This document shows, in pieces, positions 1 through 64,000 of a DNA stretch of 64,000 nt. How positions within the stretch are numbered: position 1 is the first letter of the stretch; each line of letters begins with the position of its first letter. The notes below the pieces were generated by a model that saw only the letters and a program-made list of their open reading frames with translations, was not told where the DNA came from and searched no databases. This DNA comes from Candidatus Uhrbacteria bacterium (GTDB taxonomy: Bacteria; Patescibacteriota; Patescibacteriia; JACRJV01), in assembly GCA_016215325.1 (NCBI GenBank), contig JACRJV010000007.1:3728-67727 (forward strand). The letters are read 5' to 3'. The position numbers and the translations under genes were made by a program.

Positions 1-164
1 TCGCCGTCCACGACGCGCTCGACCACCACCCGCTCTTGTTGGCCGGATGGATTGGCGGGGGGAGCGTCTTTAGGTTGGACAAGCAGAAGTAAGCCGCCAG
101 CGATCACGGCGCCGATCATTCCGCTTACAACCATCGGAAAGATTTTTTCGAACAACATCGGCAT
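1..164 (-). CDS. Partial ORF for a small membrane protein. It runs off the window edge.
   Basis: A minus-strand ATG at 164 reads MPMLFEKIFPMVVSGMIGAVIAGGLLLLVQPKDAPP... The sequence has one hydrophobic helix. The ORF continues past position 1. It starts 5 nt after the stop of the 815-aa gene. Confidence 0.3.
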   Translation of the reverse strand, partial: MPMLFEKIFPMVVSGMIGAVIAGGLLLLVQPKDAPPANPSGQQERVVVERVVDG

Positions 165-168
165 GCCA

Positions 169-2616
169 CTAGGGTGTTACGGGGGGTTCTGGCAGAGGAA
201 TTTTTTCTTTGAGCGTACTGGATCCCGTGGTTCCCCGTCCCCCTTCTGTTGCGAGCTTGGTCACTTCCTCGATTTTCTTCATGAGCTGGGGGTTATTGGC
301 ATTATTCTTGAGGATCTCGTTGAGCTCGCTCAACTCATCGTCATACCGCTTCTGATCTTCGTAGAGCTGGGCCAAATACCACCGCGCATTGGCGTAATCG
401 CTTTTGGCCGCGATCACCGCATTCCATACTTTTTCGGCAAGGTCTTTCTGATTATTCTTGTAATAGAGGGCGCCGAGTTGGATGTGCAGCGGCAAATCTC
501 CCGGTCGCGTTCGCGAAAGCCCTTCCACGCGCTTGATGGCTTCGGAGAGTTTCCCGCGCCGCTCTTCGATGATGGCCATCTGGAAGTGCGCGCTCGCAAA
601 GCCCTCGTCCAGCTGCAATGCTTTCTTCAGGAGATCCTCGGCATCAATCAACGCATCGCTTATTTTCTTCTGGTTAGCCTTCTCTCCAGCCGCCCCTTCA
701 CGGTCCGCGCGCGTTACATAGATTGCGGCCAAGTCGGTCACATGAGTCGGATTATTGGGTTCGAGTTCGCGCAATTTCTCTAAGGATTTGATCGCTTCGT
801 CTTCCGCGCCTTCGACAAATGGGCTTAATTGCTGATAGAGTCCCGCCAATGCTTGCCAATTTGCGGCGCTGACGAGGTTTAACCGCGTCGCCTCACGGCC
901 GGCAACAATGGTATCACGAGCGAGCAACCGCAACTGGGTCATCCGTTCTTCGGAGTCTTTTTTATTCTGGAGCGTGTCCTGGAATTTGGCCAATTGTAAC
1001 GCGCCAACGGTACGGAAATACACATCACTCCAGGGGTACAGATTAATTGCGCGAGCAATCGCCGCACGCCGATCATCCAACCCGGCCCTCTGGTCTCGCG
1101 CGGCCAAGAATGCCCAGTCTGCCGCAATGCGCCGGTACGAAGCCCAGGTTAACAGCGGCGCCGATAAAAAGACAATGCACGCAACACTTAACACGGTCAT
1201 CCGAAGCCGCGGGGAGTCGGCCAAATCCCAAGTCTTAGACGTTGCCGACGGCGCCAATGCCCATAAGAGTCCCGCTGTCAGTAACCCAAACACGAACTCC
1301 AAGAGTATGGTGGTGGGCAACAACGCCAACAGCGCCAGCCCCACGGTCCAGCCAGATCCCAGCGTTATGAGGATCAGCCATCGTCGCTCAGCCGCGTGCC
1401 GGAACACGGCCTTGAGCATCGGGACGATGATCGCAAATAACCAGAATAACAGCCCGAGTACCGTTGCAACGATCCCGAGTTGTGCGAGATGCGTCCACAG
1501 CGACGAGCGGCTCCGATCAAACAGCACGCCAAAACTTTGCCGCAGTGCTTCGGCAGTATGATATTTATTCACATCAATCGAGAACGTCGACGGCCCAGAC
1601 CCAAACACCGGTGAATCCTTGAGAGTCTCTTGCACCACTGTCCGGCTTTCGCTCCAGCTCATAATAAGGATCGGTGGCAATCTTTGGACAAGGCGCGCCG
1701 GTATCATCACAAAAAACGCGGCCACCACAATCACGGCAAACACTACCACCCACCGATGGGTTTTGGTGAGCTCCTGCGCCCGGCCGATGATAATCATGTA
1801 CAGCAGGAGTTCGCTCACGGCCACCACCACCCAAATGAGCTTGATCCCAATCACAGCAATCACGCCCATCGAGGTGACAATGGTCGCAAGCAGCAGTACG
1901 GATACAGCGCTATGCCCTGCCTTTTGGAGGTTTTTAAGCGACCCATGCTCTCCGAGGCCCAAAATAAAAAACTTAGCGCTGGCAAGGATCAACGTGATGG
2001 CCGAAAATACGGCGAGCCCCACAATGTCGCCGGCCGGGGTAAACAGCGCCGTGCGGGTTGCTTCCCAGGGCAGCACAAAGACGCCGGCAATACCCAACAG
2101 GAACAATACTGATGTCACCAACGATGACAAAAGCAGCGCGAACAACGCCCCCAACCATTGCTGTTCATTCAATTCCTGCAGCGCCACCAATCCAATCAAT
2201 GCCACGGCAATCATGGTGGCCAAACTCCCCCATTCCTGTCCGTAGTCGCCCAGGAGGCTCGTGAACGGATGGACGCTCATGACAGTGCTGGCAATCGCCG
2301 CCACAAAAAACGCTACGATCCAACCCCATCCGCGCACCGGTAGCCACTGGAACTTCTGCTCCAATACCATCCGCGCCAACCAGAGCGTTGTCACCAGCAC
2401 CACGCCGACCAGTAATAGGCTTTGTTTGGGTAATTCAAACGCGTCGCTCATGCGGCCGCCGAAGGTCAGCGGCGCAAAAAAAATAATCGCGTACAGGATC
2501 CAGCGATTGACAGCGGCGAGAATCGTGGCGGGTTGAACACGTGGCATACTGCGATAAAGAATCCAGATGTTGTATATCAGATATTCGAGACGTGCTCTCC
2601 AATATCCAATATCCAA
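169..2616 (-). CDS. O-antigen ligase (Wzy_C)-like polytopic membrane protein with C-terminal TPR repeats, 815 aa. The true start is possibly an internal Met.
   Basis: The N-terminal ~450 aa has more than 10 hydrophobic helices. It includes a loop of the form ...SLWTHLAQLGIVATVLGLLF, which resembles the Wzy_C 'aHNxyLqxlaElGiiG' region. The C-terminal ~350 aa is helical and shows TPR-like periodicity (e.g. ...ASAHFQMAIIEERRGKLSEAIKRVEGL..., ...ANARWYLAQLYEDQKRYDDELSELNEIL...). No search was run to confirm. Confidence 0.5.
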   Translation of the reverse strand: MDIGYWRARLEYLIYNIWILYRSMPRVQPATILAAVNRWILYAIIFFAPLTFGGRMSDAFELPKQSLLLVGVVLVTTLWLARMVLEQKFQWLPVRGWGWIVAFFVAAIASTVMSVHPFTSLLGDYGQEWGSLATMIAVALIGLVALQELNEQQWLGALFALLLSSLVTSVLFLLGIAGVFVLPWEATRTALFTPAGDIVGLAVFSAITLILASAKFFILGLGEHGSLKNLQKAGHSAVSVLLLATIVTSMGVIAVIGIKLIWVVVAVSELLLYMIIIGRAQELTKTHRWVVVFAVIVVAAFFVMIPARLVQRLPPILIMSWSESRTVVQETLKDSPVFGSGPSTFSIDVNKYHTAEALRQSFGVLFDRSRSSLWTHLAQLGIVATVLGLLFWLFAIIVPMLKAVFRHAAERRWLILITLGSGWTVGLALLALLPTTILLEFVFGLLTAGLLWALAPSATSKTWDLADSPRLRMTVLSVACIVFLSAPLLTWASYRRIAADWAFLAARDQRAGLDDRRAAIARAINLYPWSDVYFRTVGALQLAKFQDTLQNKKDSEERMTQLRLLARDTIVAGREATRLNLVSAANWQALAGLYQQLSPFVEGAEDEAIKSLEKLRELEPNNPTHVTDLAAIYVTRADREGAAGEKANQKKISDALIDAEDLLKKALQLDEGFASAHFQMAIIEERRGKLSEAIKRVEGLSRTRPGDLPLHIQLGALYYKNNQKDLAEKVWNAVIAAKSDYANARWYLAQLYEDQKRYDDELSELNEILKNNANNPQLMKKIEEVTKLATEGGRGTTGSSTLKEKIPLPEPPVTP

Positions 2617-2656
2617 TCTCTAATATCTCGTTATTGGGGATAATTCCACTATAGTA

Positions 2657-2684
2657 TACCACAAAACGGTCAGTGTTACTGACC
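2657..2684 (-). terminator. Intrinsic-terminator-like hairpin just downstream of the giant gene
   Basis: The minus strand reads GGTCAGT-AAC-ACTGACC followed by GTTTTGTGG. The 7-bp stem sits at 2668..2684. The giant ORF stops at 2691. Confidence 0.45.
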
Positions 2685-2690
2685 TTATAA

Positions 2691-5600
2691 TTACTCCTGC
2701 GCAACTGTCTCGGGTTGTGCCGGTGCTGGGGCAGACTCGGTCGCCGCGGCCTGTTCTACTGCCGCAGGCTCTGACTGGGCAGGTGCGGCTTCTGCGACAG
2801 GTTCGGGAGCGGGTGTCGGCTCTGGGGCTGGTGTTGGAGTAGGTTCAGAAGACGCTGTTGGCGTCTCTGTTATCGGGGGTTCCGGCAGCGCGGGCGTTTC
2901 GGTCACAACCGCTGGCTCTGGAGCGGGTTCGACCTCTGAAGCTTGAGAGGGGGGTTCCTCTATTTTTTTCTCAACCGGTGTTGTGGGGGGATCTTCCTCA
3001 ATTTCTTTGAGTGTAATGATCGGAGCAGGGGCCGACGCGCTCTGCTGCCGTACTTGCTGCTGCGATTGTTCCCGAATTCCCTGGATTTCCGCTCGCAAGA
3101 AGCTCAACTCTTCTTGGCTTGATCGCGTAGTCTCACCGGTTAAGCGATCGAGTCGCTGTTCAAACTGTTCCATGCGCTCGAATAATTTTTCGATCTGTGT
3201 TTGTTGGGCTTTAACGGCCGACAGTGTAAACGTGGCGAGTTTGTAGATGTCAACGCCTTTGCCGTCGATGCTCAATACTTCCAAGGGCGCTTCTTCGGCA
3301 ATGAGTCCCATCCGCAACGGCGCGGTGGCAGATTCTTCTTTATAGTGATACCGCGCGATATTCACATTGGCGAGCTTGGCCAAAATCGTCTTTTGATCCC
3401 CTTCGGTCAAATACTCAATGTCTTTCTTGGCTTCTTTTGTGGAAATATTCACAAAGCTCGTGGCGGCCACGTCGCCCATGACATGCAGCTTGTACTGGGG
3501 GTCTGTTGTGCCAATGCCGATATTGCCGTCATCGTCAAACGCCATTTGGCTTGATTCAATCCGATACTGCGGATTAAACCACACGACGATCTTGTTATCC
3601 GGTGATTGAGCGTTGTAGCTTTCGAGCGCCACGCCAACGGTCCATCCGCTGGTCTTGGCCTTCATGCCAACTCCGGCAATAGATGAAGTTGTAATCCGAT
3701 CACCGGCCGCAATGTCGCCGCCTTCGAGATTGACTTTTACCGGGATGCGCCCAGCTAGCACGATGGGTACTGGGTGTTCTTCTGTCGTGAACACCCCTTC
3801 ACCTAACACTTCTGAAAACGGATTAGTGGAAACGACACCCGTAATTGGAGCGTACACGGCTTGTGACTTTGCAACAGATGCTTTTGAACTTTGGCCGATC
3901 CGTTCTTGGACAAATTCTTGCGCCTCGCCGCTTATGGCCACAATATCGCCTGCTTCGAGCGTGCCGTCGCTCCCGTAGTACTCGGCCATGTCAGATCCGC
4001 CGGCGTTACAATCCCCAATGTTCACGAGCCCGGTTGCGGCATCGGCTCCGCTTTGGCAGACCCGCTGCGTATACGTTGTTGTATCATCAAGGTTGATTTG
4101 GAACGCAGTCAAACTCCCGGTCAAAATCGCGGTTCCTCCACTATCCTTAATGTTCACCGTGCCGTCGGAAGCATTATCAATCGTCTCGGAGTTTTGGAAT
4201 TTAATATCGTTAGTGATCCCAGCCCCACCGGTATTCGCAATCAATAACGCGTCGGTCACAACGGTAGAAGCGGGACCGGTTACGGCTGTATCAGCATTAT
4301 TCAAAACGAGCAATGCGCTCACGAAATTATCCGTAGTATTCGTTGTTGGCTGATTTTCAATCAACATGGCATATTCCACATTGTTGCTGACACTCGGCTG
4401 GTTGGTGAATTTGAAATAGTTTCCCACAATGGAGTTGGCTCCGCTTACTGCAGTGCTCGTTTGATTATTGTTGACGGTGAATACGCTCCCAGTCCACGAA
4501 TTACCGCTCTCTCCAGTGTCATTGCCAAAGGTCGCGGTCACAAGAGCAAGATTTAAATTACCGTTAGCGGCAAGCGACATTGGAGTGTTGTATCCATTAC
4601 CAAACTGATTATAGTCAAACCGAAGTTGGCTACCGCCCCCCTCTTGATTGGCGCTAAAGACCCTCCAATCCTGCGAATACGATGCGAGCCCTGGGCCTGG
4701 GTTCACCCACGAACTTCCATGAAACGTTAACGCGGGAGAATACTGCGCATCGTTTGTCGCCGTCGAAGCGGTGGTATTTTGCAACGTGATCCCCTGCACA
4801 GGTGTCCTATCCACCGAAGTGTCATTGGCGTTATCCGAAAACGCCACATTAACGCTTAAATTGGTATTATTGCCGATCTGGGTCACCATCCGTGTTTCAC
4901 CAGAAACCGTGATGCTGTCTCCAACCACCAACTCGGTAAGGAATGCAGTACCAACCCCAGTTACGTCCGTAGACGCTGTTGGGTCAATGCTTCCGGTTAA
5001 CACCGAAGTGGTAGAGCCGGTAGTAAAGACCCCTGAACCAACGACATCCAGTGCCGCCGTTGGCGTGGTGTCACCAATGCCCACATAGCCTCCGGCAAAA
5101 ATGGCTGTATAATTCGTGTCTGCCCCGGTGGGGGATGCCACATATAATCCGGTCTTCGTGGAGGTCCCGGTGGTGGTACTGGTTCCATCGGCAATATATA
5201 GGCCATAACTATTGATCGTTCCATTGGTTGTGAGGGTGGCGGTATTGGCAATATATTCGCCATACACATTCACCGTACTGCCGGTTGAGGAGGCAGTGGA
5301 TGATGGCGCAAGGTACGAGCCATACACGTTGGCTGTGCCGCCCGAGGATGCTCCAGACGTGGCTGGTTGAGAGCGAAGGCCATACACAGTACGCGTTCCT
5401 GTTGATATTGCGCCGGTGACACTCGTGGCAATATCCAAGGCCGCAATCGTATCGGCTGTGGTGGAGTTAGAAGTGACAGTCTGGTACAGACCATAGCCAT
5501 ACTTAGCGGCATTTCCGGTAAGCGCCAGAGAGCCGTAGTAGCCATAATCGGTGTTGGTATTGGCCGTTGAATCAGTCGCGGTGATGTTGAGGCCGTACCC

Positions 5601-8600
5601 CGTGACACCGCTGCCGGAGAAATCCGGCGCGCCATAGATGAGCGCCGCGCCAGAGCCGATGTCAGACGCCAAATTTACAACATGACTCGTAACACCGGTG
5701 GTGGTGGAGCCGGTAACACGAATGGCGGTGTCCCAGCCGCTGCCAATCTTCACCGCAGTTTCGGTGGCCGCGTTCGCGGTGATATCCCCAATATTCAACG
5801 CATTATATGTCCCCCCTTGAGGACCCGCAGGAACTAAATTAATTAAATTAATGGTGTCCCCGGCAGAACCATCAGAAGAAACGCTCGCGACCCGCAGTCC
5901 ATCCGCATTGATGGTGCCGTCCGTATACGCCGCGTTCCCTCCGCCGACCGAAATGTTCACCCCTCGCGAATTCACGGTGACACCGGCGACATCCGCTGAC
6001 ATTTGATTGGTAACATCGATGCCCGTCAATGTTTTAGTCCCTGAACCAGAGGCTGGTGTCCCAGGGATTGTTAATGACAACCCGGTAATCGCCGATGTGT
6101 TATCAAGAGTAAGATTTGAACTTAAATCCATTGCCATCCCCGTTATTGCTCCGCTTTGCGTGGTCGCAGAACCAAAGTCCGCGTTGATGAGCGAGCCAGT
6201 CGTCCACTCGGTTTCCAAGGCAAAATCGAGGAATGTTCCAGTGGTCGTGGGGCTAATGGTCAGCGCCCCGCTCATCCCCAGCGTCGTCACATCACTCACG
6301 GCCCCTGCGTTAATATCAATCCCATTAATGCTTTCATCCGTGGCTACCGTGAGTTGCCCAGAGGAGTTGATATAATATGAAGATGAGTGGAACTGTATGT
6401 CTCCTTTGGTGGAGTTAGAGGTGGAGATCAACAGAAGGTCATCGCCACTGCCAGAACCACCGACAAGATCTCCTTGGGTGCCATCAGCAAACAGAGCATA
6501 GTTGGTGGTGGCGCCAGAGGCGGAGAAGTAGCCACCGTAATTAGATGAGGTGGTTCCGGTGTTAGCAACGGTGGAATAGACTCCATACGCCGTGTGCGTG
6601 GCATTGCTGTTGGTACCAGAGCGAGTAAGTTTCAAAAGTGCGGTAGAGCCAGACCCACCGCCCACGGTAGAGGTTGATTCGATAAATACTCCGGTGCCCG
6701 TGGTCAGCCCGTCGGCAGAAATCTGAAGCGCGTCAGCCGTTGAAACAGAGTCAGCCGTAATCTGAGCCGCATCCGTGGTGTTGCCGGTGTAGGTTTGGAC
6801 GAAGGTGCCGGTGCCGGAGGCTAGGGCAAAATTCGCATTGGCATCAATAGTCGTACCGCCGAGCGTAACAGTGCTGTCAACGTTCAAAGTAGATGTGGTG
6901 GAAATAGCACCATCGGCAGTGATGGCTCCGATGCCGCTCATGTCCCCGGTGGTGTTGATGTCCCAGTCAGAGGAATCGATCGCAACAGTATCGCCGCTAT
7001 CGCCGAGATCAACTTGCCCATTGGCATCCAACGCTCCGGCAAGAGTGAGTCCCCCAGTGGAAGTAAAATCCGTACCAGCGTTTCCGATGTTTACGAGAAT
7101 GTTGGCACTAAGATCAATGCCGGTATCCCAACCAGAACCGATACTCAAAGCGGTTTCGGTGCCATTGCCAGCAGTGATATTGCCAATATTAATTCCATAC
7201 AATGTTCCCGCGCCCACTCCAGCAGCCGCGAGGTTGATAATATTTTGGGTCCCGGCGGTGGTGATCGTGCCATTGACAAGACGGATGCCGTTGGCCGTCA
7301 CAGTGTCGCCGGTATTCTGGGTAATGTTGGGCATGGTGATGTTGGCGCCTCGCCAGTTGATGATCGCGGCATTGGCTCCATCGGTAACAGACAGAGCGCC
7401 GGCAGCCGAGATATTGTAGCCGGTGTATGTGGTAGTGACGGCGGAGTCTGCGGCAGTCAAGGCATTCATCACAATGTCTGTGCCGGTGATGTCGAGATCT
7501 GCTGCTCCGGTTAAGTTCGTATCAAAATCAAATTTAAGGCCAGTGATATCCCCTCCAGATTGCGTGGTGACATTGGCAAAATCAGCATTAATAAGGGTGC
7601 CTTGGGTCCATTCAGTTTCGAGTTGATAATCCGTAAATGTGCCGGTGGTGGTTGGAGCGATGGTGAGCGCCCCGCTCATGCCCAACGTCGTCACATCACT
7701 CACGGCCCCAGAGCTCACATCGATGCCGTTGAGGGTTTCATCGGTCGCAAACGTCGCTTGTCCCGAAGAGTTGATAATGTAGCTGGACGAATGGAATTGA
7801 ATGTCGCCCTTGGTCGCATTGGAAGTGGAGACCAAGAGGAGATCATCGCCGGAACCTGTGCCGCCGACCAGATCGCCCTCGGTTCCGTTGGCGACGAGCG
7901 CATAATTCACGATCAATCCAGAGGCAGTCGAAGCCGCGAAGTACCCAGCAATGTTGGTACCGCTGGTGGCGTTGACATTAGTAACCGAGGAATAGATTCC
8001 ATAGGCTGTGTGAGCGCTATTGGCGTTAGTGCCAGAACGGGTCAGTGTGACGAGCGCGGTGTCATCTGATCCCGTACCTACTGTGGAAGTTGAAATAATA
8101 TTCAAAGCATTGCCTGTGGTTAAGCCACTGGCCGTGATCTGGAGCGCATCGGCAGTGGTCACAGAGCTCGCAGTAATCTGCGCCGCATCGGTGGTATCGC
8201 CAGTAAAAGTCTGCACAAACGTGCCAGTGCCAGAGGCAAGGGCAAAATTATTGTTCGCCGCTACAGTTGTGGCACCGGTCAAGGAGACGGGTCCGGTAAG
8301 GGTGATCGTTCCGCTGCTGCCGCCAATGCTAAACCGGCTTGAGCTGGTGTTTACATCGTAAATTTCAAACGCGTTGGCAATTGTGATCGATGAACCTGCG
8401 CGCCAATCGCTCGGGTAGCCGGTTTTAAATTCTATCGTCGCCGGATTTCCAATATCCGTCTTATCTAAGATAAGCATGTTATAGGAAGAGCTACGATCTC
8501 CACCCGAGTCTTTGATAACGAGGTTTGTGGTTGGCGTTGTCGTCCCAATACCAACGTATCCGGAACCTGGGCTTAATACCAGATCATCGCCAGAACTCGT

Positions 8601-11600
8601 AACAATTTCAACTGCGGTGTTGGTATCTTCGTCCAGATCAAATGTTAATGTATTCGTGCCATCGGAAAAAGAAAGCTCGGTGTCTGTAGAATTGACGATT
8701 GTCTCGCCATTTCCCAGAGTGAGCGTACCGTCCAATCGTGTGGTCCCCGCATCCACCCACAAGGCATAGGCATTGGTGATGGTGGCAGGCCCAGCGCCCG
8801 CGCCCGTAGGCGCATTGGCAATATAGAGTGATGCCGCATTGGTTACCGTAAGAGTAGAGGCAGCGGAGAGTGTCGATTGAGCAATATTCAGAAGATTAAA
8901 CCCCGTGGCAGTCGTGATATTTGTAGAGCCAGTGATGGTGGCGGTTGCCGCAGAAAGATCGATGCCGTTCCAAGTGGCGCTGGCGCCTGAGGCAATAGTT
9001 TCGTTACCAGAAATCGCAGGATTTGTGATGGTGGCAGTATTGATCGCAGGACTAGTTAATGTTTTGTTTGTAAGAGTATCAGTAGTCGCTCGACCGACAT
9101 AGGTGTCCGTTCCTTGGAAGGTGATTGTTGTGGAATCCGTACCAGCGAGAGTCAAAGAGTTACTCGCCGTCAGCGTCTTACCATCGGCGATCGTGAGTGT
9201 GCCAGTGGATGCTGTTACTGTAAGTCCGTTGATTGTCTTATTCGTCAGCGCCTCTGCACCCGCAAGAGTGGCGAGCGTACCGGTCGTTGGAAGAGTAACG
9301 TTTGTTGCTCCGGTTGTTGTGAGTGTAAGAGAGTTCGCCCCAGAGGTAATGAGTGCTCCGGCAGTGGTGAGGTTCCCAGCCAAGTTAATCGTGCGAGCCG
9401 CATCGTTGGTGGTGATTGTCAGTATTCGGCCAGCTGTAAGATTCTCAGTGTTGGCAAGAGTGAGATCAAACGCGCCGGTGCCGGTGGAACGAATGCCTAA
9501 GGACGTGAGTGCGTCAGCAGTGCCGCCGTTGATATCTGGACTGGTCAGCGTTTTGTTCGTCAATGTATCGGTCGTGGCACGGCCAACTAGCGTATCAGTT
9601 CCGGTGGGAATCGTGATGGTGCCGCTATTAGAGATGGAGGCGATCACTGGGGTTGTGAGGGTTTTGTTGGTGAGCGTATCGGTTGTCGCGCGGCCGACAT
9701 ACGTGTCTGTTCCCTGAAATGTGATGGTTGTCGCATCTGTTCCTGCCAATGTGAGTGAATTGCTCGCGGTTAAGGTCTTCCCATCCGCGATCGTCAACGT
9801 GGCCGAAGTGGTCGGCGCGGTAATGGCGACCTTATTAATGGATGTTGCAGAAGCAACGCCTAAAGTCGGAGTAACGAGGGTCGGAGACGTCGAAAAGACG
9901 AGATTCGTGCTCGTGGTTCCTGTTGTTCCGCCCGCAGAGGAAAGATAGTTCAACTGTGTTCCCGTCGACGTAACCGATGTTGCTCCAAGTGTAAACGGTG
10001 TGGGAATGGTGACCGTGCCGGTGAAGGTGGGGCTTTCTAAAAATGCAAATGTTTTCCGTGCTGCGCCGGTCGTGATGGTGCCGTAATACGCATCGGTCAA
10101 GAATTCCACGGCCCCGGCTTCGGCAGTGGTCATCAGTGACCCAGAGTTAAACTTGAGCGGCGCTGTGGAAGCGCTGGTGGTGCCAGCTTTGAGGTGAAGG
10201 ACAGCAGTGGGGGTTGTGACCCCGATGCCGACATTTCCATCAAAACGCACAGCCCCATCATCCACCCATAACGCATAGGCATTGGTGATGGTGGCTGGCC
10301 CAGCGCCTCCGCCCGTGGGGGCATTGGCAATATATGCTGTTGCGGCATTCGTCACAGTTAATGCTGAAGCTGCCGAGAGTGTTGGTTGGGCAATATTCAA
10401 CAGATTAAACCCAGCGGCTGTCGTGATGTTGGTGGAGCCGGTGATGGTGGCTGTGGCCGCAGAAAGATCGATCCCGTTCCAGGTGGCACTCGCACCAGAG
10501 GCGATCGTTTCGTTGCCAGAGATCGCGGGGTTGGTAATGGTAGCGGTATTAATCGCAGGACTGGTCAATGTCTTGTTCGTGAGCGTATCCGTGGTGGCTC
10601 GACCGACAAGCGTATCTGTTCCGGTGGGGATCGTGATAGTACCGGAGTTGGAAATGGAAGCGATCACGGGAGTTGTGAGTGTTTTGTTGGTGAGCGTATC
10701 CGTCGTCGCCCGGCCAACATACGTGTCTGTTCCTTGAAAGGTGATTGTTGTCGCATCTGTTCCTGCCAATGTGAGTGAATTACTCGCAGTCAACGTTTTC
10801 CCATCGGCGATCGTGAGGGTGGCCGATGTTGCCGGCGCGGTAATCGCCACCTTGTTGATTGAGGTTGCGGATGCAACGCCTAGTACGGGGGTAACAAGCG
10901 TCGGGGTTGTGGCAAATACCAGCGCTCCAGAACCGGTTTCATCGGTGAGTTGTCCTGAAATGCCCGAAGATGCGGTAGTAGCGGTCACGGCACTCGTGCC
11001 ATTGCCGATTAAGATGCCTGAGAGCGTCCCCGCTCCAGTACCTCCTTGAGCAACCGCTAATGCAGTGGTTAATCCCGAAATCGACGTGATGTCCGAATTT
11101 GCTCCCGATGCGGCGGCGCCTAAATTTGCTCGCGCATTCGCGGCGGTTGTTGCGCCAGTGCCGCCGTTAGCCACTGCAATCGTCGTCCCATTCCAGGTCC
11201 CGGCCGTGATCGTCCCAACCGTCGCAATGTCGGTACCCACCAGTTTTGAAGCCGCAATCGAGCCCGTGAGCATGCCATTCGTGACCGATCCGGTATCACC
11301 AGTGGTGACAATAGTACCACTGACATTGGGAATGCTCAGCGTTCGGGTTGCCCCCGCGCTTACACCGGAGATTTGGAATGCGAGTTGCTTGGTTGTGTCG
11401 CTATCGTCTTGGATAACGAAGTTTGTATCTTTCAACGTCGCTGCGTTCGTATTATCAATCGTCTTGTTGGTGAATGTTTCACTACCGGCAAGGGTCGCAA
11501 TAGTGCCGGTGGTCGGCAAGGTGAGGGTCGTCGCCCCCGTTGTTGCGAGCGTTAGGGCATTCGCTCCGGATGTCGTGAATGCCCCCGCAAGCGTGAGATT

Positions 11601-12377
11601 GCCATCGAGATTAATCGTGGTGCCCGCTCCTTGAATTGTTTTGTCCGCGCCCGTCACCGTCAATGTCCGCGATGTGGTGCCCCCGGCAACAGTGAACCCG
11701 TCCGCGGCCGAGGCAAGTGTCAATCCATTGACGGCGCCGCTGGTCACAGTGCCGGTGCCAGAACTTCCCACCGTGAGCGTGCCGGCCACGGTTGCATCAC
11801 CTTCGGCATCCACTTTGAATCGGCTCGTGCCATTCACCGCAATGCCAAAGAGCGTGTAGTTGGCGGTGACGCTCGCGGGGTTTATGTAGACAACACCTTG
11901 ACTCACGCCCGTTCCCGACGGGGTGCCAGTCAACGTAAAATTTCCGGAAGAGCTGGTCACGGGGACAAATGCAGAAAGGCCGCCAATGGCCGATGTTTCT
12001 AATCCATCGAGCCGATCGGTGTTGACGGCGTACCCCGATGCCCCAATCCGGCGTCGTGGCGAGAGCGTTTCGCCATTGACTTGGACCTCGAGATACAATG
12101 TGTCGTTATCGAACAACGTCACCGGGAATGCGTTTTGTGATCCGCCACCGGCAGATGTATCACCTAAGAGCACGCTAAACTCGCCACTGGCCACAGCCAC
12201 ACTCATGGTCGACGACGGACTCGTGCACCCATTCGCTCCCGTGCCTTTCGCAGACCATTGGCAGGTGCCGGACGTTGCGGCGTCGTAAATCACAAATGCC
12301 ATGTTGTAGTTGGCATCGCTTACCGCCGAACCGCTGGAAGTCTTGAGGACCCCCTGGTAACTCATGACATGGGGCAC
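2691..12377 (-). CDS. Giant repeat-rich, tail-fibre-like surface protein, 3228 aa as called from a GTG start. The C-terminus carries an intramolecular-chaperone (peptidase S74-like) domain plus a Pro/Glu/Thr/Ala-rich tail.
   Basis: This is a single uninterrupted 9.7-kb ORF. It is extremely rich in Gly, Thr, Ser, Ala and Asn. Modules of the form ...TDTLTNKTLTTPVIASISNSGTITIPTGTDTLVGRATTDTLTNKTLTSP... are reiterated. Some copies are identical at the DNA level, for example around 9.1-9.7 kb versus 10.4-10.8 kb. Two ~250-aa paralogous blocks begin ANNNFALASGTGTFVQTFTGDTTDAAQITA... and ANANFALASGTGTFVQTYTGNTTDAAQITA... Near the N-terminus there is a motif NGGTGATTAANARANLGAA like those seen in phage tail fibres. 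The C-terminal region reads ...DDDGNIGIGTTDPQYKLHVMGDVAATSFVNISTKEAKKDIEYLTEGDQKTILAKLANVNIARYHYKEE..., which matches the architecture of the 'chaperone of endosialidase' / peptidase S74 domain. A coiled coil and a PAPEPTPAPEP low-complexity tail follow. No signal peptide appears after the called start (see the mini-ORF at 12408..12488). Confidence 0.85.
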   Translation of the reverse strand: MPHVMSYQGVLKTSSGSAVSDANYNMAFVIYDAATSGTCQWSAKGTGANGCTSPSSTMSVAVASGEFSVLLGDTSAGGGSQNAFPVTLFDNDTLYLEVQVNGETLSPRRRIGASGYAVNTDRLDGLETSAIGGLSAFVPVTSSSGNFTLTGTPSGTGVSQGVVYINPASVTANYTLFGIAVNGTSRFKVDAEGDATVAGTLTVGSSGTGTVTSGAVNGLTLASAADGFTVAGGTTSRTLTVTGADKTIQGAGTTINLDGNLTLAGAFTTSGANALTLATTGATTLTLPTTGTIATLAGSETFTNKTIDNTNAATLKDTNFVIQDDSDTTKQLAFQISGVSAGATRTLSIPNVSGTIVTTGDTGSVTNGMLTGSIAASKLVGTDIATVGTITAGTWNGTTIAVANGGTGATTAANARANLGAAASGANSDITSISGLTTALAVAQGGTGAGTLSGILIGNGTSAVTATTASSGISGQLTDETGSGALVFATTPTLVTPVLGVASATSINKVAITAPATSATLTIADGKTLTASNSLTLAGTDATTITFQGTDTYVGRATTDTLTNKTLTTPVIASISNSGTITIPTGTDTLVGRATTDTLTNKTLTSPAINTATITNPAISGNETIASGASATWNGIDLSAATATITGSTNITTAAGFNLLNIAQPTLSAASALTVTNAATAYIANAPTGGGAGPATITNAYALWVDDGAVRFDGNVGIGVTTPTAVLHLKAGTTSASTAPLKFNSGSLMTTAEAGAVEFLTDAYYGTITTGAARKTFAFLESPTFTGTVTIPTPFTLGATSVTSTGTQLNYLSSAGGTTGTTSTNLVFSTSPTLVTPTLGVASATSINKVAITAPTTSATLTIADGKTLTASNSLTLAGTDATTITFQGTDTYVGRATTDTLTNKTLTTPVIASISNSGTITIPTGTDTLVGRATTDTLTNKTLTSPDINGGTADALTSLGIRSTGTGAFDLTLANTENLTAGRILTITTNDAARTINLAGNLTTAGALITSGANSLTLTTTGATNVTLPTTGTLATLAGAEALTNKTINGLTVTASTGTLTIADGKTLTASNSLTLAGTDSTTITFQGTDTYVGRATTDTLTNKTLTSPAINTATITNPAISGNETIASGASATWNGIDLSAATATITGSTNITTATGFNLLNIAQSTLSAASTLTVTNAASLYIANAPTGAGAGPATITNAYALWVDAGTTRLDGTLTLGNGETIVNSTDTELSFSDGTNTLTFDLDEDTNTAVEIVTSSGDDLVLSPGSGYVGIGTTTPTTNLVIKDSGGDRSSSYNMLILDKTDIGNPATIEFKTGYPSDWRAGSSITIANAFEIYDVNTSSSRFSIGGSSGTITLTGPVSLTGATTVAANNNFALASGTGTFVQTFTGDTTDAAQITASSVTTADALQITASGLTTGNALNIISTSTVGTGSDDTALVTLTRSGTNANSAHTAYGIYSSVTNVNATSGTNIAGYFAASTASGLIVNYALVANGTEGDLVGGTGSGDDLLLVSTSNATKGDIQFHSSSYIINSSGQATFATDETLNGIDVSSGAVSDVTTLGMSGALTIAPTTTGTFTDYQLETEWTQGTLINADFANVTTQSGGDITGLKFDFDTNLTGAADLDITGTDIVMNALTAADSAVTTTYTGYNISAAGALSVTDGANAAIINWRGANITMPNITQNTGDTVTANGIRLVNGTITTAGTQNIINLAAAGVGAGTLYGINIGNITAGNGTETALSIGSGWDTGIDLSANILVNIGNAGTDFTSTGGLTLAGALDANGQVDLGDSGDTVAIDSSDWDINTTGDMSGIGAITADGAISTTSTLNVDSTVTLGGTTIDANANFALASGTGTFVQTYTGNTTDAAQITADSVSTADALQISADGLTTGTGVFIESTSTVGGGSGSTALLKLTRSGTNSNATHTAYGVYSTVANTGTTSSNYGGYFSASGATTNYALFADGTQGDLVGGSGSGDDLLLISTSNSTKGDIQFHSSSYYINSSGQLTVATDESINGIDINAGAVSDVTTLGMSGALTISPTTTGTFLDFALETEWTTGSLINADFGSATTQSGAITGMAMDLSSNLTLDNTSAITGLSLTIPGTPASGSGTKTLTGIDVTNQMSADVAGVTVNSRGVNISVGGGNAAYTDGTINADGLRVASVSSDGSAGDTINLINLVPAGPQGGTYNALNIGDITANAATETAVKIGSGWDTAIRVTGSTTTGVTSHVVNLASDIGSGAALIYGAPDFSGSGVTGYGLNITATDSTANTNTDYGYYGSLALTGNAAKYGYGLYQTVTSNSTTADTIAALDIATSVTGAISTGTRTVYGLRSQPATSGASSGGTANVYGSYLAPSSTASSTGSTVNVYGEYIANTATLTTNGTINSYGLYIADGTSTTTGTSTKTGLYVASPTGADTNYTAIFAGGYVGIGDTTPTAALDVVGSGVFTTGSTTSVLTGSIDPTASTDVTGVGTAFLTELVVGDSITVSGETRMVTQIGNNTNLSVNVAFSDNANDTSVDRTPVQGITLQNTTASTATNDAQYSPALTFHGSSWVNPGPGLASYSQDWRVFSANQEGGGSQLRFDYNQFGNGYNTPMSLAANGNLNLALVTATFGNDTGESGNSWTGSVFTVNNNQTSTAVSGANSIVGNYFKFTNQPSVSNNVEYAMLIENQPTTNTTDNFVSALLVLNNADTAVTGPASTVVTDALLIANTGGAGITNDIKFQNSETIDNASDGTVNIKDSGGTAILTGSLTAFQINLDDTTTYTQRVCQSGADAATGLVNIGDCNAGGSDMAEYYGSDGTLEAGDIVAISGEAQEFVQERIGQSSKASVAKSQAVYAPITGVVSTNPFSEVLGEGVFTTEEHPVPIVLAGRIPVKVNLEGGDIAAGDRITTSSIAGVGMKAKTSGWTVGVALESYNAQSPDNKIVVWFNPQYRIESSQMAFDDDGNIGIGTTDPQYKLHVMGDVAATSFVNISTKEAKKDIEYLTEGDQKTILAKLANVNIARYHYKEESATAPLRMGLIAEEAPLEVLSIDGKGVDIYKLATFTLSAVKAQQTQIEKLFERMEQFEQRLDRLTGETTRSSQEELSFLRAEIQGIREQSQQQVRQQSASAPAPIITLKEIEEDPPTTPVEKKIEEPPSQASEVEPAPEPAVVTETPALPEPPITETPTASSEPTPTPAPEPTPAPEPVAEAAPAQSEPAAVEQAAATESAPAPAQPETVAQE

Positions 12378-12407
12378 GCCAACGGCCGCTTGAGTGCGAT
12401 AATTATA

Positions 12408-12488
12408 CTAAAACGCGCCAGCAACCGCTGGGATAACGAGAACCAGGAATAGGAATTTTACCAATTGTGGATGTTTGACCGACGACAT
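12408..12488 (-). other. Orphan signal-peptide mini-ORF (26 aa, MSSVKHPQLVKFLFLVLVIPAVAGAF). It is in the same frame as the giant gene and separated from it by one TAG.
   Basis: ATG at 12488. The N-region has Lys/His, followed by a hydrophobic core and an AGA/AxA-like site. The stop is TAG at 12408..12410. Ten sense codons (YNYRTQAAVG) then lead directly into the GTG at 12377 of the giant ORF. The distance of 111 nt equals 37 codons, so the two are in the same frame. Confidence 0.5.
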
Positions 12489-12541
12489 ATGCTATTGCGT
12501 TTTTGTTTCGGTTTTCTTCGTCTCTTTGAACGGTGCTGGAT

Positions 12542-13150
12542 TTACTGCGCCACTTCCCGCAGTCCACTGATGAACAATTCTGTGTTGACCGTAATCGCAT
12601 AAACAGCCAGATCAATCTGGTCACGAGCTGAACGCCATTCTTCTTGCAAATCTTGCCGCGTTGACGCCACATCCTCGACGGACGATTCCGCCACAGGCAA
12701 TGCTTCGCTCACGGCAACCAACTCTTCAACGATATTCTGCTTGACCGCAGCCGCCGCCTGCCCAGGCTGCCAACTGGTCTTTGCCCAGGCGCGCATCACT
12801 TCAACTTGTTTGCTCGTCTTCTCAAATGTTTGTCGCACCCACTGTTGCACTGTTTGCCAGAACCCTATAACGCCAGACTTGATGCTGCTCCCTGCTTGTC
12901 CGATCGCAACACCGACCGCTTGGACCCTCACAACAATGTGCTGTTGCGTTCGCAACAAGGTATGTTGGATTCTTTGAATGCGCGATGGGCGCTCCGGCTC
13001 ACTGACCTCCTGCGCAGCAGAAGTCTCCGATGGTTGTCCTGTTTTACGTTCAGCGGATTTCTCATTTTCGGATTGATCGGTCTTCTCCGGTGGTATCACG
13101 GGCTTGATTTCTTGCTCAACACGAATACTGCCCGATGATTCAGTTCTCAC
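12542..13150 (-). CDS. Hypothetical protein (202 aa) with a charged N-terminus and no signal peptide
   Basis: The ORF shows a 4-nt ATGA overlap with the upstream gene, which suggests translational coupling. I recognised no motif. Confidence 0.45.
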   Translation of the reverse strand: MRTESSGSIRVEQEIKPVIPPEKTDQSENEKSAERKTGQPSETSAAQEVSEPERPSRIQRIQHTLLRTQQHIVVRVQAVGVAIGQAGSSIKSGVIGFWQTVQQWVRQTFEKTSKQVEVMRAWAKTSWQPGQAAAAVKQNIVEELVAVSEALPVAESSVEDVASTRQDLQEEWRSARDQIDLAVYAITVNTELFISGLREVAQ

Positions 13151-13749
13151 CGCAAGAGGTTTCGGCTCGATCGCAATTTCCGCCCGGGGATGCGCGCCCC
13201 AAAAAGTTGTTTCACGGGTTTTGTGACCGCTTCAATGGCACGTTCAATCACCCCAGAGGTCTCGGGCTGTTGTTGCGCATCCGGGGGAACCGAAGTCCCG
13301 GATGATGCGGGTATCGTTGTAGGCGCGGCTTGTTCTTGCTGCGGTAGGAGGGGCGCGTCCGTTGGTTCTTGTTGCGGTGCGCCGCCGGACGGCGGTGGAG
13401 TCGTCGTGGTTGGTTGTTGTTGTGGGGCGACTCCCGTATCAGCCGGGGGCGCTACTGCCTGCGTCCCTCGCGCTGTGCGCGTCGTGGTGCTGCCCGAACC
13501 TGTTGATGTTGCCAGTGGAGCAGCGGTCTTGAAATTCGTTGAACTCCCCCCCTGTGCTGGGGCAACGCCCCCTCGGGAACCCGATGTTGTGCTGCCAGAA
13601 GCAGAAGACCCGGATGGGCCAAACGAAAAAGAGTCGATGAGAATAAAGCTTGTGGAAGTAGACGTGTCTGCGCGTACGTCAGAAGCTGCTATCCACAAGC
13701 CTGATACCCAAACGACTCCAAGGATAATTATGAAGAATGGGGCCTTCAT
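13147..13749 (-). CDS. Secreted low-complexity Ser/Thr/Pro/Gln-rich protein (200 aa)
   Basis: The N-terminus MKAPFFIIILGVVWVSGLWIAASDVRA looks like a signal peptide. The rest is S/T/G/P/Q-rich low complexity. It is the first gene downstream of a strong promoter. Confidence 0.5.
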   Translation of the reverse strand: MKAPFFIIILGVVWVSGLWIAASDVRADTSTSTSFILIDSFSFGPSGSSASGSTTSGSRGGVAPAQGGSSTNFKTAAPLATSTGSGSTTTRTARGTQAVAPPADTGVAPQQQPTTTTPPPSGGAPQQEPTDAPLLPQQEQAAPTTIPASSGTSVPPDAQQQPETSGVIERAIEAVTKPVKQLFGARIPGRKLRSSRNLLR

Positions 13750-13822
13750 AAAGCTCTTTTTTGTATTTATTTTTCGATTTTTTGCACTTTCCTCTACTGC
13801 AACCGCCGATTTTTATGTATTA

Positions 13823-13851
13823 ATTATAGCATTTTTTAGGTAAACTTTCAA
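13823..13851 (-). promoter_or_regulatory. Sigma70-type promoter driving the secreted-protein / giant-protein gene string
   Basis: The minus strand reads TTGAAA-17 nt-TATAAT, i.e. a perfect -10 with 17-bp spacing, about 70 nt upstream of the ATG at 13749. Confidence 0.55.
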
Positions 13852-13899
13852 TGTTCGGATGTCCACAGGTCGAAATGGATTTTTTCGCTTTTATTGAGG

Positions 13900-14196
13900 T
13901 TAATTTTCTGGGTACACCTTCTTCCCGTCTTTATTATACAAGAATATGGCCAGCGTGGGGCACGATTCTGCCGAAGCTTTGAGCGTTTCGTCGTCCACCG
14001 TGAGCCATTCGGGCTTAATGATCGCTTTGGCGTCGTTGTCCAACTCATACACATCGGGAGCAACGGCTATGCAACTGGCTGCCCCAATACAGAGCTCTCG
14101 ATCGACAACAACACGGGTAAATTGCCGACCGCTGGATGTCGTAATAGTCTCTTTGTTGAGAGTAATATTATTAGAATCAGAGCGAGAGGCATCCAT
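13900..14196 (-). CDS. Ferredoxin, single-cluster CxxAxxC...CP type
   Basis: The sequence ...RELCIGAASCIAVAPDVYELDNDAKAII...ESCPTLAI matches Pyrococcus/Bacillus-type mono-cluster ferredoxins, which have three Cys and a CP motif. Confidence 0.55.
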   Translation of the reverse strand: MDASRSDSNNITLNKETITTSSGRQFTRVVVDRELCIGAASCIAVAPDVYELDNDAKAIIKPEWLTVDDETLKASAESCPTLAIFLYNKDGKKVYPEN

Positions 14197-14269
14197 AAGT
14201 ATTGAGCAAGATAAGCATTACGTCGTAGCTTAATTTACTTATTTTACTTATCTCGCTTATCTTGCTCGC
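14195..14269. repeat. Copy A of a ~40-bp palindromic element (AGCTTAATTTACTTATTTTACTTATCTCGCTTATCTTGCT) with a truncated inverted partner
   Basis: The full unit is at 14227..14269. The partial inverted arm ATAAGTATTGAGCAAGATAAGC is at 14195..14216. The element abuts the fdx start codon. Related copies are at 35871..35947 and 39981..40074. Confidence 0.7.
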
Positions 14270-14273
14270 TGCC

Positions 14274-14861
14274 CTAGAAGGGCAGCGTCAAATTTAGGCT
14301 TACTTGAGCAATTTTTGGCATTTCAGGCAAAAGAATGGCAAACTCTCGGGTCGAACCAACGTCTGGGTACCGGAGCTTTTTGAATTTTTGGGCGTATTCG
14401 TAGATATCCCGAGTGATCCGCACATCATCCAGGCAGTATTGTTTAATTTTCTCGATCTCCCCTTGCTTGTACCATTCCACCGCTTGCAGGCCATGGCTAC
14501 TCTTTGCCGTTCCTAATGTTCCCTTCGCAAGATCATCTAATTTGAGGCGGAATCCTAACCGCTCTTTCACCACTTCCAATAGGTCGAGTTGCGGGAGTTT
14601 CGATAAATCGCCTCTATAGTAATTATTTAGCACGGGAATGTCAAACGCTTTGCTGTTATACCCAATCACTCGATCGGCGTGTTCAAACATAGGCCACATC
14701 TTGGGGAGCTCTTCCTCTGTAAATGTTGAATACCGATCATATTCATATTCGTAAACCCCCACAACGGATACTTTGAGCCCCCGATGGCCTAATGCGCCGA
14801 CGTCATTGAATGTGTTTTGAGTTTCGATATCAAAGACAATCTCTTTACTCATAGGATTCAT
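14274..14861 (-). CDS. DnaQ-like (DEDD) 3'-5' exonuclease. The ORF is open to 15026, but the likely start is MNPMSKEIVFDIETQ.
   Basis: An Exo I-like FDIETQ motif and an Exo II-like IGYNSKAFDIPVL motif are present. The upstream 55 codons of the ORF look non-protein-like. Confidence 0.55.
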   Translation of the reverse strand: MNPMSKEIVFDIETQNTFNDVGALGHRGLKVSVVGVYEYEYDRYSTFTEEELPKMWPMFEHADRVIGYNSKAFDIPVLNNYYRGDLSKLPQLDLLEVVKERLGFRLKLDDLAKGTLGTAKSSHGLQAVEWYKQGEIEKIKQYCLDDVRITRDIYEYAQKFKKLRYPDVGSTREFAILLPEMPKIAQVSLNLTLPF

Positions 14862-15293
14862 CGGCACTACGAAGTAAGAATGTATACGAATATACGAATC
14901 GTCTCCCCAACGATCGATCGTCAACGCTGCGGTTCGTATAATTCGTAATGCATCGTACTTCGAAGGGGTATGCAATACGCTGCAGTATATCAAACTCTCA
15001 CACAAACAAACAGCCCCGACTGACATCGGGGCTGTTTGTGGAAAAGTGCTGGGTGAAACGGAACCGATCGCGATTATTCGCGGACAGCGACCCAGACGAC
15101 TTCACGGCGCATCATCCAAAGTTGGATGAAGTGGTGGAGCATAGCTAGAGTGTTAATGAACATTTGTTTTTGTTTTCCTGGGGCTTATGGTCGCGCCCAG
15201 GAGCGACCTTTCAAAAGCTGGATGTCCCCCCTCCGGGACATGAATTTACTCTATCAGTATAGCACATTTTTTGGGGGTTGTCGATGGGGTTCG

Positions 15294-15368
15294 TGGTGCG
15301 CGTGCCTGGGATCGAACCAGGGACCTTCTCATTATCAGTGAGACGCTCCACCACTGAGCTACACGCGC
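15294..15368 (-). tRNA. tRNA-Ile (anticodon GAT), with CCA encoded
   Basis: The sequence is GCGCGTG-TA-GCTC-AGTGGTG-GAGC-G-TCTCA-CTGATAA-TGAGA-AGGTC-CCTGG-TTCGATC-CCAGG-CACGCGC-A-CCA. The arms form a clean cloverleaf. Confidence 0.9.
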
Positions 15369-16051
15369 GCAATCGCTTCTTGATAACAATCAGTCATTGC
15401 TTTCATTGCCATCATTATTTTTCTTTTCAGTCCAGTGCTTGGGACATATACCGCACAGGTGCCGTGACCATGACTGTATGAGTAAGAAAAACTCGATGGA
15501 CGCAACGTTCTGATTTGGTGTTTATAAAACTGACTCTCATCAATTCCTGCCACATTCTCCCAAAACTTAACCTCTTTGGAAATGTCCATCGATTCATAAA
15601 GGTGGAGCTGCAAACGAATCTGCCGTCGACTGATACCATAGAACTTCCCTATCCAAGCGATAAAGAATCGGATTACACCGGGGTCGGTATTAGCAAGGTG
15701 AACTCGAAAAGGATTCCGTTTTTCGCCTTCGCCTAAATATAATACAAGCCCTGCGACAAAGCAAGACTCTGTTGAGAGGTGTTTGAATTGATCAACATAT
15801 TCCAAATACACGTTCTGGTCAGCCTGTCTCTTCTTTTCACGCATGGCATTTCTATATCGCTCTCGGCTGGCCTCACCGCTGAGCCAATTTTTCCTTCGTA
15901 ACTCTAGTATTTTTTCTTCGGTAAGCGGGAATTCTCTCAACCAGTAGCTCAGGGTACTTTTTGGTACGCTCAATTTTTTCATTATTGCAGTGTAACTCAT
16001 CTCTTCTTCTACTCGCAGTCGCACTGCTTGATTGCGAAGTTCAGCGTTCAT
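15359..16051 (-). CDS. HTH plus LAGLIDADG-type homing-endonuclease-like protein (230 aa), encoded in the 16S-tRNA-Ile spacer
   Basis: There is an N-terminal HTH (...SYTAIMKKLSVPKSTLSYWLREF...) followed by FVAGLVLYLGEGEKR, a LAGLIDADG-like motif. The stop codon overlaps the first 10 nt of tRNA-Ile. Confidence 0.5.
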   Translation of the reverse strand: MNAELRNQAVRLRVEEEMSYTAIMKKLSVPKSTLSYWLREFPLTEEKILELRRKNWLSGEASRERYRNAMREKKRQADQNVYLEYVDQFKHLSTESCFVAGLVLYLGEGEKRNPFRVHLANTDPGVIRFFIAWIGKFYGISRRQIRLQLHLYESMDISKEVKFWENVAGIDESQFYKHQIRTLRPSSFSYSYSHGHGTCAVYVPSTGLKRKIMMAMKAMTDCYQEAIARV

Positions 16052-16504
16052 AAAGATACGATGATCAATGAACCATTGTCATTATATATTAGCATAACCT
16101 TTTCTAGAGTACAACTTTTTTACCGATTTACTAAACTTCGTATGGTGAAGAGTTGTCGATACAAAAAGCCGCCCTTGTGAGGCGGCTTTCGCTTGCCCCG
16201 CAGCGATTGCTCAGGGCGAAGTTGACTCAAGAAACGTGATAGCAATGACGTCACCCGATCATTTGATCGGGTCATTCGTTGGTGGAGTACTGCCGCCCTC
16301 AATGCGCGCTGAAAGAGTACAGCAGTATTCCACCAACAAATGTCGACTTGGACTTTCGTCCAAATTACTCCCTAGAAAGGAGGTGATCCATCCACAGCTT
16401 CCGCTACGGATGCCTTGTTACGACTTCGTCCCTGTCACCAATCCTACCTTCTGACGGTTGTCCGCCATTCGGGTATTATCGGCTCCCTTGACGTGACGGG
16501 CGGT

Positions 16505-17239
16505 ATTACGATCACAACAATCTTATGATTGTTGTGTCACTGATCACCACTGGGCAAACGGCTTTCCCGTACCCTAGCGGTTCCCAAATATCGTTATTGT
16601 TTTCTTCCCGTTCCTCCGCGCCATCTCGCGCAACGCCAGAATTTTTGAATATCCGGTGTCGCTCAGATGTTCTTTCTTCGCGATGATTTCCACCACGCGT
16701 CGAAAGATGTTGAAGGATTGCTGTTTTTTCGACTGAAGAGGGTGTTGTGCCTTCTCCGTCAACAAAACCCACAACATAGTGTGGCGGTAACGGTCGGAAA
16801 TGATAATTTGGTTTCACTCCTTCCCCAGAAAAACTTCTGAGTACTATGAGATCTGCTGACTTCTTGTACTTCATAAGAATGCTTGTTTCCAAACACTCCG
16901 CCATCACCTCGTGATTAATTCATCACGATGTAGTATACCACAATTTGATGATGGAAGGTACAAGATCTCCCTGGGTCACGAACAAGAATAATTGTCTCTA
17001 TCGGGATCCTAATCACATACAGCATTTTGTGTTCGAATAATTTCCCCCTGTACGCGCGGGGTCATCCAAACTGTATGCCACCATTGATTCACGCTAAAGA
17101 CTGCGTCCGAACTCTCGTCAGAGCCCTCGCGGGCACTGGCGTGTTCTTTGCTTCAAGTCTTTCGAACGAGACTTGGTCGGATTTCCTGCCTGCCGACAGG
17201 CAGGTCACCAACATTCGTTGTCCGCTACCAGGCGGTCCG
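16505..17239 (-). mobile_element. Intron/IVS inside the 16S rRNA gene, inserted between the GUACAC and ACCGCCCGUC segments near E. coli position ~1397
   Basis: The boundaries are unambiguous by alignment to the universal 16S sequence. The intron begins GGACCGCCUGG and ends ...CGUAAU, so it shows neither the group I terminal G nor the group II GUGYG. Its class cannot be determined by eye. Confidence 0.8.
16512..16907 (-). pseudogene. Degenerate LAGLIDADG homing-endonuclease ORF inside the 16S intron, probably frameshifted
   Basis: The 131-aa ORF contains ...HYVVGFVDGEG, a LAGLIDADG motif, but then turns low-complexity. An overlapping ORF in a second frame (16574..16777) carries the endonuclease-like continuation ...SFNIFRRVVEIIAKKEHLSDTGYSKILALRE... 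Confidence 0.5.
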
Positions 17240-17550
17240 TGTACAAAACCCGAGAACGTATTCACCGCGGCGAGGCTGATCCGCGATTACTAGCGATTCC
17301 TGCTTCATGAGGGCGAGTTGCAGCCCTCAATCTGAACTGGGGGGTGATTTGATGGGATTAGCTCCAGCTTGCGCTTTGGCGGCCCATTGTAGCACCCCAT
17401 TGTAGCACGTGTGTCGCCCAGGACGTAAGAGCCATGCTGATTTGACGTCATCCCCACCTTCCTCCCCCTTGAGGGGGGCAGTCTCGCCAGACACTTGTAA
17501 CTGGCAATAGGGGTTGCGCTCGTTTCCAGACTTAACTGTACACCTTACGG

Positions 17551-17583
<33 letters not shown>

Positions 17584-17695
17584 TGCACCCTCGAAGGTCA
17601 CACGTTTCCGTGCGCTTGCAGCATCATGTCAAGCCCTGGTAAGGTTCCTCGCTTATTGTCGAATTGAACCACATGCTCCACCGCTTGTGCGGGTT

Positions 17696-17744
<49 letters not shown>

Positions 17745-19037
17745 GATACTTAAGGGGTTACCTTTGATAAACGACACTGGGAGGGTCGATACTCCCAATG
17801 TCTAGTATCCATCGTTTACGGCGTGGATTACGCGGGTATCTAATCCGCTTCACTCCCCACGCTTTCGTCTCTCAGCGTCAGATCCGTCCTAGTATGCTGC
17901 TTTCGCCTTTGGTGTTCCTGCCGATATTAACGCATTTTACTACTACACCGACAGTTCCGCATACCTCTTCCGGCCTCAATCCTGACCATCTCTCCCGCAG
18001 CGCCGAAGTTAAGCTTCAGCATTTAACAGAAGATGCATCAGGACGCCTACAGACGCTTTACGCCCAATAAATCCGGATAACGCTTGAACCACTCGTATTA
18101 CCGCGGCTGCTGGCACGAGTTTAGCAGGTCCTTATTCCCACCATACCGTCAGAAATCGGGGATCGGATATCGGAAATCGAAACGGAGGAATCCGACTTCT
18201 GATCTCTGAACCCCGACCTCTTCTTCTGGTGGAAAAGCAGTTTACACTCCGAAGAGCTTCATCCTGCACGCGGCGTCGCTCCCTCAGACTTTCGTCCATT
18301 GGGGAAGATTCTTGACTGCAGCCTCCCGTAGGAGTCGGGCCAGTATTTCAGTGCCCGTGAGGCGGGTCGTGCTCTCACACCCGCTACCCGTCGTCGCCTT
18401 GGTGGGCTTTTACCCCGCCAACTAGCTGATAGGCCATAGGCCCCTCTCCGAGCGGATTGCTCCGTTACTCCAAAACTCTTGCGAGAATGGAGACCATTGG
18501 GAATTAGCGTCTCTTTCGAAACGTTATGCCCATCTCGAAGGTAGGTTACCAATGTGTTACTCACCCGTTTGCCACTCTGCGCGCTCCGCGCTGAAATATC
18601 GATATATCGAAATATCGAAATGTCAGTGCGAAGCACGCAGCGTTCGACTTGCATGCCTTAGACACGCCGCCAGCGTTCATCCTGAACCAGGATCAAATTC
18701 TCAAGAAGATTGAATGTTGATTGCTCAACGGTTCAATATACTGTTCCTAAGAACAGATTTGGTTGCTTAGTTATTTTGTTGAATTGACGTATTGCTATCA
18801 CGTTTCTTGTTTCAACCTTACATTGTTGTCTACCCAATTTTCAATGTACGATCCCTTGAGAGAGAAAAAAATACACCCGCCCATGTGCTTCCAGCGCATC
18901 CGTAAATCCACACATAGACTGGCTGTAGAATGTTTCCGTATTGTTGGCCGTTTGGGCCATCCCCAAGGGGCAACGGGTAGTATGACGGAAACAAAAGCCG
19001 GTGTCAAGAGCAAGTCTGAGATGCAAATACATCTCCG

Positions 19038-19316
19038 TTACCGATACAATTGACTATGCGTTCCGAGAAATAAAAATACGAATGCATCGTCGCTTAATAC
19101 TTTGTAGATCGCTCTCCAATCTCCAGTGACGTCGATACTACGATATCCCAAATACATTCCTTGGAGCGCGTGATTACTCAGACGTGAATCAAACGGGTCG
19201 CGTTGGAACGAACCAAGGCGCTCATACAACGCTGCTTGAATCTTTGTTGGGGCTGTTTGAAGCTGCTTCTTAAATCGAGTATGGAAGTGAATCGTCATAA
19301 CTACAGCCGGAATCAC
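19038..19316 (-). CDS. relE: Type II toxin of the RelE/ParE (YafQ-like) family
   Basis: The sequence ...ALQGMYLGYRSIDVTGDWRAIYKV... matches the family signature. There is a 4-nt overlap with the upstream antitoxin gene. Confidence 0.75.
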   Translation of the reverse strand: MIPAVVMTIHFHTRFKKQLQTAPTKIQAALYERLGSFQRDPFDSRLSNHALQGMYLGYRSIDVTGDWRAIYKVLSDDAFVFLFLGTHSQLYR

Positions 19317-19594
19317 TTCTGTTTCAGGTACTCGATCATTTTGTTGACATCCGTAAACCCTTTGGACATATTGCGTCCTTTCTTGATGTCACGATCGATA
19401 GGACCGAGCGCCCGCTCCAGCTCCTCGGACATCGTGAACGGCTCGCCCAGCGTCAACCGCTTCTCTCGCACGAATTGTTTGAGTTGAGCGTTCACGATGA
19501 TACTGAGCGGGACACCAACATCATGCGCCAATCGTTGGGCCTTGGTCTTGAGGACTTTATCAATTTTTACATTAAGGACGGTTTTAGTCTCCAT
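19313..19594 (-). CDS. relB: RelB/DinJ-family antitoxin
   Basis: This 93-aa gene sits upstream of the toxin and is translationally coupled to it. The sequence ...LNVKIDKVLKTKAQRLAHDVGVPLSIIVNAQLKQFV... is a ribbon-helix-helix-like N-terminus. Confidence 0.65.
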   Translation of the reverse strand: METKTVLNVKIDKVLKTKAQRLAHDVGVPLSIIVNAQLKQFVREKRLTLGEPFTMSEELERALGPIDRDIKKGRNMSKGFTDVNKMIEYLKQK

Positions 19595-19625
19595 ATAATA
19601 AGTGATAGTGAATACCCATAACTAA

Positions 19626-19654
19626 AGTATACACAACGGTTATAATTTTGTCAA
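19626..19654 (-). promoter_or_regulatory. Sigma70-type promoter for relBE
   Basis: The minus strand reads TTGACA-17 nt-TATACT. It ends about 30 nt upstream of the relB ATG. Confidence 0.55.
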
Positions 19655-19710
19655 TGGACTGGCAAATACTGCAGCGGGGGGCGGGGAGGCCGCTATCGCT
19701 ATAATAGACA

Positions 19711-19746
19711 AGCCCCTGGACGCACACGGTGGTGTACATCCAGGGG
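19711..19746 (-). terminator. GC-rich stem-loop downstream of the Cys-peptide ORF
   Basis: The 9-bp stem GCCCCTGGA...TCCAGGGGC encloses an 18-nt loop. On the minus strand it is followed by TTGTCTATTATAG. Confidence 0.35.
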
Positions 19747-19798
19747 CTGCGCGAGTCCGGGGCAATGCGCGCTGTGCGCCATCGCCCCGGGGTCACAG

Positions 19799-19897
19799 TC
19801 AGTGACAGCGCCCGCTGCAACGCGGGCACCAGTACGTTCTGCACCAACCGCACCAGTAGTAACTGCATCCACACCAACAGTCCCCTGCCCAGGACAT
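19799..19897 (-). CDS. Small 32-aa peptide rich in Cys and Trp, MSWAGDCWCGCSYYWCGWCRTYWCPRCSGRCH. An alternative start at 19912 gives MEELG...
   Basis: A perfect GGAGGAG Shine-Dalgarno sequence lies 6 nt upstream of the ATG. The peptide has 9 Cys, 5 Trp and 3 Tyr in 32 residues. It lies in a GC-rich island. Confidence 0.45.
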   Translation of the reverse strand: MSWAGDCWCGCSYYWCGWCRTYWCPRCSGRCH

Positions 19898-19938
19898 TCC
19901 AAGCTCCTCCATACCCCTCGCTTTCCGGGCGAGGTTCG

Positions 19939-20166
19939 TTACACGGACGGAGAAAATGTTCCAATCGACCCGCCACAGGTGTGGTGGCGGATTTCCCCAT
20001 TCGAGGTTGCCACGATCACGAACCGTCCTCGATGACGCTCGCCGATATGATCTGGCGGGCATCCACACGGGATGGCTCTGATCGCACGAGGCGTATCCAT
20101 GGCCTGGGGGAGATTTCGCCATCGTCGTGAGCGCATCTCAACCCAGTAACGAAAGTTCATTTTCAT
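19939..20166 (-). CDS. Hypothetical 75-aa protein, first ORF of the mini-operon
   Basis: GGAGGAG sits 4 nt upstream of the ATG. The sequence is MKMNFRYWVEMRSRRWRNLPQAMDTPRAIRAIPCGCPPDHIGERHRGRFVIVATSNGEIRHHTCGGSIGTFSPSV. I recognised no family. Confidence 0.35.
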   Translation of the reverse strand: MKMNFRYWVEMRSRRWRNLPQAMDTPRAIRAIPCGCPPDHIGERHRGRFVIVATSNGEIRHHTCGGSIGTFSPSV

Positions 20167-20746
20167 GCTGCTCCTCCGTTAGTTTGATTACGAAACTCCT
20201 CTACCGGAACTTGGCCCTGCAGTAGAAGCAAAAAAAATACTTGCAGAATATGCAATAATAAGTCCTCCCACTACATATTTCGCACGCCCAGGCGGTCTCT
20301 AAACTCCATGCCGCGGCGCACCAAATACAATGATATCTCATCTTTCCTTTCTCAATCTCGCTTTCCGGGCGAGACGATCGTCACCACCAGTTGTCAATGT
20401 CCAATTCCCCCTCCTCTGGCGCCCCGAGCATGATTCCGGATGCCGGAGGAGAATACAAAACAAAGCCACCGCCGGATAAGGGCGGTGGCCGTTTTTGCGT
20501 TTAAGAAGGATTGTTCTTATGCAAACTTAGCCAGCCCTTACCGGGGTAAGGAGGCTAAGAAGCAAACTCTTTTGTACAACAGAAATAATCATAATAAAGC
20601 CATGATAGGCGTTTACTGGGGTGTTGTCAAGCAACAAGATGTAAGAGCAGAATCTGCTATTCGTCTGCTGGATGTGAGGAGCATTCCAAACTCCTTGCCG
20701 TTCCGAAAGGGTCGAAAACGGCAACATTATATCATTAATAATAACG

Positions 20747-22174
20747 ATGCCACGTATGAACTTCATCCCTCTTACCCTTGCCGGTGCCTTGATCGTCACT
20801 TCGTTCTCGTTCAAACTCCCTTGGAACTGGAACGTGAACACAGACGCACAAGGCCAGCAGACCGCCACCGTCACGGTTGCAGCCAACGCAAATACAAATG
20901 ACAAAAAGGGAAATGGAAACGGGAACGCAAATGGACAACAGAAACCCATGCCGTGGGGGATCTTCAAAAAGTTGCTCACCGCAGCCAATGATGTGACCGC
21001 GCCCATCTTACGCGACATTCGCGTCAAGGCGGAATCAGAGGGCAGCGCAAAAATAGAATGGAAAACCAACGAAAAAACTTCGGGTGAAGTCCGGTATGGA
21101 TTAACCGCAAATTACGGGCTCATGAACACAGACAACGGGAAGATGAAGAAAAGCCATTCGGTCAAACTCTCAAACTTGTCAGCCAATACCACCTACCACA
21201 TCCAAGTCGTCAGTAAAGACGCAGCCGGCAATGTGGCCACTTCGGCCGATATGACGGTCACCACAAAACCGGCAGAACCCCGTGAGGACGATGATGAAGA
21301 AGATGAGGACCGCGATACCATCGCCCCGTTGCTGTTCAACCTCTCGGTCAATGGCGAAACACGCGACTCTGCGGTTGTCCGCTGGGCGACCAATGAAAAA
21401 ACTACAAGCCAAGTGCACTATGGCCTTACAGCAAGTTATGGGCAATCCACCAGCGTGGATACAGATCTAACCACCAATCACGAAGTCCGATTGATCGGGC
21501 TTACCGCCAATACGACGTACCACTTCAAGGTTGAATCCAAAGATGCCGCCGGTAATGTCTCAGCCAGCGGTGATGTGACGCTCACGACCCGGGCAGCTCC
21601 GGATATAACGGCTCCGATTATCTCCGACGTAAATGTATCCGCTACGACGGATCACTCGGCAACGATCCAATGGACCAGTAACGAAGGGGCAACGTCTCAA
21701 GTGCTCTATGGCACAACCGCAAGTTATGGGTCTTCCACAACAATCGACTCGTCTCTGACAACGAGTCATTCGGTAGCCCTCTCCGGCCTTGCCGCCAACA
21801 CCACCTACCACTACCAAGTGAAGTCGGTGGATGGATCCGGCAACATCTCAACCTCTGCGGATGCAACATTCACAACCGCTGGGGATGCCACGGCTCCAAC
21901 AATCTCCAATCTAGTCGTGACCAATGTCGCGCGGACAACGGCAATCGTGCGATGGACGACCAGCGAACCGGCGACATCGAAGGTATCTTACAGTGCGGGA
22001 TCGAGCTTTAACGCCGACACCGCCTTCAGCCTGAGTAGCTCTGCGCTTCTGGGCAATCACAGCATGTTGATTGTGGGGCTCTCCGCCAATACCACGTATA
22101 CACTCAAGGTGGATTCTGTGGACGCCTCTGGCAATGCCGCCGCCTCGGCACAACTGACGTTCACAACGCGCTAG
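20747..22174 (+). CDS. Secreted protein with four tandem fibronectin-III-like repeats
   Basis: There is a signal peptide. A ~95-aa unit ending ...LSGLxANTTYHxxVxSxDAAGNxS...TxTT is repeated four times, joined by an acidic linker. Confidence 0.65.
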   Translation: MPRMNFIPLTLAGALIVTSFSFKLPWNWNVNTDAQGQQTATVTVAANANTNDKKGNGNGNANGQQKPMPWGIFKKLLTAANDVTAPILRDIRVKAESEGSAKIEWKTNEKTSGEVRYGLTANYGLMNTDNGKMKKSHSVKLSNLSANTTYHIQVVSKDAAGNVATSADMTVTTKPAEPREDDDEEDEDRDTIAPLLFNLSVNGETRDSAVVRWATNEKTTSQVHYGLTASYGQSTSVDTDLTTNHEVRLIGLTANTTYHFKVESKDAAGNVSASGDVTLTTRAAPDITAPIISDVNVSATTDHSATIQWTSNEGATSQVLYGTTASYGSSTTIDSSLTTSHSVALSGLAANTTYHYQVKSVDGSGNISTSADATFTTAGDATAPTISNLVVTNVARTTAIVRWTTSEPATSKVSYSAGSSFNADTAFSLSSSALLGNHSMLIVGLSANTTYTLKVDSVDASGNAAASAQLTFTTR

Positions 22175-22185
22175 GGAACAACACA

Positions 22186-22218
22186 AGAAATAACCCCGCA
22201 TTGCGGGGTTATTTTTTA
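22186..22218. terminator. Bidirectional intrinsic terminator between the convergent FN3-protein gene and trmD
   Basis: The hairpin reads AAATAACCCCGCA-TTG-CGGGGTTATTTTTT and is flanked on both sides by A/T runs. Confidence 0.75.
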
Positions 22219-22962
22219 CTTATGGCGCGCATACTTCTTGCGCCACTGCTCTATTTTTTTGTGATCGCCGCTTAACAAAACGTTGGGAACGGTCAACGTC
22301 CGAGGGTTGAGTTTCTTCTTGCCCCTATACCCCATACCCTGAACCCTGATCGCTTCCGGCCGTGTATACTGTGGGTACTCCACATACCCTTCCGTGGAAT
22401 GCGTTTCATTCACAATCGATTCTGGGTCCCCTACCACCCCGGGGATCATGCGGCTCACGGCATCGATCACAACAAGTGCGGGCAGCTCCCCACCCAGTAA
22501 CACATAGGGGCCGATGGAAATCTTCTCATCCGCAAATTTATACACGCGCTCATCAAAGCCCTCATAGCGACCACAGAGCAGAACGAGCTGGTCGTATGTT
22601 GTCAACCGTTTGGCCATTGCCTGAGTGAGTTGCTTGCCGGCGGGGTCGAGAGCGATGACACGAGTACGAGTTCGAGAGTTACGAGTGACGAGTGACGAGT
22701 GTGGCGACGTTTTTTTCGTAACCCGTAACCCGTAACCCGTAACCGTCTCCAAACACCGTATCATAATATCCGCCCGGAGGATCATTCCCGGCCCCCCGCC
22801 ATAGGGCCGATCATCCACCACATGGTGTTTGCCCGGCGCATAATCGCGCAAGTTATGGACCCGGAAATCCAAAAGTCCCTTCTTTTGAGCATGCTTCAAC
22901 AAGCTCTCATTCAGATACGGCGGGAACAATTCCGGGAAGATGGTGATGATGTCGAATACCAT
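22216..22962 (-). CDS. trmD: tRNA (guanine37-N1)-methyltransferase TrmD, carrying two in-frame repeat-derived insertions
   Basis: The sequence ...VDDRPYGGGPGMIL...LLCGRYEGFDERV...GGELPALVVIDAVSRMIPGVVG... identifies TrmD. The ORF is open from 22983, but the likely start is MVFDIITIFPE. Confidence 0.9.
   Translation of the reverse strand: MVFDIITIFPELFPPYLNESLLKHAQKKGLLDFRVHNLRDYAPGKHHVVDDRPYGGGPGMILRADIMIRCLETVTGYGLRVTKKTSPHSSLVTRNSRTRTRVIALDPAGKQLTQAMAKRLTTYDQLVLLCGRYEGFDERVYKFADEKISIGPYVLLGGELPALVVIDAVSRMIPGVVGDPESIVNETHSTEGYVEYPQYTRPEAIRVQGMGYRGKKKLNPRTLTVPNVLLSGDHKKIEQWRKKYARHK
22659..22745. repeat. Heptamer repeat block ((ACGAGTG)n ... TTTTTTT ... (CGTAACC)n) inserted in-frame inside trmD
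   Basis: The nucleotide sequence ACGAGTACGAGTTCGAGAGTTACGAGTGACGAGTGACGAGTG-TGGCGACGTTTTTTT-CGTAACCCGTAACCCGTAACCCGTAACC is translated as GLRVTKKTSPHSSLVTRNSRTRTRV, which is absent from E. coli TrmD. A second in-frame motif CCCCTATACCCCATACCCTGAACCCTG lies at 22323..22348. Confidence 0.7.
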
Positions 22963-22985
22963 AGCATGGGAACCATAATGCAAAT

Positions 22986-23053
22986 ATACAAATCAATTCG
23001 AATGCTACAAATATTCGTTGTATTTGCATCCATTCGCATATTCGCATTATGTT
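22986..23053 (-). promoter_or_regulatory. Conserved ~70-bp leader/promoter element. A second copy is at 45830..45897 upstream of yraN.
   Basis: On the minus strand it reads CATAATGCGAATATGCGAATGGATGCAAATACAACGAATATTTGTAGCATTCGAATTGATTTGTATATTTGCATTATGG. The two copies are about 80% identical and each ends 14-20 nt before the likely start codon. They contain a GCGAAT direct repeat and a possible TTGTAG-16-TATATT promoter. Confidence 0.5.
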
Positions 23054-23070
23054 TTTCATTATGTTCCTCA

Positions 23071-23099
23071 TTGACCAAATCGTCAAACTCTGCTATACT
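23071..23099 (+). promoter_or_regulatory. Sigma70-type promoter for the KH-protein gene
   Basis: The sequence reads TTGACC-17 nt-TATACT, about 70 nt upstream of the ATG at 23168. Confidence 0.5.
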
Positions 23100-23167
23100 G
23101 ATAGTCAAAGCTGCACTGTCGTCGAACAGGAACGCTTCTTTACAATCTGTTTATCATTATTGATGAT

Positions 23168-23521
23168 ATGGCTGAGCAACACAGCGATCAGCAATTCGTC
23201 GAGTACGTCGTAAAAGCAATCGTCAACCACCCGGAAGACGTTTCCACCGACCGCACTGTCGACGAGATGGGGGTTTTAATCACCCTCAAAGTCAACCCCG
23301 AGGACATGGGGTATGTGATTGGCCGCAGCGGTCAAACGGCCCGGAGCCTGCGCACACTCTTGAAAATTGTAGGTGCCAAGAACAACGCCCGCGTGAACCT
23401 TAAGATCTTCGAACCGGAAGGTTCTCGCCGCCCGCCCCGCCGCGAATATGCAGACGCCGCTCCATCGATGTCCTCCCACGAGGATGTGAGTACCGAGATG
23501 GTGGATGACTTGAAGATTTAA
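23168..23521 (+). CDS. KH-domain RNA-binding protein (YlqC/UPF0109-like)
   Basis: The sequence ...MGYVIGRSGQTARSLRTLLKIVGAKNNARVNLKI... carries a KH GxxG loop. Confidence 0.7.
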   Translation: MAEQHSDQQFVEYVVKAIVNHPEDVSTDRTVDEMGVLITLKVNPEDMGYVIGRSGQTARSLRTLLKIVGAKNNARVNLKIFEPEGSRRPPRREYADAAPSMSSHEDVSTEMVDDLKI

Positions 23522-23534
23522 ACTTCGATACGAG

Positions 23535-23562
23535 AAAACCCCGGATAACTCCGGGGTTTTAT
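23535..23562. terminator. Intrinsic terminator
   Basis: The hairpin reads AAAACCCCGGA-TAAC-TCCGGGGTTTTAT. Confidence 0.8.
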
Positions 23563-23609
23563 ATTCTTCGACCAAGGTCCCTACCAAAGCAGCGCCCGCA
23601 TGGAGAAGT

Positions 23610-24611
23610 TTATTTTATCGGATTCAAGGGAGGCTTGCCGGACAGCACGGCAATAATATTTTTCGCGGCAATCTCCCCCATCTGTCCCCGCGCCTCTATG
23701 GCGGCCGACGCGGTATGAGGGGTGAGGATCACGTTGTCCATGAGTCGTAGCTCAAGATGATCATTCGGATCTGTATCGATCTTTGGCTCACACTCATACA
23801 CATCCAATGCCGCCCCCGCGATCCTTCCTGTCTTGAGCGCACGAAGAAGCGCCTTCTCACAAACCACGGGGCCCCGCGCCGTGTTGATGACAAACGCCGT
23901 TTTTTTCATCATCGCAAATTCTGCGGTGTCAATAAGATGCCGCGTGGAGGGGAGGAGTGGAACGTGCAAACTCACGACATCCGCTTCCTGGAGGAGCTCT
24001 TCCTTCGAACAATACCGAGCATGTAACTCCTTCTCCATTTCTGGCGCCCGCTTGGTATCGCTATACACGACGTGCATTCCAAGCGCATGTGCCCGCCGAG
24101 CCGTTGCAATGCCAATTCGACCGGTGCCAATGATCCCAAACACCTTGCCGACAAGAAGGGTCCCGGTGAACAATGCGGGATCCCATCCACAATACGCACC
24201 CTTACGGACAAATTTATCACTCTCAACAATCCGGTGGGCGAGCCCCAACGCCATCGCAATCGCATGTTCAGCAACATTTTCACAAATAAGTTCACTGGGC
24301 GCATTCGTCACAACAACCCCACGCTGCTTGGCATCACTCAAATTAATATTGTCAAACCCAACAGCATAATTGGCAACAATTTTTAACTGTTTGCCTGCGG
24401 CATCCATGACCGTTCCATCAACCGGATCTGTTAATAATGCGAGGATCGCGTCCGCGCCCTTCACGAACTTTTTGAGCTCTGCCGCGGTCAATGGACGATT
24501 CAATGTGCTGACCGTTACCGCAAAATCCTTTTGCGCCCGAAGAAGCGGTATCCCCCCGCCAGGAATTTGACGAGTGACAACGACGGTAAACCGAGAGTTC
24601 TGTTTTCTCAT
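23610..24611 (-). CDS. D-isomer-specific 2-hydroxyacid dehydrogenase (glycerate dehydrogenase / hydroxypyruvate reductase-like)
   Basis: An NAD-binding GxGxxG motif (...GIIGTGRIGIATARRAHALGMHVVYSD...) and catalytic R/E/H residues are present. Confidence 0.75.
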   Translation of the reverse strand: MRKQNSRFTVVVTRQIPGGGIPLLRAQKDFAVTVSTLNRPLTAAELKKFVKGADAILALLTDPVDGTVMDAAGKQLKIVANYAVGFDNINLSDAKQRGVVVTNAPSELICENVAEHAIAMALGLAHRIVESDKFVRKGAYCGWDPALFTGTLLVGKVFGIIGTGRIGIATARRAHALGMHVVYSDTKRAPEMEKELHARYCSKEELLQEADVVSLHVPLLPSTRHLIDTAEFAMMKKTAFVINTARGPVVCEKALLRALKTGRIAGAALDVYECEPKIDTDPNDHLELRLMDNVILTPHTASAAIEARGQMGEIAAKNIIAVLSGKPPLNPIK

Positions 24612-24618
24612 AGTCCAC

Positions 24619-25608
24619 TTATTCTTTAATAATCTTAATTCTTTTGAGCGTGTTCAGCCCGGGCATTCTCTTCATAATCCCATGCTTGGGACCCATTTCC
24701 ATGATAACCAGACCGCTGTTATAGGACGCTAACCGCAATGATACCGGGATGTCTCCTTTAAATTTAATATAGCCTGCAAGAAACGCACTGCCAAATGCGT
24801 CACCGGCACCCGTGGTATTAATCGGCTTTTCCGCACTGCGCGCCTCTACAACATAGCGGCCGCCCTGTTCTGCCCAAGCAAACGCGCCGTGCTTCCCATC
24901 CGTGACAAGGATAACCCCAAACCGTGATCGATGCAACGTGTTGTAAATGCCTTGGATATTGTCAGGGAGTTTTTTGGTCAGCTGCGCCGCTTCTTCGCGA
25001 TTGACCATCAAAATATGGACCCCCGAATCAAAGGACTCGATCGCCTCCCAGCCCCATTCCAGCTCCCCCACCCCGGGATTCCACATGACCTTCACATTAT
25101 AGAATGTTGCCCAATCGACCAGATGCCGGAAAAATTCTCTGTTGCCGGCCAACGAGGTCACATAGAGCCACTTCGTCTTGAGTTGGTGGATCGGGAAATC
25201 GTCCCAGACAAAATGATGGGACGCCCCGCGATAGACGAGCACCGTGCGCTCGCCTTCGGGGGTGAGTAAGATGCTCGAATAGGCCGTACCATGTTCATGG
25301 TCAATATGAAGGTATCGGCAATCAACGCGCTCGTGTTTGAGCACGCGCAGCACTTCCTGCCCGGCCGGATCATTGCCGGCGCGCGAGACAATGCCGGTTT
25401 TGAATCCTGATCTGCGCAATGTGACCGCAGCATTCGTGGCTCCGCCGCCCGTATCAAACACAACCGAATCGAGCTCCACCTTAGCCCCTAATGCAAAACA
25501 TTCGCCCCTGCCGGTTGCGAATTTTTTAGAAGAAACAATCTGAACATCTTTCTGGATCAAAAAAACATCTTGCGTGGAGCTGCCGATGGTGACAATATCG
25601 AATGTCAT
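24619..25608 (-). CDS. PfkB-family carbohydrate kinase (ribokinase-like)
   Basis: There is an N-terminal GG motif and a C-terminal ...NTTGAGDAFGSAFLAGY... DxxGAGD motif. Confidence 0.75.
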   Translation of the reverse strand: MTFDIVTIGSSTQDVFLIQKDVQIVSSKKFATGRGECFALGAKVELDSVVFDTGGGATNAAVTLRRSGFKTGIVSRAGNDPAGQEVLRVLKHERVDCRYLHIDHEHGTAYSSILLTPEGERTVLVYRGASHHFVWDDFPIHQLKTKWLYVTSLAGNREFFRHLVDWATFYNVKVMWNPGVGELEWGWEAIESFDSGVHILMVNREEAAQLTKKLPDNIQGIYNTLHRSRFGVILVTDGKHGAFAWAEQGGRYVVEARSAEKPINTTGAGDAFGSAFLAGYIKFKGDIPVSLRLASYNSGLVIMEMGPKHGIMKRMPGLNTLKRIKIIKE

Positions 25609-25611
25609 AAT

Positions 25612-26016
25612 TTAGTTTTTGAGTGACGAGTTGCGAGTGACGAGTTTTTGTCGCTTTTGCTCTTCAAGATATGAAATGAGTGCGCCCACTCTCTTGGCTA
25701 AGAGTTCCAACGTATTATTGGTGCCATCAAACTCGGATTGAGAAATATGCCCCACTGAAAGGGCAATGTGCAGTTGATTGCGGACCTCACCAATTGAACC
25801 TCTGGCACTCCTTAAGAAACGGCAAAACTCATTATTATTTCTTTTCTCAAACCCTTCAACAATGTTAGAACTGATGGAAATTACCGCTCGCCGTATTTGG
25901 TCTCGCAATCCGAAATCTTTAGAAAATTTTTCTTTTGCTGATAAATCATAGATAACTTTGGTGTTTTCTAAGCTCATTTGCCATATCTCTAAATCTTCGA
26001 ATCGCGTAATATTCAT
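25612..26016 (-). CDS. Four-helix-bundle protein (TIGR02436 / '23S rRNA intervening-sequence protein' family)
   Basis: The sequence ...KFSKDFGLRDQIRRAVISISSNIVEGFEKR...FLRSARGSIGEVRNQL... is characteristic of this family. Confidence 0.75.
   Translation of the reverse strand: MNITRFEDLEIWQMSLENTKVIYDLSAKEKFSKDFGLRDQIRRAVISISSNIVEGFEKRNNNEFCRFLRSARGSIGEVRNQLHIALSVGHISQSEFDGTNNTLELLAKRVGALISYLEEQKRQKLVTRNSSLKN
25613..25650. repeat. Left inverted-repeat arm flanking the four-helix-bundle gene (GAGTGACGAGTTGCGAGTGACGAGTTTTTGTCGC)
   Basis: It is about 80% complementary to the arm at 26020..26062. It belongs to the same family as the trmD insert. Confidence 0.65.
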
Positions 26017-26019
26017 AAC

Positions 26020-26062
26020 TCATCACCCGTAACTCGTAACCCGTAACTCGTAACCCCTATAC
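26020..26062. repeat. Right inverted-repeat arm (CACCCGTAACTCGTAACCCGTAACTCGTAACCCCTATACCCTAAACCCTATTT)
   Basis: GTAAC(C/T)C heptamers are followed by a CCCTATACCCTAAACCC block, which resembles the in-frame inserts in nfo and at the trmD C-terminus. Confidence 0.65.
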
Positions 26063-26114
26063 CCTAAACCCTATTTATCAACATGCCCGACGCCTGCGCT
26101 TATTATACACCAAA

Positions 26115-26420
26115 ATGCATGATGGCTCATTGACGGCAGAGGCCCCAACTGATACCATAACCAAGTTACAATTATTTGTCATTGCTGAGTACGGGCGACA
26201 ATACACTCAACAACGCGCTGTGGACGGCCGTTTGAGCAACATTGCGAAACCTTACGGCCACAATGGCACACACTTCGGTATGATGCACGATGACACAACG
26301 ACCGCCACACCCGCCGCCGCTCCAGCTGGGGACACTTGCAGCGCTTGCCACAACTCGCCCTGCACCTGTCCCTCGAAGGATTCTAGCGCACCAACTCCAG
26401 CCGCACCCGCTGCGGTGTAA
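26115..26420 (+). CDS. Hypothetical small protein (101 aa) with a C-terminal CSACHNSPCTCP Cys cluster
   Basis: An ORF followed by a strong terminator. I recognised no family. Confidence 0.35.
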   Translation: MHDGSLTAEAPTDTITKLQLFVIAEYGRQYTQQRAVDGRLSNIAKPYGHNGTHFGMMHDDTTTATPAAAPAGDTCSACHNSPCTCPSKDSSAPTPAAPAAV

Positions 26421-26437
26421 TGGGATCGATTCGAATT

Positions 26438-26470
26438 AAAAACATCCCGATGTTCATCGGGATGTTTTTA
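26438..26470. terminator. Bidirectional intrinsic terminator
   Basis: The hairpin reads AAAAACATCCCGATG-TTC-ATCGGGATGTTTTTA. Confidence 0.8.
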
Positions 26471-26579
26471 ATCATGATCACATCGCTCTCAGCCGTTTGA
26501 CTCGCTCTTCGAATGGCGATTTGTTTCATTTCTGTTTTGCCGATAGATCATATAAGTAACCTTGATGGGCGGGAATGCA

Positions 26580-27410
26580 CTATGCTGCCTCCAATGCTTC
26601 GGATTCGATAGGTGTGGGCGCCGGCCGTTTGGGAGGGCGTCCAAACAACGCCGCAGGGCTGCCCATGTCCAATCGCGGCCACCATACACCGATGATGTTA
26701 GAAATCGGATCCGGGTGGATCAATGTCTGCTTTGCTTTTTCCAGCGGTGCACCCTCTTTGGTTGCGGCGAGCGCGCTGAGTCCAGCGGTCATCCGTTTGT
26801 GGCATTGCCCAATACGATCGATAAGGGGGAAGAGTTGCTTTTGCATCGCGATCACCCACCCCTCTCCCAACTGCCAAGCGTGTCCGCGCTGCTTCTGAAG
26901 AATGGAGTTATACTGCTCAAGAAAACTGGGGTCTCTGCCTTGCTTGTACCAAATCGGGCCGATCCCCCGATCAATTGCTTGCCATTGATCCGGACTCAAT
27001 TCCAAGGCAAAATTCTTTTGGAGATACTGCCGCATGGATCTCTTCATCACCAGCAATCCTACGTCGTACCATATGCCGAACAAATCCCCGGTGGTTCGCG
27101 CTTGTTCAACGGCCACGTCATGCTGCGCTTTGGCGGTCATTACTTCATTAATACTGCGCACCAGTGCCACATACCCCTTGGACTGTTGCTCGATGTCGCC
27201 CTCACGAGAAAAATCCACGTTCAATACATCGGGGTGTTCTTGCACAAGTTGTTGGTACAATTCCATCGCCACGTCGTATCGACGCTGGAGATGATCGAAT
27301 GCCGCCGCGTCCATCGAACGGTACGGCTCCAATGCCGCCGGAATTGCCGAGGTCTCTCGTGTCACCCGTTCCATGGTGTTGCTCATACCAATAGCAATAA
27401 TTAATGTCAT
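26580..27410 (-). CDS. Hypothetical protein (276 aa)
   Basis: The ORF looks protein-like and helical. The overlapping plus-strand ORF 26562..27404 is Cys/Arg-rich and was judged to be an antisense artefact. Confidence 0.45.
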   Translation of the reverse strand: MTLIIAIGMSNTMERVTRETSAIPAALEPYRSMDAAAFDHLQRRYDVAMELYQQLVQEHPDVLNVDFSREGDIEQQSKGYVALVRSINEVMTAKAQHDVAVEQARTTGDLFGIWYDVGLLVMKRSMRQYLQKNFALELSPDQWQAIDRGIGPIWYKQGRDPSFLEQYNSILQKQRGHAWQLGEGWVIAMQKQLFPLIDRIGQCHKRMTAGLSALAATKEGAPLEKAKQTLIHPDPISNIIGVWWPRLDMGSPAALFGRPPKRPAPTPIESEALEAA

Positions 27411-27460
27411 TCTTTTATCTTCTGCGATGAGAAGTTGCTAAACTCTATTGTAGGGCCAGA

Positions 27461-28369
27461 CTAGTTTGTTTTTTCTACCTTCTCAAAACAATCGTCCCGC
27501 AATGTTTTATCTTGACGTAGCGTTTTTGTTTCCGGTTGAATTAATGCACAAATCTGGAACGCATGCTGATCAAGGGCGATCCCGTAATAACAGTTATCTT
27601 TACCCGCCTGACTGCTGATGTCATTACAAAGATCGGGCGCGCCTTTCTTCCGCGCTATCGTCCGATAGCAGCTATTGCGCGTTGTCTCTTTTTGAATGAG
27701 TGCGCAGGAATTTGGATCTTGTTTTTCCATGGCAATGATTCCAAACAAACACTCATCTTTCAATGGTATCGTGGGGAGCAAGTTGCAGTACTCCACACTC
27801 TGTTGTTGGTCAGCCACTGCTTGGATACAGATATATTTTATTGCGGACGGAATTTGCGTTTTACATGTTTCTATATTGATGGGTTCTCCCGAGCTGAAAA
27901 GTTTTTTATCATAATTTTTTTCATCTGTTCCTGCCTCTGTAATGCTGCTGCTAAAACACTGCTCTTTTATCTCCGCGTGTGATATTCGTTGGCACAAATC
28001 AGCGTCTTGTTTCTCTATAGCACGATTAATAATGCACTCAATTCGTTTTACTTCAGTGCCACCGCCATAAAAGAACCCGCTCAATGGGGCAAGCGCTTTA
28101 CACGCAGAAAGTGTGGACAGAATCAAAGAAACAGCCCAAGAAAACAGGACGAACCCCCCAATTATCAGACCGATAACACGCCATTTCCTTTTCTTGCCTC
28201 CAGTTAAGGCGGCGTTCGTTGTGTCTTTATCGTTGGATGCCTTTTCTTGCAAGCTTTGTTGAATAGCACTTTCTTCCCAGCCCGCTTCATGAAGAGCGCG
28301 GGCGATTTCTTGATCGCTCATGCCGGATTGACGTGCTTGATGGAAATACTCTTCTAATTGTTGATCCAT
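27461..28369 (-). CDS. Single-pass membrane protein with a periodic Cys-repeat ectodomain
   Basis: The N-terminal cytoplasmic segment ...GMSDQEIARALHEAGWEESAIQQSL... precedes one TM helix. About eight repeats of the form xxx(D/N)xC(x)2-3(I/V) then follow, spaced 12-25 aa apart. The N-terminal motif is shared with the 619-aa membrane protein at 55638..57497. Confidence 0.5.
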   Translation of the reverse strand: MDQQLEEYFHQARQSGMSDQEIARALHEAGWEESAIQQSLQEKASNDKDTTNAALTGGKKRKWRVIGLIIGGFVLFSWAVSLILSTLSACKALAPLSGFFYGGGTEVKRIECIINRAIEKQDADLCQRISHAEIKEQCFSSSITEAGTDEKNYDKKLFSSGEPINIETCKTQIPSAIKYICIQAVADQQQSVEYCNLLPTIPLKDECLFGIIAMEKQDPNSCALIQKETTRNSCYRTIARKKGAPDLCNDISSQAGKDNCYYGIALDQHAFQICALIQPETKTLRQDKTLRDDCFEKVEKTN

Positions 28370-28565
28370 AGAAAGGGCAACTTATTAACACTGCTCTGAT
28401 AGTATACTCTATTTTCTCCGCTTTTGTTCTATGTATCAACGTATTAATACGTGAGTACATACCCAATGCCGTTCTCTACTAAAATATTGCTCGGTCTACT
28501 CTTTCGGACTCCGTGGTGATTCAGTGTGAGGGAATTCCATAGAACGTTCCATAGAACGAATGCCG

Positions 28566-28799
28566 TTAAAGTAGCTCCAAAAATTCTTCGATCGAAATCC
28601 CCATATCGTCAATGATGCTCCTGAGCAATGGTTTTTTAATCGTTCGGCCTCCATGCATTGGAATAACTGTTCTTCGGTGACGGGATGGATGAATATAAAC
28701 TGCATGGCTTCCACTTTGTCGATCAAACAAAAAACCAGCGCGTTCCAATGCTCGAGTCACTTCTCGAGCATTGAGTGCCGGCAACTGGGATAACCCCAT
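28566..28799 (-). CDS. hicA: HicA-family toxin, an mRNA interferase. The ORF is open to 28916.
   Basis: The sequence ...LNAREVTRALERAGFLFDRQSGSHAVYIHPSRHRRTVIPMHGGRTIKKPLLRSII... matches the family signature. Confidence 0.75.
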   Translation of the reverse strand: MGLSQLPALNAREVTRALERAGFLFDRQSGSHAVYIHPSRHRRTVIPMHGGRTIKKPLLRSIIDDMGISIEEFLELL

Positions 28800-28803
28800 A
28801 GTG

Positions 28804-29034
28804 TTATGCCGCGAACTCAACCTCCACCGTCCCCTGAAACACTTTTTGCTCTTGCGGCACTGGCTCATGATGCGCTTGGAGACTCTCAATGTACAGCGCG
28901 ATAGCATCTTTAACATTTGCCTCGGCTTCTTCTAGTGTTTCCCCTTGTGTATGACAACCCGGCAATGTGGGCACAAAAGCCGTAACACCTCCTTCAAGAT
29001 CGTACTGATAGATAACCGAATATCGATAACTCAT
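28804..29034 (-). CDS. hicB: HicB-family antitoxin
   Basis: The sequence ...TAFVPTLPGCHTQGETLEEAEANVKDAIALYIESL... matches HicB and the gene sits upstream of hicA. Confidence 0.7.
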   Translation of the reverse strand: MSYRYSVIYQYDLEGGVTAFVPTLPGCHTQGETLEEAEANVKDAIALYIESLQAHHEPVPQEQKVFQGTVEVEFAA

Positions 29035-29071
29035 ATACTTTTAGCGTATCACAACGAACGATGTCGTCAAC

Positions 29072-29962
29072 TTACATTGCTCGCAGACGCTTTATCCGCT
29101 CTTCAAGAGGTGGATGCGTGGAAAACAAATTCGTCAATTTCTTTGCCGAAAATGGGCTGGAGAAAAAGAGATGCGCCGTCGCATTGTTAGCGCTGGCCAT
29201 CGGCCGATTTTGCGCCCCGATTTTTTCCAAAGCCCGCGCAAGACCCTCAGGGTAGCGAGTGAGCAACGCTCCGCTGGCATCCGCCAAAAACTCCCGCTTG
29301 CGACTGACCGCGAGTTTAATGAGTTCTGCAATAATGGGCGAGAGGATCAGAAGCGCTATTCCAATAATCATGAGTGCAGGGTTGCCGCCTCGACTATCAC
29401 GATCCCGACCGCGGCCGCCAAACCAAAACTGGCTGCGGATGAACCAATCCGACAAAATCGAAATAATGCCGACCATGATAATGACAATGGTCATTACGCG
29501 GATATCATAATTGCCGACGTGGCTCAACTCGTGTGCAAGTACTCCTTCGAGTTCTTCGTTTTCGAGCCGCTCGATGGCTCCGGTGGTAACGGCAACCGAT
29601 GCATGGCTCGGGTCGCGGCCGGTGGCAAACGCGTTGATCGCCGGATCTTGGATCACATAGACTTTTGGTTGAGGAAGTCCCGCGGTAATCGCCAAATTCT
29701 CAACCATATTCACAATGTATGGATTGTCGGACTTTGTCACCGGATGGGCGCCACTCACAGCCAACGCCACTTTGTCGCCGGTATAGTAACTCACCATTGC
29801 CATCAAAATCGAAAACGCGCTAGCCATCACCACGAATTCGATGCCATATCCGTAGATGGTCCGCAAAAAATAGACCACCCCGGTGATAAAAGCGATATAG
29901 ACCGCAATGAGCATTGCGGTCTTGCGTTTATTCGAAGCGATGTGGGTATAAAGAGTTGCCAT
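29072..29962 (-). CDS. htpX: Membrane zinc metalloprotease HtpX (M48 family)
   Basis: TM helices are present, together with the HELSHV zinc-binding motif and a C-terminal ...STHPPLEERIKRL... segment. Confidence 0.85.
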   Translation of the reverse strand: MATLYTHIASNKRKTAMLIAVYIAFITGVVYFLRTIYGYGIEFVVMASAFSILMAMVSYYTGDKVALAVSGAHPVTKSDNPYIVNMVENLAITAGLPQPKVYVIQDPAINAFATGRDPSHASVAVTTGAIERLENEELEGVLAHELSHVGNYDIRVMTIVIIMVGIISILSDWFIRSQFWFGGRGRDRDSRGGNPALMIIGIALLILSPIIAELIKLAVSRKREFLADASGALLTRYPEGLARALEKIGAQNRPMASANNATAHLFFSSPFSAKKLTNLFSTHPPLEERIKRLRAM

Positions 29963-29972
29963 GGTAAGAGTG

Positions 29973-30359
29973 TTATGCTGCTTTGAGGAGGTCCACAGGG
30001 ACCCCTTCTTCCGCTAATCGTTCTTTTGCAAATTCGACCATTTCCCGATCAGCTCTTGCAAAAAATTCTGTATTTGGGTCATCGACGCCGCGGGCAGTGA
30101 GTGTTCTTGGATCATCCTCCGAAGAGTAGGCGGGAGAACTCTTCTTGGCCCGTCGATCCTGGGCCGTTACGCCTTCGAGGAGAGCAATAAATCGCTCAGG
30201 AGTATATTCTTGATGAGATTCCTTCGATATGATCACAACATTCCCTCTGCGCCGCTCAATCTGATACTGATGGTTGAAACGATCTCGTACTGTCTGTCGC
30301 AAGGCGCTTTCACTCTCTGTCGCTTTTGGCTGTTGATAAAGCCCGCGATGTTCTCCCAT
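29973..30359 (-). CDS. Hypothetical protein (128 aa)
   Basis: An ORF between htpX and lemA with no recognised motif. Confidence 0.4.
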   Translation of the reverse strand: MGEHRGLYQQPKATESESALRQTVRDRFNHQYQIERRRGNVVIISKESHQEYTPERFIALLEGVTAQDRRAKKSSPAYSSEDDPRTLTARGVDDPNTEFFARADREMVEFAKERLAEEGVPVDLLKAA

Positions 30360-30380
30360 ATGATTACTGTTTAAATGTCA

Positions 30381-30998
30381 TTAAAATTTCACTTTTACAT
30401 TCTCTCGCTGCTTGGCATCCTCAATCTCGAAAAACTTTTCTTCGCTAAAACCGAACATGCCGGCCATCGTATTGGTCGGGAACGTTTGGATGGCGGTGTT
30501 GTAATCGCGGACATTACCGTTGTAGAACCGTCGAGCGGCTTGAATTTTATTTTCAGTATCAGAGAGTTCATCTTGGAGCTTCAAAAAGTTCGTATTAGCC
30601 TTGAGATCTGGGTAGGCCTCCGACAGTGCAAAGATGGACTTGAGTGCTCCGGTGAGCATATTCTCGCTCTGTGCCATGTCCTCGGGCGTTGCTCCTTTTT
30701 TATCGTGCACCTGCATAGCGCTGTTGCGCGCTTGAATCACGCGCTCCAATGTTTCTTTTTCATGAGCGGCATACCCCTTCACCGTTTCAACGAGATTCGG
30801 GATAAGATCGTACCGGCGTTTGAGCTGCACATCAATATCGCTCCATGCTTCTTTCACCTGCATGCGGGCTCGCACAAGGCCGTTATACATCCCCACCATC
30901 CAAACACCGATAAGAATAAGTACGATAATAAAAATCCAAAAACCACTCATAAGGTTATTCCTTAATAGAGACAAATAGATGCCTATTCTAAAAAACAT
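30381..30998 (-). CDS. lemA: LemA-family membrane protein. The start is possibly the internal MSGFW...
   Basis: There is an N-terminal TM helix and a C-terminal ...ARRFYNGNVRDYNTAIQTFPTNTMA... segment typical of LemA. Confidence 0.75.
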   Translation of the reverse strand: MFFRIGIYLSLLRNNLMSGFWIFIIVLILIGVWMVGMYNGLVRARMQVKEAWSDIDVQLKRRYDLIPNLVETVKGYAAHEKETLERVIQARNSAMQVHDKKGATPEDMAQSENMLTGALKSIFALSEAYPDLKANTNFLKLQDELSDTENKIQAARRFYNGNVRDYNTAIQTFPTNTMAGMFGFSEEKFFEIEDAKQRENVKVKF

Positions 30999-31088
30999 CT
31001 CCCTCTATCCTATCACCATTGCCTGGGACTTTTCAATAGTGAGTGACAACGTGTGGGGGCAACGGTGTGCTGGAGGAGTGTGGCGTAC

Positions 31089-32480
31089 TTACGGCAGGAG
31101 TAATGGAGGGAGGACGGCATCAATAACACGAATGGACGTTTCGTCACTGCCATACCCCACAACCGATCCTGTAATACGATGGTCTCCGCTGCCCTCTGGC
31201 GTAGCGACACGGAATACCCACGTGCGAGAAGTGTTGGCATCAATCGTGATCAGGGTGATTTCGTCCGGGCAAACAAGGGCGGGCGGGACTTGATTATCAA
31301 TCATCATCGTCGCAGGGCACCCGGATGGGATATTGAGTTTAACAGAATGGTCAGATTGATTGGCCGCGCTCACTGTCACGATCATCTGCTGCCCGGCGGT
31401 ATATTGCGGGCGATCGGTTATGACTTTTACTCGGACGAATGTCGAAACATCTGCGGACTCGATGGAGGAAGAACCTTTGGGGGCAGCGACGCTGGATAAT
31501 TTGTTCTGGGCATTGATGAGTTCTTCCGCCTCCAACGCAGATCGTTGTGCATCGCGCAATGAAGTAATCGCCCGACGATCGTCTTGTTCATCGAACTTCT
31601 GTACCCCCGCACTCAGTTGATCTTTTGCGCGTTCAACGCGTTCGATGACCTTCTCGCGCACAGGAGAAGGGCCCGATTGTTTGAGCAATGCTTCTGCCTT
31701 GGAAACAGTGTTTTGAGCGATCGTTTGGCGACGGACAATATTCTCTCGTTGTTGTTTTTTATCGCTGCGAATCTCGCCTTCGATATCCTTGGACGCAGAT
31801 GCAACGGCTTTGGATTGATCCTCAAGAGAGATGCGCAGCGGTGAGAGGAGAGCACTCGTTGGCCCAGCCCCGAGTGTCTCTAATATCACAGTATGCGCCC
31901 GCAGAGTTGCCTCAAATTGCGTGCTCAAGTCGTCAGCAATATCCACATCCTGTTGGTCTTTTAACGTCGCCAACGTCACCTGGACGGCCTGTGTATGTTT
32001 GAGAAAACGCTGCTGAAGATCGGCTTGCGTGTCGGTATCTAATCTCTTTTGTGCGGCCAACTGTTCCGCTTCCTCCAAGCGGGCCCGAGCGCGATCTTTT
32101 TGCCATTGCCCCTTTGCCGACAGCGATACTCGCGTCGCGCCTTTGATGGGCTCCACAATATTCACTTTGAGTGGATACAATCGATCCCCTGGCAATGCCC
32201 GCTCTGCCGCAAGCACCCCTTGGCGGCCAATACCAATCACCACAACCAACGCTAGCGCGAATGCCGCTATGGGCTTACGTGACCACAGCGTCCAGGGCGA
32301 GGCGGGAGACACGAGAACATCCTGTGGCGGATGCTGTCCAATAAATTCAGTAATCACCATTCGGGTTTGTTCTTGTTCAGAATTCGTTAACCGCAACCTC
32401 CGAGCATCCCGAACAAGATCATCCATCCCCGGGATAGAGTTTGTCCGCCGCCGAAATAGTGATTGTATCCATTGAATCAT
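31089..32480 (-). CDS. Anti-sigma-factor-like membrane protein (DUF5667-like)
   Basis: The gene follows the ECF sigma gene. A cytoplasmic N-terminus, one TM helix and a ...GDRLYPLKVNIVEPIKG... segment precede a long coiled-coil and beta-rich ectodomain. Confidence 0.5.
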   Translation of the reverse strand: MIQWIQSLFRRRTNSIPGMDDLVRDARRLRLTNSEQEQTRMVITEFIGQHPPQDVLVSPASPWTLWSRKPIAAFALALVVVIGIGRQGVLAAERALPGDRLYPLKVNIVEPIKGATRVSLSAKGQWQKDRARARLEEAEQLAAQKRLDTDTQADLQQRFLKHTQAVQVTLATLKDQQDVDIADDLSTQFEATLRAHTVILETLGAGPTSALLSPLRISLEDQSKAVASASKDIEGEIRSDKKQQRENIVRRQTIAQNTVSKAEALLKQSGPSPVREKVIERVERAKDQLSAGVQKFDEQDDRRAITSLRDAQRSALEAEELINAQNKLSSVAAPKGSSSIESADVSTFVRVKVITDRPQYTAGQQMIVTVSAANQSDHSVKLNIPSGCPATMMIDNQVPPALVCPDEITLITIDANTSRTWVFRVATPEGSGDHRITGSVVGYGSDETSIRVIDAVLPPLLLP

Positions 32481-32498
32481 ATAAGAAATTTTATTTGT

Positions 32499-33047
32499 TT
32501 ATTGATTTACTTGTTGCAACAGAACTTTTCGCAGTTGGGCAATCGCGCGATGGATGCGGACCGAAACCACATTCGGAGTTTCATCAACAATCTTGGCGAT
32601 TTCTCTCGGGCTCAAGCCATCCACGAATCGCATGATAATCACTTCTTTGTACGGCCCGTCCAACTGCTCGACAGCTTCTAACGCTTGCTTGCCATCGATG
32701 TGGTCCATGAGCGTTGTTCGATGATCGACACCGGGCTCATACACGAGCTGTTCTGATGGAGGAGCATAGGGATCGGCGCTGCTGCCCATGGCATGCTGCT
32801 CAAGCGAAACATCTTTCTTTTTTCGATATTCATCAATCACTAAGTTATTCACCACGCGATACAGAAACGTCTTGACGCTGCGGATTTCCTTCCCATCAAT
32901 ATTGTACTTCCATGCCCGCAAGAATGCTTCCTGCATCAACTCCCGCGCTCGTTCGCGATTGCTGATGCGATAATAACAATGCCGAAACAATGGGTCGGCG
33001 AGCATTTCGTAGGCTTCCATGAATTGTCGCTGGGTAAGCATAGGCAT
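32499..33047 (-). CDS. ECF-type RNA polymerase sigma-70 family factor
   Basis: A region-2 segment ...LMQEAFLRAWKYN... and a region-4 segment ...LSPREIAKIVDETPNVVSVRIHRAIAQLR... are present. Confidence 0.8.
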   Translation of the reverse strand: MPMLTQRQFMEAYEMLADPLFRHCYYRISNRERARELMQEAFLRAWKYNIDGKEIRSVKTFLYRVVNNLVIDEYRKKKDVSLEQHAMGSSADPYAPPSEQLVYEPGVDHRTTLMDHIDGKQALEAVEQLDGPYKEVIIMRFVDGLSPREIAKIVDETPNVVSVRIHRAIAQLRKVLLQQVNQ

Positions 33048-33177
33048 GGGATTCAGTGATCCTCATCCTTTTAGGATACGCCGCCCCTTATCCTCCACGC
33101 AAGAGGCCCTGGATCCAACAATTCCTCTGCCGCGTGGGCAGGGGAATTGTGCATCACCGCTCTTGTGACGTCGTGTG

Positions 33178-33606
33178 CTATGGCAGCACGCGGACAGTTA
33201 CGGTTGCGTTCCCATATCCATTGACCCATCCGGTCAGGCTATGCCACCCTGGCCCGATCCCTTTGTCAAAGTACATCACCCAATTCACTGTTTGCCCAGG
33301 CGCAATGGTCAGCGACCCTATATTCGGATCGCAATGCCACAATAACTGTTGCCAATCCAGGCTTAACCCCGCATCACATCCCATCGGGTGGCTCACGACA
33401 ACAGTGCTGTCCGAAATGTTGGTGAGCGATATGGTCACTCGGGGGGCATCCCCCACGAAGTACACATCGGAATCGGTCGTGACGCTAATAGTGAGCGTTC
33501 GGCGCATCTCAGGACGAGTCGCCGGGTTCACAGCAGCACTCACCGGCAGGACAATCAGGGCAAAGGCGGCTGTTGTGATGATTGCAATGATTCGTTTCAT
33601 AGGCAC
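33178..33606 (-). CDS. Secreted hypothetical protein (142 aa)
   Basis: The sequence begins with a signal peptide, MPMKRIIAIITTAAFALIVLPVSAA. Confidence 0.45.
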   Translation of the reverse strand: MPMKRIIAIITTAAFALIVLPVSAAVNPATRPEMRRTLTISVTTDSDVYFVGDAPRVTISLTNISDSTVVVSHPMGCDAGLSLDWQQLLWHCDPNIGSLTIAPGQTVNWVMYFDKGIGPGWHSLTGWVNGYGNATVTVRVLP

Positions 33607-33748
33607 TCTTGGCGCTCAAGGAGTAGTAATCTCAAATTCATGGAACAGTGTCATCGACCTTTGCCCCTCCTCGATCGACCGTTCACAAATACAAACGACG
33701 GCTGTCTGCCGTCGTTCTTACAAACGCCGCTCATCGTTACTGTGCATG

Positions 33749-34672
33749 TTACTCAATGTTTGTTTTGTACTGAAAACACTGTCGGCCGGATGGATGCTGC
33801 TCTAGTGGACCAAAATCTAACGGAGGCGCTTTCTCGATTATGGGAGCAAGCCGGGGCTGTTTGGGCATAGTTCGGTATTCTGCATCCAATGCAAATGTTG
33901 CGCAAAGCTCGAATTTCACATCGCTCAACCGACGATATTCATACGATTGGTTTGTTTGAGGATCGTCAAGCGGCAGGTAGGAAAAGTTTTGCTCAAATTG
34001 CGCTTGATCGTTGGGCAACGTCCGCTTTTGCTGCGGGTCCGAAACGCGATAGACAATGTCTTGCGCGATGGTGCGCAGGCTCTCTACCCGTTGGCTGTCC
34101 CACGCCAACAGCCGTCGTGTTTTCGGCGAGCCAACAACCCAAAATCCTGCGATAACCGTAGCCAGCACCACGCCAATTGTTGCCCCCAACACCGTGCGAG
34201 TAATCGATGAGCTTACGGGTCGTTCCCGACGAATGTCCCACAGATAAAAACTGAAAATAGACCCGGCAATAATCAAAATGGAAAGCGCTTTCAAAAAAAA
34301 TCGCAGGGTAAAATCGCCATTGAGGTACACTTGCAAAACGGCAATGAGGTCAACGATGCCGACGATGGCGGTCAAAAAAATAGTGAAGTATATCAGCCAC
34401 TTCCGCAGCGCTCGCCCAGGATCCATGGTTTGATTGGTAAACGATCGACGAATCCACCAGGAGAGGCCCAGATACACCGGGGCGGCCACGACGAGTGCCG
34501 ACAATCCCCCGGTGATCGCCTGCGGGTAGAACACTTCCCCCACTCCCGCCGGCGATGCGGTCCACCGGTTAATGAGGGCAAACCAAACATTGCCGAGCGC
34601 CGTGGAAGCGATCGCCAATACCACAAATTGCAGCAGGTAGAGAAATGTATCGCGAGAAGTATGGCTTTGCAT
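33749..34672 (-). CDS. Polytopic membrane protein, hypothetical
   Basis: There are about six hydrophobic helices and no recognised motif. Confidence 0.45.
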   Translation of the reverse strand: MQSHTSRDTFLYLLQFVVLAIASTALGNVWFALINRWTASPAGVGEVFYPQAITGGLSALVVAAPVYLGLSWWIRRSFTNQTMDPGRALRKWLIYFTIFLTAIVGIVDLIAVLQVYLNGDFTLRFFLKALSILIIAGSIFSFYLWDIRRERPVSSSITRTVLGATIGVVLATVIAGFWVVGSPKTRRLLAWDSQRVESLRTIAQDIVYRVSDPQQKRTLPNDQAQFEQNFSYLPLDDPQTNQSYEYRRLSDVKFELCATFALDAEYRTMPKQPRLAPIIEKAPPLDFGPLEQHPSGRQCFQYKTNIE

Positions 34673-34675
34673 AAT

Positions 34676-35344
34676 TTACTGGTTAACGGCGGCGGCGAAC
34701 GCATCATACACCGCCTGCGGGTCGCGGGCATCACGGATCTTGGAACCAACGACGAGTGATTCGGCGCCGGATTTTGCCAGCTTTTGAGCACGTTCATCTT
34801 CGAGACTGACGGCCCCGTCGACCGTAATACTTAATTGCGGAAACTTCCGGTGCAATTCTGCCACGCGATCAAATGTACTTGCTTCGAAGGGATTCCCTTG
34901 TGCGCCCGGCACAACCCCCATAACCATCACTCCGTCAACCTGGCCGATGTACTCATCAACAACATCGACGGCAGTATCAGGATTTATTGCAACAATAACG
35001 GATTTATTGTTCGATCGAACCATTTCGGCAAAGGAAAGTACTTCTGCTGAGCCAATTTCATGATGAATGATCATGGCGCTCACCGTATCGCAATCGAGCA
35101 GCGGGGGGATCCACTGCCGCAACTCATCGGGTGTGAGCATAAAATGCACCTGATATTGCAAGCCCAATATATCATTAGAAAGAACTTCTTCCAGGGCGCC
35201 GGCGTCAAACGTGACTGCTTCTCCATCCACCAGCGCACCGGTAACGTCAATGTGTAAAAACGGCGAAATCATGCTCATCCGTTCAATTTCCGATTCGAGC
35301 GTTTCTTTATTGAGTTGCAAGACGGCGGGAATGATGGTGACCAT
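34676..35344 (-). CDS. rpe: Ribulose-phosphate 3-epimerase
   Basis: The sequence ...FLHIDVTGALVDGEAVTFDAG...MVMGVVPGAQGNPF...VDGAV... identifies the enzyme. Confidence 0.7.
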   Translation of the reverse strand: MVTIIPAVLQLNKETLESEIERMSMISPFLHIDVTGALVDGEAVTFDAGALEEVLSNDILGLQYQVHFMLTPDELRQWIPPLLDCDTVSAMIIHHEIGSAEVLSFAEMVRSNNKSVIVAINPDTAVDVVDEYIGQVDGVMVMGVVPGAQGNPFEASTFDRVAELHRKFPQLSITVDGAVSLEDERAQKLAKSGAESLVVGSKIRDARDPQAVYDAFAAAVNQ

Positions 35345-35361
35345 AGGCGAGGTTCTCGATT

Positions 35362-35859
35362 CTAGGAAACTTTTTCGATCTTTCGTATTCTGCGCTCATG
35401 TCGCTTCTGTTTGAGGTATACTGTTTTAAGCCAGATCATAATGGCTTTCTCTGCTTGGTTATTGGTGACAAAACGCGCCCCGATCGATAAAACATTAGCA
35501 TTGTTATGCTGGCGCGACAAACGGAGGATTTCATAGGGGTCGGCGCTGCGTCGCCCTGATACATCAACAGCACTCACTGCGGGACGCCCCCCGTAAAACA
35601 CTGCCGCCCGAACAGAAGGGAATCGATTGGCGACGATCGCTTCGCCTTGACCAGAACCGCCAATAACAATTGCCATGGAACTGTTCGGATGCTTCGAAAC
35701 CGCCAAAGCCGCTTTGGCAATGTAATCCGGGTAGTCATCATCTTTATCATACACAGAATTACCAACGTCAACAACAGTATATTTCCGTTTCTCCAACACG
35801 CGGGACAAATGCTTTTTCAATGCGAACCCACCATGGTCGGCGGCGATGAATATCTTCAT
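35362..35859 (-). CDS. rpiB: Ribose-5-phosphate isomerase B (RpiB/LacAB family)
   Basis: The sequence MKIFIAADHGGFALK...IVIGGSGQGEAIVANR... matches the family. Confidence 0.8.
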   Translation of the reverse strand: MKIFIAADHGGFALKKHLSRVLEKRKYTVVDVGNSVYDKDDDYPDYIAKAALAVSKHPNSSMAIVIGGSGQGEAIVANRFPSVRAAVFYGGRPAVSAVDVSGRRSADPYEILRLSRQHNNANVLSIGARFVTNNQAEKAIMIWLKTVYLKQKRHERRIRKIEKVS

Positions 35860-35870
35860 ACGAGCACGAT

Positions 35871-35947
35871 AAGTGAATTAAGCAAGATAAGCCCGGCCGT
35901 CGCCACAGCTTAATTTACTTATTTTACTTATCTCGCTTATCTTGCTT
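35871..35947. repeat. Copy B of the 40-bp palindromic element
   Basis: AAGTGAATTAAGCAAGATAAGC, a 14-nt spacer, then AGCTTAATTTACTTATTTTACTTATCTCGCTTATCTTGCTT. It lies 12 nt upstream of the rpiB ATG. Confidence 0.7.
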
Positions 35948-36563
35948 AACCAGATCCATTTTTCCGTCTATACTTCTGCGCGTCCTTTATTTCCACCTTT
36001 TCTTTTTTGATCATCTCAATCACTTTGGCCACCAACCGTTTCGGGTTACTATCATAAACAACCTTCCCGTTGCCCTTGTGAGCACGCTCAACAATATCCT
36101 TGATCATGTCTGCCATGCCACCAGTCCCCGTAAGGATCCCTTGCGGCTTGTTGTCTTCAAACGCAATCGTAAATTCGTTGAGCGTTCCGATCCGACCGCA
36201 CACAGTGATCACCGCATCCGATGCTCTGGTTAAAATGAGGTTACGGCCCGAGTAATCAAAACCAGTGTAAATGATCATGTCAAAGTAATCCGTCGGGAGC
36301 CGGTAGCTTTTGACATGCGCTAATTCTGTTGCCGCTGGCGAGATGCCAATAGAAATTCCACCTTCCTGCTTGGCTCCTATTGCTGCCCAATACGGCGCGC
36401 CGGTCGTGGCCCCGCTCACGAGGATCCCGCCTTGGCGCACAATTTCCCGTCCCACCTCGACGGTTTTTTCATAGGCACCGGGGGCCGCTGAAGTAGTGTC
36501 CGCAGAACCGGAAACGCAAATTTTGTATTTGAGATAGGATTGAGGGATCGAATCTTGACTCAT
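35946..36563 (-). CDS. TIGR00725/LOG-like Rossmann-fold nucleotide-binding protein
   Basis: The sequence ...ICVSGSADTT...GGILVSGATTGAPYWAAIGAKQEGGISIGISP... matches the family. Confidence 0.5.
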   Translation of the reverse strand: MSQDSIPQSYLKYKICVSGSADTTSAAPGAYEKTVEVGREIVRQGGILVSGATTGAPYWAAIGAKQEGGISIGISPAATELAHVKSYRLPTDYFDMIIYTGFDYSGRNLILTRASDAVITVCGRIGTLNEFTIAFEDNKPQGILTGTGGMADMIKDIVERAHKGNGKVVYDSNPKRLVAKVIEMIKKEKVEIKDAQKYRRKNGSG

Positions 36564-36677
36564 AATCGAATTTTCAATTTACAATTTCCAATGAATTTTC
36601 ATTGATTCAATTATCGAAACTGAACCGACATTGAAAATTGGATCATTGATAATTGAATGAAAATTTAAAATTGAAAA

Positions 36678-38024
36678 TTATAATTCAACAACCTCTCCAA
36701 TCTTCGGCACACTGGCATTAATGCCGAATTCGTCTTGAATGTTTGTTGCTAAGACATGCGCCGCCTCGTCATCTCCTTGCACTGTAAAAATGTGTTGGAT
36801 CGGCCGCTGGATATCCTGCACAAAGGCCATGAGCTGATCATGATCCGCATGTCCCGAATACGCAAGTGCTTGTAATATTGTTGCTCGTACCGGAACATCT
36901 TTCTCTCCAATGCGAATATGTGTTGCCCCCTCCTGGAGTTGGCGTCCATTCGTACCATTAACTTGATAGGAGACGAGCAAGAGAATATTTTGTGAGTCTG
37001 GCAAATACAATTGCTCGTGATAAATAATGCGGCCGCCCGTGCTCATCCCGTTGCCCGCAATAATGACCTTTGGTGCGGGCGCAGAATTAATCGCTTTCGA
37101 TTCCTCGCGTGTTCGCGTGATCTTGAGCCCGGGGAATTCAAAAATATTGTCGCCCAAACGGATCTGATTTTGTCCTTCCGCGCTCAAATAGGAGTGGTGC
37201 CGTTGGTAGATTTCGGTTGCCGCTGCGGCCATGGGGCTATCGATATAGACGGCGATGCGCGGCACACGAGCATCTTCGACGAGGGTGTCTAAATCGTAGA
37301 GAATCTCTTGGGTTCGTTCAACCGCCAGCGACGGAATAATCAATGCACCGCGATGCTTCACGACATGCTCAATCGCGCGCTCAAGTTGTTCTTTTCGGTC
37401 CTTGACCGGCTCATGCACGCGATCACCATATGCCGACTCGATGATCACATAGTCAGCGCGATCGATGACATCGGCCGGAGGCAGCAACGGGGATAATTCA
37501 TTGCCCAAATCACCCGTAAACAAGAGCTTCTTGCCCTCTGCCCACACTTCAACCATGGACGACCCCAGAATGTGTCCGGCATTGCGCAATTGGAACTGGA
37601 CATCGCCCACACTCTGGCGCTGCTTGTATTCAATCAGCCTCCATAAGCGCCCAACACCGGCTACGTCCGCATGGCTATAGAGCGCCGCTGATCCTCCTTC
37701 CTGCGCTCGCGTGGTCATGATCTCTTCGCTATCCTCCACGACCAGTTGGGCGAGCTCTGCCGTGGGCGGCGTGGCATAGATCGGCCCACGGTACCCTTGT
37801 TTGTATAACAGCGGCAATCGCCCACCATGGTCCAAATGCGCGTGCGTCAAGATGACCGCGTCGATCGTCTTGGGGTCATACAGGAATGGTTTTTGATTCC
37901 AACCCTTGTTTTCTGCCCCACCTTGAAACATCCCGCAGTCCACGAGAATCTTCGTCGTGCCAGTTTCCAAAAGATAATTAGCGCCGGTCACAATCCCGGC
38001 CCCGCCGCAAAAGGTGAGTTTCAT
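36678..38024 (-). CDS. MBL-fold beta-CASP ribonuclease (RNase J / CPSF-like)
   Basis: The sequence ...VDCGMFQG...ILTHAHLDHGGRLP... carries the HxHxDH metallo-beta-lactamase motif and beta-CASP segments. Confidence 0.75.
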   Translation of the reverse strand: MKLTFCGGAGIVTGANYLLETGTTKILVDCGMFQGGAENKGWNQKPFLYDPKTIDAVILTHAHLDHGGRLPLLYKQGYRGPIYATPPTAELAQLVVEDSEEIMTTRAQEGGSAALYSHADVAGVGRLWRLIEYKQRQSVGDVQFQLRNAGHILGSSMVEVWAEGKKLLFTGDLGNELSPLLPPADVIDRADYVIIESAYGDRVHEPVKDRKEQLERAIEHVVKHRGALIIPSLAVERTQEILYDLDTLVEDARVPRIAVYIDSPMAAAATEIYQRHHSYLSAEGQNQIRLGDNIFEFPGLKITRTREESKAINSAPAPKVIIAGNGMSTGGRIIYHEQLYLPDSQNILLLVSYQVNGTNGRQLQEGATHIRIGEKDVPVRATILQALAYSGHADHDQLMAFVQDIQRPIQHIFTVQGDDEAAHVLATNIQDEFGINASVPKIGEVVEL

Positions 38025-38107
38025 AATGGAGGATACTGCAAGTACCGCGAATGCGGCACGACGACTATAGTATCAGACCCCTCTTATGATTCCTAGTGGA
38101 TAATAGG

Positions 38108-39067
38108 TTATCCGCGGACAATCAACACAGTGATGTAGAGGACATACGCCGTCAAAAACCCCGTTCCCTGCCATCGTTCAATGATATGACGCTTCCCCAC
38201 AAACAGAAAAATAAATAGCAGAAGGGTAGCGAGCACGGCAACGCCGATGTCCATATTACTGCGCGATTGGAATGGCAATGGCCGTATGATGCTGCTCATT
38301 CCTAAAATCCAAAAGATGTTAAAAATGTTGGAACCAACGACGTTGCCGACCGCAATATCGACGTTCCTCTTATACGCCGCCACAGCCGAAGTAGCGAGCT
38401 CCGGTAACGAAGTACCGACCGCAACTACCGTCAGCCCAATCAACGACTCGCTGACCCCAAGATTCGAGGCAATCTCTACCGCAGAATCCACCACCCATTT
38501 CCCGCCGACCACAAGGACCATCAATCCCCCTGCCACCATTGAAACGGATCGGAGCAATCCGAAGCGGCGCACTGGAAGCCCTTGCTCTGATGGTGGCCCG
38601 CCAAACGCCAACTCGTACGTGTAGAACAAAAAGATCGCGAAAAATCCGATTAGAGCGATACCATCCGTGCGCGTAAGCGCAGAAAATTCTAGGCCGTCAA
38701 TCCACTGATCATTGGCCATCACCGCAATCATCAACACCGCCAAAAGACTAAAGGGGATTTCCTTCCAGACCGTCCCTTTCGTAACCCGCAGTGGATAGAT
38801 CACCGCGGCAATGCCCAAAATGAGGAGGATGTTGGCAATGTTCGAACCTAGAATATTGCCAATGGCGATTTCGGTGTTCCCGGAAATGCTCGCGACGGTG
38901 TTAACAATGAGCTCCGGTGCTGATGTGCCAAACGCAACAATCGTGAGACCAACAGCTAAGTCGGAAATGCCAAACCGTTTGGCAATGGAAGATGCTCCAT
39001 CAACGAGCCAACCCGCTCCTTTGATAAGCAATGCAAACCCTACGACGAGAAAAAAGAGAGTTGTCAT
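38108..39067 (-). CDS. CaCA-family cation/Ca2+ antiporter (YrbG-like)
   Basis: Two alpha-repeats are present: ...GTSAPELIVNTVA...GNILGSNIANILLILG... and ...GTSLPELATSAVA...GNVVGSNIFNIFWILG... Confidence 0.8.
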   Translation of the reverse strand: MTTLFFLVVGFALLIKGAGWLVDGASSIAKRFGISDLAVGLTIVAFGTSAPELIVNTVASISGNTEIAIGNILGSNIANILLILGIAAVIYPLRVTKGTVWKEIPFSLLAVLMIAVMANDQWIDGLEFSALTRTDGIALIGFFAIFLFYTYELAFGGPPSEQGLPVRRFGLLRSVSMVAGGLMVLVVGGKWVVDSAVEIASNLGVSESLIGLTVVAVGTSLPELATSAVAAYKRNVDIAVGNVVGSNIFNIFWILGMSSIIRPLPFQSRSNMDIGVAVLATLLLFIFLFVGKRHIIERWQGTGFLTAYVLYITVLIVRG

Positions 39068-39972
39068 ATTGATGGCTTACGAAATTTTTTGAGGACCACA
39101 ATATCCCGAGGTCGCTTCTCTTCTGTCGGTGTTTCTAAAATTAAATCGCAATGCTGGAGTTTTTTGTTTTTGACGATCGCTTCAAAAGCCGGTAGACCGA
39201 TATAACCATCACCTAAGTCCGCGTGGCGGTCCACGTGGGAGCCGAATTCCACCTTGGAGTCGTTGCAATGGAAGACGACCAGGCGATCAAGGCCGATGTT
39301 CTTCTCAAACTCATCAAACACTTTTTTCTGGGTTTCTTTTGTGCGCATATCGTAGCCCGACGCAAAGGCGTGTTGGATGTCGAAGCACACGCCCAGACGA
39401 GGGTTTAGGGTAGAGGGTTTAGGGTTCAGTTTCTTTGATGTCCCCGCCTCCACGCCGGTGATGATTGCGGCAATTTCGTCGAAGGTGTCGCCCATTATCA
39501 ATCCTGCTCCGGCGGAGATTTCTAACAACAGTTGGCAGGACCCCGTATAGCCGTCCAAAATGTTCTTCACCCCTTCGATCACCATTTGCATTCCTCGCTG
39601 TTGCGCCGCTTCGGCAGAAAGCCCACTTTTGAGGAGATCGTTGGCGCTGCCAAGATGCGTCATGAGTGCTTTAACGCCGAGTACACTCCCGCGTTCTAGT
39701 TCTTCACGGACCACGGCGATGGTTCCGTACCGCGTCCGATTATTGCTCGAAGCAAAATTTACATAGTAGGGCGCATGGATGTACGCCGCCTTCTGGCGGT
39801 GTTGTTCCATCGCTTCGCGAAACAGCCGAATCGCCTCGTCGTCGAGTGTGCGAGCCGGCCCGCCTTGCGGAGGCCGCGAGAAAAACTGAAACGCTTCTCC
39901 GCCAATCTTGGCGGAATTTTCTGGAGCATTGTGCAAGCCCCCGGCAGCGGAGATGTGAGCGCCGAAGAACAT
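39064..39972 (-). CDS. nfo: Endonuclease IV (Nfo) with an in-frame repeat insertion
   Basis: The sequences FGAHISAAGGL, LLEISAGAG, GVCFDIQHAFASGYD, FHCNDSKVEFGSHVDRHADLGDGYIG and LILETP match E. coli Nfo. Confidence 0.85.
   Translation of the reverse strand: MFFGAHISAAGGLHNAPENSAKIGGEAFQFFSRPPQGGPARTLDDEAIRLFREAMEQHRQKAAYIHAPYYVNFASSNNRTRYGTIAVVREELERGSVLGVKALMTHLGSANDLLKSGLSAEAAQQRGMQMVIEGVKNILDGYTGSCQLLLEISAGAGLIMGDTFDEIAAIITGVEAGTSKKLNPKPSTLNPRLGVCFDIQHAFASGYDMRTKETQKKVFDEFEKNIGLDRLVVFHCNDSKVEFGSHVDRHADLGDGYIGLPAFEAIVKNKKLQHCDLILETPTEEKRPRDIVVLKKFRKPSI
39401..39429. repeat. GGGTTTAGGGTAGAGGGTTTAGGGTTCAG heptamer repeat inserted in-frame in nfo
   Basis: The repeat is translated as ...SKKLNPKPSTLNPRL... 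and replaces the short DKSRV loop of E. coli Nfo. It shares KKLNP...NPR with the trmD C-terminal insert. Confidence 0.65.
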
Positions 39973-39980
39973 ATTTGCGG

Positions 39981-40074
39981 AGCAAGATAAGCGAGAAAAG
40001 TAAGATAAGTAAATTAAGCTTGCTGGCGATCGGGCTTATCTTGCTTATGTTACTTATCTTGCTTATCTCGCTCG
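39981..40074. repeat. Copy C of the 40-bp element, present as a complete inverted pair
   Basis: AGCAAGATAAGCGAGAAAAGTAAGATAAGTAAATTAAGCT, a 13-nt spacer, then GCTTATCTTGCTTATGTTACTTATCTTGCTTATCTCGCTCG. It lies 8 nt upstream of the nfo ATG. Confidence 0.75.
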
Positions 40075-40162
40075 TATACAGTATACCCAAACCTCTCCAA
40101 AATCAAAACACCCTGTCGACCGGATGTTTCACCGGTAAACAGGGTGCGTAGTGTAGAACCTA

Positions 40163-40591
40163 TTATGCTGCTTGAGGGAGAGGTTCTTGGCTCGAAGACT
40201 GCTGGGGCGGGACCTTTTTAATATAGAGTTCCATCCCGTCAACTACATTGCCCAGTTCAACTTCATCGACCCTCATCATCGGATCGCCACTGGCTTGTTT
40301 CTTCAATTGCTCATGCCACTTTTCCAATCCATCGTGCAAAACCTGGATAGCCGGAGTATATTCCTTGGCATGATTGCGATATCCTGCTCTCAATTGCTCA
40401 ATGAATTCATGAACTCTTTTCATCTTACTCGTAAACGTTCCACTCCCATTCACGAGGGTAACGACCGCCTGTGCGGCTTCTACAGAGACGTCGGATCGCA
40501 CTGCATCTGCCGCAAATGCTCGCTCCTGGGCAGCGCGCTCTTTTGGATCGACGGGATTACCCGCTGCTGGCTGTTCTCTAAATCTTGGCAT
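40163..40591 (-). CDS. Hypothetical protein (142 aa)
   Basis: An ORF with no recognised motif. Confidence 0.4.
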   Translation of the reverse strand: MPRFREQPAAGNPVDPKERAAQERAFAADAVRSDVSVEAAQAVVTLVNGSGTFTSKMKRVHEFIEQLRAGYRNHAKEYTPAIQVLHDGLEKWHEQLKKQASGDPMMRVDEVELGNVVDGMELYIKKVPPQQSSSQEPLPQAA

Positions 40592-40674
40592 ATGAGTTTA
40601 ATTTTAATTACAAAGACAAATACGAAAAACTCATTATCAACATTATACCACATTATATAGAAAAAAACAAGCCC

Positions 40675-41964
40675 CTATATTGGGGCTTGTTTTACGTTCT
40701 GTTTGATCCAACCGATCGCTTTGCGGTTACGCAGCATCACCCTGGCGTGTTCCCGCATTTCGGCAGAGTGTATCTTCTTTTGCACTTCGGCGTCATTGCG
40801 ATATTCCTGTTGCGCTTTTTTTACGGATTCATCAATTTCTGCATCGGTCGCCGAAATATCATGCTCCAGAGCAATCGCGCGCAACAATAATGCGCCCTTG
40901 ACCCGTTCTAGGGCCTGCGGCGCAAAATCAAGATACACTTGATCGTGTGTCTTATTTATCGATGCAAGATACTCATTAAATTCTCCTCCTTGTTTGCTCA
41001 CATTCTGTTCGAGTTCTTCCATCATGCGATTGGCTTCTTGCGTCACCAAGTCTTCGGGGATATCGGTAAATTTTGATTTCTTAATCATTTGTTCGATGAT
41101 TTCTCGCTCCTGGCGGTCATCTTCTTTTTTCTGCCGATCCGTCGTGAGGTTGCCTTTGAGCAGCGTCCGTAACGCAGACAAATCTTTTTGACCTACCTTC
41201 TGTGCAAACGCATCATCAACGTCGGGTTTTGCCCGTTCAAATACTTGCTTGATCGTTACGCTAAAATCCACATTCTTGCCGGCAAGATTCTTTTGATAAT
41301 GCTGCTCGGGGAACGGTAATGTAAATGTTTTGGTTTCGCCGGCTGATGCGCCGACAAGCTCCTTGGTGAGGCCGGGGATGTAATGTTCTTTGTCAAGAAA
41401 CACTTTATGGTCTTTGACCGCCCCACCATCGACGGCAACTCCGCCTTGCGTCATCGAAAGGTCAACAATGACGAGATCGCTTACGGTCGCCGGCCGGCTT
41501 ACTGCGGCCTCGGTCGCGAGCATCTCTCGCAAGTCTTCGACCACGCGATCGATGTCCGATTCGCTCACTTCAACCGCGGGGGACGAGACAGTAACAGTGG
41601 CGGGATCCACGATTGTCACCTCCGGCAACAATGGAACGGTCGCTGTGTACACGAAGGGGTTCCCGGGGGCCAACATCTCCACTTGTATGCGGGGGACGCC
41701 CACCACTTCAAATTTTTCTTGCTCAATTGCCTTCGAGTATGTGCTGCTCACCATCGCCTCTGCCGCCTGCTCCAAAATCGCTTGAGCTCCCACGCGCCCG
41801 ACCAACACATCATACGGGACGTTCCCGGGGCGAAAGCCAGGGACCGGATGGTGCTGGGATATTTCTTTGGCGGCTGAGTCAAGGTACGATCGATGATCTT
41901 CGGCGGGTACCTCGATGGTAATGCTCAAAACGCCTTTTTCGACTTCTGATGACCTCACCTTCAT
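40675..41964 (-). CDS. tig: Trigger factor
   Basis: The sequence ...[18 protein letters not shown]... is present, with PPIase-like middle and C-terminal arm regions. There is a 4-nt overlap with hppA. Confidence 0.85.
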
Positions 41965-43952
41965 ATCAATAATCCGACAATCAGTAATGCAACAATGTTG
42001 ACGATCTTGATCATGGGGTTGATCGCAGGGCCCGCGGTGTCCTTGTACGGGTCGCCGACCGTATCGCCGATCACCGCCGCTTGATGCGCTGGAGATTTTT
42101 TGCCGCCATGGTTGCCTGCTTCAATATATTTCTTGGCGTTATCCCATGCGGCTCCGCCGGTTGTCATCGAAATCGCGACAAAGACACCGGTGATAATTGT
42201 TCCAACGAGTAGCCCCCCCAGTGCTTGCACGCCCAACAGTGCGCCCACCAAAATCGGAGCCACCACGGGCAATAACGAGGGGACGATCATTTCTTTCAAC
42301 GCCGCGGCGGTCACAATGCTCACCGTCTGGGCATAGTCGGGCTTTTGCGTGCGGTCCATAATGCCGGGGAACTGTTTAAACTGGTCGCGAACCGCCGAAA
42401 CAACAACTCCGGCGGCGCGTCCGACGGATTCCATCGCATAGGAGGCAAACAGGTATGGTAGCAACCCTCCGATAAATAATCCCGCCAGCACACGAGCAGA
42501 ACTAAGATCAAACGTCATCTGCGATCCGCGGCTCGCGATTTCGTTGGTGAACGAGGCAAACAACACAAGAGAGGCTAACACGGCCGACCCGATGGCGTAC
42601 CCTTTGGTCACTGCTTTTGTTGTATTGCCCACCGCATCCAACGGGTCGGTGATCGCCCGGACTTCATCGCTCATATTCGCCATTTCCGCAATACCGCCCG
42701 CATTATCGGTAATGGGGCCATACGCATCAATCGCAACGACGACACCGGTAAGGGAGAGCATCGCCACCGCCGCGAGCGCAACGCCATATAATCCGGCCAT
42801 GGCTTGGGCAATTAAAATGCCCGCCACTAACACGACAACAGGCAATCCCGTTGACCGCATGGACAGAGCGAGCCCGGCAATAAGGTTGGTGCCAGCACCT
42901 GTCTCGCTCGCCTTGGCAATCTTATGCACGGGAGAAAATTTTGTCGAAGTATAGTAATCGGTGAGCAGGAACAACAGCGCAGTGACCACAATGCCCACGA
43001 GCAATGCGCCATACGCCCGGGAGAGCCCCTCAACGCCGCCTAACAAACGCACAGTAAGTGGGTATAAGGCAACGACCGCGATAGCGGCTGTACCATACAG
43101 CCCGCGATACAGCGTGCGCATAATTGTTTCTTTTTTTGCAGAGCGCATGAGCTGCGTACCAATCATGGAGGCAATCAATGATACTCCGCCCACCAACAGC
43201 GGGAACTCTTGCGTGATCGCAGCAAACGGGAATAAAAGTTTCCCCAGTACCATTGCCGCGACAACAGTAACGACATAGGTCTCAAACAAATCAGCAGCCA
43301 TGCCAGCGCAATCGCCCACATTGTCGCCGACATTGTCGGCAATCACCGCGGGGTTACGCGGGTCGTCTTCGGGAATACCGGCCTCAACCTTTCCGACGAG
43401 ATCAGCGCCCACGTCAGCAGCTTTCGTAAAAATTCCGCCGCCTAATCGACTAAAGACCGAGACAAGACTCCCTCCAAACCCCAAGCCAATCAATGCGTCA
43501 AATTCATTCGGGGACATCCAGCGCATCGCCACTACTCCAAGCAGCCCCAACCCCGCCACCAAGAGTCCTGTCGCCGCTCCCCCTTTCGTTGCCAGGCTTA
43601 ATGCTGGATTTAATCCTTTCTTGGCCGCCTCGGCAGTCCGCACATTTGCTCGCACGGCAATAGACATGCCCAGGATTCCGGCGAGAGCCGATAATGCCGC
43701 GCCCACCAAAAAGCCAAGTGCTGTGGACCATTCTAAAAAGAGACCGAGGAGCAGTGCGAGGACAATCGCAATCATGGCAACACTCTTATATTGCCGCGTC
43801 ATGTACCCCCGTGCGCCAGCTTGGATGGCGCTGGCAATCTCTTGCATTGCCTTGTCGCCCTTGGGTTGAGAGAGGACTTGCTTAAAGAGAATCCCGCTCA
43901 TGACAATGCTCGCGACCGAACTCAACAGAGCAAACGTGAGGATGGACATCAT
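41961..43952 (-). CDS. hppA: Membrane-bound proton/sodium-translocating pyrophosphatase
   Basis: Sixteen TM helices are predicted, together with the motifs [21 protein letters not shown] and [22 protein letters not shown]. Confidence 0.9.
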
Positions 43953-44035
43953 AGAATGATGTATTAGTTAAGTGATTTACTAATTTATTGCCGCAACAAT
44001 AAACCAATAAACAAACTAACTACATCAATAAAAAA

Positions 44036-45349
44036 TTAAGAGGCTTCTTCTGGAGTTTCGGTCTTGGTGGCTTCTGCTTCTCCGGTTTTCGGGGTTGATG
44101 CTTCTTCAATATTCGTGGTATTCGCCCCTGCCTGATCGGTAGGCAGGTCGCTGTTGGCGGTGTTCATGTTCTCTTGCGAATTTTCGTTTTTACGGATATC
44201 CACATTCCAGCCGGTAAGTTTTGATGCGAGGCGGACGTTTTGGCCGTTGCGGCCGATGGCTAACGAAAGTTGATCCTCCGGCACCTGGACCGTCGCTGTC
44301 TTGGATTCTTCATGGAGTTGGATGTCCGCTACCTTTGCCGGTGACAATGCGGCCTGGAGATACGCAACAGGGTCTTCTTTCCATTCGATAATATCGATTT
44401 TCTCGCCCTTGAGCTCTGCAATGATTGCTTGTACACGCGCGCCGCGCTGCCCCACGCAAGAGCCCACCGGATCGATGTTGCTTTCCAACGATCGCACCGC
44501 GACCTTCACGCGCGACCCGGCCTCGCGGGCAATACCCATAATTTCGATATGCTGGTGTTGGATCTCGGGGATTTCAACGGTAAACAGGTACCGAACAAGT
44601 TCCGGAGAGGTCCGGCTCACAACCACCTCGGGCCCGCGCGCTTTGAGCTCCACCGATTCGACATACACTTTTACGCGGTCGCCGATATGGTATTGCTCGT
44701 GCGGTGCCTGCCCCTCGGGTACCATGATCCCAACGATGCGCCCGAAATCTACCAGCACTAAACGTCCCTCGCGTCGTTGGATCAACCCGGTGACAACAGT
44801 ATGTTCTTTGTCTTTAAAGTCTTGATAGAGGACGTTGCGTTCTGCTTCGCGCAACTTTTGCATAATCACCTGCTTGGCCGTTTGCGCAGCCATACGACCA
44901 AAGCTCGAAGGCACCTCAAGTTCAGTGCGGATTTCATCGCCGAGTTGGGCATCCGACTTGACCGCTTGCGCCTCTTCGAGCGTGAGGTTCAGACGCGGAT
45001 GGAACCGTGGCTTCTCTTCAATAAGTTCTGTCGTTGCATCAGAACCCCCTTCCAAAACCGTACCAGAAGGCGCGCTCATCACGCCGACATCGTTCGGGCT
45101 CGATTTACTTAATTCACTCTCTGCCATCTCTTCCTCCGGCGGCTTTTCCATAACGGTCTTTACATCGAACACGCGCATTTCACCAGTCTCGGGATGGAAC
45201 TCCACCTTAATGTTTTGATTCGGCTGACCGTAATCTTTACGGTACGCCGCGGCAAGGGCCGCTTCCAGCGTCTGCAGCACCACTTCTTTTGAAATCTTTT
45301 TTTCCTCGCAGACGGTATCAATCGCCTGCAGTAATGGATTGAGGGCCAT
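44036..45349 (-). CDS. nusA: Transcription termination/antitermination factor NusA. The ORF is open to 45403.
   Basis: An S1 domain and two KH domains are present (...DPVGSCVGQRGARVQAIIAELKGEKIDII... and ...AIGRNGQNVRLASKLTGWNVDI...). There is a ~40-aa acidic insertion near the N-terminus and an acidic C-terminal tail. Confidence 0.85.
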   Translation of the reverse strand: MALNPLLQAIDTVCEEKKISKEVVLQTLEAALAAAYRKDYGQPNQNIKVEFHPETGEMRVFDVKTVMEKPPEEEMAESELSKSSPNDVGVMSAPSGTVLEGGSDATTELIEEKPRFHPRLNLTLEEAQAVKSDAQLGDEIRTELEVPSSFGRMAAQTAKQVIMQKLREAERNVLYQDFKDKEHTVVTGLIQRREGRLVLVDFGRIVGIMVPEGQAPHEQYHIGDRVKVYVESVELKARGPEVVVSRTSPELVRYLFTVEIPEIQHQHIEIMGIAREAGSRVKVAVRSLESNIDPVGSCVGQRGARVQAIIAELKGEKIDIIEWKEDPVAYLQAALSPAKVADIQLHEESKTATVQVPEDQLSLAIGRNGQNVRLASKLTGWNVDIRKNENSQENMNTANSDLPTDQAGANTTNIEEASTPKTGEAEATKTETPEEAS

Positions 45350-45453
45350 AAGTATGTCATGTACTTTTATCAAACAAAAAAGACAGATTCTTATGGAATC
45401 CATCTATCATAATCCAAGACTAGCAAACCTCAGATTCTCTGTCAACCACAAAT

Positions 45454-45810
45454 TTATACAGCGTTCGGGATGTGTTCTATGTGGGACTCTCCGCTGGGCT
45501 CCACCAATATGGCGATCACGTCTATGCGGACCGTGCGATATTGCGGATGGACATTCCAGTACCATTGCGCGAGCTGACGGAGTTTGTGTTGCTTATGGGC
45601 GGTCACGGCTTCTTCGGGGTACCCATAGTGAGTGGAATTGCGAGTCTTCACTTCAACGATGACTAACTCTGATTCAAGCGCACAAACAACATCGATCTCC
45701 CCGAAGGGAGATCGAATATTGCTGCCCAAAATGGTGTACCCCTTTGTTTCTAAATATCCGCGTGCAACGCCTTCGCCCCAATCGCCGCGCTTCTGACGCG
45801 CATTACGCAT
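45454..45810 (-). CDS. yraN: YraN/UPF0102-family putative endonuclease. The ORF is open to 45825.
   Basis: The sequence ...GEGVARGYLETKGYTILGSNIRSPFGEIDVVCALESELVIVEVKTR... matches the family. Confidence 0.7.
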   Translation of the reverse strand: MRNARQKRGDWGEGVARGYLETKGYTILGSNIRSPFGEIDVVCALESELVIVEVKTRNSTHYGYPEEAVTAHKQHKLRQLAQWYWNVHPQYRTVRIDVIAILVEPSGESHIEHIPNAV

Positions 45811-45829
45811 AAAACATAATGCCAATTTA

Positions 45830-45897
45830 CAAATTCATTCGAATACTACGAATACCAAATTTGCTGTATTGGCATTCATTCGCATATTCGCATTATG
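45830..45897 (-). promoter_or_regulatory. Second copy of the trmD-type leader/promoter element
   Basis: On the minus strand it reads CATAATGCGAATATGCGAATGAATGCCAATACAGCAAATTTGGTATTCGTAGTATTCGAATGAATTTGTAAATTGGCATTATG... It directly abuts the yraN start. Confidence 0.5.
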
Positions 45898-46284
45898 CTA
45901 TCTGCCGGGTATGTACTTCAGCTGCTGGAGCCGGCGGTACTCATCCTTCTCTTTTGCACCCCAATGTTTATACCGTCCCCAAAGGGTGTATGCGCGCCAT
46001 ACCACAAGAAGTGCCAACAACACGTACCATGCGCGTGCGCCAAGGACGACAACGCGCTGCCCCGAAAGCCACGTGAGCAACAGTCCGGCAACACCGACAG
46101 AAAATGCATTCATGCGCACTTCGCTTGCCCATTCCATCATCCACCGGCTGCTGCGGCGTTTGACGATCGGGGGGAGGAACAAGCCGATCGCAACCAACAG
46201 GACAGCGACCGCCATGGCGGTACGGATGACCGGGGACTCCGTCGCGGGTTGAATAAAGTTAAGCCACTGGAGGAGTGTAGACAT
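45898..46284 (-). CDS. Small membrane protein, hypothetical
   Basis: There are three hydrophobic helices. Confidence 0.4.
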   Translation of the reverse strand: MSTLLQWLNFIQPATESPVIRTAMAVAVLLVAIGLFLPPIVKRRSSRWMMEWASEVRMNAFSVGVAGLLLTWLSGQRVVVLGARAWYVLLALLVVWRAYTLWGRYKHWGAKEKDEYRRLQQLKYIPGR

Positions 46285-46290
46285 AGAATG

Positions 46291-46902
46291 TTATTGTCTG
46301 CTAAACAACGCGCCAAAATGCCAAACGCTGGCCGAAAATTCACTTTCAAAATGCAGCCCAATGGTTGAAGCCACGGCCTTTAATTGTTCGAGGTTCACGC
46401 GGCGAGCGAGGGGCGGACCCACCGGCCCGGTTTCTTGCCTCCAGTCCACAACCAATAATTTCCCACTGACCTTGAGCAACCGCTGTGCTTCTTTAAAAAT
46501 ATGATCGTGGTGAATGTTCTGAAAAAGGATATTGACACACAACACGCGATCAATCGACTCTTCCGGGATCGCAGCGGCCCCAATCACTTCGAGATTGGAA
46601 TGGATCACTTGGATCTGGGGGAGATTTTCGACTCGAGCGCGTCGGCGGAGGCTTTCGAGCACGTCAGGGACAACGTCTACGGCATACACCATTCCACCCC
46701 GACCGACACGGCGAGCGAGCGGAAAGGTAAAATGGCCGCCACCGCCGCATCCAAACTCGCCAATATGCTGGTCTACTTCAACATCGAGCTGGGCAAGGAT
46801 AAATTCGGGGTCAAGCAGGCGCGTTCCGCCGGCGGTCTCGTACAAGGCGCTGAGCATAGGGAGTAATGGGAGTTGGTAATCAGTAGTAATAGCGCGACGC
46901 AT
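46291..46902 (-). CDS. Class I SAM-dependent methyltransferase
   Basis: The sequence ...VGEFGCGGGGHFTFPLAR...VYAVDV... carries motif I. Confidence 0.65.
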   Translation of the reverse strand: MRRAITTDYQLPLLPMLSALYETAGGTRLLDPEFILAQLDVEVDQHIGEFGCGGGGHFTFPLARRVGRGGMVYAVDVVPDVLESLRRRARVENLPQIQVIHSNLEVIGAAAIPEESIDRVLCVNILFQNIHHDHIFKEAQRLLKVSGKLLVVDWRQETGPVGPPLARRVNLEQLKAVASTIGLHFESEFSASVWHFGALFSRQ

Positions 46903-46924
46903 CGTTATACCTACTCACTACAAC

Positions 46925-47590
46925 CTACTCACTAGTATACAACTTCCGGATGGGTTCGAACAACCTCCGATGATGCACAGAAGGTCCATATTCTTCCAAT
47001 TTCTGCTGATGCAGCTGTGTACCATACCCCTTGTGCAGATCAAATCGATACCGGCTTTCTTGTTCGTGCAGCTCCAGCATCATTTGGTCGCGCGCCACCT
47101 TGGCAATGATGGAAGCGGCGGCGATGGAGTAGATCTTCTGATCGCCGTCGATAACGGAAAACCACTCGGGGTGAGTTTTGATTGGGAGACCGTCAATCAT
47201 TACTGTCATTCTGGCTTGCCGGCCCCGTCTTGGCGGTGGGCCAGAATCCGGCGATCGATCGGATCTTGCCGGCCCCGTCTTGGCGGTGGGCCGTGGCCAG
47301 GATGACGACACAGTGAGGGCCGCAATTGCCCGCTCAAATACCATTGCCTGTGCTTTCGTCATGCCGAACAAATCGAGTTCTTCCACGCTCACGATCCCGA
47401 TACCGTGCTGATGCATCTTTCGGAGGGTTCCACTGAGTTCTTCCCGCTGTCTTGGCGACAGCAATTTTGAATCCCGTACACCCTTCACTCGGAACTCCTC
47501 ACGCGTCACTTGCAAGGCACATGCGACAAAGGGGCCGGCCCAGGCGCCCCGGCCGACTTCGTCGATGCCGATGCCGGGGGAAAATCGCAT
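46925..47590 (-). CDS. rnhB: Ribonuclease HII with an in-frame GC-rich tandem-repeat insertion
   Basis: The sequences GIDEVGRGAWAGPFVACAL, ...DSKLLSPRQRE... and ...DGDQKIYSIAAASIIAKVARDQ... identify RNase HII. There is a ~35-aa P/R/S-rich insert, SSSWPRPTAKTGPARSDRSPDSGPPPRRGRQARMTV. Confidence 0.85.
   Translation of the reverse strand: MRFSPGIGIDEVGRGAWAGPFVACALQVTREEFRVKGVRDSKLLSPRQREELSGTLRKMHQHGIGIVSVEELDLFGMTKAQAMVFERAIAALTVSSSWPRPTAKTGPARSDRSPDSGPPPRRGRQARMTVMIDGLPIKTHPEWFSVIDGDQKIYSIAAASIIAKVARDQMMLELHEQESRYRFDLHKGYGTQLHQQKLEEYGPSVHHRRLFEPIRKLYTSE
47209..47291. repeat. Two copies of CTTGCCGGCCCCGTCTTGGCGGTGGGCC (at 47214..47241 and 47264..47291) inside rnhB
   Basis: The first copy is bracketed by ATTCTGGC and GCCAGAAT inverted flanks. 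The repeat is translated in-frame. Confidence 0.7.
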
Positions 47591-47593
47591 AGT

Positions 47594-49114
47594 CTACGCT
47601 TCCTCTCTGATCGCTTGCTGGAGCCGCGCGATGTTCTTGAGTTTCCATTCCTTCTTTCGCTTGCGCATCGCTCGCTCTTCCTCTCCCTTCTCCGGCGTTA
47701 CCGTCGCTGGTACAGCATCGACAGTAAATTTGTTCGACCAATATTGCTGCTCGTCATCTAACAGCACGCTGTGCTCCTCGACAAATTGTTGGCAGTACTG
47801 CCGGGCGAACAACCCCTCTGCCTTACGGTTCAGCTTTTCTTTTGTCGCCTGCGCGTACTCTTTCGCTTGCGATAATAAATAGACATATGCTGCAGGGATC
47901 TCTTTTCGACCAGCAGGGGTTGAATAATCGCCATTATTAATCGTGTTGATGGCATTCTTGATTTCGGCCGCATGGGGGTGATCGTTGAGCTGCCGGCTCT
48001 CAATATTCGAAGTATACAGTCGAAACCACTCGCGATAGGCCTCCGCTTCCGCCAACGCCTCCTTGCCAAAGTGTTCCCGCGTGACCGCGTGCGGGGCCTT
48101 GAAGAAATTATTTGCGCTCGTCTCAAAACATGTTTGCACTGCCGCCTGCAGACGCGTCCATCCGCGATCATTCATTGTCTCGGTATCTTCGTCAACAATA
48201 CTGGGATTGTTGACGTGCTGCTCCAAATACTTTGAGTAACTGCCGGTGCCCACTCCCACAATCATGTCAGCGGCATGGAACATATTATCTTCTATGCTTT
48301 TTTGGTTCTGGAGCTCTGCTCGACTTCGGACAAACAGCGTGCCAAATACATTATACACGTCATAGTTCTTCCGACGCTCTACAAACCTCCCCTTGATCAG
48401 AGCAAACTCATCGGGGAACTCATCGTCAGAATGGGTGAGGATCCCCTTGCCCACAGAGAGGGCCTCGACGGTGGGAGAGGCGGGGTAAAATTCCCGAAGC
48501 GCCCGGACCGCCTCCAAGGCGCTGTGGGCGTTATGCCCCCAAAGATCAGGGTTGTTCTTTGGAATGTTCTTTTCTTTCTTTGCTGGATCATCACTCAACA
48601 CGATTTCCACGGCGCCCGTGCTCTGGTTCTTTTTCATCATGGGGCAAAGTTTTCCGCAGTCATGCAGGAGCGCCCTGCGTTGAACGCCCTTAAGGTCGAC
48701 AGGCGATGTTTCCATCTTCGCTGCCGCTGTGACAATCTGATACACATCATCCAGGTGCTGCCGTTGTTCCTGCTTGGCAACCTCCGACGCATCCGCCTGG
48801 TTCATGCGCGCCACAGAGATTGCGATGAGCAGGTCATGCTCATATTCGCTGACACCTTCTTTTGAACGCCCCTCCTCCGGATTCTCGGGGGCTTCGGCGA
48901 TTTCATCGAGTGTTACAAGATATGCTTCTTGGTCCAGCGAAAGTTCAAGATACGAACCGGTGAGTGTAAGGTCTTCAACGAATTCGTTTGCTGTGGCGGC
49001 AATCTCTGCGTCACGCCGACGGCGCGCATCGTCCAAAGAAATCGGCGGTCCCATAGGCGCAACGCCTGTTTTTGAGGTTAACTCTTCCTCTGGCAAACGG
49101 TCCGGTTGTCCCAT
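47594..49114 (-). CDS. HD-domain-containing protein. The ORF is open to 49303, which would overlap proS.
   Basis: The sequence ...RALLHDCGKLCP... is HD-like. The likely start is MGQPDRLPEE at 49114. Confidence 0.4.
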   Translation of the reverse strand: MGQPDRLPEEELTSKTGVAPMGPPISLDDARRRRDAEIAATANEFVEDLTLTGSYLELSLDQEAYLVTLDEIAEAPENPEEGRSKEGVSEYEHDLLIAISVARMNQADASEVAKQEQRQHLDDVYQIVTAAAKMETSPVDLKGVQRRALLHDCGKLCPMMKKNQSTGAVEIVLSDDPAKKEKNIPKNNPDLWGHNAHSALEAVRALREFYPASPTVEALSVGKGILTHSDDEFPDEFALIKGRFVERRKNYDVYNVFGTLFVRSRAELQNQKSIEDNMFHAADMIVGVGTGSYSKYLEQHVNNPSIVDEDTETMNDRGWTRLQAAVQTCFETSANNFFKAPHAVTREHFGKEALAEAEAYREWFRLYTSNIESRQLNDHPHAAEIKNAINTINNGDYSTPAGRKEIPAAYVYLLSQAKEYAQATKEKLNRKAEGLFARQYCQQFVEEHSVLLDDEQQYWSNKFTVDAVPATVTPEKGEEERAMRKRKKEWKLKNIARLQQAIREEA

Positions 49115-49130
49115 AGATACGTTATGACTA

Positions 49131-50579
49131 TTAGTACGCAACAGCGAATGTCCATCGCTTTTCTGCTTTCTGCCCGCAGTGGATGCATCCCCCTTGTTCA
49201 GGGAGTGCATCATTCTGTAAACATCGTGTTGTCGCTTTTGTTTTTTCTTTAATGTGCGCTTCGCATTGCGCTCGCTCACACCATCGGGCTCGAACAAACC
49301 CACGCCCCCCTTCCATCATCGTAACGAATTCTTCCCAATTATCCGCTGTATGCGTGTTGTCTTGCAAAAATCTTTCTGCTTGCCCAAAAAGGGATGCCTG
49401 GACCTCATCGAGGAGTTTCAAAATGGCAACAGCAAGATCGTCAACGGCGATAGTATTCTTAGCCCCCGTATCCCGTCGGGCATACATAACATTTTTTCCT
49501 TCTCTTTCTCTTTTCCCAATCTCAAGTCGTACCGGCACCCCCTTCAACTCCCATTTATTAATCTTAAATCCCATGGTCTCGCTGTCCCGATCATCCAGCT
49601 TGGTTCTGACCCCGGCCTTCTGCAGCGTCGCAACCACCTCGCGCGCATAGTCGAGTAGCTCTGGCTCCGGTCGCACCGGAATCACCACCACTTGGATCGG
49701 CGCGAGTCTCGGGGGCAATCGGAGCCCCTGATCATCACCATGAGCCATAATGAGCCCGCCGATCGAACGCGTCGAAAGCCCCCAGCTCGTTTGCCACACA
49801 AATTCCGCCTGTCCGTCTTTGTTCTGAAAATTGATGTTGAACGGCTTGGAAAAATTCTGGCCAAGATCATGGCTGGTGCAACTTTGCAACGCCTTGCCTT
49901 CTGGCATCAAGGTTTCGTAGGTAAGGGTCATGTCAGCGCCGGCAAATTTTTCGCTTTCAGACTTACGGCCGATGTAACCAGGCAGTGCAAAAAGTTCGCG
50001 ATAAATTTTTTGATACATATTCATGGCCCAGTGCACGGTCTCGAGCGCTTCTTCGTGCGTAGCGTGCGCGGTATGCCCTTCTTGCCACAAAAATTCCGTG
50101 GTGCGCAAAAACAGGTACGTGCGCTTTTCCCACCGCACCACGTTGTTCCATTGGTTAATCAACATCGGCAGATCCCGCCAAGAATGTACCCACCGGCTGT
50201 ACGCATCGTACATGATGGTTTCGCTGGTGGGCCGTACCACGAGTTTTTCCTTGAGCTCCTCCCCGCCGCCAATGGTAACCACGGCGAGTTCGGGCGAAAA
50301 TCCTTCTACGTGCTCTTGTTCTTTGTGCAAGAGTCCTTCGGGAATGAACATCGGGAAATACGCATTCTCCACGCCGCGATCTTTTATCATGGCATCCATT
50401 TCCTTTTGCACCAACTCCCAGATAGCATAGCCATAGGGTCGAAAAATCATCGTGCCTTTCGCTGGGCCGTAATCCGCCAGCTCCGACGAGAGCACTATCT
50501 TGTTGTACCATTCCGAAAGGCTGTCAGATTTCTTCGGGAGGTCTTTTTTTTCGTAGGCCATATAAAATCTTTTACACAT
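49131..50579 (-). CDS. proS: Prolyl-tRNA synthetase (archaeal/eukaryotic-like class II)
   Basis: The sequence ...FRPYGYAIWE...VVRPTSETIMYDAYSRWVHSWRDLP...RTTEFLWQEGHTAH... matches the enzyme. Confidence 0.85.
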   Translation of the reverse strand: MCKRFYMAYEKKDLPKKSDSLSEWYNKIVLSSELADYGPAKGTMIFRPYGYAIWELVQKEMDAMIKDRGVENAYFPMFIPEGLLHKEQEHVEGFSPELAVVTIGGGEELKEKLVVRPTSETIMYDAYSRWVHSWRDLPMLINQWNNVVRWEKRTYLFLRTTEFLWQEGHTAHATHEEALETVHWAMNMYQKIYRELFALPGYIGRKSESEKFAGADMTLTYETLMPEGKALQSCTSHDLGQNFSKPFNINFQNKDGQAEFVWQTSWGLSTRSIGGLIMAHGDDQGLRLPPRLAPIQVVVIPVRPEPELLDYAREVVATLQKAGVRTKLDDRDSETMGFKINKWELKGVPVRLEIGKREREGKNVMYARRDTGAKNTIAVDDLAVAILKLLDEVQASLFGQAERFLQDNTHTADNWEEFVTMMEGGRGFVRARWCERAQCEAHIKEKTKATTRCLQNDALPEQGGCIHCGQKAEKRWTFAVAY

Positions 50580-51832
50580 TACTCTCTTATCTGCCCATTG
50601 CCAAGCACCACGTACTTTCGCACCGTGAGCGCCTCTACTCCCATAGGCCCACGGTCGTAGGTGCGGTCGGTGCTAATACCCACTTCCGCTCCCAAACCAA
50701 ATACACCGCCATCAACCAGCCGGGTCGAGGCATTCACAAGGACTGCCGCGCTATCCACCTCTCGCACAAACCGTTCGGCATGCTCCGCATTATTCGTGAC
50801 AATCGCATCCGAGTGATGGGTGGAATATTTGGCAATATGCGCAATCGCTTGATCAATACTATCCACGACTTTCACCGAGACGATGAGGTCGAGATATTCG
50901 GTAGACCAATCCTCTTCCGCCGCTGGGATTGTTCCGTGTGGAACAATCTTGCAAGTTTGTCCGCACCCGCGCACTTCCACATGTTTTTCGTCTAGTTGCT
51001 GGATCAACGGTGGAAGCAACCTCGGCGCTACCGATGCCGCAATCAAAAATGTTTCTGCCGAGTTGCATACGCTCGGATTCTGCGCTTTAGCATTCACCAA
51101 AATCTTGAGCGCCATGTCCAAATCCGCGCCATCATCCACATACACATGGCAAATCCCCTTGTTATGGGAGAGTACCGGCATCTTGGCAGCAGCGCGCACT
51201 GCTTCGATCAACGTAGTCCCGCCGCGCGGGATCATCAATTGCACGTGATCACGGTCTTCGCATAATACCTTCACCGCATCGTGATCAGTAATATCGATAA
51301 ACTGGAGATACACCAGCGGCACCTTGGTGGATTGGAGCGCCCCCTGGAGCACGGCAACAATCGCCTTATTGGTTTCGAGCGCTTCTTTCCCACCCCGGAG
51401 CACGCAGGCGTTCCCGCTTTTCAAAATCAACCCCGCAATTTCTACCACGACATTTGGCCGCGACTCAAAGATCGCGCCAATCACCCCAATCGGCACTCGC
51501 ATGCGTTGCAACTCAAACCCCAGTGGACGCTTCCCGAGCGACTCGATCGAACCTACTGGATCGGGAAGTGCAGCAATATCGCGAAGCGACTGGGCGATCG
51601 ATTTCACGTTGGCATCGTTTAATGCCAACCGCCTGCGCAGCGCAGCGGTGGCATCGGGATGCATCGCCAGGTCCTTTTGGTTCGCTTGGAGAATCGACGC
51701 ACAACCAGCATCCAGCGCATCGGCCATTGCCATCAACGTCTTATTTTTTACGTCCGTCGACAAGGCGGCCATCACCGGGAGGGTGGCTTGAGCGGCGGCT
51801 GTTTTCTCGAGAATATATTGACGGAGATCCAT
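50579..51832 (-). CDS. proA: Gamma-glutamyl phosphate reductase. The ORF is open to 51901.
   Basis: The sequence ...IPRGGTTLIEAV...VNASTRLVDGGVFGLGAEVGIST... matches the enzyme. Confidence 0.85.
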   Translation of the reverse strand: MDLRQYILEKTAAAQATLPVMAALSTDVKNKTLMAMADALDAGCASILQANQKDLAMHPDATAALRRRLALNDANVKSIAQSLRDIAALPDPVGSIESLGKRPLGFELQRMRVPIGVIGAIFESRPNVVVEIAGLILKSGNACVLRGGKEALETNKAIVAVLQGALQSTKVPLVYLQFIDITDHDAVKVLCEDRDHVQLMIPRGGTTLIEAVRAAAKMPVLSHNKGICHVYVDDGADLDMALKILVNAKAQNPSVCNSAETFLIAASVAPRLLPPLIQQLDEKHVEVRGCGQTCKIVPHGTIPAAEEDWSTEYLDLIVSVKVVDSIDQAIAHIAKYSTHHSDAIVTNNAEHAERFVREVDSAAVLVNASTRLVDGGVFGLGAEVGISTDRTYDRGPMGVEALTVRKYVVLGNGQIRE

Positions 51833-51968
51833 AGGATCAAAAATTTCCGATTTCTCCGCCCAAGGCGGATCCGCCTCTGGCGGACAATCCCAAATTTCCA
51901 ATGAAACGTCAATGAAATACTCAGTATTTGAACATTGGGTATTTTTTTAGAAATTGGATATTAGAAAT

Positions 51969-52763
51969 TTATCGTTGACTCAACTCCTGTGCCCTCTTAT
52001 ACGCCGCCTGTGTTGCTGCCTTCCACAATTCTACAAATTTTTCGACTCCTAACGATTCCATAGCGGCGTTGGTGGTCCCTCCTGGTGATGTAACGCGACG
52101 ACGAAGTTCTTGGGGTGCCACTTGACGCTGATCGTAATAGAGAGCGCTGCTGCCCCGTAACGTTTCCGTGACGAGCAACCGTGCGGTCTCGCGATCAAAC
52201 CCAAGAGCGATCGCCGACTCCTCCAGCGCTTGCGCGAGCAAAAACACATACGCCGGGCCGCTGCCGCTAATTGCAGTCGCGGCATTGACCATATCTTCAT
52301 TCTTAAGCTCAAGGTGTTTCCCAAATGCCGAAAGGATTTGCTCGGTCTCAAGTTTATCCTGCGGCGTGACACCACCCGATGCGATCCACACCGTAAGCCC
52401 CTGACCAATCTGCGCTGGGGTATTCGGCATTGTTCGTACAACGCGAGAAGTATCGAGCTGTTCTTCGAGTTGATCAAGGCTGATGCCAGCCATGATCGAT
52501 ATAACGAGATGGTGGCCGATATGACCGTTCATCTCTGAAGCGAGGACATGATATTGTTGCGGTTTGACCGCAAGGACCAAAATTTCCACCTTTGGCAACA
52601 TTGCGGCAATACTGCCAATGACCGTTACAGAGCTCTCCTGTGCACACGCGCATCGGGTTGGATCCACGTCAAACACAACCACTACTTCGCACCCATGCTG
52701 TCGCACTAATGCTGATGCAATTGCTTCGCCCATCACGCCGTAACCGATGATGCCGATGTTCAT
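51969..52763 (-). CDS. proC: Pyrroline-5-carboxylate reductase. The ORF is open to 52817.
   Basis: The sequence begins MNIGIIGYGVMGEAIASAL and carries a C-terminal ...TSPGGTTNAAMESL... segment. Confidence 0.85.
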   Translation of the reverse strand: MNIGIIGYGVMGEAIASALVRQHGCEVVVVFDVDPTRCACAQESSVTVIGSIAAMLPKVEILVLAVKPQQYHVLASEMNGHIGHHLVISIMAGISLDQLEEQLDTSRVVRTMPNTPAQIGQGLTVWIASGGVTPQDKLETEQILSAFGKHLELKNEDMVNAATAISGSGPAYVFLLAQALEESAIALGFDRETARLLVTETLRGSSALYYDQRQVAPQELRRRVTSPGGTTNAAMESLGVEKFVELWKAATQAAYKRAQELSQR

Positions 52764-52877
52764 ACATCCGAAATTCGAATATCGAAATCCGAAACAATAT
52801 CGAATACCAAAGCTCAAAACGCTCTAAAATTTTGTAGATTTGAATTTGTTTCGGATTTCGTGCTTCGGATTTTGTAT

Positions 52878-53939
52878 TTAATACGTAATAAGGTGGTCCC
52901 GATGGATCACGTCCACGTCATTGGTCGACCCCTGGTCGAGCTTAAGCTCCAGGTCCCGAGAATCCATAGTGACAATACCGCAGCCAATGCCATGCCTATC
53001 GCTATCGACAATCTCCACGATTTCTCCGTGTTCAAATTCGCCCAGCACCTTGCGCACACCAACCGCCAACAGCGTATTGCCTTTTTTGATCGCTTCAATC
53101 GCGCCGTCATCTACCACGATCACACCGCTCTTTTCTTTGCACGATAGCATCCATCGTTCATGCGTAGTAATTTTATCCGCCTCGCGCTTTGCATAAAACC
53201 GAGTGGCCGGCACACGGCAACTCAAGAGATCATCGATCTCCACGCACATCTTCCCATTGGCAATGAACGTTTCCACGCCTCCGGCGATGGCGAGCTGCGC
53301 TCCCTTCAATTTTGTCAGCATGCCTCCCATGCTATTTGCCGACACGGTGTGCGAGCAATATTCAAAAAACTCTTTTGCCACGTCGGTCGTGTCGCACACT
53401 AAATGCCGGCGGCCGTTTTTCTCGCGTGGGTCTTGGGTGTACAGCCCAAATTGATCGGTAAGGTAAATAAGATATTGGGCCCTGACAACAATCGAGACAA
53501 CTGCGGCCAACATGTCATTCTCACCAAACGCTTCCGGCTCCCCATTCGTAAGAGCGTCGTTCTCATTAATAATCGGGATAATTCCCGCCTCTGTGAGTTC
53601 AGTAAGCGATCGTTGGAAGGCATCAAAGAGTCCTCGTCGATGGAGGTCGGGCCGTGAAACAATTAACTGCGCCACGTCCAGCCCCTCATCGACGAAGGCC
53701 TTCCGATACGCCTCCATCAGTCGGACCTGCCCAACGGCAGCGAACGTTTTTTTATCGGTGAGTTTGAGCCCCGCCGTCCGCCCAATCGTGACCGCGCCAG
53801 AGCTTACAAAAAGCGGAGCATACCCTGCTCCGAGCAATTGTTTGGATTGACGCGCGTAACAATTAATCACGTCTTGACTTAATTGATCCTTTGAATCCAT
53901 CAACACGTTCGTCCCTACCTTAATGACGATAATCGACAT
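52878..53939 (-). CDS. proB: Glutamate 5-kinase with a PUA domain
   Basis: The sequence begins MSIIVIKVGTNVL and has an amino-acid-kinase fold plus a C-terminal PUA domain. Confidence 0.85.
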   Translation of the reverse strand: MSIIVIKVGTNVLMDSKDQLSQDVINCYARQSKQLLGAGYAPLFVSSGAVTIGRTAGLKLTDKKTFAAVGQVRLMEAYRKAFVDEGLDVAQLIVSRPDLHRRGLFDAFQRSLTELTEAGIIPIINENDALTNGEPEAFGENDMLAAVVSIVVRAQYLIYLTDQFGLYTQDPREKNGRRHLVCDTTDVAKEFFEYCSHTVSANSMGGMLTKLKGAQLAIAGGVETFIANGKMCVEIDDLLSCRVPATRFYAKREADKITTHERWMLSCKEKSGVIVVDDGAIEAIKKGNTLLAVGVRKVLGEFEHGEIVEIVDSDRHGIGCGIVTMDSRDLELKLDQGSTNDVDVIHRDHLITY

Positions 53940-53945
53940 ACAGCA

Positions 53946-54260
53946 TTATGCGGTCAGCGCTTGGATCAGCGTCTCTTTTGATTGAACGCCCCGCCATTGA
54001 GCAGTAACAGCGCCCTCTTTAAAAACAAACATGGTCGGTATGCTCATCACGCGATATCGCCCAGCGATTTTCTGCTCTTGGTCCACATCGATCTTGACGA
54101 CCTTGGCTTTGCCCGCCACCGCTTGCGCGATTTCGTCCAACACGGGCGCCATGATTTTGCACGGGCCGCACCAGGTGGCGTAGAATTCTACGAGAACGGG
54201 TATCGGGGAATTGAGCACCTCCTGTTGGAATTGTGCGCTCGTTATTGAAGAAATTGCCAT
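53946..54260 (-). CDS. trxA: Thioredoxin
   Basis: The WCGPCK active site is present. Confidence 0.9.
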   Translation of the reverse strand: MAISSITSAQFQQEVLNSPIPVLVEFYATWCGPCKIMAPVLDEIAQAVAGKAKVVKIDVDQEQKIAGRYRVMSIPTMFVFKEGAVTAQWRGVQSKETLIQALTA

Positions 54261-54426
54261 AATAATTCCAGCGTTTATCCGCGTTTATGCCCGCGACATT
54301 CCGCTTCTAAAAATAAAGTGCTCTCCCAGTGTACAAGAAACAAGGCGGGAGATCAATTGGCCATTGTGCCGTACAGATGATGGAACAATGCTCATTATTT
54401 TGCTAGTCTATGGATAGCATTTCCCT

Positions 54427-55575
54427 ATGTCTCAAGCACGCGAAAACCGTTGGCCAGCCGCTGGAGAATCGGGGCCAAAAGCAGAACAGCACGAACGAAT
54501 ACCTGCGCCACAATGGATGCAGGAATTGCTGTTGAACAAATCCCTGATCCCCTATTATGACTTTGGTACAGATCAAGAACAAACACTGCCGGCCGGTGTC
54601 TGTGCCCATCAGCTGATCGAAAAACAACGAGAGGTCCTTATCACTATTATCGGCAGTATCTTAGAGTGCTCCCGGACATTGGATCGGCAGACGGCAGCGC
54701 GCGCCGGCAATATTCTCCGGATTAATCGCATCGAGGACCTCAAAGATGTCTCCGTGACGATTGATGACGTGGTTGCTCTGCAGACAACGGATGCCCCGTG
54801 GCAGCAGCAAGCTCCGATCATCGCCCAACAGCTCCTGTCCCAGTGGTATCAGCGTTGTAATGCACAGCAGGGCGACATCACAGCATACATAGACTTTTTA
54901 ACAAACCTTCACACGCATCTGGAGGGGTCGCTGGCAAAATTGCGGAAAACACTGCCCAAACCGATACGCACGGACGCTACAAGAATAGAACAGCCAGAAT
55001 GGGAAACGCGGAAAAAATTTTTTGATGGCCTTCTTCCAGGAACCGAAATTAACATCGCTGGCGATCCGCCACTATACATGATCTACTCCGGCGTAGATGA
55101 TCCCCAACATCCAACGACGATTGTTGGGACGTATTGGCCAGAGGAAACAGTGTCGCTTAAAGAGGGGGGCTGGGTCACATCAAAAATCCCCGACCATGTC
55201 CGTGATCCCGGAAAATTTATTTCAACCGCCTTTCAAACCCCGGCGCCAGAAGACTTCTCCACCATCCAACGGGAGCAGTGGAGCAGCCATTGGTTCGACA
55301 CAACGGTGAACAACATTCGCATCCGGCTTGTGCGCACGATCGATGGGTATGCCATGCTTATTACCGACGCTACTGTCCCGGCCAAAAATCAAAAAGAAAC
55401 AAAGGATTTCCTGAAACTGTTTCCGCAGGCGTACGAGAGTAAAAAAATCCTGGAAGATTTTGAGTTCCTTGTTGACATGGCGCACCAAGGCAGTGACATC
55501 CAGGGGATGCGAGAAGCGCTCGAAGACTGCATAACATACGCGGCAGAAGAAACGCGCATCCAAAAACTGAACTAG
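54427..55575 (+). CDS. Hypothetical protein (382 aa)
   Basis: A long ORF followed by a strong terminator. I recognised no family. Confidence 0.5.
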   Translation: MSQARENRWPAAGESGPKAEQHERIPAPQWMQELLLNKSLIPYYDFGTDQEQTLPAGVCAHQLIEKQREVLITIIGSILECSRTLDRQTAARAGNILRINRIEDLKDVSVTIDDVVALQTTDAPWQQQAPIIAQQLLSQWYQRCNAQQGDITAYIDFLTNLHTHLEGSLAKLRKTLPKPIRTDATRIEQPEWETRKKFFDGLLPGTEINIAGDPPLYMIYSGVDDPQHPTTIVGTYWPEETVSLKEGGWVTSKIPDHVRDPGKFISTAFQTPAPEDFSTIQREQWSSHWFDTTVNNIRIRLVRTIDGYAMLITDATVPAKNQKETKDFLKLFPQAYESKKILEDFEFLVDMAHQGSDIQGMREALEDCITYAAEETRIQKLN

Positions 55576-55582
55576 CGGCACC

Positions 55583-55618
55583 AAAAAGCATCTGCGTCCA
55601 GCACGCAAGATGCTTTTT
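55583..55618. terminator. Bidirectional intrinsic terminator
   Basis: The hairpin reads AAAAAGCATCT-GCGTCCAGCACGCA-AGATGCTTTTT. Confidence 0.75.
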
Positions 55619-55637
55619 GATTTGATGATACTGGACT

Positions 55638-57497
55638 CTATCGTGGCATCGGCGAACGATCAGAAGCCTCTAAGAACCCAAGGACGTGGGAACGATATTT
55701 ATTGTAGAAGAATGCGGCCAGCAGCAAGATCACTCCAAGGCTTAAAAACGATGCGATCCGATATCCTTGGCTTAGTGAAAATGCGTCAAACAAGAACACT
55801 TTGAAGATTGCAATCGCAAAAAATGCGCTTGCCAAGATCCGAAGGTTCCGTTTTTTAAGAGCAATCCCGGGCACCACCAGCGCGATACCATAGAGGATGA
55901 ACAAAAGCGACTTGAGGTAATCACGCGCGCTCCAAAGAGATCGTTCGCTCCCACGATCCACAGATCGCAACGTAAAGTAATTATCCACTTGCCGCAGGAA
56001 GAACCAAAGCAACGTACAATGGCTCACCACTTCCAGTGCGTCGGACGCGCTATTCTCCCAATCCAAGCGCGGGCCTTGGAATTTTTTATAGAGCCACGCG
56101 GACGCGCTCGTCGAAGCAACAGTCAACAGCGCCACCAACGTAAGTTCATTAAAGAAGAACTGCGTTGTTTCAAACCCGAAGATATCAATAAACAGTAACC
56201 GGAACACGCTCATCGTAAGCAATCCCAGCCCCCACATCCGCACACCAGTCATTTGTTGCATCAGCCCAACCGAGAGCACATACGTCCCCACAATCGCCCA
56301 GCTCATCGTTACCCAGTGCTGGTCAAATTGGACCGGGATCGCGATCGCGACAAAAAAGAGTGCTAGATGTTGGAGCGCCCGAACAACCAAACTGGCAACG
56401 GCGGCGGATGAGTGGGCAACGATCGCGGCCACCGCAAACACAGCGGAAAGTGCAAATGTCCAGGCGCCCGTCGCGGCAGGGTATACTTCTTCGATCATGG
56501 CATAACTCGCCGCGTAGTAGAGGAGTGCGCTGATGGCGATACTCAATGCCATTGCGCCATCAGCTTGCTTATCGTCGTGTGGCTGGAATGATTTGTAGGT
56601 AATCGCACTGGCAACCACCGTGATGGCATAGAGCGCAATGGTGACCATAGTCGGCCAAAACAAGGCAGTAGTATAGCGATCAAGCCAGGAGCCAATGAGC
56701 AATAAAGATCCAACGGTGGTCACGACAATCAATTCTTTCCAGCCATATCGCAGCATGACAAGATGCAGCCCCCACAGTACGGCTAACCCATAGAATAACG
56801 GGAAGTACAATAGATCCCCGCCGCTTAACAGCAGCGGGCTCAAATACGCGCCAACGCTGCCGATAATGGCGACCGCAATAGCGCGATGGATTGCCGAAAG
56901 CCCGAGCGTGATCGCTACGCAGGCGGAAAGCAGGATATACGCAATTTCAAGGCCGACAAGATGATAAAACCCATACGCCGCATAAAACGTGAGGTACAGG
57001 AGCGCACTGCCTCCGCCAATGAGGGCCTGGCCGTAATTCTTGTAGCGCGCAGACCAGTGCGAGCCCATTGCCATAAGGCAGAACGACCCCACCGCGCCCA
57101 ATCCGACGCGCGCTACCGGCGGCACCCAGTTGTTATCAAAAGCGAATTTGAGAAATAGTCCTGCGCCAATCAACAACGCAACTAGCCCGATGTATACCAA
57201 TCCCTTCACGCTAAACAACTCCTCCCACCAATTCCAGGAAGAAGCATGCTCTGGAGCCGCAGAAGCGGGAGGAATCGGCGGGGGTTCATTCCGCTCTTGT
57301 GGGTGGTGTGCGGGGGCATTCTGTGGGCGCGGGATCGGGATGGGAATGGCTGGCGTTGGCGTCGACGCTGCTGCCAGCGCTTCTTGGATCTGATCGAATT
57401 TCCATCCAGCGCCGAGTAACTCAGAGACGATTGTCTCTGTACTCACTTGAGTACGCATTCGTTCTTGAATGTATCGACGAAGCTCGGATGGGGTCAT
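55638..57497 (-). CDS. Large polytopic membrane protein (DUF2339-like)
   Basis: The N-terminal cytoplasmic segment is ...TETIVSELLGAGWKFDQIQEAL... A Pro-rich linker and about 18 TM helices follow. Confidence 0.5.
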   Translation of the reverse strand: MTPSELRRYIQERMRTQVSTETIVSELLGAGWKFDQIQEALAAASTPTPAIPIPIPRPQNAPAHHPQERNEPPPIPPASAAPEHASSWNWWEELFSVKGLVYIGLVALLIGAGLFLKFAFDNNWVPPVARVGLGAVGSFCLMAMGSHWSARYKNYGQALIGGGSALLYLTFYAAYGFYHLVGLEIAYILLSACVAITLGLSAIHRAIAVAIIGSVGAYLSPLLLSGGDLLYFPLFYGLAVLWGLHLVMLRYGWKELIVVTTVGSLLLIGSWLDRYTTALFWPTMVTIALYAITVVASAITYKSFQPHDDKQADGAMALSIAISALLYYAASYAMIEEVYPAATGAWTFALSAVFAVAAIVAHSSAAVASLVVRALQHLALFFVAIAIPVQFDQHWVTMSWAIVGTYVLSVGLMQQMTGVRMWGLGLLTMSVFRLLFIDIFGFETTQFFFNELTLVALLTVASTSASAWLYKKFQGPRLDWENSASDALEVVSHCTLLWFFLRQVDNYFTLRSVDRGSERSLWSARDYLKSLLFILYGIALVVPGIALKKRNLRILASAFFAIAIFKVFLFDAFSLSQGYRIASFLSLGVILLLAAFFYNKYRSHVLGFLEASDRSPMPR

Positions 57498-57513
57498 ATA
57501 TTGGGGGATAAAT

Positions 57514-57543
57514 AAACCGTCCCGATGGTCATCGGGACGGTTT
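57514..57543. terminator. Bidirectional intrinsic terminator
   Basis: The hairpin reads AAACCGTCCCGATG-GTC-ATCGGGACGGTTT. Confidence 0.8.
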
Positions 57544-57550
57544 CGTATTG

Positions 57551-57730
57551 TTACACTTTGTCTGAACCTTGTTCAGGACCTTTTTGGTGAAGCATTGGAG
57601 CTGGCGTAAACTCGTCCTTCCATTCTTTTTCCTTTTCGCCCTTTGCCTCTGGAGGTTTCTCAGAACCTTTCTGCTCCATAAACTTCGCGGGTTCCACCGA
57701 CTCCGCCCACGGTTTTGGCCCTTCTGGCAT
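57551..57730 (-). CDS. Possible small Lys/Glu-rich protein (59 aa)
   Basis: The sequence is MPEGPKPWAESVEPAKFMEQKGSEKPPEAKGEKEKEWKDEFTPAPMLHQKGPEQGSDKV. Its stop lies 8 nt upstream of a perfect terminator. Confidence 0.3.
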   Translation of the reverse strand: MPEGPKPWAESVEPAKFMEQKGSEKPPEAKGEKEKEWKDEFTPAPMLHQKGPEQGSDKV

Positions 57731-57858
57731 AGAAATAAAACATTAATAATAATTTGTTTTTGTTTTTTAATTACTCTCATTATAGCATAAATTTTTCCAA
57801 AAAGCAAGCCGCCCGGATTTCTCCGAGCGGTGTTGTTCACTGTTTCTTATTCACTGAC

Positions 57859-60825
57859 CTACGAGCACCCGCTGGTGCTGCCGCATTCCATGCACTTGTA
57901 GCACGCGCCGTTTCTCACCATCATACTGCCGCATTCTGCGCAGAGCTCTGCGTCGCGCTGGTTCTGGAAGGTGAATATGAGCCCATTGCCGACCTTGACC
58001 GGCGCTTGCGTGGGTTGAGCGGTGGACGCCACCGGCGCAACCTCGGCCGAGGCGCTCACCATTGGCATAGGCGCGGCGGCAGACGGGTTCACTTCGCTGG
58101 GGGTTGGCAGCGTCTGCTGTTCATTTTTCTGCGCAATCATCGCATGCACATGCGCGGCCTCTTCGGGGCTTAAAAATTTTACCGCAAGCCACCGGAAGAT
58201 GTAATCCATGATCGATTTAACCATGGGGATTTGCTTATTGCCAGTAAACCCACTTGGCTCAAACCGCATGTACGTGAATTTGTCTACCAACACTTGGAGC
58301 GGTACGCCATATTGCAGGTTCAAACTCACGCTCGTTGCAAACGCATCCATGATTCCCGAAATCGTTGATCCTTCTTTGCTCATCGTAATGAAGAGTTCCC
58401 CCGGCCGGCCGTCTTCGTAGAGCCCGACCGTGATGTACCCTTCATGCCCACTGATCGTGAACTTGTGTGTGAGCGCTTGGCGTTCATCCGGGAGTTTCTT
58501 GCGCTGCGGTTGGAACACCACCCATTGCTCTGCTTGTTTTGCGCCCTCTTTTTTACTGCCATCTTCTTTGCCGGTATTTAAGGGCTGCGTCCGCTTGCTA
58601 CCATCGCGGTAGATCGCGAGTGCCTTAAGGCCCGCTTTCCAGCCTTGGATATAAGCATCCATGATCTCTTCAATGGTGGAATGCTCTGGCATGTTCACGG
58701 TCTTAGAAATTGCGCCGCTAATAAACGGCTGGGCAGCCGCCATCATGCGGATGTGCCCCAGGTGGTGAATGCTGCGGCTCCCATTCTTGGGCTTAAAGGC
58801 GCAATCAAAGACGGACAAATGTTCGGGCTTAAGCTCTGGCGCACCTTCAATCGTATCGTTATGATCGATGAATTCAATAATCGATCGGACTTGTTCTGGC
58901 GTGTAGCCAAGGTGCTTGAGCGCGTTGGGGACCGTACGGTTGACAATCTTCATGTATCCGCCGCCCACGAGTTTTTTGTATTTGACCAGCGCAATATCCG
59001 GCTCAATGCCGGTGGTATCGCAATCCATCATAAACGCGATCGTCCCAGTAGGCGCAATCACCGTGACTTGCCCGTTGCGCGAACCCCACCGCTCGGTAAA
59101 GTCAATCACATCATCCCACGCGCGCACGCTCTCGCGGCTCAAGTCTGATGGAATCAACGCATGATTGATCGCGTCTACTGCCTTGCGGTGCTGTCGCATG
59201 ACGCGCATGTATGGTTCTTTATTCGCGGCGTATCCTTCAAATGTTCCCACATGTTTGGCCATCAATGCGGATTGACGGTTGGCAATGCCGGTCATGATCG
59301 CGGTCAGTGCCCCGCACCACGCGCGGCCCTCATCAGAATCATACGCAACTCCGCGTTCCATGAGCAACGCCCCGAGATTGGCGTACCCTAACCCCAATGG
59401 CCGGAATTTGTAGGAATTTTCCGCGATCTTTGGCGTGGGGTAGCTGGCATTGTCAACAATAATCTCTTGAGCGGTAATGAGAATCTCAATCGCATGCTTA
59501 TAGAGCTCGGCGTCGAATGATCCGTCTCCGCGTTTGAACTTGAGCAAATTAATCGACGCAAGGTTGCAGGCGCTGTCATTCAGGTACATGTATTCCGAGC
59601 AAGGATTGGATGCATGGATTCGGTCGGTGTTAATGCTCGTGTGCCAATTGTTGATCGTGGTGTCATATTGCATGCCGGGATCCCCGCAAATATAGGTGGA
59701 CTCGGCGATTTTCCATAACACTTCGCGCGCTTGGAATGTTTCCATCGCTGCCCCGCCCTTCACGGCTTTGGTCGACCATGTGCCATTTTGCTCCACGGCA
59801 TTCATAAACTCGTCTGTGACGCGCACGCTATGATTGGCGTTCTGGAAGAACACAGAAGTATACGCCTCGCCGTCGATGGCTCCGTTATATCCCGAATCAA
59901 TCAGTGACCATGCCTTCTTTTCTTCTTTGGATTTTGACTGAATAAAGTCCATGATGTCCGGGTGCCCGACATCCAAGATCACCATCTTTGCCGCGCGCCG
60001 TGTTTTGCCTCCGGATTTGATAACGCCGGCAAACGCATCAAATCCTTTCATAAAACTCACCGGCCCCGATGCCGTCCCGCCGCCGCTTAACTTTTCTTTG
60101 CTCGATCGAATCGTTGAAAAATTTGTTCCGGTCCCAGATCCGAATTTAAACAACATCCCTTCCGTCTTGGCCAAACTCAAAATCGAATCCATGGTGTCAT
60201 CCACCGAGTTGATAAAGCAGGCAGAACACTGTGGGCGGGAATAGTCGTCTTCCGACATCTTTACCATCTGCTCTTGTTGGCTCCAATAATATCGCCCGGC
60301 GCCGGAGCCTGTATCATAACGATGCACGCCGCAGTTAAACCATACCGGCGAGTTGAAGCTCGCGTATTGGTTGATAAGGATCGAAGTTAATTCTGCATAA
60401 AACGTTTCCCCATCGTCATCGCTGGCAAAGTAGCGCGATCGCTTGCCCCAATCGGTAATCGTTCGACTCACGCGGTCAATAAGTTGTTTTGCCGATGTTT
60501 CCCGTTTGTTTTTCTCCAAATCCCCATAAAAATATTTACTGGCCACAATGTTAGTGGCATTCTGGCTCCAAAACGAGGGGACTTCCACATCATGCTGTTC
60601 AAAAATCGTTTTTCCGCTCATGTCGGTGATCGAAGCGGTACGCTTCTCCCAGGCAATAGAATCAAACGGGTGTTGGCCCAGACGAGTCAATACACGCTGG
60701 AATTGGAGCCCTGCAGGCAGCGATTCCGACACAAGCACTGCTTGCAAATCGTTAAACTCGGACGATGGTTTTGCGGCCATTGCCTCCTTTTGTTTGAGGC
60801 CAACGGAAGGGGAAGAAGGGGTCAT
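57859..60825 (-). CDS. nrdJ: Adenosylcobalamin-dependent (class II) ribonucleotide reductase
   Basis: This 988-aa protein carries ...NPCSEYMYLNDSACNLASINL... and a C-terminal zinc-ribbon CAECGSMMVRNGACYKCMECGSTSGCS. Confidence 0.9.
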   Translation of the reverse strand: MTPSSPSVGLKQKEAMAAKPSSEFNDLQAVLVSESLPAGLQFQRVLTRLGQHPFDSIAWEKRTASITDMSGKTIFEQHDVEVPSFWSQNATNIVASKYFYGDLEKNKRETSAKQLIDRVSRTITDWGKRSRYFASDDDGETFYAELTSILINQYASFNSPVWFNCGVHRYDTGSGAGRYYWSQQEQMVKMSEDDYSRPQCSACFINSVDDTMDSILSLAKTEGMLFKFGSGTGTNFSTIRSSKEKLSGGGTASGPVSFMKGFDAFAGVIKSGGKTRRAAKMVILDVGHPDIMDFIQSKSKEEKKAWSLIDSGYNGAIDGEAYTSVFFQNANHSVRVTDEFMNAVEQNGTWSTKAVKGGAAMETFQAREVLWKIAESTYICGDPGMQYDTTINNWHTSINTDRIHASNPCSEYMYLNDSACNLASINLLKFKRGDGSFDAELYKHAIEILITAQEIIVDNASYPTPKIAENSYKFRPLGLGYANLGALLMERGVAYDSDEGRAWCGALTAIMTGIANRQSALMAKHVGTFEGYAANKEPYMRVMRQHRKAVDAINHALIPSDLSRESVRAWDDVIDFTERWGSRNGQVTVIAPTGTIAFMMDCDTTGIEPDIALVKYKKLVGGGYMKIVNRTVPNALKHLGYTPEQVRSIIEFIDHNDTIEGAPELKPEHLSVFDCAFKPKNGSRSIHHLGHIRMMAAAQPFISGAISKTVNMPEHSTIEEIMDAYIQGWKAGLKALAIYRDGSKRTQPLNTGKEDGSKKEGAKQAEQWVVFQPQRKKLPDERQALTHKFTISGHEGYITVGLYEDGRPGELFITMSKEGSTISGIMDAFATSVSLNLQYGVPLQVLVDKFTYMRFEPSGFTGNKQIPMVKSIMDYIFRWLAVKFLSPEEAAHVHAMIAQKNEQQTLPTPSEVNPSAAAPMPMVSASAEVAPVASTAQPTQAPVKVGNGLIFTFQNQRDAELCAECGSMMVRNGACYKCMECGSTSGCS

Positions 60826-60895
60826 AAAATAAGGTAAGTAGGGATTAGCTTGTGGCTTGTAGGCATCCTACCAGCTACAAGCTAATGCCTATTTC

Positions 60896-61399
60896 CTAAC
60901 GAGCAGCCACTTTCTGTTTTTTCCCTATATTAAGCTCTAATAATGCCTTTTGGAACGCTCCTAAGTCCTGGAATGACTGGTAGACAGAAGCAAATCTCAG
61001 ATACGCAACCGCATCAAAGCGTTTGAGCGCTTTCATGACAATTTCCCCGATAATTCTCGATTCTATTTCGCGCCGTGGGGGGGCGTCCTCTCGGGAAACG
61101 ACTTTCGCTTTCACCGCAATATCGCGCTCGATGCGATGAATGAGACCGTTTACTTTTGCTGGCGTAGTTGGAAGTTTTTCGAGCGACCGCAGGATCCCGC
61201 CTTCCAATTTTTCTCGAGAATATTCTTCTTCGTGCCCATCGCGCTTCTTCACAATAATGTCCAGGAGTTCCATTTCTTCGTAGGTGCTAAAACGGAACAT
61301 GCATCGCCGGCAATTTCGTCGCCGACGAATTGCCCGCCCGTCGTGGATTTCACGAGAGTCTAGCACGCGGGTATCAGCAGCAGCGCAGACAGGACACTT
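60896..61399 (-). CDS. nrdR: Transcriptional repressor NrdR. The ORF is open to 61459.
   Basis: The sequence begins MKCPVCAAADTRVLDSR...CRRCMFRF (a zinc ribbon) and is followed by an ATP-cone. Confidence 0.9.
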   Translation of the reverse strand, partial: KCPVCAAADTRVLDSREIHDGRAIRRRRNCRRCMFRFSTYEEMELLDIIVKKRDGHEEEYSREKLEGGILRSLEKLPTTPAKVNGLIHRIERDIAVKAKVVSREDAPPRREIESRIIGEIVMKALKRFDAVAYLRFASVYQSFQDLGAFQKALLELNIGKKQKVAAR

Positions 61400-61526
61400 C
61401 ATACGGTATGAGTACGAATCGATCCGAATCACGCCCAAATAAATCCTAATGACATTCACGCGAGATTTGGTTCTATTCGATGTTCAGATTCGGATCAGTT
61501 TGTACTACTCTCACTTATGCACACTA

Positions 61527-61560
61527 CACTATATATAGTAGTGACAAATATTATTATACC
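61527..61560 (-). promoter_or_regulatory. NrdR-box-like palindrome plus an extended -10 upstream of nrdR-nrdJ
   Basis: TACACTATATATAGTAGTG has a 12-bp perfect palindromic core, ACTATATATAGT. Immediately downstream on the minus strand is TGGTATAAT, an extended -10. Confidence 0.5.
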
Positions 61561-61793
61561 ACCACATAGAGAATGAGAAAATACTTTGTCAAGAGGTGCT
61601 TGTGGTGATATTTATTTGGTAATTCCACGTTCGGACATTCTGATTGAGAATTGAGCAATGGAGATGAGTGGATAGGCGCCACACCAAGAGACTCTTCGGG
61701 TCAACATTTCAGAATGACGATCAATCGTCGGTGTGCGTTGTAATTTTTTTTTTCTTGACAGCGCATCCCATCGACGGTGTATGTTTACCATAG

Positions 61794-62120
61794 GTGAACT
61801 CATTTATTTTTTACTCCATTTCTATGACAGAGGGGATGAATAATCTCGAAGCAGTGCCAACGGAAAAATTGAAGCAGGATCTCCAGCGAGTATTGGAAAA
61901 ATTGGAGAGCTTTGCAAAAAGTTCGGTTCTAACGCAAATTACCCATTTTGATGAAGGACATGCTCTTTTGGAAAAGAGGGTCGAGTTAGTGGACAAGATG
62001 ATTGAAGTAGAGAGCGACCCGGCTATTCGTGAGGGGTTGCTCACCCAAAAACGCATGCTTAATAATACGTTGAGTTGGAGCGTTATTGCTCAAAAAATTA
62101 AAGATGTGCTTTTCGAGTAA
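61794..62120 (+). CDS. Hypothetical helical protein. The start is possibly the internal MNNLEAVP preceded by AGAGGGG.
   Basis: An ORF with no recognised family. Confidence 0.45.
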   Translation: MNSFIFYSISMTEGMNNLEAVPTEKLKQDLQRVLEKLESFAKSSVLTQITHFDEGHALLEKRVELVDKMIEVESDPAIREGLLTQKRMLNNTLSWSVIAQKIKDVLFE

Positions 62121-62319
62121 TAAAACACCGCTTTCCGAGCTTTGAATTACGGAACTCCATTTTTGCCATCCTCGGGTCACTCCGCCCGCGGGCGGTGGCC
62201 AATCAGAGCCTGCCCCGCACATGATACGGGGTCGGGAATGACAAATGGTGGGTTTCGTAAATCACCGATGCGTTTGCAATATTTATTGGGATTTCTTCAT
62301 TTCTTCTGTTCAAAAACCG

Positions 62320-62352
62320 CCCCGATGCACATCGGGGCGGTTTTACAATCTT
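62320..62352. terminator. Intrinsic terminator immediately 3' of tRNA-Ala(GGC)
   Basis: The hairpin reads AAAAACCGCCCCGATG-CAC-ATCGGGGCGGTTTTAC. Confidence 0.8.
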
Positions 62353-62354
62353 TT

Positions 62355-62430
62355 TGGTGGACCCTACCGGGATCGAACCGGTTACCTCTTCCATGCCATG
62401 GAAGCGCTCTACCAAATGAGCTAAGGGCCC
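62355..62430 (-). tRNA. tRNA-Ala (anticodon GGC), with CCA encoded
   Basis: The sequence is GGGCCCT-TA-GCTC-ATTTGGT-AGAGC-G-CTTCC-ATGGCAT-GGAAG-AGGTA-ACCGG-TTCGATC-CCGGT-AGGGTCC-A-CCA. The G3:U70 Ala identity pair is present. Confidence 0.85.
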
Positions 62431-62450
62431 CTTTTTCTAATAACTTCGAT

Positions 62451-62474
62451 AAATTGTTCCACGTGGAACAATTT
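62451..62474. repeat. Copy 1 of the 22-bp perfect palindrome AATTGTTCCACGTGGAACAATT
   Basis: It lies 21 nt upstream of the tRNA-Ala(GGC) 5' end and 17 nt downstream of the stop of the 82-aa gene. Confidence 0.8.
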
Positions 62475-62490
62475 GACGAGTTGTATGCTC

Positions 62491-62739
62491 TTATTTGATC
62501 AATTTTTGGACTGCTTGTTGCCATTTTTTGAACGCCTCTGTAGTCGCTGCACTCGCCGCCGTGATCCGCTGCTCGTATTCATTAAATGCAGCCCTGTGGG
62601 CTTCTGTAGTATCACATTGTTCAAACCGATCTTCAAACTCCTTCAAAATAGCTCGCTCCTTATCTGACACACCAAGGTAATCATCCCAGAGTTGCCTTAT
62701 TTCGTCTTCTGGTGTGGGCATCTTGGGTTCAAAATCCAT
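62491..62739 (-). CDS. Small acidic helical protein (82 aa), hypothetical
   Basis: The sequence is MDFEPKMPTPEDEIRQLWDDYLGVSDKERAILKEFEDRFEQ... It is flanked by palindrome copies 1 and 2. Confidence 0.45.
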   Translation of the reverse strand: MDFEPKMPTPEDEIRQLWDDYLGVSDKERAILKEFEDRFEQCDTTEAHRAAFNEYEQRITAASAATTEAFKKWQQAVQKLIK

Positions 62740-62756
62740 AGACTATGAATTTCTAC

Positions 62757-62804
62757 AAATTGTTCCACATGCCTGCCTGCCTGCCGGTAGGCAGGGAACA
62801 ATTT
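62757..62804. repeat. Copy 2 of the palindrome, with a 27-bp nested hairpin inserted at its centre
   Basis: AAATTGTTCCAC-ATGCCTGCCTGCCTGCCGGTAGGCAGG-GAACAATTT. It lies 18 nt upstream of the 82-aa gene's ATG. Confidence 0.75.
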
Positions 62805-62974
62805 GCTGCGGGGTAGAAACAATTCCAAGATCATTTCGACTTCTTAAACATTTTTCTATGATTACTCACTATTCCCTACCCATCCCTCTAAGTGTTCTTG
62901 CCCAAAAGTCAACAAATCCGCTAACCGACAATGGGGGATATAGGTGGATAAGCTGTGGACTAACAATGGATAAC

Positions 62975-63058
62975 CTTCCTACCTTCGCCATTGGACCTAG
63001 GCAGAATCTCCGCCAGAGGCGGATCAGCCCTTGGCTGAGAACCCTCTGATCAAGGCCT
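62975..63058 (-). other. tRNA-Ala 3'-end fragment. The 18-bp direct repeat TTGGACCTAGGCAGAATC is shared with the intact gene.
   Basis: It contains the tRNA-Ala(CGC) T-arm/acceptor 3' sequence but has no matching 5' half. Confidence 0.4.
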
Positions 63059-63129
63059 TGGACCTAGGCAGAATCGAACTGCCGCCTCCGCAATGCGAAT
63101 GCGGCGTACTACCACTGTACTATAGGCCC
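63059..63129 (-). tRNA. tRNA-Ala (anticodon CGC)
   Basis: The sequence is GGGCCTA-TA-GTAC-AGTGGTA-GTAC-G-CCGCA-TTCGCAT-TGCGG-AGGC-GGCAG-TTCGATT-CTGCC-TAGGTCC-A. G3:U70 is present. CCA is not encoded. Confidence 0.8.
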
Positions 63130-63142
63130 AAGGCCTTGACCT

Positions 63143-63192
63143 GAATAATGCTCAATGCGAATGCGATGTTCTACCACTGGACCATAGGCCCG
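63143..63192 (-). pseudogene. Degenerate 5' half of a tRNA-Ala copy
   Basis: GGGCCTATGGTCCAGTGGTAGAACATCGCATTCGCATTGAGC matches the first ~42 nt of the neighbouring tRNA-Ala. After that it diverges and no T-arm is present. Confidence 0.45.
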
Positions 63193-63218
63193 AAGGCCAA
63201 AGCTGGCAGGCGCGCTTT

Positions 63219-63243
63219 AAATTGTTCCACGTGGAACAATTTT
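63219..63243. repeat. Copy 3 of the 22-bp palindrome
   Basis: AAATTGTTCCACGTGGAACAATTT is followed by a T-run. Confidence 0.8.
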
Positions 63244-63324
63244 TCATCCGATTTTGTAATCAATACGCATTTATAACACTTTTTATCTAAATTTGTCAAT
63301 TTCATGTTATAATATATTATTTTC

Positions 63325-63396
63325 TGCCCTCACCAGGAGTTGAACCCAGATTTGTCCCTTAGGACGGGACCGTTCTATCCATTGAACTATGAGGGC
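63325..63396 (-). tRNA. tRNA-Arg (anticodon CCT)
   Basis: The sequence is GCCCTCA-TA-GTTC-AATGGATA-GAAC-G-GTCCC-GTCCTAA-GGGAC-AAAT-CTGGG-TTCAACT-CCTGG-TGAGGGC-A. The T-stem has two G-U pairs. Confidence 0.75.
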
Positions 63397-63548
63397 TCTG
63401 CTACTGACTCGGGGAAAATTCTCTACAAGCAGTGATGCCAGGATATCATGATTACGATTGAATGAAAAGGGTTTTTGACAGACCGGGGTGTCATGGGTAC
63501 AATGCTTGTGCTCTATCATTGGTTATTTTCATTCAAATCCTCTCTCCT

Positions 63549-63992
63549 ATGGCCATTTTCCAGAAGAACGGGACGCCAATACCAGTCGGTTCAACGGATA
63601 GTATCGAGACGATCATTGCCCCAGGAGTACGCGTGGAGGGGGAGGTGGGGTCTCGGGGTAATATTACCGTTGAGGGCGAAGTATACGGGAGCATCAAAAC
63701 AGATCAACACTTGCGGATCGGCTCCGGAGCAAAAATTTTTGCCAATGTAAAAGCGCAGTCCGCATTTGTGAGCGGAACGATCTCGGGCAACCTCAAGATT
63801 AAGGACCGCTTAGAACTCACGCAAAGCGCCACCATTGTCGGGGACGTTGAAACCAAAACAATTATTATTGCGGAAGGCGGCATGGTCCATGGAAAAGTAG
63901 AGATGTTGAGCGATGCAAAGGCGAAGGAGTTGCGCTCTCCATCAAAATCAGAAATGAAAAGCTCAAAAGAGGATGAGGAAGAAACGGCTTAA
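63549..63992 (+). CDS. Bactofilin. The ORF is open from 63462.
   Basis: There is a beta-helical DUF583-like core (...ETIIAPGVRVEGEVGSRGNITVEGEVYGSIKTDQHLRIGSGAKIFANVKAQSAFVSGTISGNLKIKDRLEL...) and a charged C-terminal tail. Confidence 0.7.
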   Translation: MAIFQKNGTPIPVGSTDSIETIIAPGVRVEGEVGSRGNITVEGEVYGSIKTDQHLRIGSGAKIFANVKAQSAFVSGTISGNLKIKDRLELTQSATIVGDVETKTIIIAEGGMVHGKVEMLSDAKAKELRSPSKSEMKSSKEDEEETA

Positions 63993-64000
63993 CAATTGGC

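Follow-up and report, generated by a model that had tools for sequence, protein, structure and literature searches.

An in-frame heptamer array within endonuclease IV of a Candidatus Uhrbacteria bacterium: a probable relic of a palindromic DNA element with tandem-array arms

Results

Genes and features of the window

The window (the whole stretch of 64,000 nt from Candidatus Uhrbacteria that was analysed) carries an nfo gene interrupted by a 13-amino-acid in-frame insert, which is encoded by an array of period 7. The other features are listed in Table 1; they comprise a trmD gene with two inserts, a PF05635 (IVP, 23S rRNA intervening-sequence protein) gene, expanded 16S rRNA loops and about 10 more hairpins with tandem-unit arms, the latter unnoticed in the first-pass annotation. 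The census covered these 64 kb of the Uhrbacteria genome and 4-21 kb per related locus (related loci are designated by L numbers). A scan of genome contigs with Nfo gave only a distant Yanofskybacteria locus, and the orthologues used below came from a search for encoding contigs.

Table 1. Features of the window (positions count from its first nucleotide)
Feature	Position	Strand	Remarks
Tandem 8-mer array in 16S rRNA gene	18593..18624	-	expanded V1 hairpin; 46 nt vs 6 in Rfam model
Tandem heptamer array (GAAATCG type) in 16S rRNA gene	18152..18183	-	expanded V3; 62 nt vs 13 in Rfam model
9-mer family, second copy	14200..14270	.	truncated 5' arm, full 3' arm
trmD, tRNA m1G37 methyltransferase	22216..22983	-	host gene
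trmD C-terminal in-frame insert	22300..22350	-	GGGTTTA/TAAACCC family, as nfo insert; peptide IRVQGMGYRGKKKLNPR; decayed hairpin
trmD mid-protein in-frame insert	22660..22746	-	second family; peptide GYGLRVTKKTSPHSSLVTRNSRTRT; arms are those of the IVP cassette
Intergenic hairpin, ATTCGCAT-type units	22966..23059	.	family of 45807-45905
IVP gene, PF05635 / TIGR02436 four-helix-bundle protein	25612..26016	-	134 aa, MBI5134829.1; in hairpin-cassette loop
IVP cassette 3' arm	25619..25646	-	coding strand CTCGTCA CTCGCAA CTCGTCA CTC
IVP cassette 5' arm	26014..26054	-	coding strand GTTACGA GTTACGG GTTACGA GTTACGG GTGATGA GTTATG
Outer 5'-arm remnant, GGGTTTA family	26055..26073	-	coding strand TAGGGTTTAGGGTATAGGG; orthologous to start of L013 IVP1 cassette 5' arm
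9-mer family, third copy	35905..35950	.	solo 3' arm, nearly identical to 14230-14268
Intergenic hairpin, heptamer arms AATTTxC / GAAAATT	36569..36679	.	
nfo, endonuclease IV / deoxyribonuclease IV	39064..39972	-	302 aa, MBI5134847.1; PF01261; best PDB match E. coli endonuclease IV 1qtw
nfo in-frame insert, K180-R192 (KKLNPKPSTLNPR)	39397..39435	-	solo C-rich 3' arm plus loop-proximal leader AAGAAACT
Intergenic hairpin, arms of 9-mer arrays (AAGATAAGC type)	39980..40073	.	just upstream of nfo; position kept in L002, L009, L010, L007
ATTCGCAT-type hairpin, second copy	45807..45905	.	
Hairpin, GAAATCS-type units	52763..52880	.	unit family at nfo site in L004/L009, trmD mid site in L012
Hairpin, AGCTACA/AGCTAAT units	60836..60894	.	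unit family at nfo site in L002, L007, L010
Palindromic element AGTACGAATCGATCCGAAT...GTACT	61411..61506	.	one copy; L004 has three, one an insertion polymorphism

The in-frame insert of nfo

On the coding strand the nfo insert reads AAGAAACTG AACCCTA AACCCTC TACCCTA AACCCT CGT, and the translation of the open reading frame around it is ...GVEAGTSKKLNPKPSTLNPRLGVCFDIQHAF... Tandem Repeats Finder described the tract as 3.9 copies of period 7 (80% match) or, alternatively, as 1.9 copies of period 14 (100% match). As had been claimed from the sequence at first reading, the insert is absent from E. coli: alignment with E. coli Nfo opens a 13-residue gap exactly there (GVEDK-------------SRVGVCIDTCHAF). 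The codons at 39436-39444 (GGG ACA TCA = GTS), upstream of the insert, are likewise missing from the other orthologues. The + strand sequence GGGTTTAGGGTAGAGGGTTTAGGGTTCAG at 39401-39429 occurs once, and no shuffled sequence matched it at <=3 mismatches. The tract forms no hairpin on either strand and has no partner arm (folding z +0.5 and +1.8); a palindromic origin therefore rests on homology to arms found elsewhere. As a separate observation, the template strand of the insert, which is G-rich, reads GGGTTTAGGGTAGAGGGTTTAGGG; with its four G3 tracts separated by 4-nt loops, it has the form of a canonical G-quadruplex motif.

In each orientation, only one of the three reading frames through the insert DNA is open. 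Were the AACCCTA array perfect, all frames would contain a stop, which the irregular unit CTCTACC abolishes. Since element DNA leaves only one frame open, a KKLNP..NPR peptide is common to nfo and trmD; this signature, taken at first to link the two inserts, is thus indeed shared, but is not independent evidence of kinship.

In the AlphaFold2 model of Nfo (pLDDT 91.2), the sole weak internal segment consists of residues 183-188, located between helix 164-177 and strand 193-198. According to this model, the insert is a disordered loop that joins an alpha helix to a beta strand on the side of the TIM barrel remote from the active site, and is for that reason most likely neutral for the enzyme. 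Both TrmD inserts are predicted in coil with pLDDT <50 (a moderate model, pLDDT 68.7), in agreement with the gaps against PDB homologues. The expectation that the inserts lie in surface loops thus holds in both models, and the low-confidence Nfo loop lies on the non-catalytic side.

A dispersed family of palindromic elements

The trmD gene contains ...GYRGKKKLNPRTLTVP..., encoded by AAGAAGAAACTCAACCCTCGG. Its C-terminal insert, read on the coding strand as [ATCAGGG TTCAGGG TATGGGG TATAGGG]GC-AAGAAGAAACT-CAACCCTCGG, is laid out as a G-rich 5' arm, a leader and one surviving 3' unit. P0122 TrmD has the same peptide as the Nfo insert, LNPKPSTLN, although the site belongs to another gene. The mid-protein insert (22660-22746) is larger than the C-terminal one and had been overlooked at first reading; it consists of two inverted heptamer arrays, [GGTTACG]x4 - AAAAAAACGTCGCCACA - [CTCGTCA-type]x5 on the coding strand. 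Folding is weak for the trmD inserts of the window, and the C-terminal copy in L011 trmD is intact (z -4.96).

Ungapped matches to the nfo insert were obtained with the 3' arms of L013 IVP1 (29/32), of the L011 trmD C-terminal insert (34/40) and of the L011 trmD mid insert (26/30). As heptad periodicity inflates the similarity of arrays with like units, the case for a family has to be made from the leader and from the irregular unit, and the ungapped matches to the L013 and L011 arms do cover both the non-periodic leader AAACT and this unit. The first-pass annotation had also proposed related DNA in the C-terminal insert of trmD and beside the four-helix-bundle gene, and both are present (22300..22350; 26055-26073), the second including CCCTATACCCTAAACCC at 26055-26071, which adjoins the PF05635 gene at 25612-26016. 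Restriction of the motif to nfo and trmD, which was to count against a mobile element, is not what was observed: 26055-26073 is a third copy in the window, and further copies occur in L011 and L013, so that GGGTTTA-family copies are present at three loci of the window, at two sites in L011 and in L013.

At <=1 mismatch, GGGTTTAGGG has 8 matches in the window versus 2.83 expected, a count reached by none of 100 shuffles. Two matches with 1 mismatch, at 19351 and 59386, are isolated and without an array, and look like chance. Period-7 arrays are enriched about 9-fold in the window (12 versus 1.3 in shuffles).

IVP genes between inverted arrays

In the window the start codon of the IVP gene lies within the last unit of the 5' arm (GTTATGA), and the C-terminus of the protein, ..LVTRNSSLKN, is encoded by the 3' arm. 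Inverted arrays flank all three IVP genes of the window and L013, the latter locus having two cassettes. In a set of 70 metagenomic IVP genes, 54 were above the control 95th percentile for flanking inverted repeats (p = 2e-25), and the inverted-repeat threshold was reached by 70% of them versus 6.8% of neighbouring ORFs (odds ratio 32, p = 4e-16). These repeats are mostly tandem 7/8-mer arrays; of the IVP arms that could be classed as tandem arrays, 25 have a period of 7, 12 of 8 and one of 10, and dozens of different 7/8-mers make up the IVP-associated arms elsewhere. An IVP gene between inverted arrays was also found in cultured Nostoc, Calothrix and Geminocystis, and a bona fide 23S rRNA intervening sequence (IVS) of Azospirillum has the same layout, its tandem heptamers (AGAGGAC/GTCCTCT) directly adjoining the start codon.

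Mismatches between arms showed no sense-strand excess of G-U (69 G-U versus 90 A-C, p = 0.11), so that covariation gives no support to an RNase III or other RNA-level role, and RNA-level selection on the arms was set aside on these counts. Because a palindrome is strand-symmetric, the polarity of the arms (5' G-rich, 3' C-rich) says nothing about gene orientation. In other taxa, a search of 80 metagenomic loci for gene-less copies of IVP-arm units near IVP genes gave 5/30 versus 3/30 for shuffled units, i.e. no clear excess. In the literature searched, no prior account was found of inverted heptamer arrays flanking IVP genes at non-rRNA sites, nor of in-frame derivatives.

Persistence of the sites and turnover of the units

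All nfo orthologues at 69-84% identity carry a period-7 array at the insert site (8/8 orthologous sites), and five unit types are represented among them. The Nfo of E. coli and that of more distant Uhrbacteria have no insert, the unoccupied relatives being <=56% identical, and the insert-bearing clade is monophyletic (100%). Occupancy of the site is therefore old, and it is the unit family that changes. By the comparison with close relatives that the first-pass annotation recommended, the nfo copy is not a recent arrival. For the nfo site there is no recently diverged pair of genomes of which one is filled and the other empty, and the first nfo array may have arisen de novo.

In the nfo tree L004 (GAAATCC) is sister to L007 (AAGCTAx) with 92% support, and the other GAAATCC carrier, L009, is distant. 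Since unit type conflicts with the gene tree, arrays have been replaced. The unit families of the nfo site recur in the intergenic hairpins of the window and at trmD sites, and all orthologous alleles (8/8 for nfo, 4/4 for trmD) are in frame and open. The comparison shows that occupied sites persist and that the array at such a site has repeatedly given way to one of a different unit family present in the genomic pool. The Nfo of L009 contains, besides, a second insert with neither repeat nor hairpin structure.

Evidence for mobility

A 105-nt insert is present in L004 at the PPase/tig junction, which measures 0-4 nt in five other genomes, and copies of this element (AGTAC...GTACT) occur elsewhere in L004 and in the window. 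IVP cassettes with different arms, only 45% identical to each other, stand between flanks that are 82% (protein) and ~90% (DNA) identical; judged from these sequences, one IVP cassette has demonstrably been exchanged for another within orthologous flanks. In L006 and L012 no IVP gene adjoins PfkB, and there the aldolase overlaps PfkB; as gene order differs, these loci do not constitute a clean empty site for the cassette. No target-site duplication was visible at the four AGTAC...GTACT copies or at the boundaries of the IVP cassettes, and neither a transposase nor a reverse transcriptase was found in the ORFs scanned (64 kb).

Discussion

Origin of the nfo tract

The nfo tract is probably what remains, in translated form, of a selfish palindromic element whose hairpin arms are short tandem arrays of DNA. 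In the proposed scheme, each arm of the family would be built from tandem 7-nt units (8- or 9-nt in sister families), with a G/T-rich 5' arm (GGGTTTA...) and a 3' arm forming its C/A-rich complement (...TAAACCC). Full-size members would hold a PF05635 (IVP/S23p, Avd-like) gene in the loop, as in ORF-bearing 23S rRNA IVS, and gene-less members would be short hairpins. In this lineage of Uhrbacteria, copies occupy intergenic spacers, variable loops of 16S rRNA and in-frame, loop-coding parts of housekeeping genes. In an essential gene, a copy would survive only if it preserves the reading frame and lacks a stop codon; as each orientation has just one open frame, the survivors would therefore all encode peptides of one kind, KKLNPKPSTLNPR in the case of the C-rich arm and an RGFRVxG-like one in that of the G-rich arm. 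The nfo copy would have lost its 5' arm and no longer folds. Arrays may be replaced when an element re-inserts into an array already in place, or when dispersed copies exchange sequence through gene conversion or template switching, with slippage presumably adjusting the number of units; IVP is a candidate for the element's own mobility or maintenance factor.

The initial proposal of a mobile element can accordingly be retained as regards a dispersed family in unrelated genes whose related elements are mobile or exchangeable, but not as regards a recent landing of the nfo copy. The description of the tract as a telomere-like, G-rich array was right about period 7, but the tract is better read as a solo palindrome arm than as a free-standing G-rich array, and its telomere likeness looks coincidental. 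A telomeric (TTTAGGG)n tract was rejected: the array is internal, inside a coding gene, translated and made of four interrupted units, and other members use unrelated units.

Several other readings were weighed. The tract could be a local microsatellite, generated by slippage in a tolerant segment of the nfo loop and independently in trmD, with gain and loss of units, concerted mutation and a merely convergent resemblance. The strict period of 7 at 8/8 orthologous nfo sites agrees with this, as do arrays differing in length by whole or partial units and the one or two positions per unit that separate the unit types of the window, L006, L008 and L010 (AACCCTA, AACCTAx, RGCCTAx, AAGCTAx), which is what concerted mutation predicts; bacteria are, moreover, known to contain an excess of heptameric SSRs, for which slippage has been put forward as an explanation (PMC4692102). 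However, the leader AAGAAACT, the irregular CTCTACC unit and the terminal CCTCG are common to arms in other genes and genomes, GAAATCC occurs in non-sister lineages while sisters have unrelated units (for which local slippage alone fails), a GAAATCC array with the same leader stands at the trmD site of L012, and arrays paired in inversion (L011, L013, IVP cassettes) are not made by slippage alone. An origin by slippage alone is thus considered unlikely. Less likely again is a selected functional module, in which the KKLNP..NPR peptide or a nucleic-acid structure would benefit the expression or activity of nfo and trmD. Occupation of the nfo site throughout a clade of 69-84% identity would fit, and the four G3 tracts with 4-nt loops, read from sequence, recall the GGGAATC heptamer arrays that form G-quadruplexes in vitro (PMC4692102). 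The peptide nevertheless varies among orthologues, the five unit families yield unrelated sequences that mostly form no G-tracts, the insert is the least confident part of a confident Nfo model and lies on the non-catalytic face, and distant Uhrbacteria and E. coli do without it.

Phase variation is driven by heptanucleotide repeats in some pathogens, and trmD is generally essential in bacteria. A contingency locus of this kind, where adding or removing a single unit would silence nfo or trmD or restore it (7 not being a multiple of 3), has the confirmed period in its favour; yet slippage is suppressed in arrays as short (~4 units) and as interrupted (80% match) as these, 8/8 nfo and 4/4 trmD retrieved alleles are in frame, and switching off an essential trmD would be lethal, which leaves this reading very improbable. 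That the array is an assembly or annotation artefact, a chimeric metagenomic join caused by repeats, can be put close to nil: the contig is metagenome-assembled and repeats can mislead assemblers, but independent assemblies from different projects (ENA, JGI, NCBI, Logan) all have an in-frame array at this codon position, the synteny on either side being intact, and arrays of 30-90 nt are below sequencing-read length.

Comparison with known systems

The relic of a palindromic element favoured here finds a close likeness in the 23S rRNA IVS of Coxiella and Leptospira, where inverted arms enclose a PF05635 gene, an arrangement found in the window cassette (25612-26016) and in two L013 cassettes. 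In Coxiella, tandem GACAGAT heptamers stand just upstream of S23p, heptad number differs between strains, and 23S IVS are regarded as selfish and horizontally spread (PMC4990558). Tandem heptamers in the arm next to the ORF are likewise seen in the cassettes of the window, L013, 25 metagenomic loci, cyanobacteria and the Azospirillum IVS, and the nfo tract is such a heptad array itself. Insertion into a loop of the host macromolecule is also shared. In contrast to 23S IVS, the nfo insert occupies codons 180-192 of a protein gene and not helix 9, 25 or 45 of 23S rRNA (no LSU rRNA is present in the window), is gene-less (no ORF in 39 nt), retains one arm without a stem, and, as read from its open frame, would be translated and not excised by RNase III. 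Inverted stem arms, absent from the nfo tract, are present in the L011 trmD C-terminal insert (z -4.96), L013 IVP1 and the IVP cassette of the window. No earlier description of arms built as arrays, or of their occurrence outside rRNA, was found in the literature searched.

Rickettsia palindromic elements (RPE, PMC10969869) also form a dispersed palindromic family that lies in frame in unrelated housekeeping genes and yields a family-specific peptide, judged compatible with the host fold. They are set apart, by their published description, in measuring ~100-150 bp and not consisting of tandem short units (inserts here are of 39-90 nt and made of such units), and in having no known gene-carrying member; they belong to a different phylum, and in Uhrbacteria the sites are fixed but several unit families take each other's place there. 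The SSRs of Xanthomonas (GGGAATC) and of Nostoc and Calothrix (STRR, GGGGAYT) share with the present arrays the period of 7, G-tract units, frequent convergent inverted pairs, and a conserved position with length and sequence varying between relatives (PMC4692102). A Xanthomonas GGGAATC array overlaps the start codon of XCC0516, the structural representative of PF05635. Unlike the arrays described here, those SSRs are 89-93% intergenic and have been treated as G-quadruplex-forming SSRs and not as element arms, with neither in-frame occupation of essential genes nor a link to IVP reported (PMC4692102). MITE, REP/BIME and Correia-type elements are likewise short palindromes in multiple copies, polymorphic for presence or absence at orthologous sites; they differ from the present family, for which a search of 64 kb gave no target-site duplication, cognate transposase (IS or RAYT) or fixed terminal inverted repeat and whose arms are internally repetitive. 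IVP is a homologue of Avd, a pentameric four-helix bundle (PMC10053308), and L013 IVP2 gives a weak match to NF033474 (Avd), scoring 47.5 against a family cut-off of 80. A diversity-generating retroelement was rejected on this sub-cut-off score together with the lack of a reverse transcriptase in neighbouring ORFs and of a template/variable repeat pair nearby.

The occurrence of IVP genes with inverted tandem 7/8-mers across CPR, cyanobacteria, proteobacteria and rRNA IVSs provides a testable hypothesis linking these systems. To our knowledge, S23p/IVP is a large family with solved structures and no known function, and the origin of 23S intervening sequences and of bacterial heptamer arrays has gone unexplained for >30 years. 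In the CPR case, the elements would colonise essential protein genes in frame and then be exchanged at fixed permissive sites, generating lineage-specific disordered loops in highly conserved enzymes of minimal genomes. Such inserts can confuse orthology, alignment-based phylogenies of CPR marker genes and analyses of 16S variable regions, and may serve as fine-scale strain markers. As a tentative proposal, more doubtful than the element origin of the nfo tract itself, ORF-bearing 23S IVS, free-standing four-helix-bundle genes, the heptameric SSR/STRR of Nostoc, Calothrix and Xanthomonas and the in-frame inserts of CPR might form one widespread but unrecognised class of selfish elements, each a hairpin with tandem 7/8-nt arms, where an Avd-like pentameric IVP could bind the arrays and promote copying, insertion into loops or pre-existing arrays, or maintenance. 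Were this so, hairpins without a gene and solo arms like the nfo insert would represent non-autonomous decay products of the class, which would offer a steady supply of new disordered loops to the proteins and rRNAs of reduced genomes.

The nfo insert and its family

The 29-nt string described in the first-pass annotation occurs once in the window, at the position given there, in a period-7 array (Tandem Repeats Finder) inside an ORF encoding an endonuclease IV (best PDB match E. coli Nfo 1qtw, E = 2e-35; 100% identity to GenBank MBI5134847.1, Candidatus Uhrbacteria bacterium). The extra residues claimed relative to E. coli Nfo correspond to a 13-residue alignment gap between GVE(D/A) and R(V/L)GVC. 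Motif and period-7 arrays are above chance in the window, with 8 motif hits vs 2.8 expected and 12 arrays vs 1.3 in shuffles.

Coordinates and sequences of the features discussed (window positions unless a relative's locus, L002-L010, is named)
Feature	Position	Strand	Sequence or remark
nfo ORF (PF01261)	39064-39972	-	
29-nt string in nfo	39401-39429		
nfo insert, coding strand			AAGAAACTG AACCCTA AACCCTC TACCCTA AACCCT CGT
Predicted canonical G-quadruplex motif, nfo template strand	39401-39424	+	four G3 tracts, 4-nt loops
nfo-site array unit, window			AACCCTA
nfo-site array unit, L006			AACCTAx
nfo-site array unit, L008			RGCCTAx
nfo-site array unit, L002, L007, L010			AAGCTAx
nfo-site array unit, L004, L009			GAAATCC
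nfo with second insert, L010	3285-4256		Nfo P0010
nfo with second insert, L009	5654-6604		Nfo P0009
AbiEii-like pair, L002	5759-9660		
AbiEii-like pair, L007	2138-3500		
AbiEii-like pair, L009	6664-8099		
trmD C-terminal insert			[ATCAGGG TTCAGGG TATGGGG TATAGGG]GC-AAGAAGAAACT-CAACCCTCGG
trmD mid-protein insert			[GGTTACG]x4 - 17-nt loop - [CTCGTCA-type]x5
IVP gene	25612-26016		PF05635/TIGR02436
Remnant outside 5' arm of IVP cassette			GGGTTTAGGGTATAGGG
Intergenic hairpins with GAAATCC and AGCTACA units	52763-52880 and 60836-60894		
16S rRNA gene	17225-18708	-	
16S V1 array	18593-18624	-	expansion of short tandem units
16S V3 array	18152-18183	-	expansion of short tandem units
Group II intron D1-D4 match	16817-16900	-	Rfam, 57.5 bits; directly downstream of 16S gene
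Very large ORF	2691-12377	-	3228 aa
TCCAATA heptamer array	2594-2628		overlapped by 5' end of an 815-aa ORF that follows the 3228-aa ORF

The nfo tract aligns without gaps to the 3' arm of the first IVP (PF05635, "23S rRNA intervening-sequence protein") cassette of locus L013 (29/32) and to the 3' arms of the C-terminal (34/40) and mid-protein (26/30) inserts of trmD in locus L011. These alignments take in the aperiodic leader, the loop-proximal stretch ahead of the C-rich arm, and the irregular unit CT(C/G)TACC; as judged from them, the tract is a family member and not a generic array. One frame of three is open per orientation, and the KKLNP..NPR signature is common to the genes because of this single open frame. 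Since all frames of a perfect (AACCCTA)n array contain a stop, translation depends on the irregular unit, and its removal of stops is strong indirect evidence that the nfo insert is translated. No complementary partner arm of the tract was found (folding z-scores +0.5 and +1.8), the window trmD inserts fold weakly and in the L011 C-terminal trmD insert a robust hairpin persists (z -4.96); copies inside genes thus resemble hairpins in decay, nfo keeping a solo 3' arm.

The first-pass proposal of in-frame inserts in surface loops agrees with AlphaFold2 models, which place the Nfo and TrmD inserts in low-confidence coil. The Nfo model is confident (pLDDT 91.2, pTM 0.90), and its only weak internal segment, residues 183-188 (NPKPST), belongs to the coil that links helix 164-177 to strand 193-198. 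Because catalysis in a TIM barrel takes place at the C-terminal strand ends and the alpha-to-beta loops are on the other face, the Nfo insert would be expected to be harmless. The TrmD model is moderate only (pLDDT 68.7), with both inserts in coil of pLDDT below 50.

Orthologous nfo loci

All Nfo proteins of 69-84% identity carry an insert at this site, and no Uhrbacteria Nfo of 56% identity or less does. A period-7 array occupies it in 8/8 syntenic loci, with five unit types. In a neighbour-joining tree built with the insert region left out, the ten insert-bearing Nfo (window, seven syntenic loci, and P0003 and P0008, available as protein only) are monophyletic (100%); L004 (GAAATCC) and L007 (AAGCTAx) are paired at 92%, and L009, the other GAAATCC carrier, is far off. 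Given this conflict between unit type and tree, unit type is not simply inherited and arrays have been replaced; the site is old, its array is not. GAAATCC and AGCTACA units also build intergenic hairpins of the window.

Further insertions were observed in Nfo. A second in-frame insert follows GYDMRE in two proteins; that of L010 is a C-rich/G-rich palindrome (DNA fold z -2.6) of polarity opposite to IVP-type arms, and no structure was detectable in that of L009. P0012 and P0068 have a third insertion site after GSAADV (...GSTLTAKKSNLDRDGR...), array-encoded by appearance. The L009 nfo insert, coding strand GAAATCC [GCCACCGCCCGCTGCGG] GAAAATCC..., is a heptamer array split by a 17-nt GC-rich piece, which recalls the small dispersed repeats reported nested within cyanobacterial heptamer arrays. 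Directly downstream of nfo, AbiEii-family toxin-antitoxin-like gene pairs are present in three loci and absent from the window, L004 and L006; this stretch is a variable spot.

Inserts in trmD

Window TrmD, which contains the peptide KKKLNPRTL as previously annotated, carries two inserts that no solved TrmD structure has. The C-terminal one consists, in order, of a G-rich array, a leader identical to that of nfo and a single C-rich unit; the mid-protein one is an in-frame inverted pair of arrays. Both sites are filled in all relatives at 64-70% identity with differing arrays, the sites persisting while arrays are replaced. Both L011 inserts form hairpins belonging to the GTTTAGS/SCTAAAC family, and the mid-protein one encodes RRLNPKPSTLNA, the peptide of the window Nfo insert. 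TrmDs P0138, P0140 and P0148 of other Patescibacteria (50-54% identity) show array-like peptides at the same C-terminal site (e.g. IPNPKSQIPNKFKIQNSKFK); from these distant CPR peptides, array inserts may reach well outside this Uhrbacteria clade.

IVP genes and inverted tandem arrays

The element family is associated with IVP cassettes: the four-helix-bundle gene of the window is an IVP gene flanked by the same two arrays as in the mid-protein insert. Its ATG lies within the final GTTACGR unit and the CTCGTCA array encodes its last ten codons; the adjoining CCCTATACCCTAAACCC tract noted in the first-pass annotation is present. At the orthologous position upstream of PfkB, the L013 IVP gene has arms GGGTTTA.../...TAAACCC, and a second L013 IVP gene has inverted 9-mer arrays on both sides. 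About ten intergenic hairpins of the window also have arms of tandem 7-, 8- or 9-mers; they include several multi-copy ones and some cut down to a single arm.

A metagenome scan with an IVP alignment yielded 80 loci, 70 with both flanks scored. Taking the best inverted repeat that spans each ORF, the median score was 16.75 in these 70 vs 8.0 in 265 shifted-window controls, with 54/70 above the control 95th percentile (p = 2e-25); a score of 14 was reached by 70% of IVP vs 6.8% of other-ORF flanks in the same loci (odds ratio 32, p = 4e-16). Tandem repetition in the arms has a period of 7 (25 loci) or 8 (12 loci); the arms are G-rich on the 5' side (35% G, 10% C) and C-rich on the 3' side, and often reach the start and stop codons. 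IVP genes of cultured Nostoc punctiforme (AGGAGTC/GACTCCT), Calothrix (GGGTGTA/TACACCC) and Geminocystis (AAGGGAA/TTCCCTT) have such arms, and an Azospirillum lipoferum IVP ORF lies within a complete 23S rRNA gene between AGAGGAC/GTCCTCT arrays, and is thus a classical intervening sequence (IVS). The link of inverted tandem arrays to IVP genes is general.

Plasmids gamma (L094) and alpha (L095) of Nostoc sp. PCC 7120 encode identical IVP proteins (WP_010994075.1) whose genes keep an intact (CTTCTGC)n array on the downstream side only; the upstream side on gamma borders directly on an ISL3 transposase gene, which suggests loss of the 5' arm through IS insertion.

Mobility and possible mechanism

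Insertion and exchange polymorphisms of related elements were observed. The H+-PPase/trigger-factor junction measures 0-4 nt in five genomes and holds a 105-nt insert in L004, whose palindromic element recurs twice more in L004 and once in the window. Flanks of the IVP site are orthologous between window and L013 (82% identity for PfkB and about 90% for the upstream DNA as far as ...GATAAATAGGGTTTAGGG); between them, the IVP genes share only 45% identity and have different arms, and the window site retains a stub of the outer GGGTTTA arm. In L006 and L012 no IVP gene lies beside PfkB; the aldolase overlaps PfkB and gene order differs, which is not a clean empty site. In window 16S rRNA, V1 is 46 nt vs 6 in the Rfam consensus and V3 62 nt vs 13, both expansions being made of units like those of the elements; in V1 the added sequence folds into a very stable hairpin (z -6.5), and array elements seem to have entered rRNA loops too. 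The nearby group II intron match may be an intron fragment; Pfam gives no match for the 131-aa ORF that overlaps it, and its surroundings contain no reverse transcriptase ORF.

Elements could enter loops or existing arrays; alternatively, they could be copied in by gene conversion or template switching among dispersed arrays. No transposase or reverse transcriptase was found in the ORFs scanned, and no target-site duplication at the copies of the palindromic element or at the IVP cassette boundaries. Arm mismatches have no sense-RNA bias, so that complementarity seems to be kept or generated at the DNA level. Under either route of entry, selection would then keep in-frame, stop-free copies, long stems inside mRNAs being disfavoured; unit number may be tuned by slippage, and the IVP may be the element's own factor.

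Comparison with known systems

The finding is real, and its first reading, a mobile element tolerated in surface loops, was largely right; the nfo insert is better described as one arm, old, decayed and translated, of an IVS-like hairpin element whose arms are tandem arrays. Partial precedents exist: the Coxiella IVS has tandem GACAGAT heptamers of variable number directly upstream of S23p, with RNase III cleavage at the first repeat (PMC4990558), and a GGGAATC array of Xanthomonas campestris extends over the start codon of XCC0516 (PMC4692102 supplement), the PF05635 structural representative (PMC10053308). A literature search found no account of the general IVP arm-array architecture or of in-frame derivatives. 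In-frame Rickettsia palindromic elements (RPE), heptameric simple sequence repeats and ORF-bearing IVSs are each already known. What appears to be new is the unity they seem to form, together with the fact that elements of this class have colonised essential protein genes of CPR bacteria.

Follow-up and report, generated by a model that had tools for sequence, protein, structure and literature searches.

CGTC-tagged REPs have been described as families CGTC-1 to CGTC-4 (Di Nocera, De Gregorio & Rocco 2013, BMC Genomics 14:522; PMC3733652). A unit is defined by a CGTC or TGTC tag (the variant CCTC is allowed), a stem of 8-9 bp that opens with AT, a loop of 4-5 nt and a 3-nt tail with the consensus CCA; some of the families have other loop lengths, and loops of up to 27 bp are found in one GTAG family (PMC3733652). 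The units mostly form head-head dimers with a spacer and reach tens to thousands per genome. In-frame intragenic dimers encode 20-43 aa, often within genes that serve DNA replication and repair, such as polA, dnaE2, uvrA/B and recB (PMC3733652).

Neisseria dRS3/NTS, the Ssn-related motifs (SRM) and the Rickettsia elements RPE-4 and RPE-6 belong to the same class; RPE-4 equals CGTC-4, and RPE-6 equals CGTC-1 (PMC3733652). SRM and NTS are substrates of the GIY-YIG single-strand DNA nuclease SsnA. Cleavage of the NTS requires a GTC upstream of the palindrome, and binding depends critically on the C directly after it (Nat Commun 2025; PMC11893778).

Here we describe an insert in the rnhB gene of Candidatus Uhrbacteria, located in a 64-kb stretch of DNA that was analysed as a whole (the window). 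The insert is very probably a head-head dimer of CGTC-tagged REP hairpins, translated in frame as a disordered loop and persisting as selfish DNA. The element is an addition to a class described in 2013 and 2025, and the class in Patescibacteria is unreported in both papers (PMC3733652; PMC11893778).

Results

RNase HII and its predicted additional loop

The 221-aa ORF that carries the insert matched PF01351 (Pfam, E=1.5e-32) and showed 100% identity to the NCBI protein 'ribonuclease HII [Candidatus Uhrbacteria bacterium]'. Solved RNase HII structures were matched by the window protein in two blocks, query residues 6-97 and 130-220, and residues 98-129 were extra compared with T. maritima RNase HII. 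The DEDD residues listed in Table 1 were all invariant in a 22-sequence alignment; among 119 RNase HII homologues D10, E11 and D133 were invariant, and D150 was conserved in at least 90%.

The AlphaFold2 model of the window RNase HII had a mean pLDDT of 91.3, with the core above 95. Residues ~96-129 reached a pLDDT of ~50-75 and formed a coil without secondary structure between helix 69-95 and strand 130-133. The dimer lies in the loop ahead of the beta-strand with the third catalytic Asp of RNase HII, and the model showed a catalytic core unaffected by the insert.

Architecture of the inserted element

As shown in Table 1, the insert is built of two hairpin units in opposite orientation. Its palindromic core measures 102 nt, or 34 codons, runs from GTCAT to ATGAC and contains no stop codon, and the GC content was 68.6% in the insert vs 53.9% in the rest of rnhB. 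The limits of the 102-nt element are set by an outer, terminal inverted repeat of 11 nt, formed by GTCATTCTGGC at 47205-47215 and GCCAGGATGAC at 47296-47306, in which 10 of the 11 positions match. Further inside, a perfect 8-nt inverted repeat, ATTCTGGC (47208-47215) and GCCAGAAT (47240-47247), flanks the first of two copies of a 28-mer and overlaps it by 1 and 3 nt.

Table 1 Features of the rnhB locus, in window coordinates
Feature	Position	Strand	Description
rnhB (RNase HII) coding sequence	46925..47590	-	221 aa; DEDD residues D10, E11, D133, D150 intact
Complete element, probable head-head CGTC-tagged REP dimer	47204..47307	.	104 nt including outermost tags; palindromic core 47205-47306
Predicted translated insert, residues 96-129	47204..47305	-	SSWPRPTAKTGPARSDRSPDSGPPPRRGRQARMT, Pro/Arg/Ser/Gly-rich loop
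+ strand REP unit	47204..47250	+	8/8 stem pairs; CGTC REP architecture (PMC3733652) except loop length
28-mer copy A	47215..47242	+	forms expanded loop of + strand REP unit
Central spacer between tails	47251..47259	.	GCGATCGAT, 9 nt, itself partly palindromic
Minus-strand REP unit	47260..47307	-	identified by comparison with intact L001 orthologous unit
28-mer copy B	47265..47292	+	direct orientation; occupies loop and right-arm position of - strand unit; without counterpart in L001

The + strand unit consists of the tag TGTC (47204-47207), ATTCTGGC as its left arm, a 24-nt loop (47216-47239), GCCAGAAT as its right arm and the tail CCG (47248-47250). The - strand unit opens with the tag CGTC (47307-47304) and the left arm ATCCTGGCC (47303-47295), followed by ACG and the 28-mer. 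Its right arm is mostly overwritten, with the final AT (47264-47263) remaining before the tail CCG (47262-47260). In the dimer the tags are outermost, and the tails face each other over the spacer. As RNA, the dimer was predicted to form one long hairpin (-49.3 kcal/mol, z=-2.4). It was the sole CGTC-type palindrome of its kind in the 64-kb window, and shuffles gave one in 0/20 cases.

The 28-mer, CTTGCCGGCCCCGTCTTGGCGGTGGGCC, has exactly two copies, both on the + strand, with starts 50 nt apart and a 22-nt spacer; the direct repeat grows to ~33-39 nt if the following GGCCAG(A/G)AT is counted. At up to 3 mismatches there were no further copies in the 64-kb window, and 0/100 dinucleotide shuffles had any match. 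Across the 596 Gb of the GTDB representative genomes, a collection without the window genome, the 22-nt core was matched exactly once, in a methyltransferase-like coding region (...GAGPVLAVDND..., read by eye) of an unrelated deltaproteobacterial MAG. This lone match was judged to be chance, and a widespread repeat was rejected. An independent hairpin module was also rejected, the folding of the 28-mer being on a par with that of its shuffles (z=-0.5 and -0.9). A simple 50-nt tandem duplication was rejected too, since the repeated part covers just 28 of the 50 nt. Nor did a CRISPR-like array, which has at least three regularly spaced repeats and unique spacers of similar length outside genes, fit two copies that lie 22 nt apart within an intact ORF.

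A preliminary description of this DNA had reported a 28-mer occurring twice, in frame, in an RNase HII gene, with a palindromic bracket around the first copy and the loop peptide SSSWPRPTAKTGPARSDRSPDSGPPPRRGRQARMTV, and all of these points were confirmed. The copies had been called tandem, which their spacing contradicts. As for the palindromic flanks, the inner 8-nt repeat stood, and the outer 11-nt repeat had been missed. The view of the block as a GC-rich, in-frame repeat insertion in a housekeeping gene, unrelated to the AT-rich repeat family of the window, also held. Copies of that AT-rich family in the window, perhaps what had been noted as the insertions in trmD and nfo, all sit at gene ends.

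The same site in related rnhB genes

Of the 11 closest RNase HII relatives (50-68% identity), 10 have an insert at the matching rnhB position, as do several more distant Patescibacteria lineages. No insert was found in 94 of the 119 RNase HII homologues, which have a 12-13-aa linker there vs 44 aa in the window protein. A metagenome scan for rnhB relatives listed mostly distant homologues, which were used as a baseline and for other insert-bearing lineages. The insertion had initially been regarded as a peculiarity of this genome, and these results argue against that; the insert position is common to many relatives and counts in part against the original reading, for which a loop widely shared by orthologues had been named as refuting evidence. 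The loop sequence is not shared.

The closest relative, L001, carries a dimer of the matching type at the matching site, 60 nt long and without 28-mers, with the intact unit CGTC ATCCTGG CCCCGA CCAGGAT CCG. Its central spacer, CCGATCGGCGTCCGG, and that of L009, CCGATTCATCGG, are homologous to the spacer in the window. Judged from these alignments, the 28-mers are a secondary feature of the insert; they are missing from the nearest relative and apparently arose later, when the hairpin loops expanded in this lineage. The 28-bp duplication, originally taken as the defining feature, gives way to the inverted pair of CGTC-tagged REP hairpins.

Palindromes of the form (C)GTCAT...ATGAC(G) occupy the rnhB site in L001, L009, L004, L005 and L008 and are bounded by matching tags. 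The units of L001, L004 and L009 have intact canonical stems of 7-8 bp and loops of 4-6 nt. The tails are CTT and CTC in L004 and CCA in the unit at positions 2-32 of the sister contig L003 (L003:2-32), and CCG in both window units. Across relatives, the palindromes at the rnhB site are of the types CTGG, CTGAGC, TGCGAG and CCCCTCCCC, some being distinct subfamilies of CGTC REPs and some hairpins of another kind, and in L195 the insert position is almost empty. The insert type does not track protein relatedness. The flanks of six orthologous inserts shared no common direct repeat, so no target-site duplication was seen, and there was no fixed insertion point, with 7 to 22 nt separating the ATGAC end from the ATCGACGG (I-D-G) codons.

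Conservation of the DNA and of the peptide

The reading frame was examined by tblastn at rnhB loci from which both gene halves were recovered, an intact ORF not being required. Among the matches listed, both halves lay in one frame at every such locus, and the gaps were multiples of three. Because the frame is intact in every relative, the insert is probably read through, giving a disordered loop of roughly 32 residues. An intron, an intein and translational bypass were rejected on size, missing signatures and the invariable conservation of the frame.

Neither the sequence nor the length of the peptide was conserved; within the clade, A88 and D133 are separated by 16 to 50 residues. The GTCAT...ATGAC ends are read in three frames among relatives, as SSSWP, as (R/C)HPE or RHSE, and as PVIA. 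The stems vary by compensatory changes (CTGG/CCAG, CCGG/CCGG, CTGAA/TTCAG, CCGGC/GCCGG). Over unambiguously aligned blocks, the dimer backbones of the window and L001 were ~92% identical vs 63-67% in the flanking 150 nt, and those of L001 and L009 were 80% identical vs 57-65% in the flanks. Because the ends are read in three frames, the stems change in a compensatory manner and the backbone is conserved above the flanking coding DNA, the sequence comparison indicates that the conserved unit is the DNA palindrome, not the peptide. Together with an insert type unlinked to protein relatedness, the backbone conservation suggested that the insert is constrained as DNA and turns over at a single site, which is permissive or preferred.

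Comparison with known repeat classes

The insert resembles CGTC REPs in its tags (TGTC on the + strand, CGTC on the - strand), its AT-opening stem of ~8 bp, its 3-nt tail (CCG), its head-head arrangement with a short structured spacer, and its in-frame position within a gene of the DNA replication and repair type. All 8 stem pairs form in the + unit, and the - unit keeps its left arm, with the right arm reduced to AT. The peptides are also alike: R. palustris dnaE2 has 'PSWPGLSRPS...' and Sulfurovum 'RHSELVSGS', compared with SSSWPRP and RHPELDSGS in the window. The differences are a loop of 24 nt in the + unit vs 4-5 nt, the loss of most of the right arm in the - unit, and one 28-mer in direct orientation in both loops. 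The host belongs to Patescibacteria (CPR), outside the five phyla listed for CGTC repeats, and rnhB is not a listed target gene (PMC3733652). As for copy number, one dimer was seen in the 64-kb window and one further unit, L003:2-32, in ~65 kb of sister contigs.

The NTS/SRM order of CGTCAT, palindrome, ATC and YRG is recognisable in the + unit, TGTCATTCTGGC...GCCAGAATCCGG vs the NTS consensus CGTCATTCCCGCGMAVGCGGGAATCYRG, and a GTC before and a C after the palindrome were found in this unit and in all orthologous units. The published SRM pattern HGTCWYN(0-2)YYVSBRHN(0-5)WNVSBRGN(0-2)RNCYNB, however, fits no unit at the rnhB site (window, L001-L009), although it fits L003:2-32. One strict match elsewhere in the window, at 10569-10601, does not exceed chance (0.33 expected).

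Like an RPE, the insert, taken as translated, is an in-frame palindrome in a housekeeping gene that has no stop, lies on a loop and, in the model, preserves the host fold. RPEs are abundant per genome and occupy many sites, whereas here one site holds varied palindrome families across the clade. With REPINs and MITEs the insert shares an inverted pair of short hairpins that forms a larger hairpin, a non-coding origin and terminal inverted repeats. REPINs, however, consist of GTAG-type REPs tied to RAYT transposases, neither of which was seen here, and the target-site duplication and transposase-derived inverted repeats of MITEs were not seen either.

Copies elsewhere, nuclease genes and structured RNA

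Beyond the dimer, the 64-kb window together with the flanks of related contigs (sister contigs of ~65 kb) yielded a single convincing CGTC-type unit, L003:2-32, which is canonical and intergenic. The CTGG-type unit GTCATYCTGGN{4,7}CCAGRATCCG had no match in IMG/VR. The 25-mer that opens the L005 insert, GTCATTCTGAGCnnnGCGAAGAATC, was present in 101 stretches of IMG/VR contigs, single or as inverted pairs. In the 64-kb window, neither a motif regex run on every ORF of 50 aa or more nor Pfam scans of 20 small ORFs revealed a GIY-YIG (cd10448) ssn gene, and nothing convincing of the GIY-YIG type lay next to the repeats in related loci. Rfam gave nothing at the gathering score for positions 46900-47650; an E-value search returned one chance-level match, and a known structured RNA at the insert was rejected.

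Discussion

In the reading that we favour, the rnhB element would persist and turn over as selfish, nuclease-recognised DNA, with the protein merely tolerating the insert. A plausible recogniser might be a GIY-YIG single-strand nuclease of the Ssn type whose gene lies in another part of the genome. To our knowledge, no mobilising mechanism has been established for the CGTC REP class. The 28-mers would have arisen within the lineage of the window, where a GC-rich segment of ~24 nt may have expanded one hairpin loop. This segment may then have been copied, by slippage or gene conversion, beside the near-identical arm (ATYCTGGCC) of the other unit. Such copying would have overwritten the loop and right arm of the second unit and turned a 60-nt dimer into one of 102 nt, with the frame kept.

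The palindrome might instead be kept for a nucleic-acid role at rnhB, as an mRNA hairpin that tunes expression or stability, or as a signal for ssDNA cleavage or recombination. A backbone more conserved than the surrounding coding DNA, stems that change by compensatory substitution and folding better than shuffles (z=-2.4 in the window, -4.4 in L001 and -4.3 in L004) are consistent with such a role, and so are the lack of other copies in ~130 kb of related contigs and the presence, among the matches listed, of some palindrome at the rnhB site in most clade members and several other lineages. We nevertheless consider it improbable. Unrelated palindrome families share the site, L195 is almost empty there and 94 of the 119 homologues have no insert, so the pattern calls for no conserved local function; Rfam has no match, and the modules are widespread in unrelated contexts. 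The conservation can be explained equally well by family-specific nuclease recognition or recent re-acquisition.

Selection on the protein, with a lineage-specific loop for partner binding or localisation and the palindromic DNA incidental, would agree with a frame kept in all relatives and with a Pro-, Arg- and Ser-rich composition like that of many interaction linkers. It is highly unlikely given the peptide, variable in sequence and length within the clade, the conserved DNA ends in three frames, an insert type unlinked to protein relatedness and the absence of any structure assigned to the insert by AlphaFold. Repeats and hairpins are also classic sources of misassembly, and the 28-mer duplication could in principle be an artefact created during sequencing or assembly, or one variant of the population that the assembler fixed. 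This we find scarcely credible. In a separate Logan assembly (SRR12113407), which may share reads with the first, a 5,487-nt contig was 100% identical to window positions 44626-50112 and included both 28-mers; typical reads are longer than the repeat, the frame is unbroken, and homologous inserts exist in related genomes.

A more specific and rather doubtful proposal is that the loop before the third catalytic Asp is a landing pad that CGTC-REP dimers and other palindromes prefer, beyond its being tolerant of them, across Patescibacteria. At this loop, subfamilies would replace each other, and a cognate single-strand nuclease or a nucleic-acid role in rnhB expression would keep the resident dimer nearly constant (~92% vs ~65% for the gene). 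If this were true, rnhB would offer a natural system for target choice by tag-bearing REPs, whose mobilising enzyme is unproven, and the concentration of intragenic REPs in genes of DNA replication and repair might find an explanation.

As a CGTC-tagged REP dimer, the insert extends the class (NTS/SRM, RPE-4/-6) to Candidatus Uhrbacteria (Patescibacteria/CPR) and to a new host gene, rnhB, which becomes one more case of intragenic REPs in DNA replication and repair genes. For annotation, odd Pro/Arg/Ser-rich loops and peptides like ...ARMT or ...SSSWP... may be recognised as translated repeat DNA. Beyond cataloguing, the same few codons of rnhB host different palindrome families in related genomes, and conservation is higher in the insert than in the enzyme-coding DNA on either side. 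Both observations bear on how CGTC REPs spread and on whether Ssn-type nucleases drive that spread.

A palindromic insert in frame in the RNase HII gene

The 28-mer CTTGCCGGCCCCGTCTTGGCGGTGGGCC was found exactly twice in the 64-kb window, on the + strand, and no third copy was detected in the window at up to 3 mismatches, nor in 100 shuffles. The preliminary description was thus right about the two copies and wrong in calling them a tandem duplication, since they are not head-to-tail: their starts are 50 nt apart and 22 nt intervene. The palindromic flanks that it had noted around the first copy form a perfect 8-bp inverted repeat, and the host gene was indeed RNase HII (Pfam PF01351, E=1.5e-32). 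The product of this 221-codon ORF is identical to the NCBI protein named 'ribonuclease HII [Candidatus Uhrbacteria bacterium]'. Compared with T. maritima RNase HII (3O3G), its residues 6-97 and 130-220 paired with residues 13-101 and 103-193, and therefore the window protein has about 32 extra residues, which fall precisely where the helix ending ...LSVKPS gives way to the strand VLVDG. A contig of the Logan assembly of run SRR12113407 was 100% identical over 5,487 nt, both 28-mers included. The observation is genuine and the underlying sequence reliable.

In the coding-strand reading, the insert ends GTCATCCTGGC...GCCAGAATGAC are inverted repeats of each other over 11 nt, 10 of which match. 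This terminal repeat had been overlooked before and delimits an element of 102 nt, or 34 codons. Its GC content was 68.6% versus 53.9% in the remainder of rnhB, and as a single strand it folded into one long hairpin (-49.3 kcal/mol, z=-2.4); the 28-mer alone gave no significant hairpin. No other CGTC-type element was found in the 64-kb window, and no target-site duplication was found around the insert when the inserts of the fetched relatives were compared.

Features of the window (REP, CGTC-tagged hairpin repeat)
Feature	Position	Strand	Remarks
rnhB ORF	46925-47590	-	
Palindromic element	47205-47306		
+ strand REP unit	47204-47250	+	TGTC, ATTCTGGC, 24-nt loop, GCCAGAAT, CCG (right-hand part)
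strand REP unit	47307-47260	-	CGTC, ATCCTGGCC, ACG + 28-mer, AT, CCG (other end)
28-mer, first copy	47215-47242	+	
28-mer, second copy	47265-47292	+	
Flank of first copy	47208-47215		ATTCTGGC
Flank of first copy	47240-47247		GCCAGAAT
AT-rich repeat	~14204-14270		
AT-rich repeat	~35860-35950		
AT-rich repeat	~39975-40065		
Group-II-D1D4-1 match	16817-16900	-	Rfam, 57.5 bits
131-aa ORF	16512-16907		no Pfam match
16S rRNA	17225-18708	-	
tRNA-Ile	15294-15368	-	
23S intervening-sequence protein	25612-26016	-	PF05635, E=4e-30
AP endonuclease (nfo-like)	39064-39972	-	
NusA	44036-45403	-	
Giant ORF	2691-12377	-	3,228 codons
YafQ/ParE-like type II toxin	19038-19316	-	
HicA type II toxin	28566-28916	-	

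Inserts at the same site in relatives

DNA of ten relatives was fetched and the rnhB insert regions were extracted. The preliminary description had asked whether the loop is common to orthologues: most of the closest relatives do have inserts at the same spot, but loop sequence and length differ from those of the window protein in every one of the 11 nearest RNase HII proteins (50-68% identity), and more distant Patescibacteria homologues in the alignment have nothing there. The linker from A88 to the catalytic Asp was 12-13 residues long in 94 of 119 homologues and 22-50 residues in 19. In the closest relative, L001, the insert GTCATCCTGGCC CCGA CCAGGAT CCGATCGGCGTCCGG ATTCTGG TCAAG CCAGAATGAC is the same element without the 28-mers, 60 nt long, forming two clean hairpins, each with a 7-bp stem and a loop of 5-6 nt. 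The inserts of L009 and L004 have this architecture too, and their stems carry compensatory changes (CCGG/CCGG, CTGAA/TTCAG, CCGGC/GCCGG). L005 and L008 have longer palindromes that keep (C)GTCAT...ATGAC(G) ends and differ in their interiors (CTGAGC and TGCGAG types), the tags of L006 are degenerate (CGTT and TGTT), and the site is almost empty in L195. The sister Uhrbacteria contigs L003 (10291-10376) and L007 (10267-10298) carry at this site, instead of the dimer of inverted CGTC-REP units, an unrelated hairpin CCCCTCCCC...GGGGAGG of the CCCCTCCCCTT...AAGGGGAGG type, translated as ...PPLFLKGR... and ...PSLSLKGRPGG..., and therefore a second palindrome family uses the same rnhB site. Among the matches listed, palindromic inserts were also seen at this spot in more distant lineages (L193, L194, L019/L025 and L030). 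The conserved insert ends fall in three different reading frames (SSSWP; (R/C)HPE or RHSE; PVIA), indicating that what is conserved is the DNA, not the peptide.

Origin of the 28-mers

In the alignment with L001, the loop of the + strand unit contained a GC-rich segment ~24 nt long, followed by the original loop residues CAAG. The same segment, CAAG included, also adjoins the nearly identical arm ATCCTGGCC of the other unit, where it supplants the loop and most of the right arm. The net change from the L001 form is +42 nt, with the frame kept. Because the 28-mers are direct on the chromosome though the units are inverted, pairing of two identical units cannot be their source. We infer a single loop expansion in one hairpin; slippage or gene conversion, with the shared 8-9-nt arm as primer, would then have placed a copy of the segment in the second one. 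For the 22-nt core of the 28-mer, 596 Gb of GTDB representative genomes, a collection that the window genome is not part of, gave one exact match (L010:6221-6242, within coding sequence of an unrelated deltaproteobacterial MAG), which we judged to be apparently due to chance. By eye only, that region reads as methyltransferase (PrmA)-like (...GSGILGIAAIKLGAGPVLAVDNDP...); the + strand of the 28-mer likewise reads LAGPVLAVG.

Effect on RNase HII and other features of the window

The DEDD residues D10, E11, D133 and D150 were invariant in a 22-sequence alignment; in the 119-sequence alignment the first three were invariant and D150 was at least 90% conserved. AlphaFold2 with the latter alignment gave a mean pLDDT of 91.3 and a pTM of 0.85, in which residues ~96-129, connecting helix 69-95 to strand 130-133, were coil (pLDDT 50-75), and everything else was above 95. 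Among the tblastn matches listed, both gene halves were in the same frame at every rnhB locus yielding both, with or without an insert. The simplest reading would be that the insert is translated by read-through into a disordered loop.

Elsewhere in the window, AAGATAAG/CTTATCTT octamers, with the core ...GAGCAAGATAAG...AGCTTAATTTACTTATTTTACTTATCTCGCTTATCTTGCTC, make up a palindromic AT-rich repeat ~75-90 nt long. It occurs in three copies, all at gene ends and one just upstream of the AP endonuclease ORF, and may be the 'different family' of the preliminary description. The AP_endonuc_2 match of that protein covers 270 residues for 234 profile positions, and the N-terminal domain of NusA was matched in two separate stretches, which hints, from sequence matches, that more of this genome's housekeeping proteins may carry internal insertions. 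The group-II-D1D4-1 match, located between the 16S rRNA and tRNA-Ile genes and adjoining the 131-aa ORF, may represent a fragment of an intron located in the spacer of the rRNA operon. The PF05635 gene is not visibly within a 23S gene, and has a homologue in L007 (4284-4667). A giant ORF and two type II toxin genes were also present.

Probable assignment to the CGTC-tagged REPs

The CGTC-tagged REP superfamily was defined by Di Nocera et al. 2013 (PMC3733652) by a terminal CGTC/TGTC tag, 8-9-bp stems nearly always beginning with AT, 4-5-nt loops and a 3-nt tail whose consensus is CCA; the units occur mainly as head-head dimers, tags outermost. Intragenic in-frame copies encode 20-43 aa, many in DNA replication or repair genes; the paper equates CGTC-1 with both Neisseria dRS3 and Rickettsia RPE-6, and CGTC-4 with Rickettsia RPE-4 (PMC3733652). 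Peptides in the supplementary table of that paper ('PSWPGLSRPS...' in R. palustris dnaE2, 'RHSELVSGS' in Sulfurovum) closely resemble that of the window. A small GIY-YIG nuclease binds and cleaves the NTS of Neisseria (dRS3/NTS, CGTCATTCCCGCGMAVGCGGGAATCYRG) in single-stranded form; the GTC preceding the palindrome is important for cleavage, the C directly following the palindrome for binding, and related hairpins (SRMs) flank ssn genes in many bacteria (Ssn paper 2025, PMC11893778). The + unit of the window (TGTCATTCTGGC...GCCAGAATCCGG) and all orthologous units have exactly the NTS layout (GTC, palindrome, C). Departing from the published definition, one window loop is 24 nt rather than 4-5 nt long and the second unit has mostly lost its right arm; neither unit matched the strict SRM pattern (PMC11893778), and no GIY-YIG gene was found in the 64-kb window.

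IMG/VR contigs contained the opening 25-mer of the L005 insert in 101 stretches, either singly or in inverted pairs, and such modules are therefore widespread interspersed repeats. A canonical CGTC/SRM unit, TGTCATCCTCGGGCTTGACCCGAGGATCCAG (9-bp stem, CTTGA loop, CCA tail), lies in an intergenic region at L003:2-32, upstream of an ATP-cone gene (487-876), the first one called at that locus, and of the ribonucleotide reductase gene after it; it is the only unit among those fetched from relatives that fits the published SRM pattern. Because of the NTS/CGTC layout, this interspersed 25-mer and the canonical L003 unit, we consider that the insert is very probably a head-head CGTC-tagged REP dimer, a known class, sitting in frame in a gene as Rickettsia RPEs do. 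In the viral and metagenomic contigs of IMG/VR (L091-L191), the 25-mer GTCATTCTGAGCnnnGCGAAGAATC was very common, with up to 4 copies per 10 kb, often alone and directly adjoining gene starts or ends, with the variants GTCATTGCGAGC, GTCATCCTGAGC and GTCACCCTGAGC as neighbours; it did not match the strict SRM pattern.

Conservation and turnover at the rnhB site

In its unambiguous blocks, the element backbone shared by the window and L001 was ~92% identical, versus 63-67% in the flanking 150 nt of coding DNA; between L001 and L009 it was 80% versus 57-65%. Insert type was decoupled from protein similarity measured outside the insert: L005 and L006 differ in their inserts at 81% protein identity, L007 has a hairpin where L195 is almost empty at the same 81%, and L001 and L009 share the same dimer despite just 59%. 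This backbone conservation and pattern of insert types are not those expected of a decaying neutral passenger. The pattern fits sequence-specific maintenance, by recognition by a family-specific enzyme or by gene conversion from other copies, or else acquisition and replacement, repeated at a single site; a comparable same-site case in Xanthomonas recB, as well as REPs nested in pre-existing palindromes, was described by Di Nocera et al. (PMC3733652). The rnhB site may be targeted or simply permissive; a targeted landing pad whose resident dimer is kept by a cognate nuclease or by a function at the nucleic-acid level seems a rather unlikely reading. What is new here is the Patescibacteria/CPR host lineage, the host gene rnhB and the expanded and duplicated loop, together with an apparent hot spot, with above-background conservation, in a survey of rnhB alone.

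Follow-up and report, generated by a model that had tools for sequence, protein, structure and literature searches.

The closest described systems are chromosomal parS sites, the centromeres of ParABS. In Bacillus subtilis, parS loads ParB and SMC, and the sites lie mostly within genes and are spread over the ori domain. The parS consensus is TGTTNCACGTGAAACA, and the Spo0J sites of B. subtilis are origin-proximal (PMC7022226). In Pseudomonas aeruginosa, parS2 and parS3 have been experimentally defined as TGTTCCACGTGGAACA (PMC4368675, Table 1), and both P. aeruginosa and P. putida carry several copies of this 16-bp core within a few kb of oriC, together with extra degenerate copies and half-sites (PMC4368675, PMC7022226). 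[quoted passage not shown] Myxococcus xanthus has a 22-site parS array with a near-identical core, TGTTCCACGTGGAACG, near its origin (PMC7022226, Table 1).

The stretch of a Candidatus Uhrbacteria (Patescibacteria/CPR) chromosome analysed here, 64 kb at its full length and called the window below, carries palindromes which very probably represent chromosomal parS sites of this kind, clustered in an origin-proximal intergenic patch (Table 1). The first-pass annotation had described three perfect 22-bp copies. The 22-mer AATTGTTCCACGTGGAACAATT matched the window exactly twice (62452-62473 and 63220-63241) and had 0 matches in 100 of 100 shuffles; the palindrome proper is 24 bp long, and the third copy is interrupted. 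Both intact copies contain the exact 16-bp core, for which 0.2 matches with up to three mismatches are expected by chance in the whole window. The two exact copies and the interrupted one are real and far above chance, and within the window the intact and split palindromes are confined to one 800-bp patch. The site in the proA-like gene is a candidate weak or degenerate parS.

Table 1 Features of the patch and other sites in the window (window positions)
Feature	Position	Strand	Remarks
Candidate degenerate parS-like site, TGTTCCGTGTGGAACA	50930-50945		Within proA-like gene; 2 mismatches, arms intact
Class II ribonucleotide reductase gene	57859-60825	-	
nrdR	60896-61402	-	Left patch border
Terminator-like hairpin	62313-62344		GC-rich, past tRNA-Ala(GGC); terminator scan
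tRNA-Ala(GGC)	62355-62430	-	
Putative parS-1, 24-bp palindrome AAATTGTTCCACGTGGAACAATTT	62451-62474		Intact, exact match; 16-bp core 62455-62470
82-aa acidic ORF	62491-62739	-	pI 4.7; between parS-1 and parS-2
Putative parS-2, interrupted	62757-62804		Left AAATTGTTCCACaTG 62757-62771; insert 62772-62795; right GAACAATTT 62796-62804
DnaA-box-like cluster	62943-62974		GGTGGATAAG, CTGTGGACTAA, ATGGATAAC; read directly from the sequence
tRNA-Ala 3' fragment fused to hairpin block	62991-63042	-	62991-63008 identical to 63058-63075
tRNA-Ala(CGC), intact	63058-63130	-	
5' part of second tRNA-Ala(CGC) paralogue	~63148-63192	-	Truncated
Putative parS-3, 24-bp palindrome AAATTGTTCCACGTGGAACAATTT	63219-63242		Intact, exact match; 16-bp core 63223-63238
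tRNA-Arg(CCT)	63325-63396	-	
Bactofilin gene	63549-63992	+	Right patch border; gene orientation switches here

The window core is letter-identical to parS2/parS3 of P. aeruginosa and to P. putida parS, and differs from the B. subtilis consensus by one base; the 16-bp inverted repeat, TGTTNCACGTGAAACA or its TGTTCCACGTGGAACA variant, is present in both intact copies. All literature found to contain this 16-mer concerned parS or ParB. The 18-mer TTGTTCCACGTGGAACAA occurred in at least 120 genome stretches from Bacteroidota, Acidobacteriota, Verrucomicrobiota, Pseudomonadota, Bacillota and CPR, where ca. 9 would be expected by chance according to our own estimate. Among the 120 stretches listed, a ParB ORF (GERRxRA) was present in 18 and a ParA-type ORF in 23, counted inside their 8-kb blocks; an HMM confirmed the finding. 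The core consensus of the Noc-binding site (NBS) is ATTTCCCGGGAAAT; a site of this type was ruled out, as the window core, TTCCACGTGGAA, has the parS-type central CACGTG.

Some features set this locus apart from the described systems. Symmetric A/T-rich flanks (AAAT...ATTT), which are kept in this lineage, stretch the site to 24 bp, and unlike in Pseudomonas every copy lies in intergenic DNA next to tRNA genes, one of them is split, and the host is a CPR bacterium with no ParB in the 64 kb. In contrast to the dispersed B. subtilis sites, they form a tight cluster of ca. 0.8 kb, and as compared to the M. xanthus array only two copies are intact, dense arrays comparable to the latter being seen in the CPR loci L031, L037 and L084.

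The distances reported by the first-pass annotation agreed with the coordinates: parS-1 lies 21 nt upstream of the 5' end of tRNA-Ala(GGC), and parS-2 lies 18 nt upstream of the ATG of the 82-aa ORF. In addition, parS-1 lies 17 nt past the stop of that ORF, and parS-3 lies upstream of the tRNA-Ala(CGC) cluster, 89 nt from the 5' end of the intact tRNA and 24 nt from the truncated copy. The 82-aa ORF is fast-evolving and matched no Pfam family; its sole counterpart is a weak one (33% identity) in the relative L122. Both tRNA-Ala fragments that had been noted earlier were found. The T-loop of the 3' fragment joins a 30-nt double hairpin, TCCGCCAGAGGCGGA TCAGCCCTTGGCTGA, followed by GAAC, and this block is kept in L123, L124 and L202; the second tRNA-Ala(CGC) paralogue is intact in L124 (605-678). 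Rfam gave no family for the palindromes, the 24-nt insert of parS-2 or a conserved block at 62128-62264.

Relatives of the locus (L122, L123, L124, L125/126, L202 and L203) were recovered via NrdR and bactofilin, and their adjacent genes share just 69-80% DNA identity with the window. The nrdR-bactofilin patch contained one to five letter-perfect parS copies in each of five to six relatives, at shifting positions and with flanks that could not be aligned; L123, for example, has five copies placed elsewhere than in the window. In total, 18 perfect cores were present across 7 related loci with diverged flanks. Letter-perfect sites amid changed positions and unalignable flanks mean that selection acts on the site as such and that copies turn over. 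The patch is rearranged between relatives. Assemblies of the relatives often end at this patch.

The position of the origin was deduced from the synteny of the relatives, in which bactofilin is followed by a DAGK-like gene, yidC/yidD/rnpA, dnaA and dnaN. DnaA-box clusters flank dnaA in the relatives, and dnaA/dnaN with these clusters lie 3.4-3.6 kb past the bactofilin start in L123, L202, L206 and L210. No DnaA gene was detected in the 64-kb window by motif or Pfam search; the window ends before dnaA, and judging from the relatives the parS cluster, with all its copies in 0.8 kb, would be located ca. 4-6 kb from dnaA/dnaN. The plus strand has a negative GC skew from 12 to 64 kb, where genes lie on the minus strand; orientation flips at the patch. 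At the place of the DnaA-box-like cluster of the window, perfect or near-perfect DnaA boxes are found in the patch of the relatives (L124, cTGTGGATAAg; L122, aTGTGGATAAg; L123, aGTGGATAAg; L203, TTATCCACA and GGTGGATAAG).

No ParB, ParA or SMC gene was detected in the 64-kb window by motif scan, Pfam and a ParB HMM built for this analysis, and none was detected in any CPR locus examined, the relatives included. Nothing useful on ParB in CPR, Patescibacteria or Parcubacteria turned up in the literature searched, and a cognate ParB of this Uhrbacteria genome is assumed here. Following the established ParABS model, a ParB dimer would recognise the 16-bp core via its two HTH domains, each half-site GTTCCAC meeting one monomer. 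ParB would then bind CTP, close as a clamp and slide to the flanking DNA, and the partition complex, moved by ParA, would load SMC, so that new origins separate.

In the interrupted copy, the insert is 24 nt long (CCTGCCTGCCTGCCGGTAGGCAGG) and consists of CCTG and a 20-nt palindrome, CCTGCCTGCCGGTAGGCAGG. The second palindrome had been described as sitting exactly at the dyad; set against the copies of the relatives, both those with and those without an interruption, the insertion falls after core position 10 or 11, TGTTCCACGT(G)^, that is, 2-3 bp off the dyad. The nested element is a hairpin with an 8-9-bp stem, (CCTG)2-3CC/GG(T/C)AGGCAGG, and the region forms a nested hairpin of -17.5 kcal/mol as ssDNA. 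Copy 2 also has a G-to-A change in CACGTG. Its left half retains the heptamer GTTCCAC as the sole half-parS, like the half-parS of P. aeruginosa, and its right half retains only GGAACA. Since the positional orthologue in the closest relative, L122 (213-236), which precedes the homologue of the small gene by 14 nt, is intact, copy 2 is derived, apparently a former parS split by a copy of a dispersed palindromic mini-element. Because its halves are 24 bp apart in the duplex and extrusion of the hairpin does not restore the CACGTG core, copy 2 is most likely non-functional as parS and at best a half-parS.

The dyad with its CACGTG core had previously been taken for the operator of a dimeric transcription factor. 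The first half of this reading holds in that the dyad is where a dimeric helix-turn-helix DNA-binding protein would sit; the tie to promoters finds no support, because the core is the universal parS and its positions are not conserved. An operator bound by such a factor, or by a ParB-family regulator like KorB, and acting on the promoters of the 82-aa gene, tRNA-Ala(GGC) and the tRNA-Ala(CGC) cluster would fit the placement of all three copies 18-89 nt upstream of minus-strand genes, and ParB complexes are reported to silence genes beside parS1-4 in P. aeruginosa (PMC7022226). We nevertheless consider it improbable, since the sequence is not lineage-specific, position relative to genes and copy number (1-5) vary among relatives, and none of the copies has a called sigma-70-like promoter on the minus strand. 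Moreover, one copy in L122 ends 4 nt from the mature 5' end of a tRNA, which leaves no space for a promoter, and another copy sits downstream of that same tRNA. In some species, ParB bound to parS can lower transcription in its neighbourhood (PMC7022226), so ParB might exert a secondary, operator-like effect on the promoters of the tRNAs and the small gene.

It is highly unlikely that the palindromes are recombination sites or mobile palindromic repeats (att/dif-like or REP/MITE-type) around which an accessory patch with tRNA fragments was assembled, as had also been proposed. The rearrangement of the patch between relatives, the frequent assembly breaks, the tRNA-Ala 3' and 5' fragments, which are typical of integrase activity, and the amplified-looking nested palindromes of parS and half-parS units in other CPR genomes are in line with such an origin. 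Against it, the tRNA-fragment junctions are in the T-loop, at least 24 nt from the palindromes, the palindrome is not dispersed over the 64 kb, the patch contains no integrase or transposase, and the identity with parS is accounted for without mobility. It is also highly unlikely that the palindromes work at the RNA level, as hairpins that terminate transcription in both directions or serve as processing signals in the interval from the small gene to the tRNAs: as single strands the palindromes do fold (-7.8 to -9.8 kcal/mol, z ~ -5), copy 1 follows the ORF stop closely and a TTTTT run follows copy 3 on the plus strand, yet the terminator scan skipped all of them while calling the canonical GC-rich hairpin past tRNA-Ala(GGC), the foot of each stem is A/T-rich, and the U-tracts are either short or missing. 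This reading also leaves the exact parS identity across phyla unexplained. Chromosomal parS is therefore the reading we prefer, and a parS cluster near the origin is of a known, textbook kind, with little new in it.

The inserted 20-nt palindrome (halves CCTGCCTGCC and GGCAGGCAGG; search string CCTGCCTRCCGGYAGGCAGG) was present elsewhere. Three parS sites of L124 carry the identical 20-mer at the corresponding point, which makes four such sites in two Uhrbacteria genomes, all with the insertion after core position 10 or 11. It was also found elsewhere in the window (17185-17204; in a 16S rRNA insertion), in other CPR loci and tRNA-gene loops, in 48 contigs of a viral collection and in many unrelated metagenomic genomes, and the contigs bearing it range from 33 to 70% GC. 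It was placed in no isolate genome, GenBank phages having no full match and plasmids giving candidate hits only. There was no match in the literature searched and no Rfam family, and Pfam detected no transposase in the window. The 63 distinct copies had no common flank, and 59 of them no target-site duplication. A different 20-nt insert occupies the same parS point in a Moraniibacteria genome. A 41-nt insert with two hairpins in L203 could also sit there, its position being ambiguous anywhere between the dyad and position 11. Split parS sites of L084 and L031 contain entire parS-centred palindromes nested in them, even inside an O-antigen-ligase-like ORF, whose reading frame is still open.

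Several accounts of this 20-mer were considered. Insertion after GTTC, which is present in the parS half-site and the tRNA T-loop, was weakly supported: in Uhrbacteria-like loci, GTTC preceded GC hairpins 3.2-fold above expectation (rank 4 of 256), and across the full set of 20-mer copies no flank was preferred. Insertion at hairpin tips was rejected, as flanks outside parS were hardly more palindromic than random junctions; a flanking stem of at least 5 was seen in 13 of the 63 copies versus 10% in controls, and the excess stems from the parS cases. A sequencing or assembly artefact is unlikely because the same insertion occurs at matching places in independent projects (window/L124, L217/L246, L233/L250 and L216/L255). 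Small dispersed palindromic elements include REP/BIME with RAYT, Rickettsia palindromic elements and IS200/IS605-derived PATEs. Like these, the 20-nt insert is a short, GC-rich, multi-copy palindrome without target-site duplication, tolerated in RNA-gene loops and intergenic DNA; unlike these, it is much shorter, has very sharp edges and no conserved flanking tetranucleotide overall, is identical over contigs of such different GC content, and has no associated transposase in the window. We found no explanation for a sharp-edged palindrome that is the same in parS, tRNA loops and an rRNA insertion of these genomes. Tentatively, and with more doubt than confidence, it may be suggested that it is an undescribed ultra-small mobile or actively propagated DNA element, of which CPR parS sites are recurrent insertion victims near the palindrome centre. 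The inserts that recur at one point of parS and the nested palindromes of L084 and L031 speak for this. In that case we would be dealing with a genome parasite, or a repair scar, of a new kind, by which bacterial centromeres are eroded and remodelled.

The parS cluster itself helps to annotate oriC and the centromere of CPR genomes and explains the assembly breaks at this patch. Its neighbouring intact and split parS sites make the locus a natural experiment on what the ParB of a minimal genome requires.

The 22-mer AATTGTTCCACGTGGAACAATT matched the window exactly twice (62452-62473 and 63220-63241) and had no match in 100 dinucleotide-preserving shuffles. On direct reading of the sequence, the full perfect palindrome at both places comprised 24 bp, AAATTGTTCCACGTGGAACAATTT. 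The first-pass annotation had described three perfect 22-bp copies; two are indeed exact, while the third is an interrupted copy (copy 2). Its gene landmarks, namely three tRNA genes, an 82-aa acidic ORF and tRNA-Ala fragments, were confirmed, as were the spacings of 21 nt between copy 1 and tRNA-Ala(GGC) and 18 nt between copy 2 and the ATG of the 82-aa ORF. When up to three mismatches to the 16-bp core of the palindrome were allowed, the sole extra site in the window was the degenerate TGTTCCGTGTGGAACA (50930-50945), located within a coding region.

Coordinates of the features discussed (L-numbers denote other genome stretches compared)
Feature	Position	Strand	Remark
Copy 1	62451-62474		24-bp palindrome
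Copy 2, interrupted	62757-62804		AAATTGTTCCACaTG + 24 nt CCTGCCTGCCTGCCGGTAGGCAGG (62772-62795) + GAACAATTT
Copy 3	63219-63242		24-bp palindrome
tRNA-Ala(GGC)	62355-62430	minus	
tRNA-Ala(CGC)	63058-63130	minus	
tRNA-Arg(CCT)	63325-63396	minus	
82-aa acidic ORF	62491-62739		pI 4.7
Bactofilin gene	63549-63992		window ends just past gene
tRNA-Ala fragments	62991-63008; ~63148-63192		
tRNA-Ala(CGC) remnants	window 62991-63042, 63148-63192; L124 392-500; L123 7129-7170; L202 near 11024		L202 value is a minus-strand scan index, not a plus-strand coordinate
DnaA-box-like pair/cluster	62943-62974		GTGGATAAG / TTATCCACA
DnaA-box-like motifs, relatives	L203 ~9030-9060; L124 ~690-735; L122 ~60-100; L123 ~8700-8740		
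20-mer copies and relatives, window	62772-62795; 17185-17204; 44127-44147		
20-mer, other loci	L124 532-551, 834-853, 1040-1059; L031 4510; L132 10013; L138 5776; L180 18141; L191 18013; L215-L262		
Split 16S rRNA gene	16378-18708	minus	group-II-D1D4-1 match at 16817-16900
3228-aa ORF	2691-12377	minus	9.7 kb
Conserved intergenic block	62128-62264; L124 1513-1640		
Motif ccagagttCGGCGGCCCAGCGGCCGCCGcctcctac	L123 6852-6871, 17249-17268		
parS/half-parS arrays	L084 6675-7865; L031 6189-7973	minus	
tRNA-Ala(GGC) with perfect parS	L011 47-236 (parS at 705, 1508); L062 1673-1748 (parS at 795, 1919)		

The 16-bp core, TGTTCCACGTGGAACA, reads letter for letter as a chromosomal parS site, at which ParB is loaded. 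It is the same as parS2 and parS3 of P. aeruginosa (PMC4368675, Table 1); the general parS consensus TGTTNCACGTGAAACA is one base away, and the core of the Myxococcus array, TGTTCCACGTGGAACG, is unlike it only in the last base (PMC7022226). The core of P. putida parS is also the same, and the papers matched in a literature search with the 16-mer were all on parS/ParB. When one genome per bacterial species was scanned, the 18-mer TTGTTCCACGTGGAACAA turned up in at least 120 stretches, against about 9 expected by chance (our own estimate, for a self-complementary 18-mer and 596 Gb of sequence). The matches listed span Bacteroidota, Acidobacteriota, Verrucomicrobiota, Pseudomonadota, Bacillota, Nitrospirota, Planctomycetota and CPR (Patescibacteria) lineages, and among them 18 of 120 8-kb blocks had a nearby ORF bearing the GERRxRA signature of ParB and 23 of 120 a ParA-type Walker ORF. 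An HMM made from these neighbouring ORFs recovered the same ORFs and no others. Symmetric AAA...TTT flanks like those in the window were seen at 13 of 137 sites of unrelated genomes, and the 64-kb window itself contained no ParB gene. Because the palindromes belong to a thoroughly known kind, the finding itself is ordinary; the sole unusual parts are the interrupted copy 2 and the 20-nt palindrome splitting it.

Relatives were collected via NrdR and bactofilin. The gene order in four of them (L123, L202, L206 and L210) is nrdR (-), the parS/tRNA patch, bactofilin (+), a DAGK-like gene (+), yidC/yidD/rnpA (-), dnaA (+) and dnaN (+), with 3.4-3.6 kb between the starts of bactofilin and dnaA, and the relatives' rnpA-dnaA and dnaA-dnaN spacers hold DnaA-box clusters. 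Between about position 12 kb of the window and the patch, plus-strand GC skew is negative and the genes lie on the minus strand; the orientation switches at the patch. Together, this synteny, the skew and the switch in gene orientation place the three sites some 4-5 kb from the predicted dnaA/oriC, where parS is expected. Core sequence, origin-proximal clustering as seen through synteny, and conservation at the level of the site all agree with parS. GC skew is locally reversed in the single 3228-aa ORF of the window.

On top of the clusters flanking dnaA, DnaA-box-like motifs occur inside the parS patch and are kept in all five relatives; they may serve as an auxiliary site of DnaA binding or belong to oriC. 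The contigs of L202 and L206-L213 stop within the patch, 180-320 nt before the start of the bactofilin gene, and the repeats of parS and tRNA are apparently what fragments short-read assemblies of the origin region. In L011 (Kerfeldbacteria) and L062 (CPR-like), perfect parS sites lie 0.2-1.3 kb from a tRNA-Ala(GGC) gene, which suggests that the linkage of this tRNA gene with the parS/origin region is conserved in CPR.

The neighbouring RNR/nrdR genes share only 69-80% DNA identity with those of the relatives, and every relative spanning the patch carries letter-perfect parS: three copies in L122, five in L123, two intact and three interrupted in L124, one in L125/L126, one in L202 (truncated contig), and four intact and one interrupted in L203. 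Beyond the 24-bp palindrome the relatives' flanks are unalignable and copy positions vary; L122 has one copy whose edge is 4 nt from the 5' end of tRNA-Ala(GGC) and another on the far side of the same tRNA, and in L123 the ORFs flanked by parS copies are unrelated. Intact sites amid unalignable flanks and shifting positions are the signature of a site recognised in trans, of which one region keeps several interchangeable copies, and not of an operator tied to a single promoter. A dedicated transcription-factor operator with a promoter-proximal role, as the first-pass annotation had favoured, is thus very unlikely, since the palindrome sequence is universal and its placement is not conserved among the relatives. 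No minus-strand sigma-70-like hexamers were called by the promoter scan at any of the copies.

Still less probable is the alternative proposed in the first-pass annotation, a recombination or mobile-repeat site: the junctions of the tRNA fragments fall within the T-loop, no closer than 24 nt to the palindromes, and copies of the palindrome are not scattered over the 64-kb window. RNA terminators can be given an equally slight chance, since the scan called a canonical GC-rich terminator beside tRNA-Ala(GGC) but none of the palindromes, which fail terminator criteria, and this reading leaves the identity to parS unaccounted for.

With the palindromes read as parS, copy 2 is a derived, interrupted site, because L122, the closest relative, shares the local arrangement of tRNA-Ala(GGC), parS, an acidic small gene (33% identity to the 82-aa ORF), parS, DnaA-box-like motifs and a tRNA-Ala 3' end, and its parS upstream of the small gene is an intact AAATTGTTCCACGTGGAACAATTT. 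The insert had been thought to lie exactly at the dyad. In L124, interrupted copies consisting of TGTTCCACGTG, the insert CCTGCCTGCCGGTAGGCAGG and GAACA occur three times, in both orientations and with unrelated flanks, and alignment with them shows the core to be split behind its position 10 or 11, at a distance of 2-3 bp from the dyad; relative to them, copy 2 has an additional CCTG, and its CACGTG carries a G to A change. In duplex DNA its halves are separated by 24 bp, and as an extruded strand it folds into nested hairpins (-17.5 kcal/mol, z = -5.4) in which the CACGTG core is not restored. Copy 2, we infer, has lost the ability to nucleate ParB, and its left heptamer, GTTCCAC, would act as a half-parS at most. 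P. aeruginosa ParB binds half-parS heptamers without spreading (PMC10419367; 10.1101/280743; PMC7022226).

The 20-mer CCTGCCTRCCGGYAGGCAGG is a discrete palindrome with sharp edges. A loop variant lies in the 16S rRNA insertion of the window and a 21-nt relative in frame within nusA; exact or near-exact copies occur in the CPR loci L031, L132 and L138 and, in L180 and L191, in T-loops of tRNA-Pro-like 3' fragments. Scanning a viral-contig collection yielded 57 copies in 48 stretches (contig GC 33-70%), mostly the perfect palindrome CCTGCCTGCCGGCAGGCAGG. Those in tRNA genes occupy the tRNA-Met variable loop in L246, where the 92-nt gene is still accepted by ARAGORN, and the same place in L217, the D-loop in L257 and a position beside the T-loop in L232. 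Over 63 distinct copies the edges were sharp and no common flank was found; 59 showed no target duplication, and outside the parS cases flank palindromicity was hardly above that of random junctions. The 20-mer matched no Rfam family, returned nothing in a literature search with its sequence and was not demonstrated in isolate genomes. The element might be a very small mobile palindrome or a product of repair or template switching, and a single insertion, passed on among neighbouring parS sites by template switching or gene conversion, may account for the three copies in L124 and the one in the window. In Uhrbacteria-like loci, GTTC is enriched 3.2-fold in front of GC hairpins (rank 4 of 256).

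Other hairpin inserts that occupy, or may occupy, the part of parS that is split in copy 2 were a 41-nt two-hairpin insert in L203, ambiguously positioned from the dyad to position 11, a different 20-nt insert at position 10 in L031 and a 42-nt hairpin exactly at the dyad in L084, which also has nested half-full-half parS palindromes. L084 (Patescibacteria RA.bin89) and L031 (Moraniibacteria UBA11098) carry dense parS/half-parS arrays that lie within O-antigen-ligase-like (Wzy_C) ORFs, 396 and 594 aa long, respectively; the arrays include nested half-spacer-full-spacer-half palindromes and the parS split by the 42-nt hairpin, and the host ORFs stay open.

Among the tRNA-Ala(CGC) remnants of the patch, the 3' fragment is fused in the T-loop, after GTTC (tRNA strand), to a conserved 30-nt double hairpin (TCAGCC..GGCTGA TCCGCC..GGCGGA), and the second is a truncated 5' part of another paralogue; L124 holds the complementary half, a tRNA 5' part with the same double hairpins. 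Overall, the patch resembles a site of integration at tRNA genes that is prone to recombination. The bactofilin encoded beside it is 100% identical to an NCBI protein of Candidatus Uhrbacteria bacterium. CPR hallmarks in the window include DUF5667/DUF5671 proteins and a 16S rRNA gene split by a ~745-nt insertion near the universal TTGTACAC|ACCGCCCGTC (E. coli position ~1396). The insertion holds a group-II-D1D4-1 Rfam match besides its 20-nt palindrome copy, and tRNA-Ile(GAT) and an HTH_23 ORF lie downstream. An intergenic block between a 108-aa ORF and tRNA-Ala(GGC), with two GC-rich hairpins and no Rfam match, is 92% identical to L124 over 74 nt (neighbouring genes ~70-74%) and is a small RNA candidate. 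The L123 motif pair, one member of which lies upstream of the bactofilin gene, shows compensatory stem changes (GGCGGCC/GGCCGCC vs GGCCACC/GGTGGCC); a structured leader involving the SD-like GGAGG on the opposite strand is possible.

In the ParABS model, the HTH domains of a ParB dimer read the two GTTCCAC half-sites, and parS-bound ParB takes CTP, closes as a sliding clamp and spreads over adjacent DNA. The ParB complex, to which SMC is recruited, is transported by ParA so that sister origins part. This model is reviewed in PMC7022226. The two intact sites within 770 bp would seed one partition complex over the tRNA/small-gene patch, which could possibly dampen the genes of the patch mildly.
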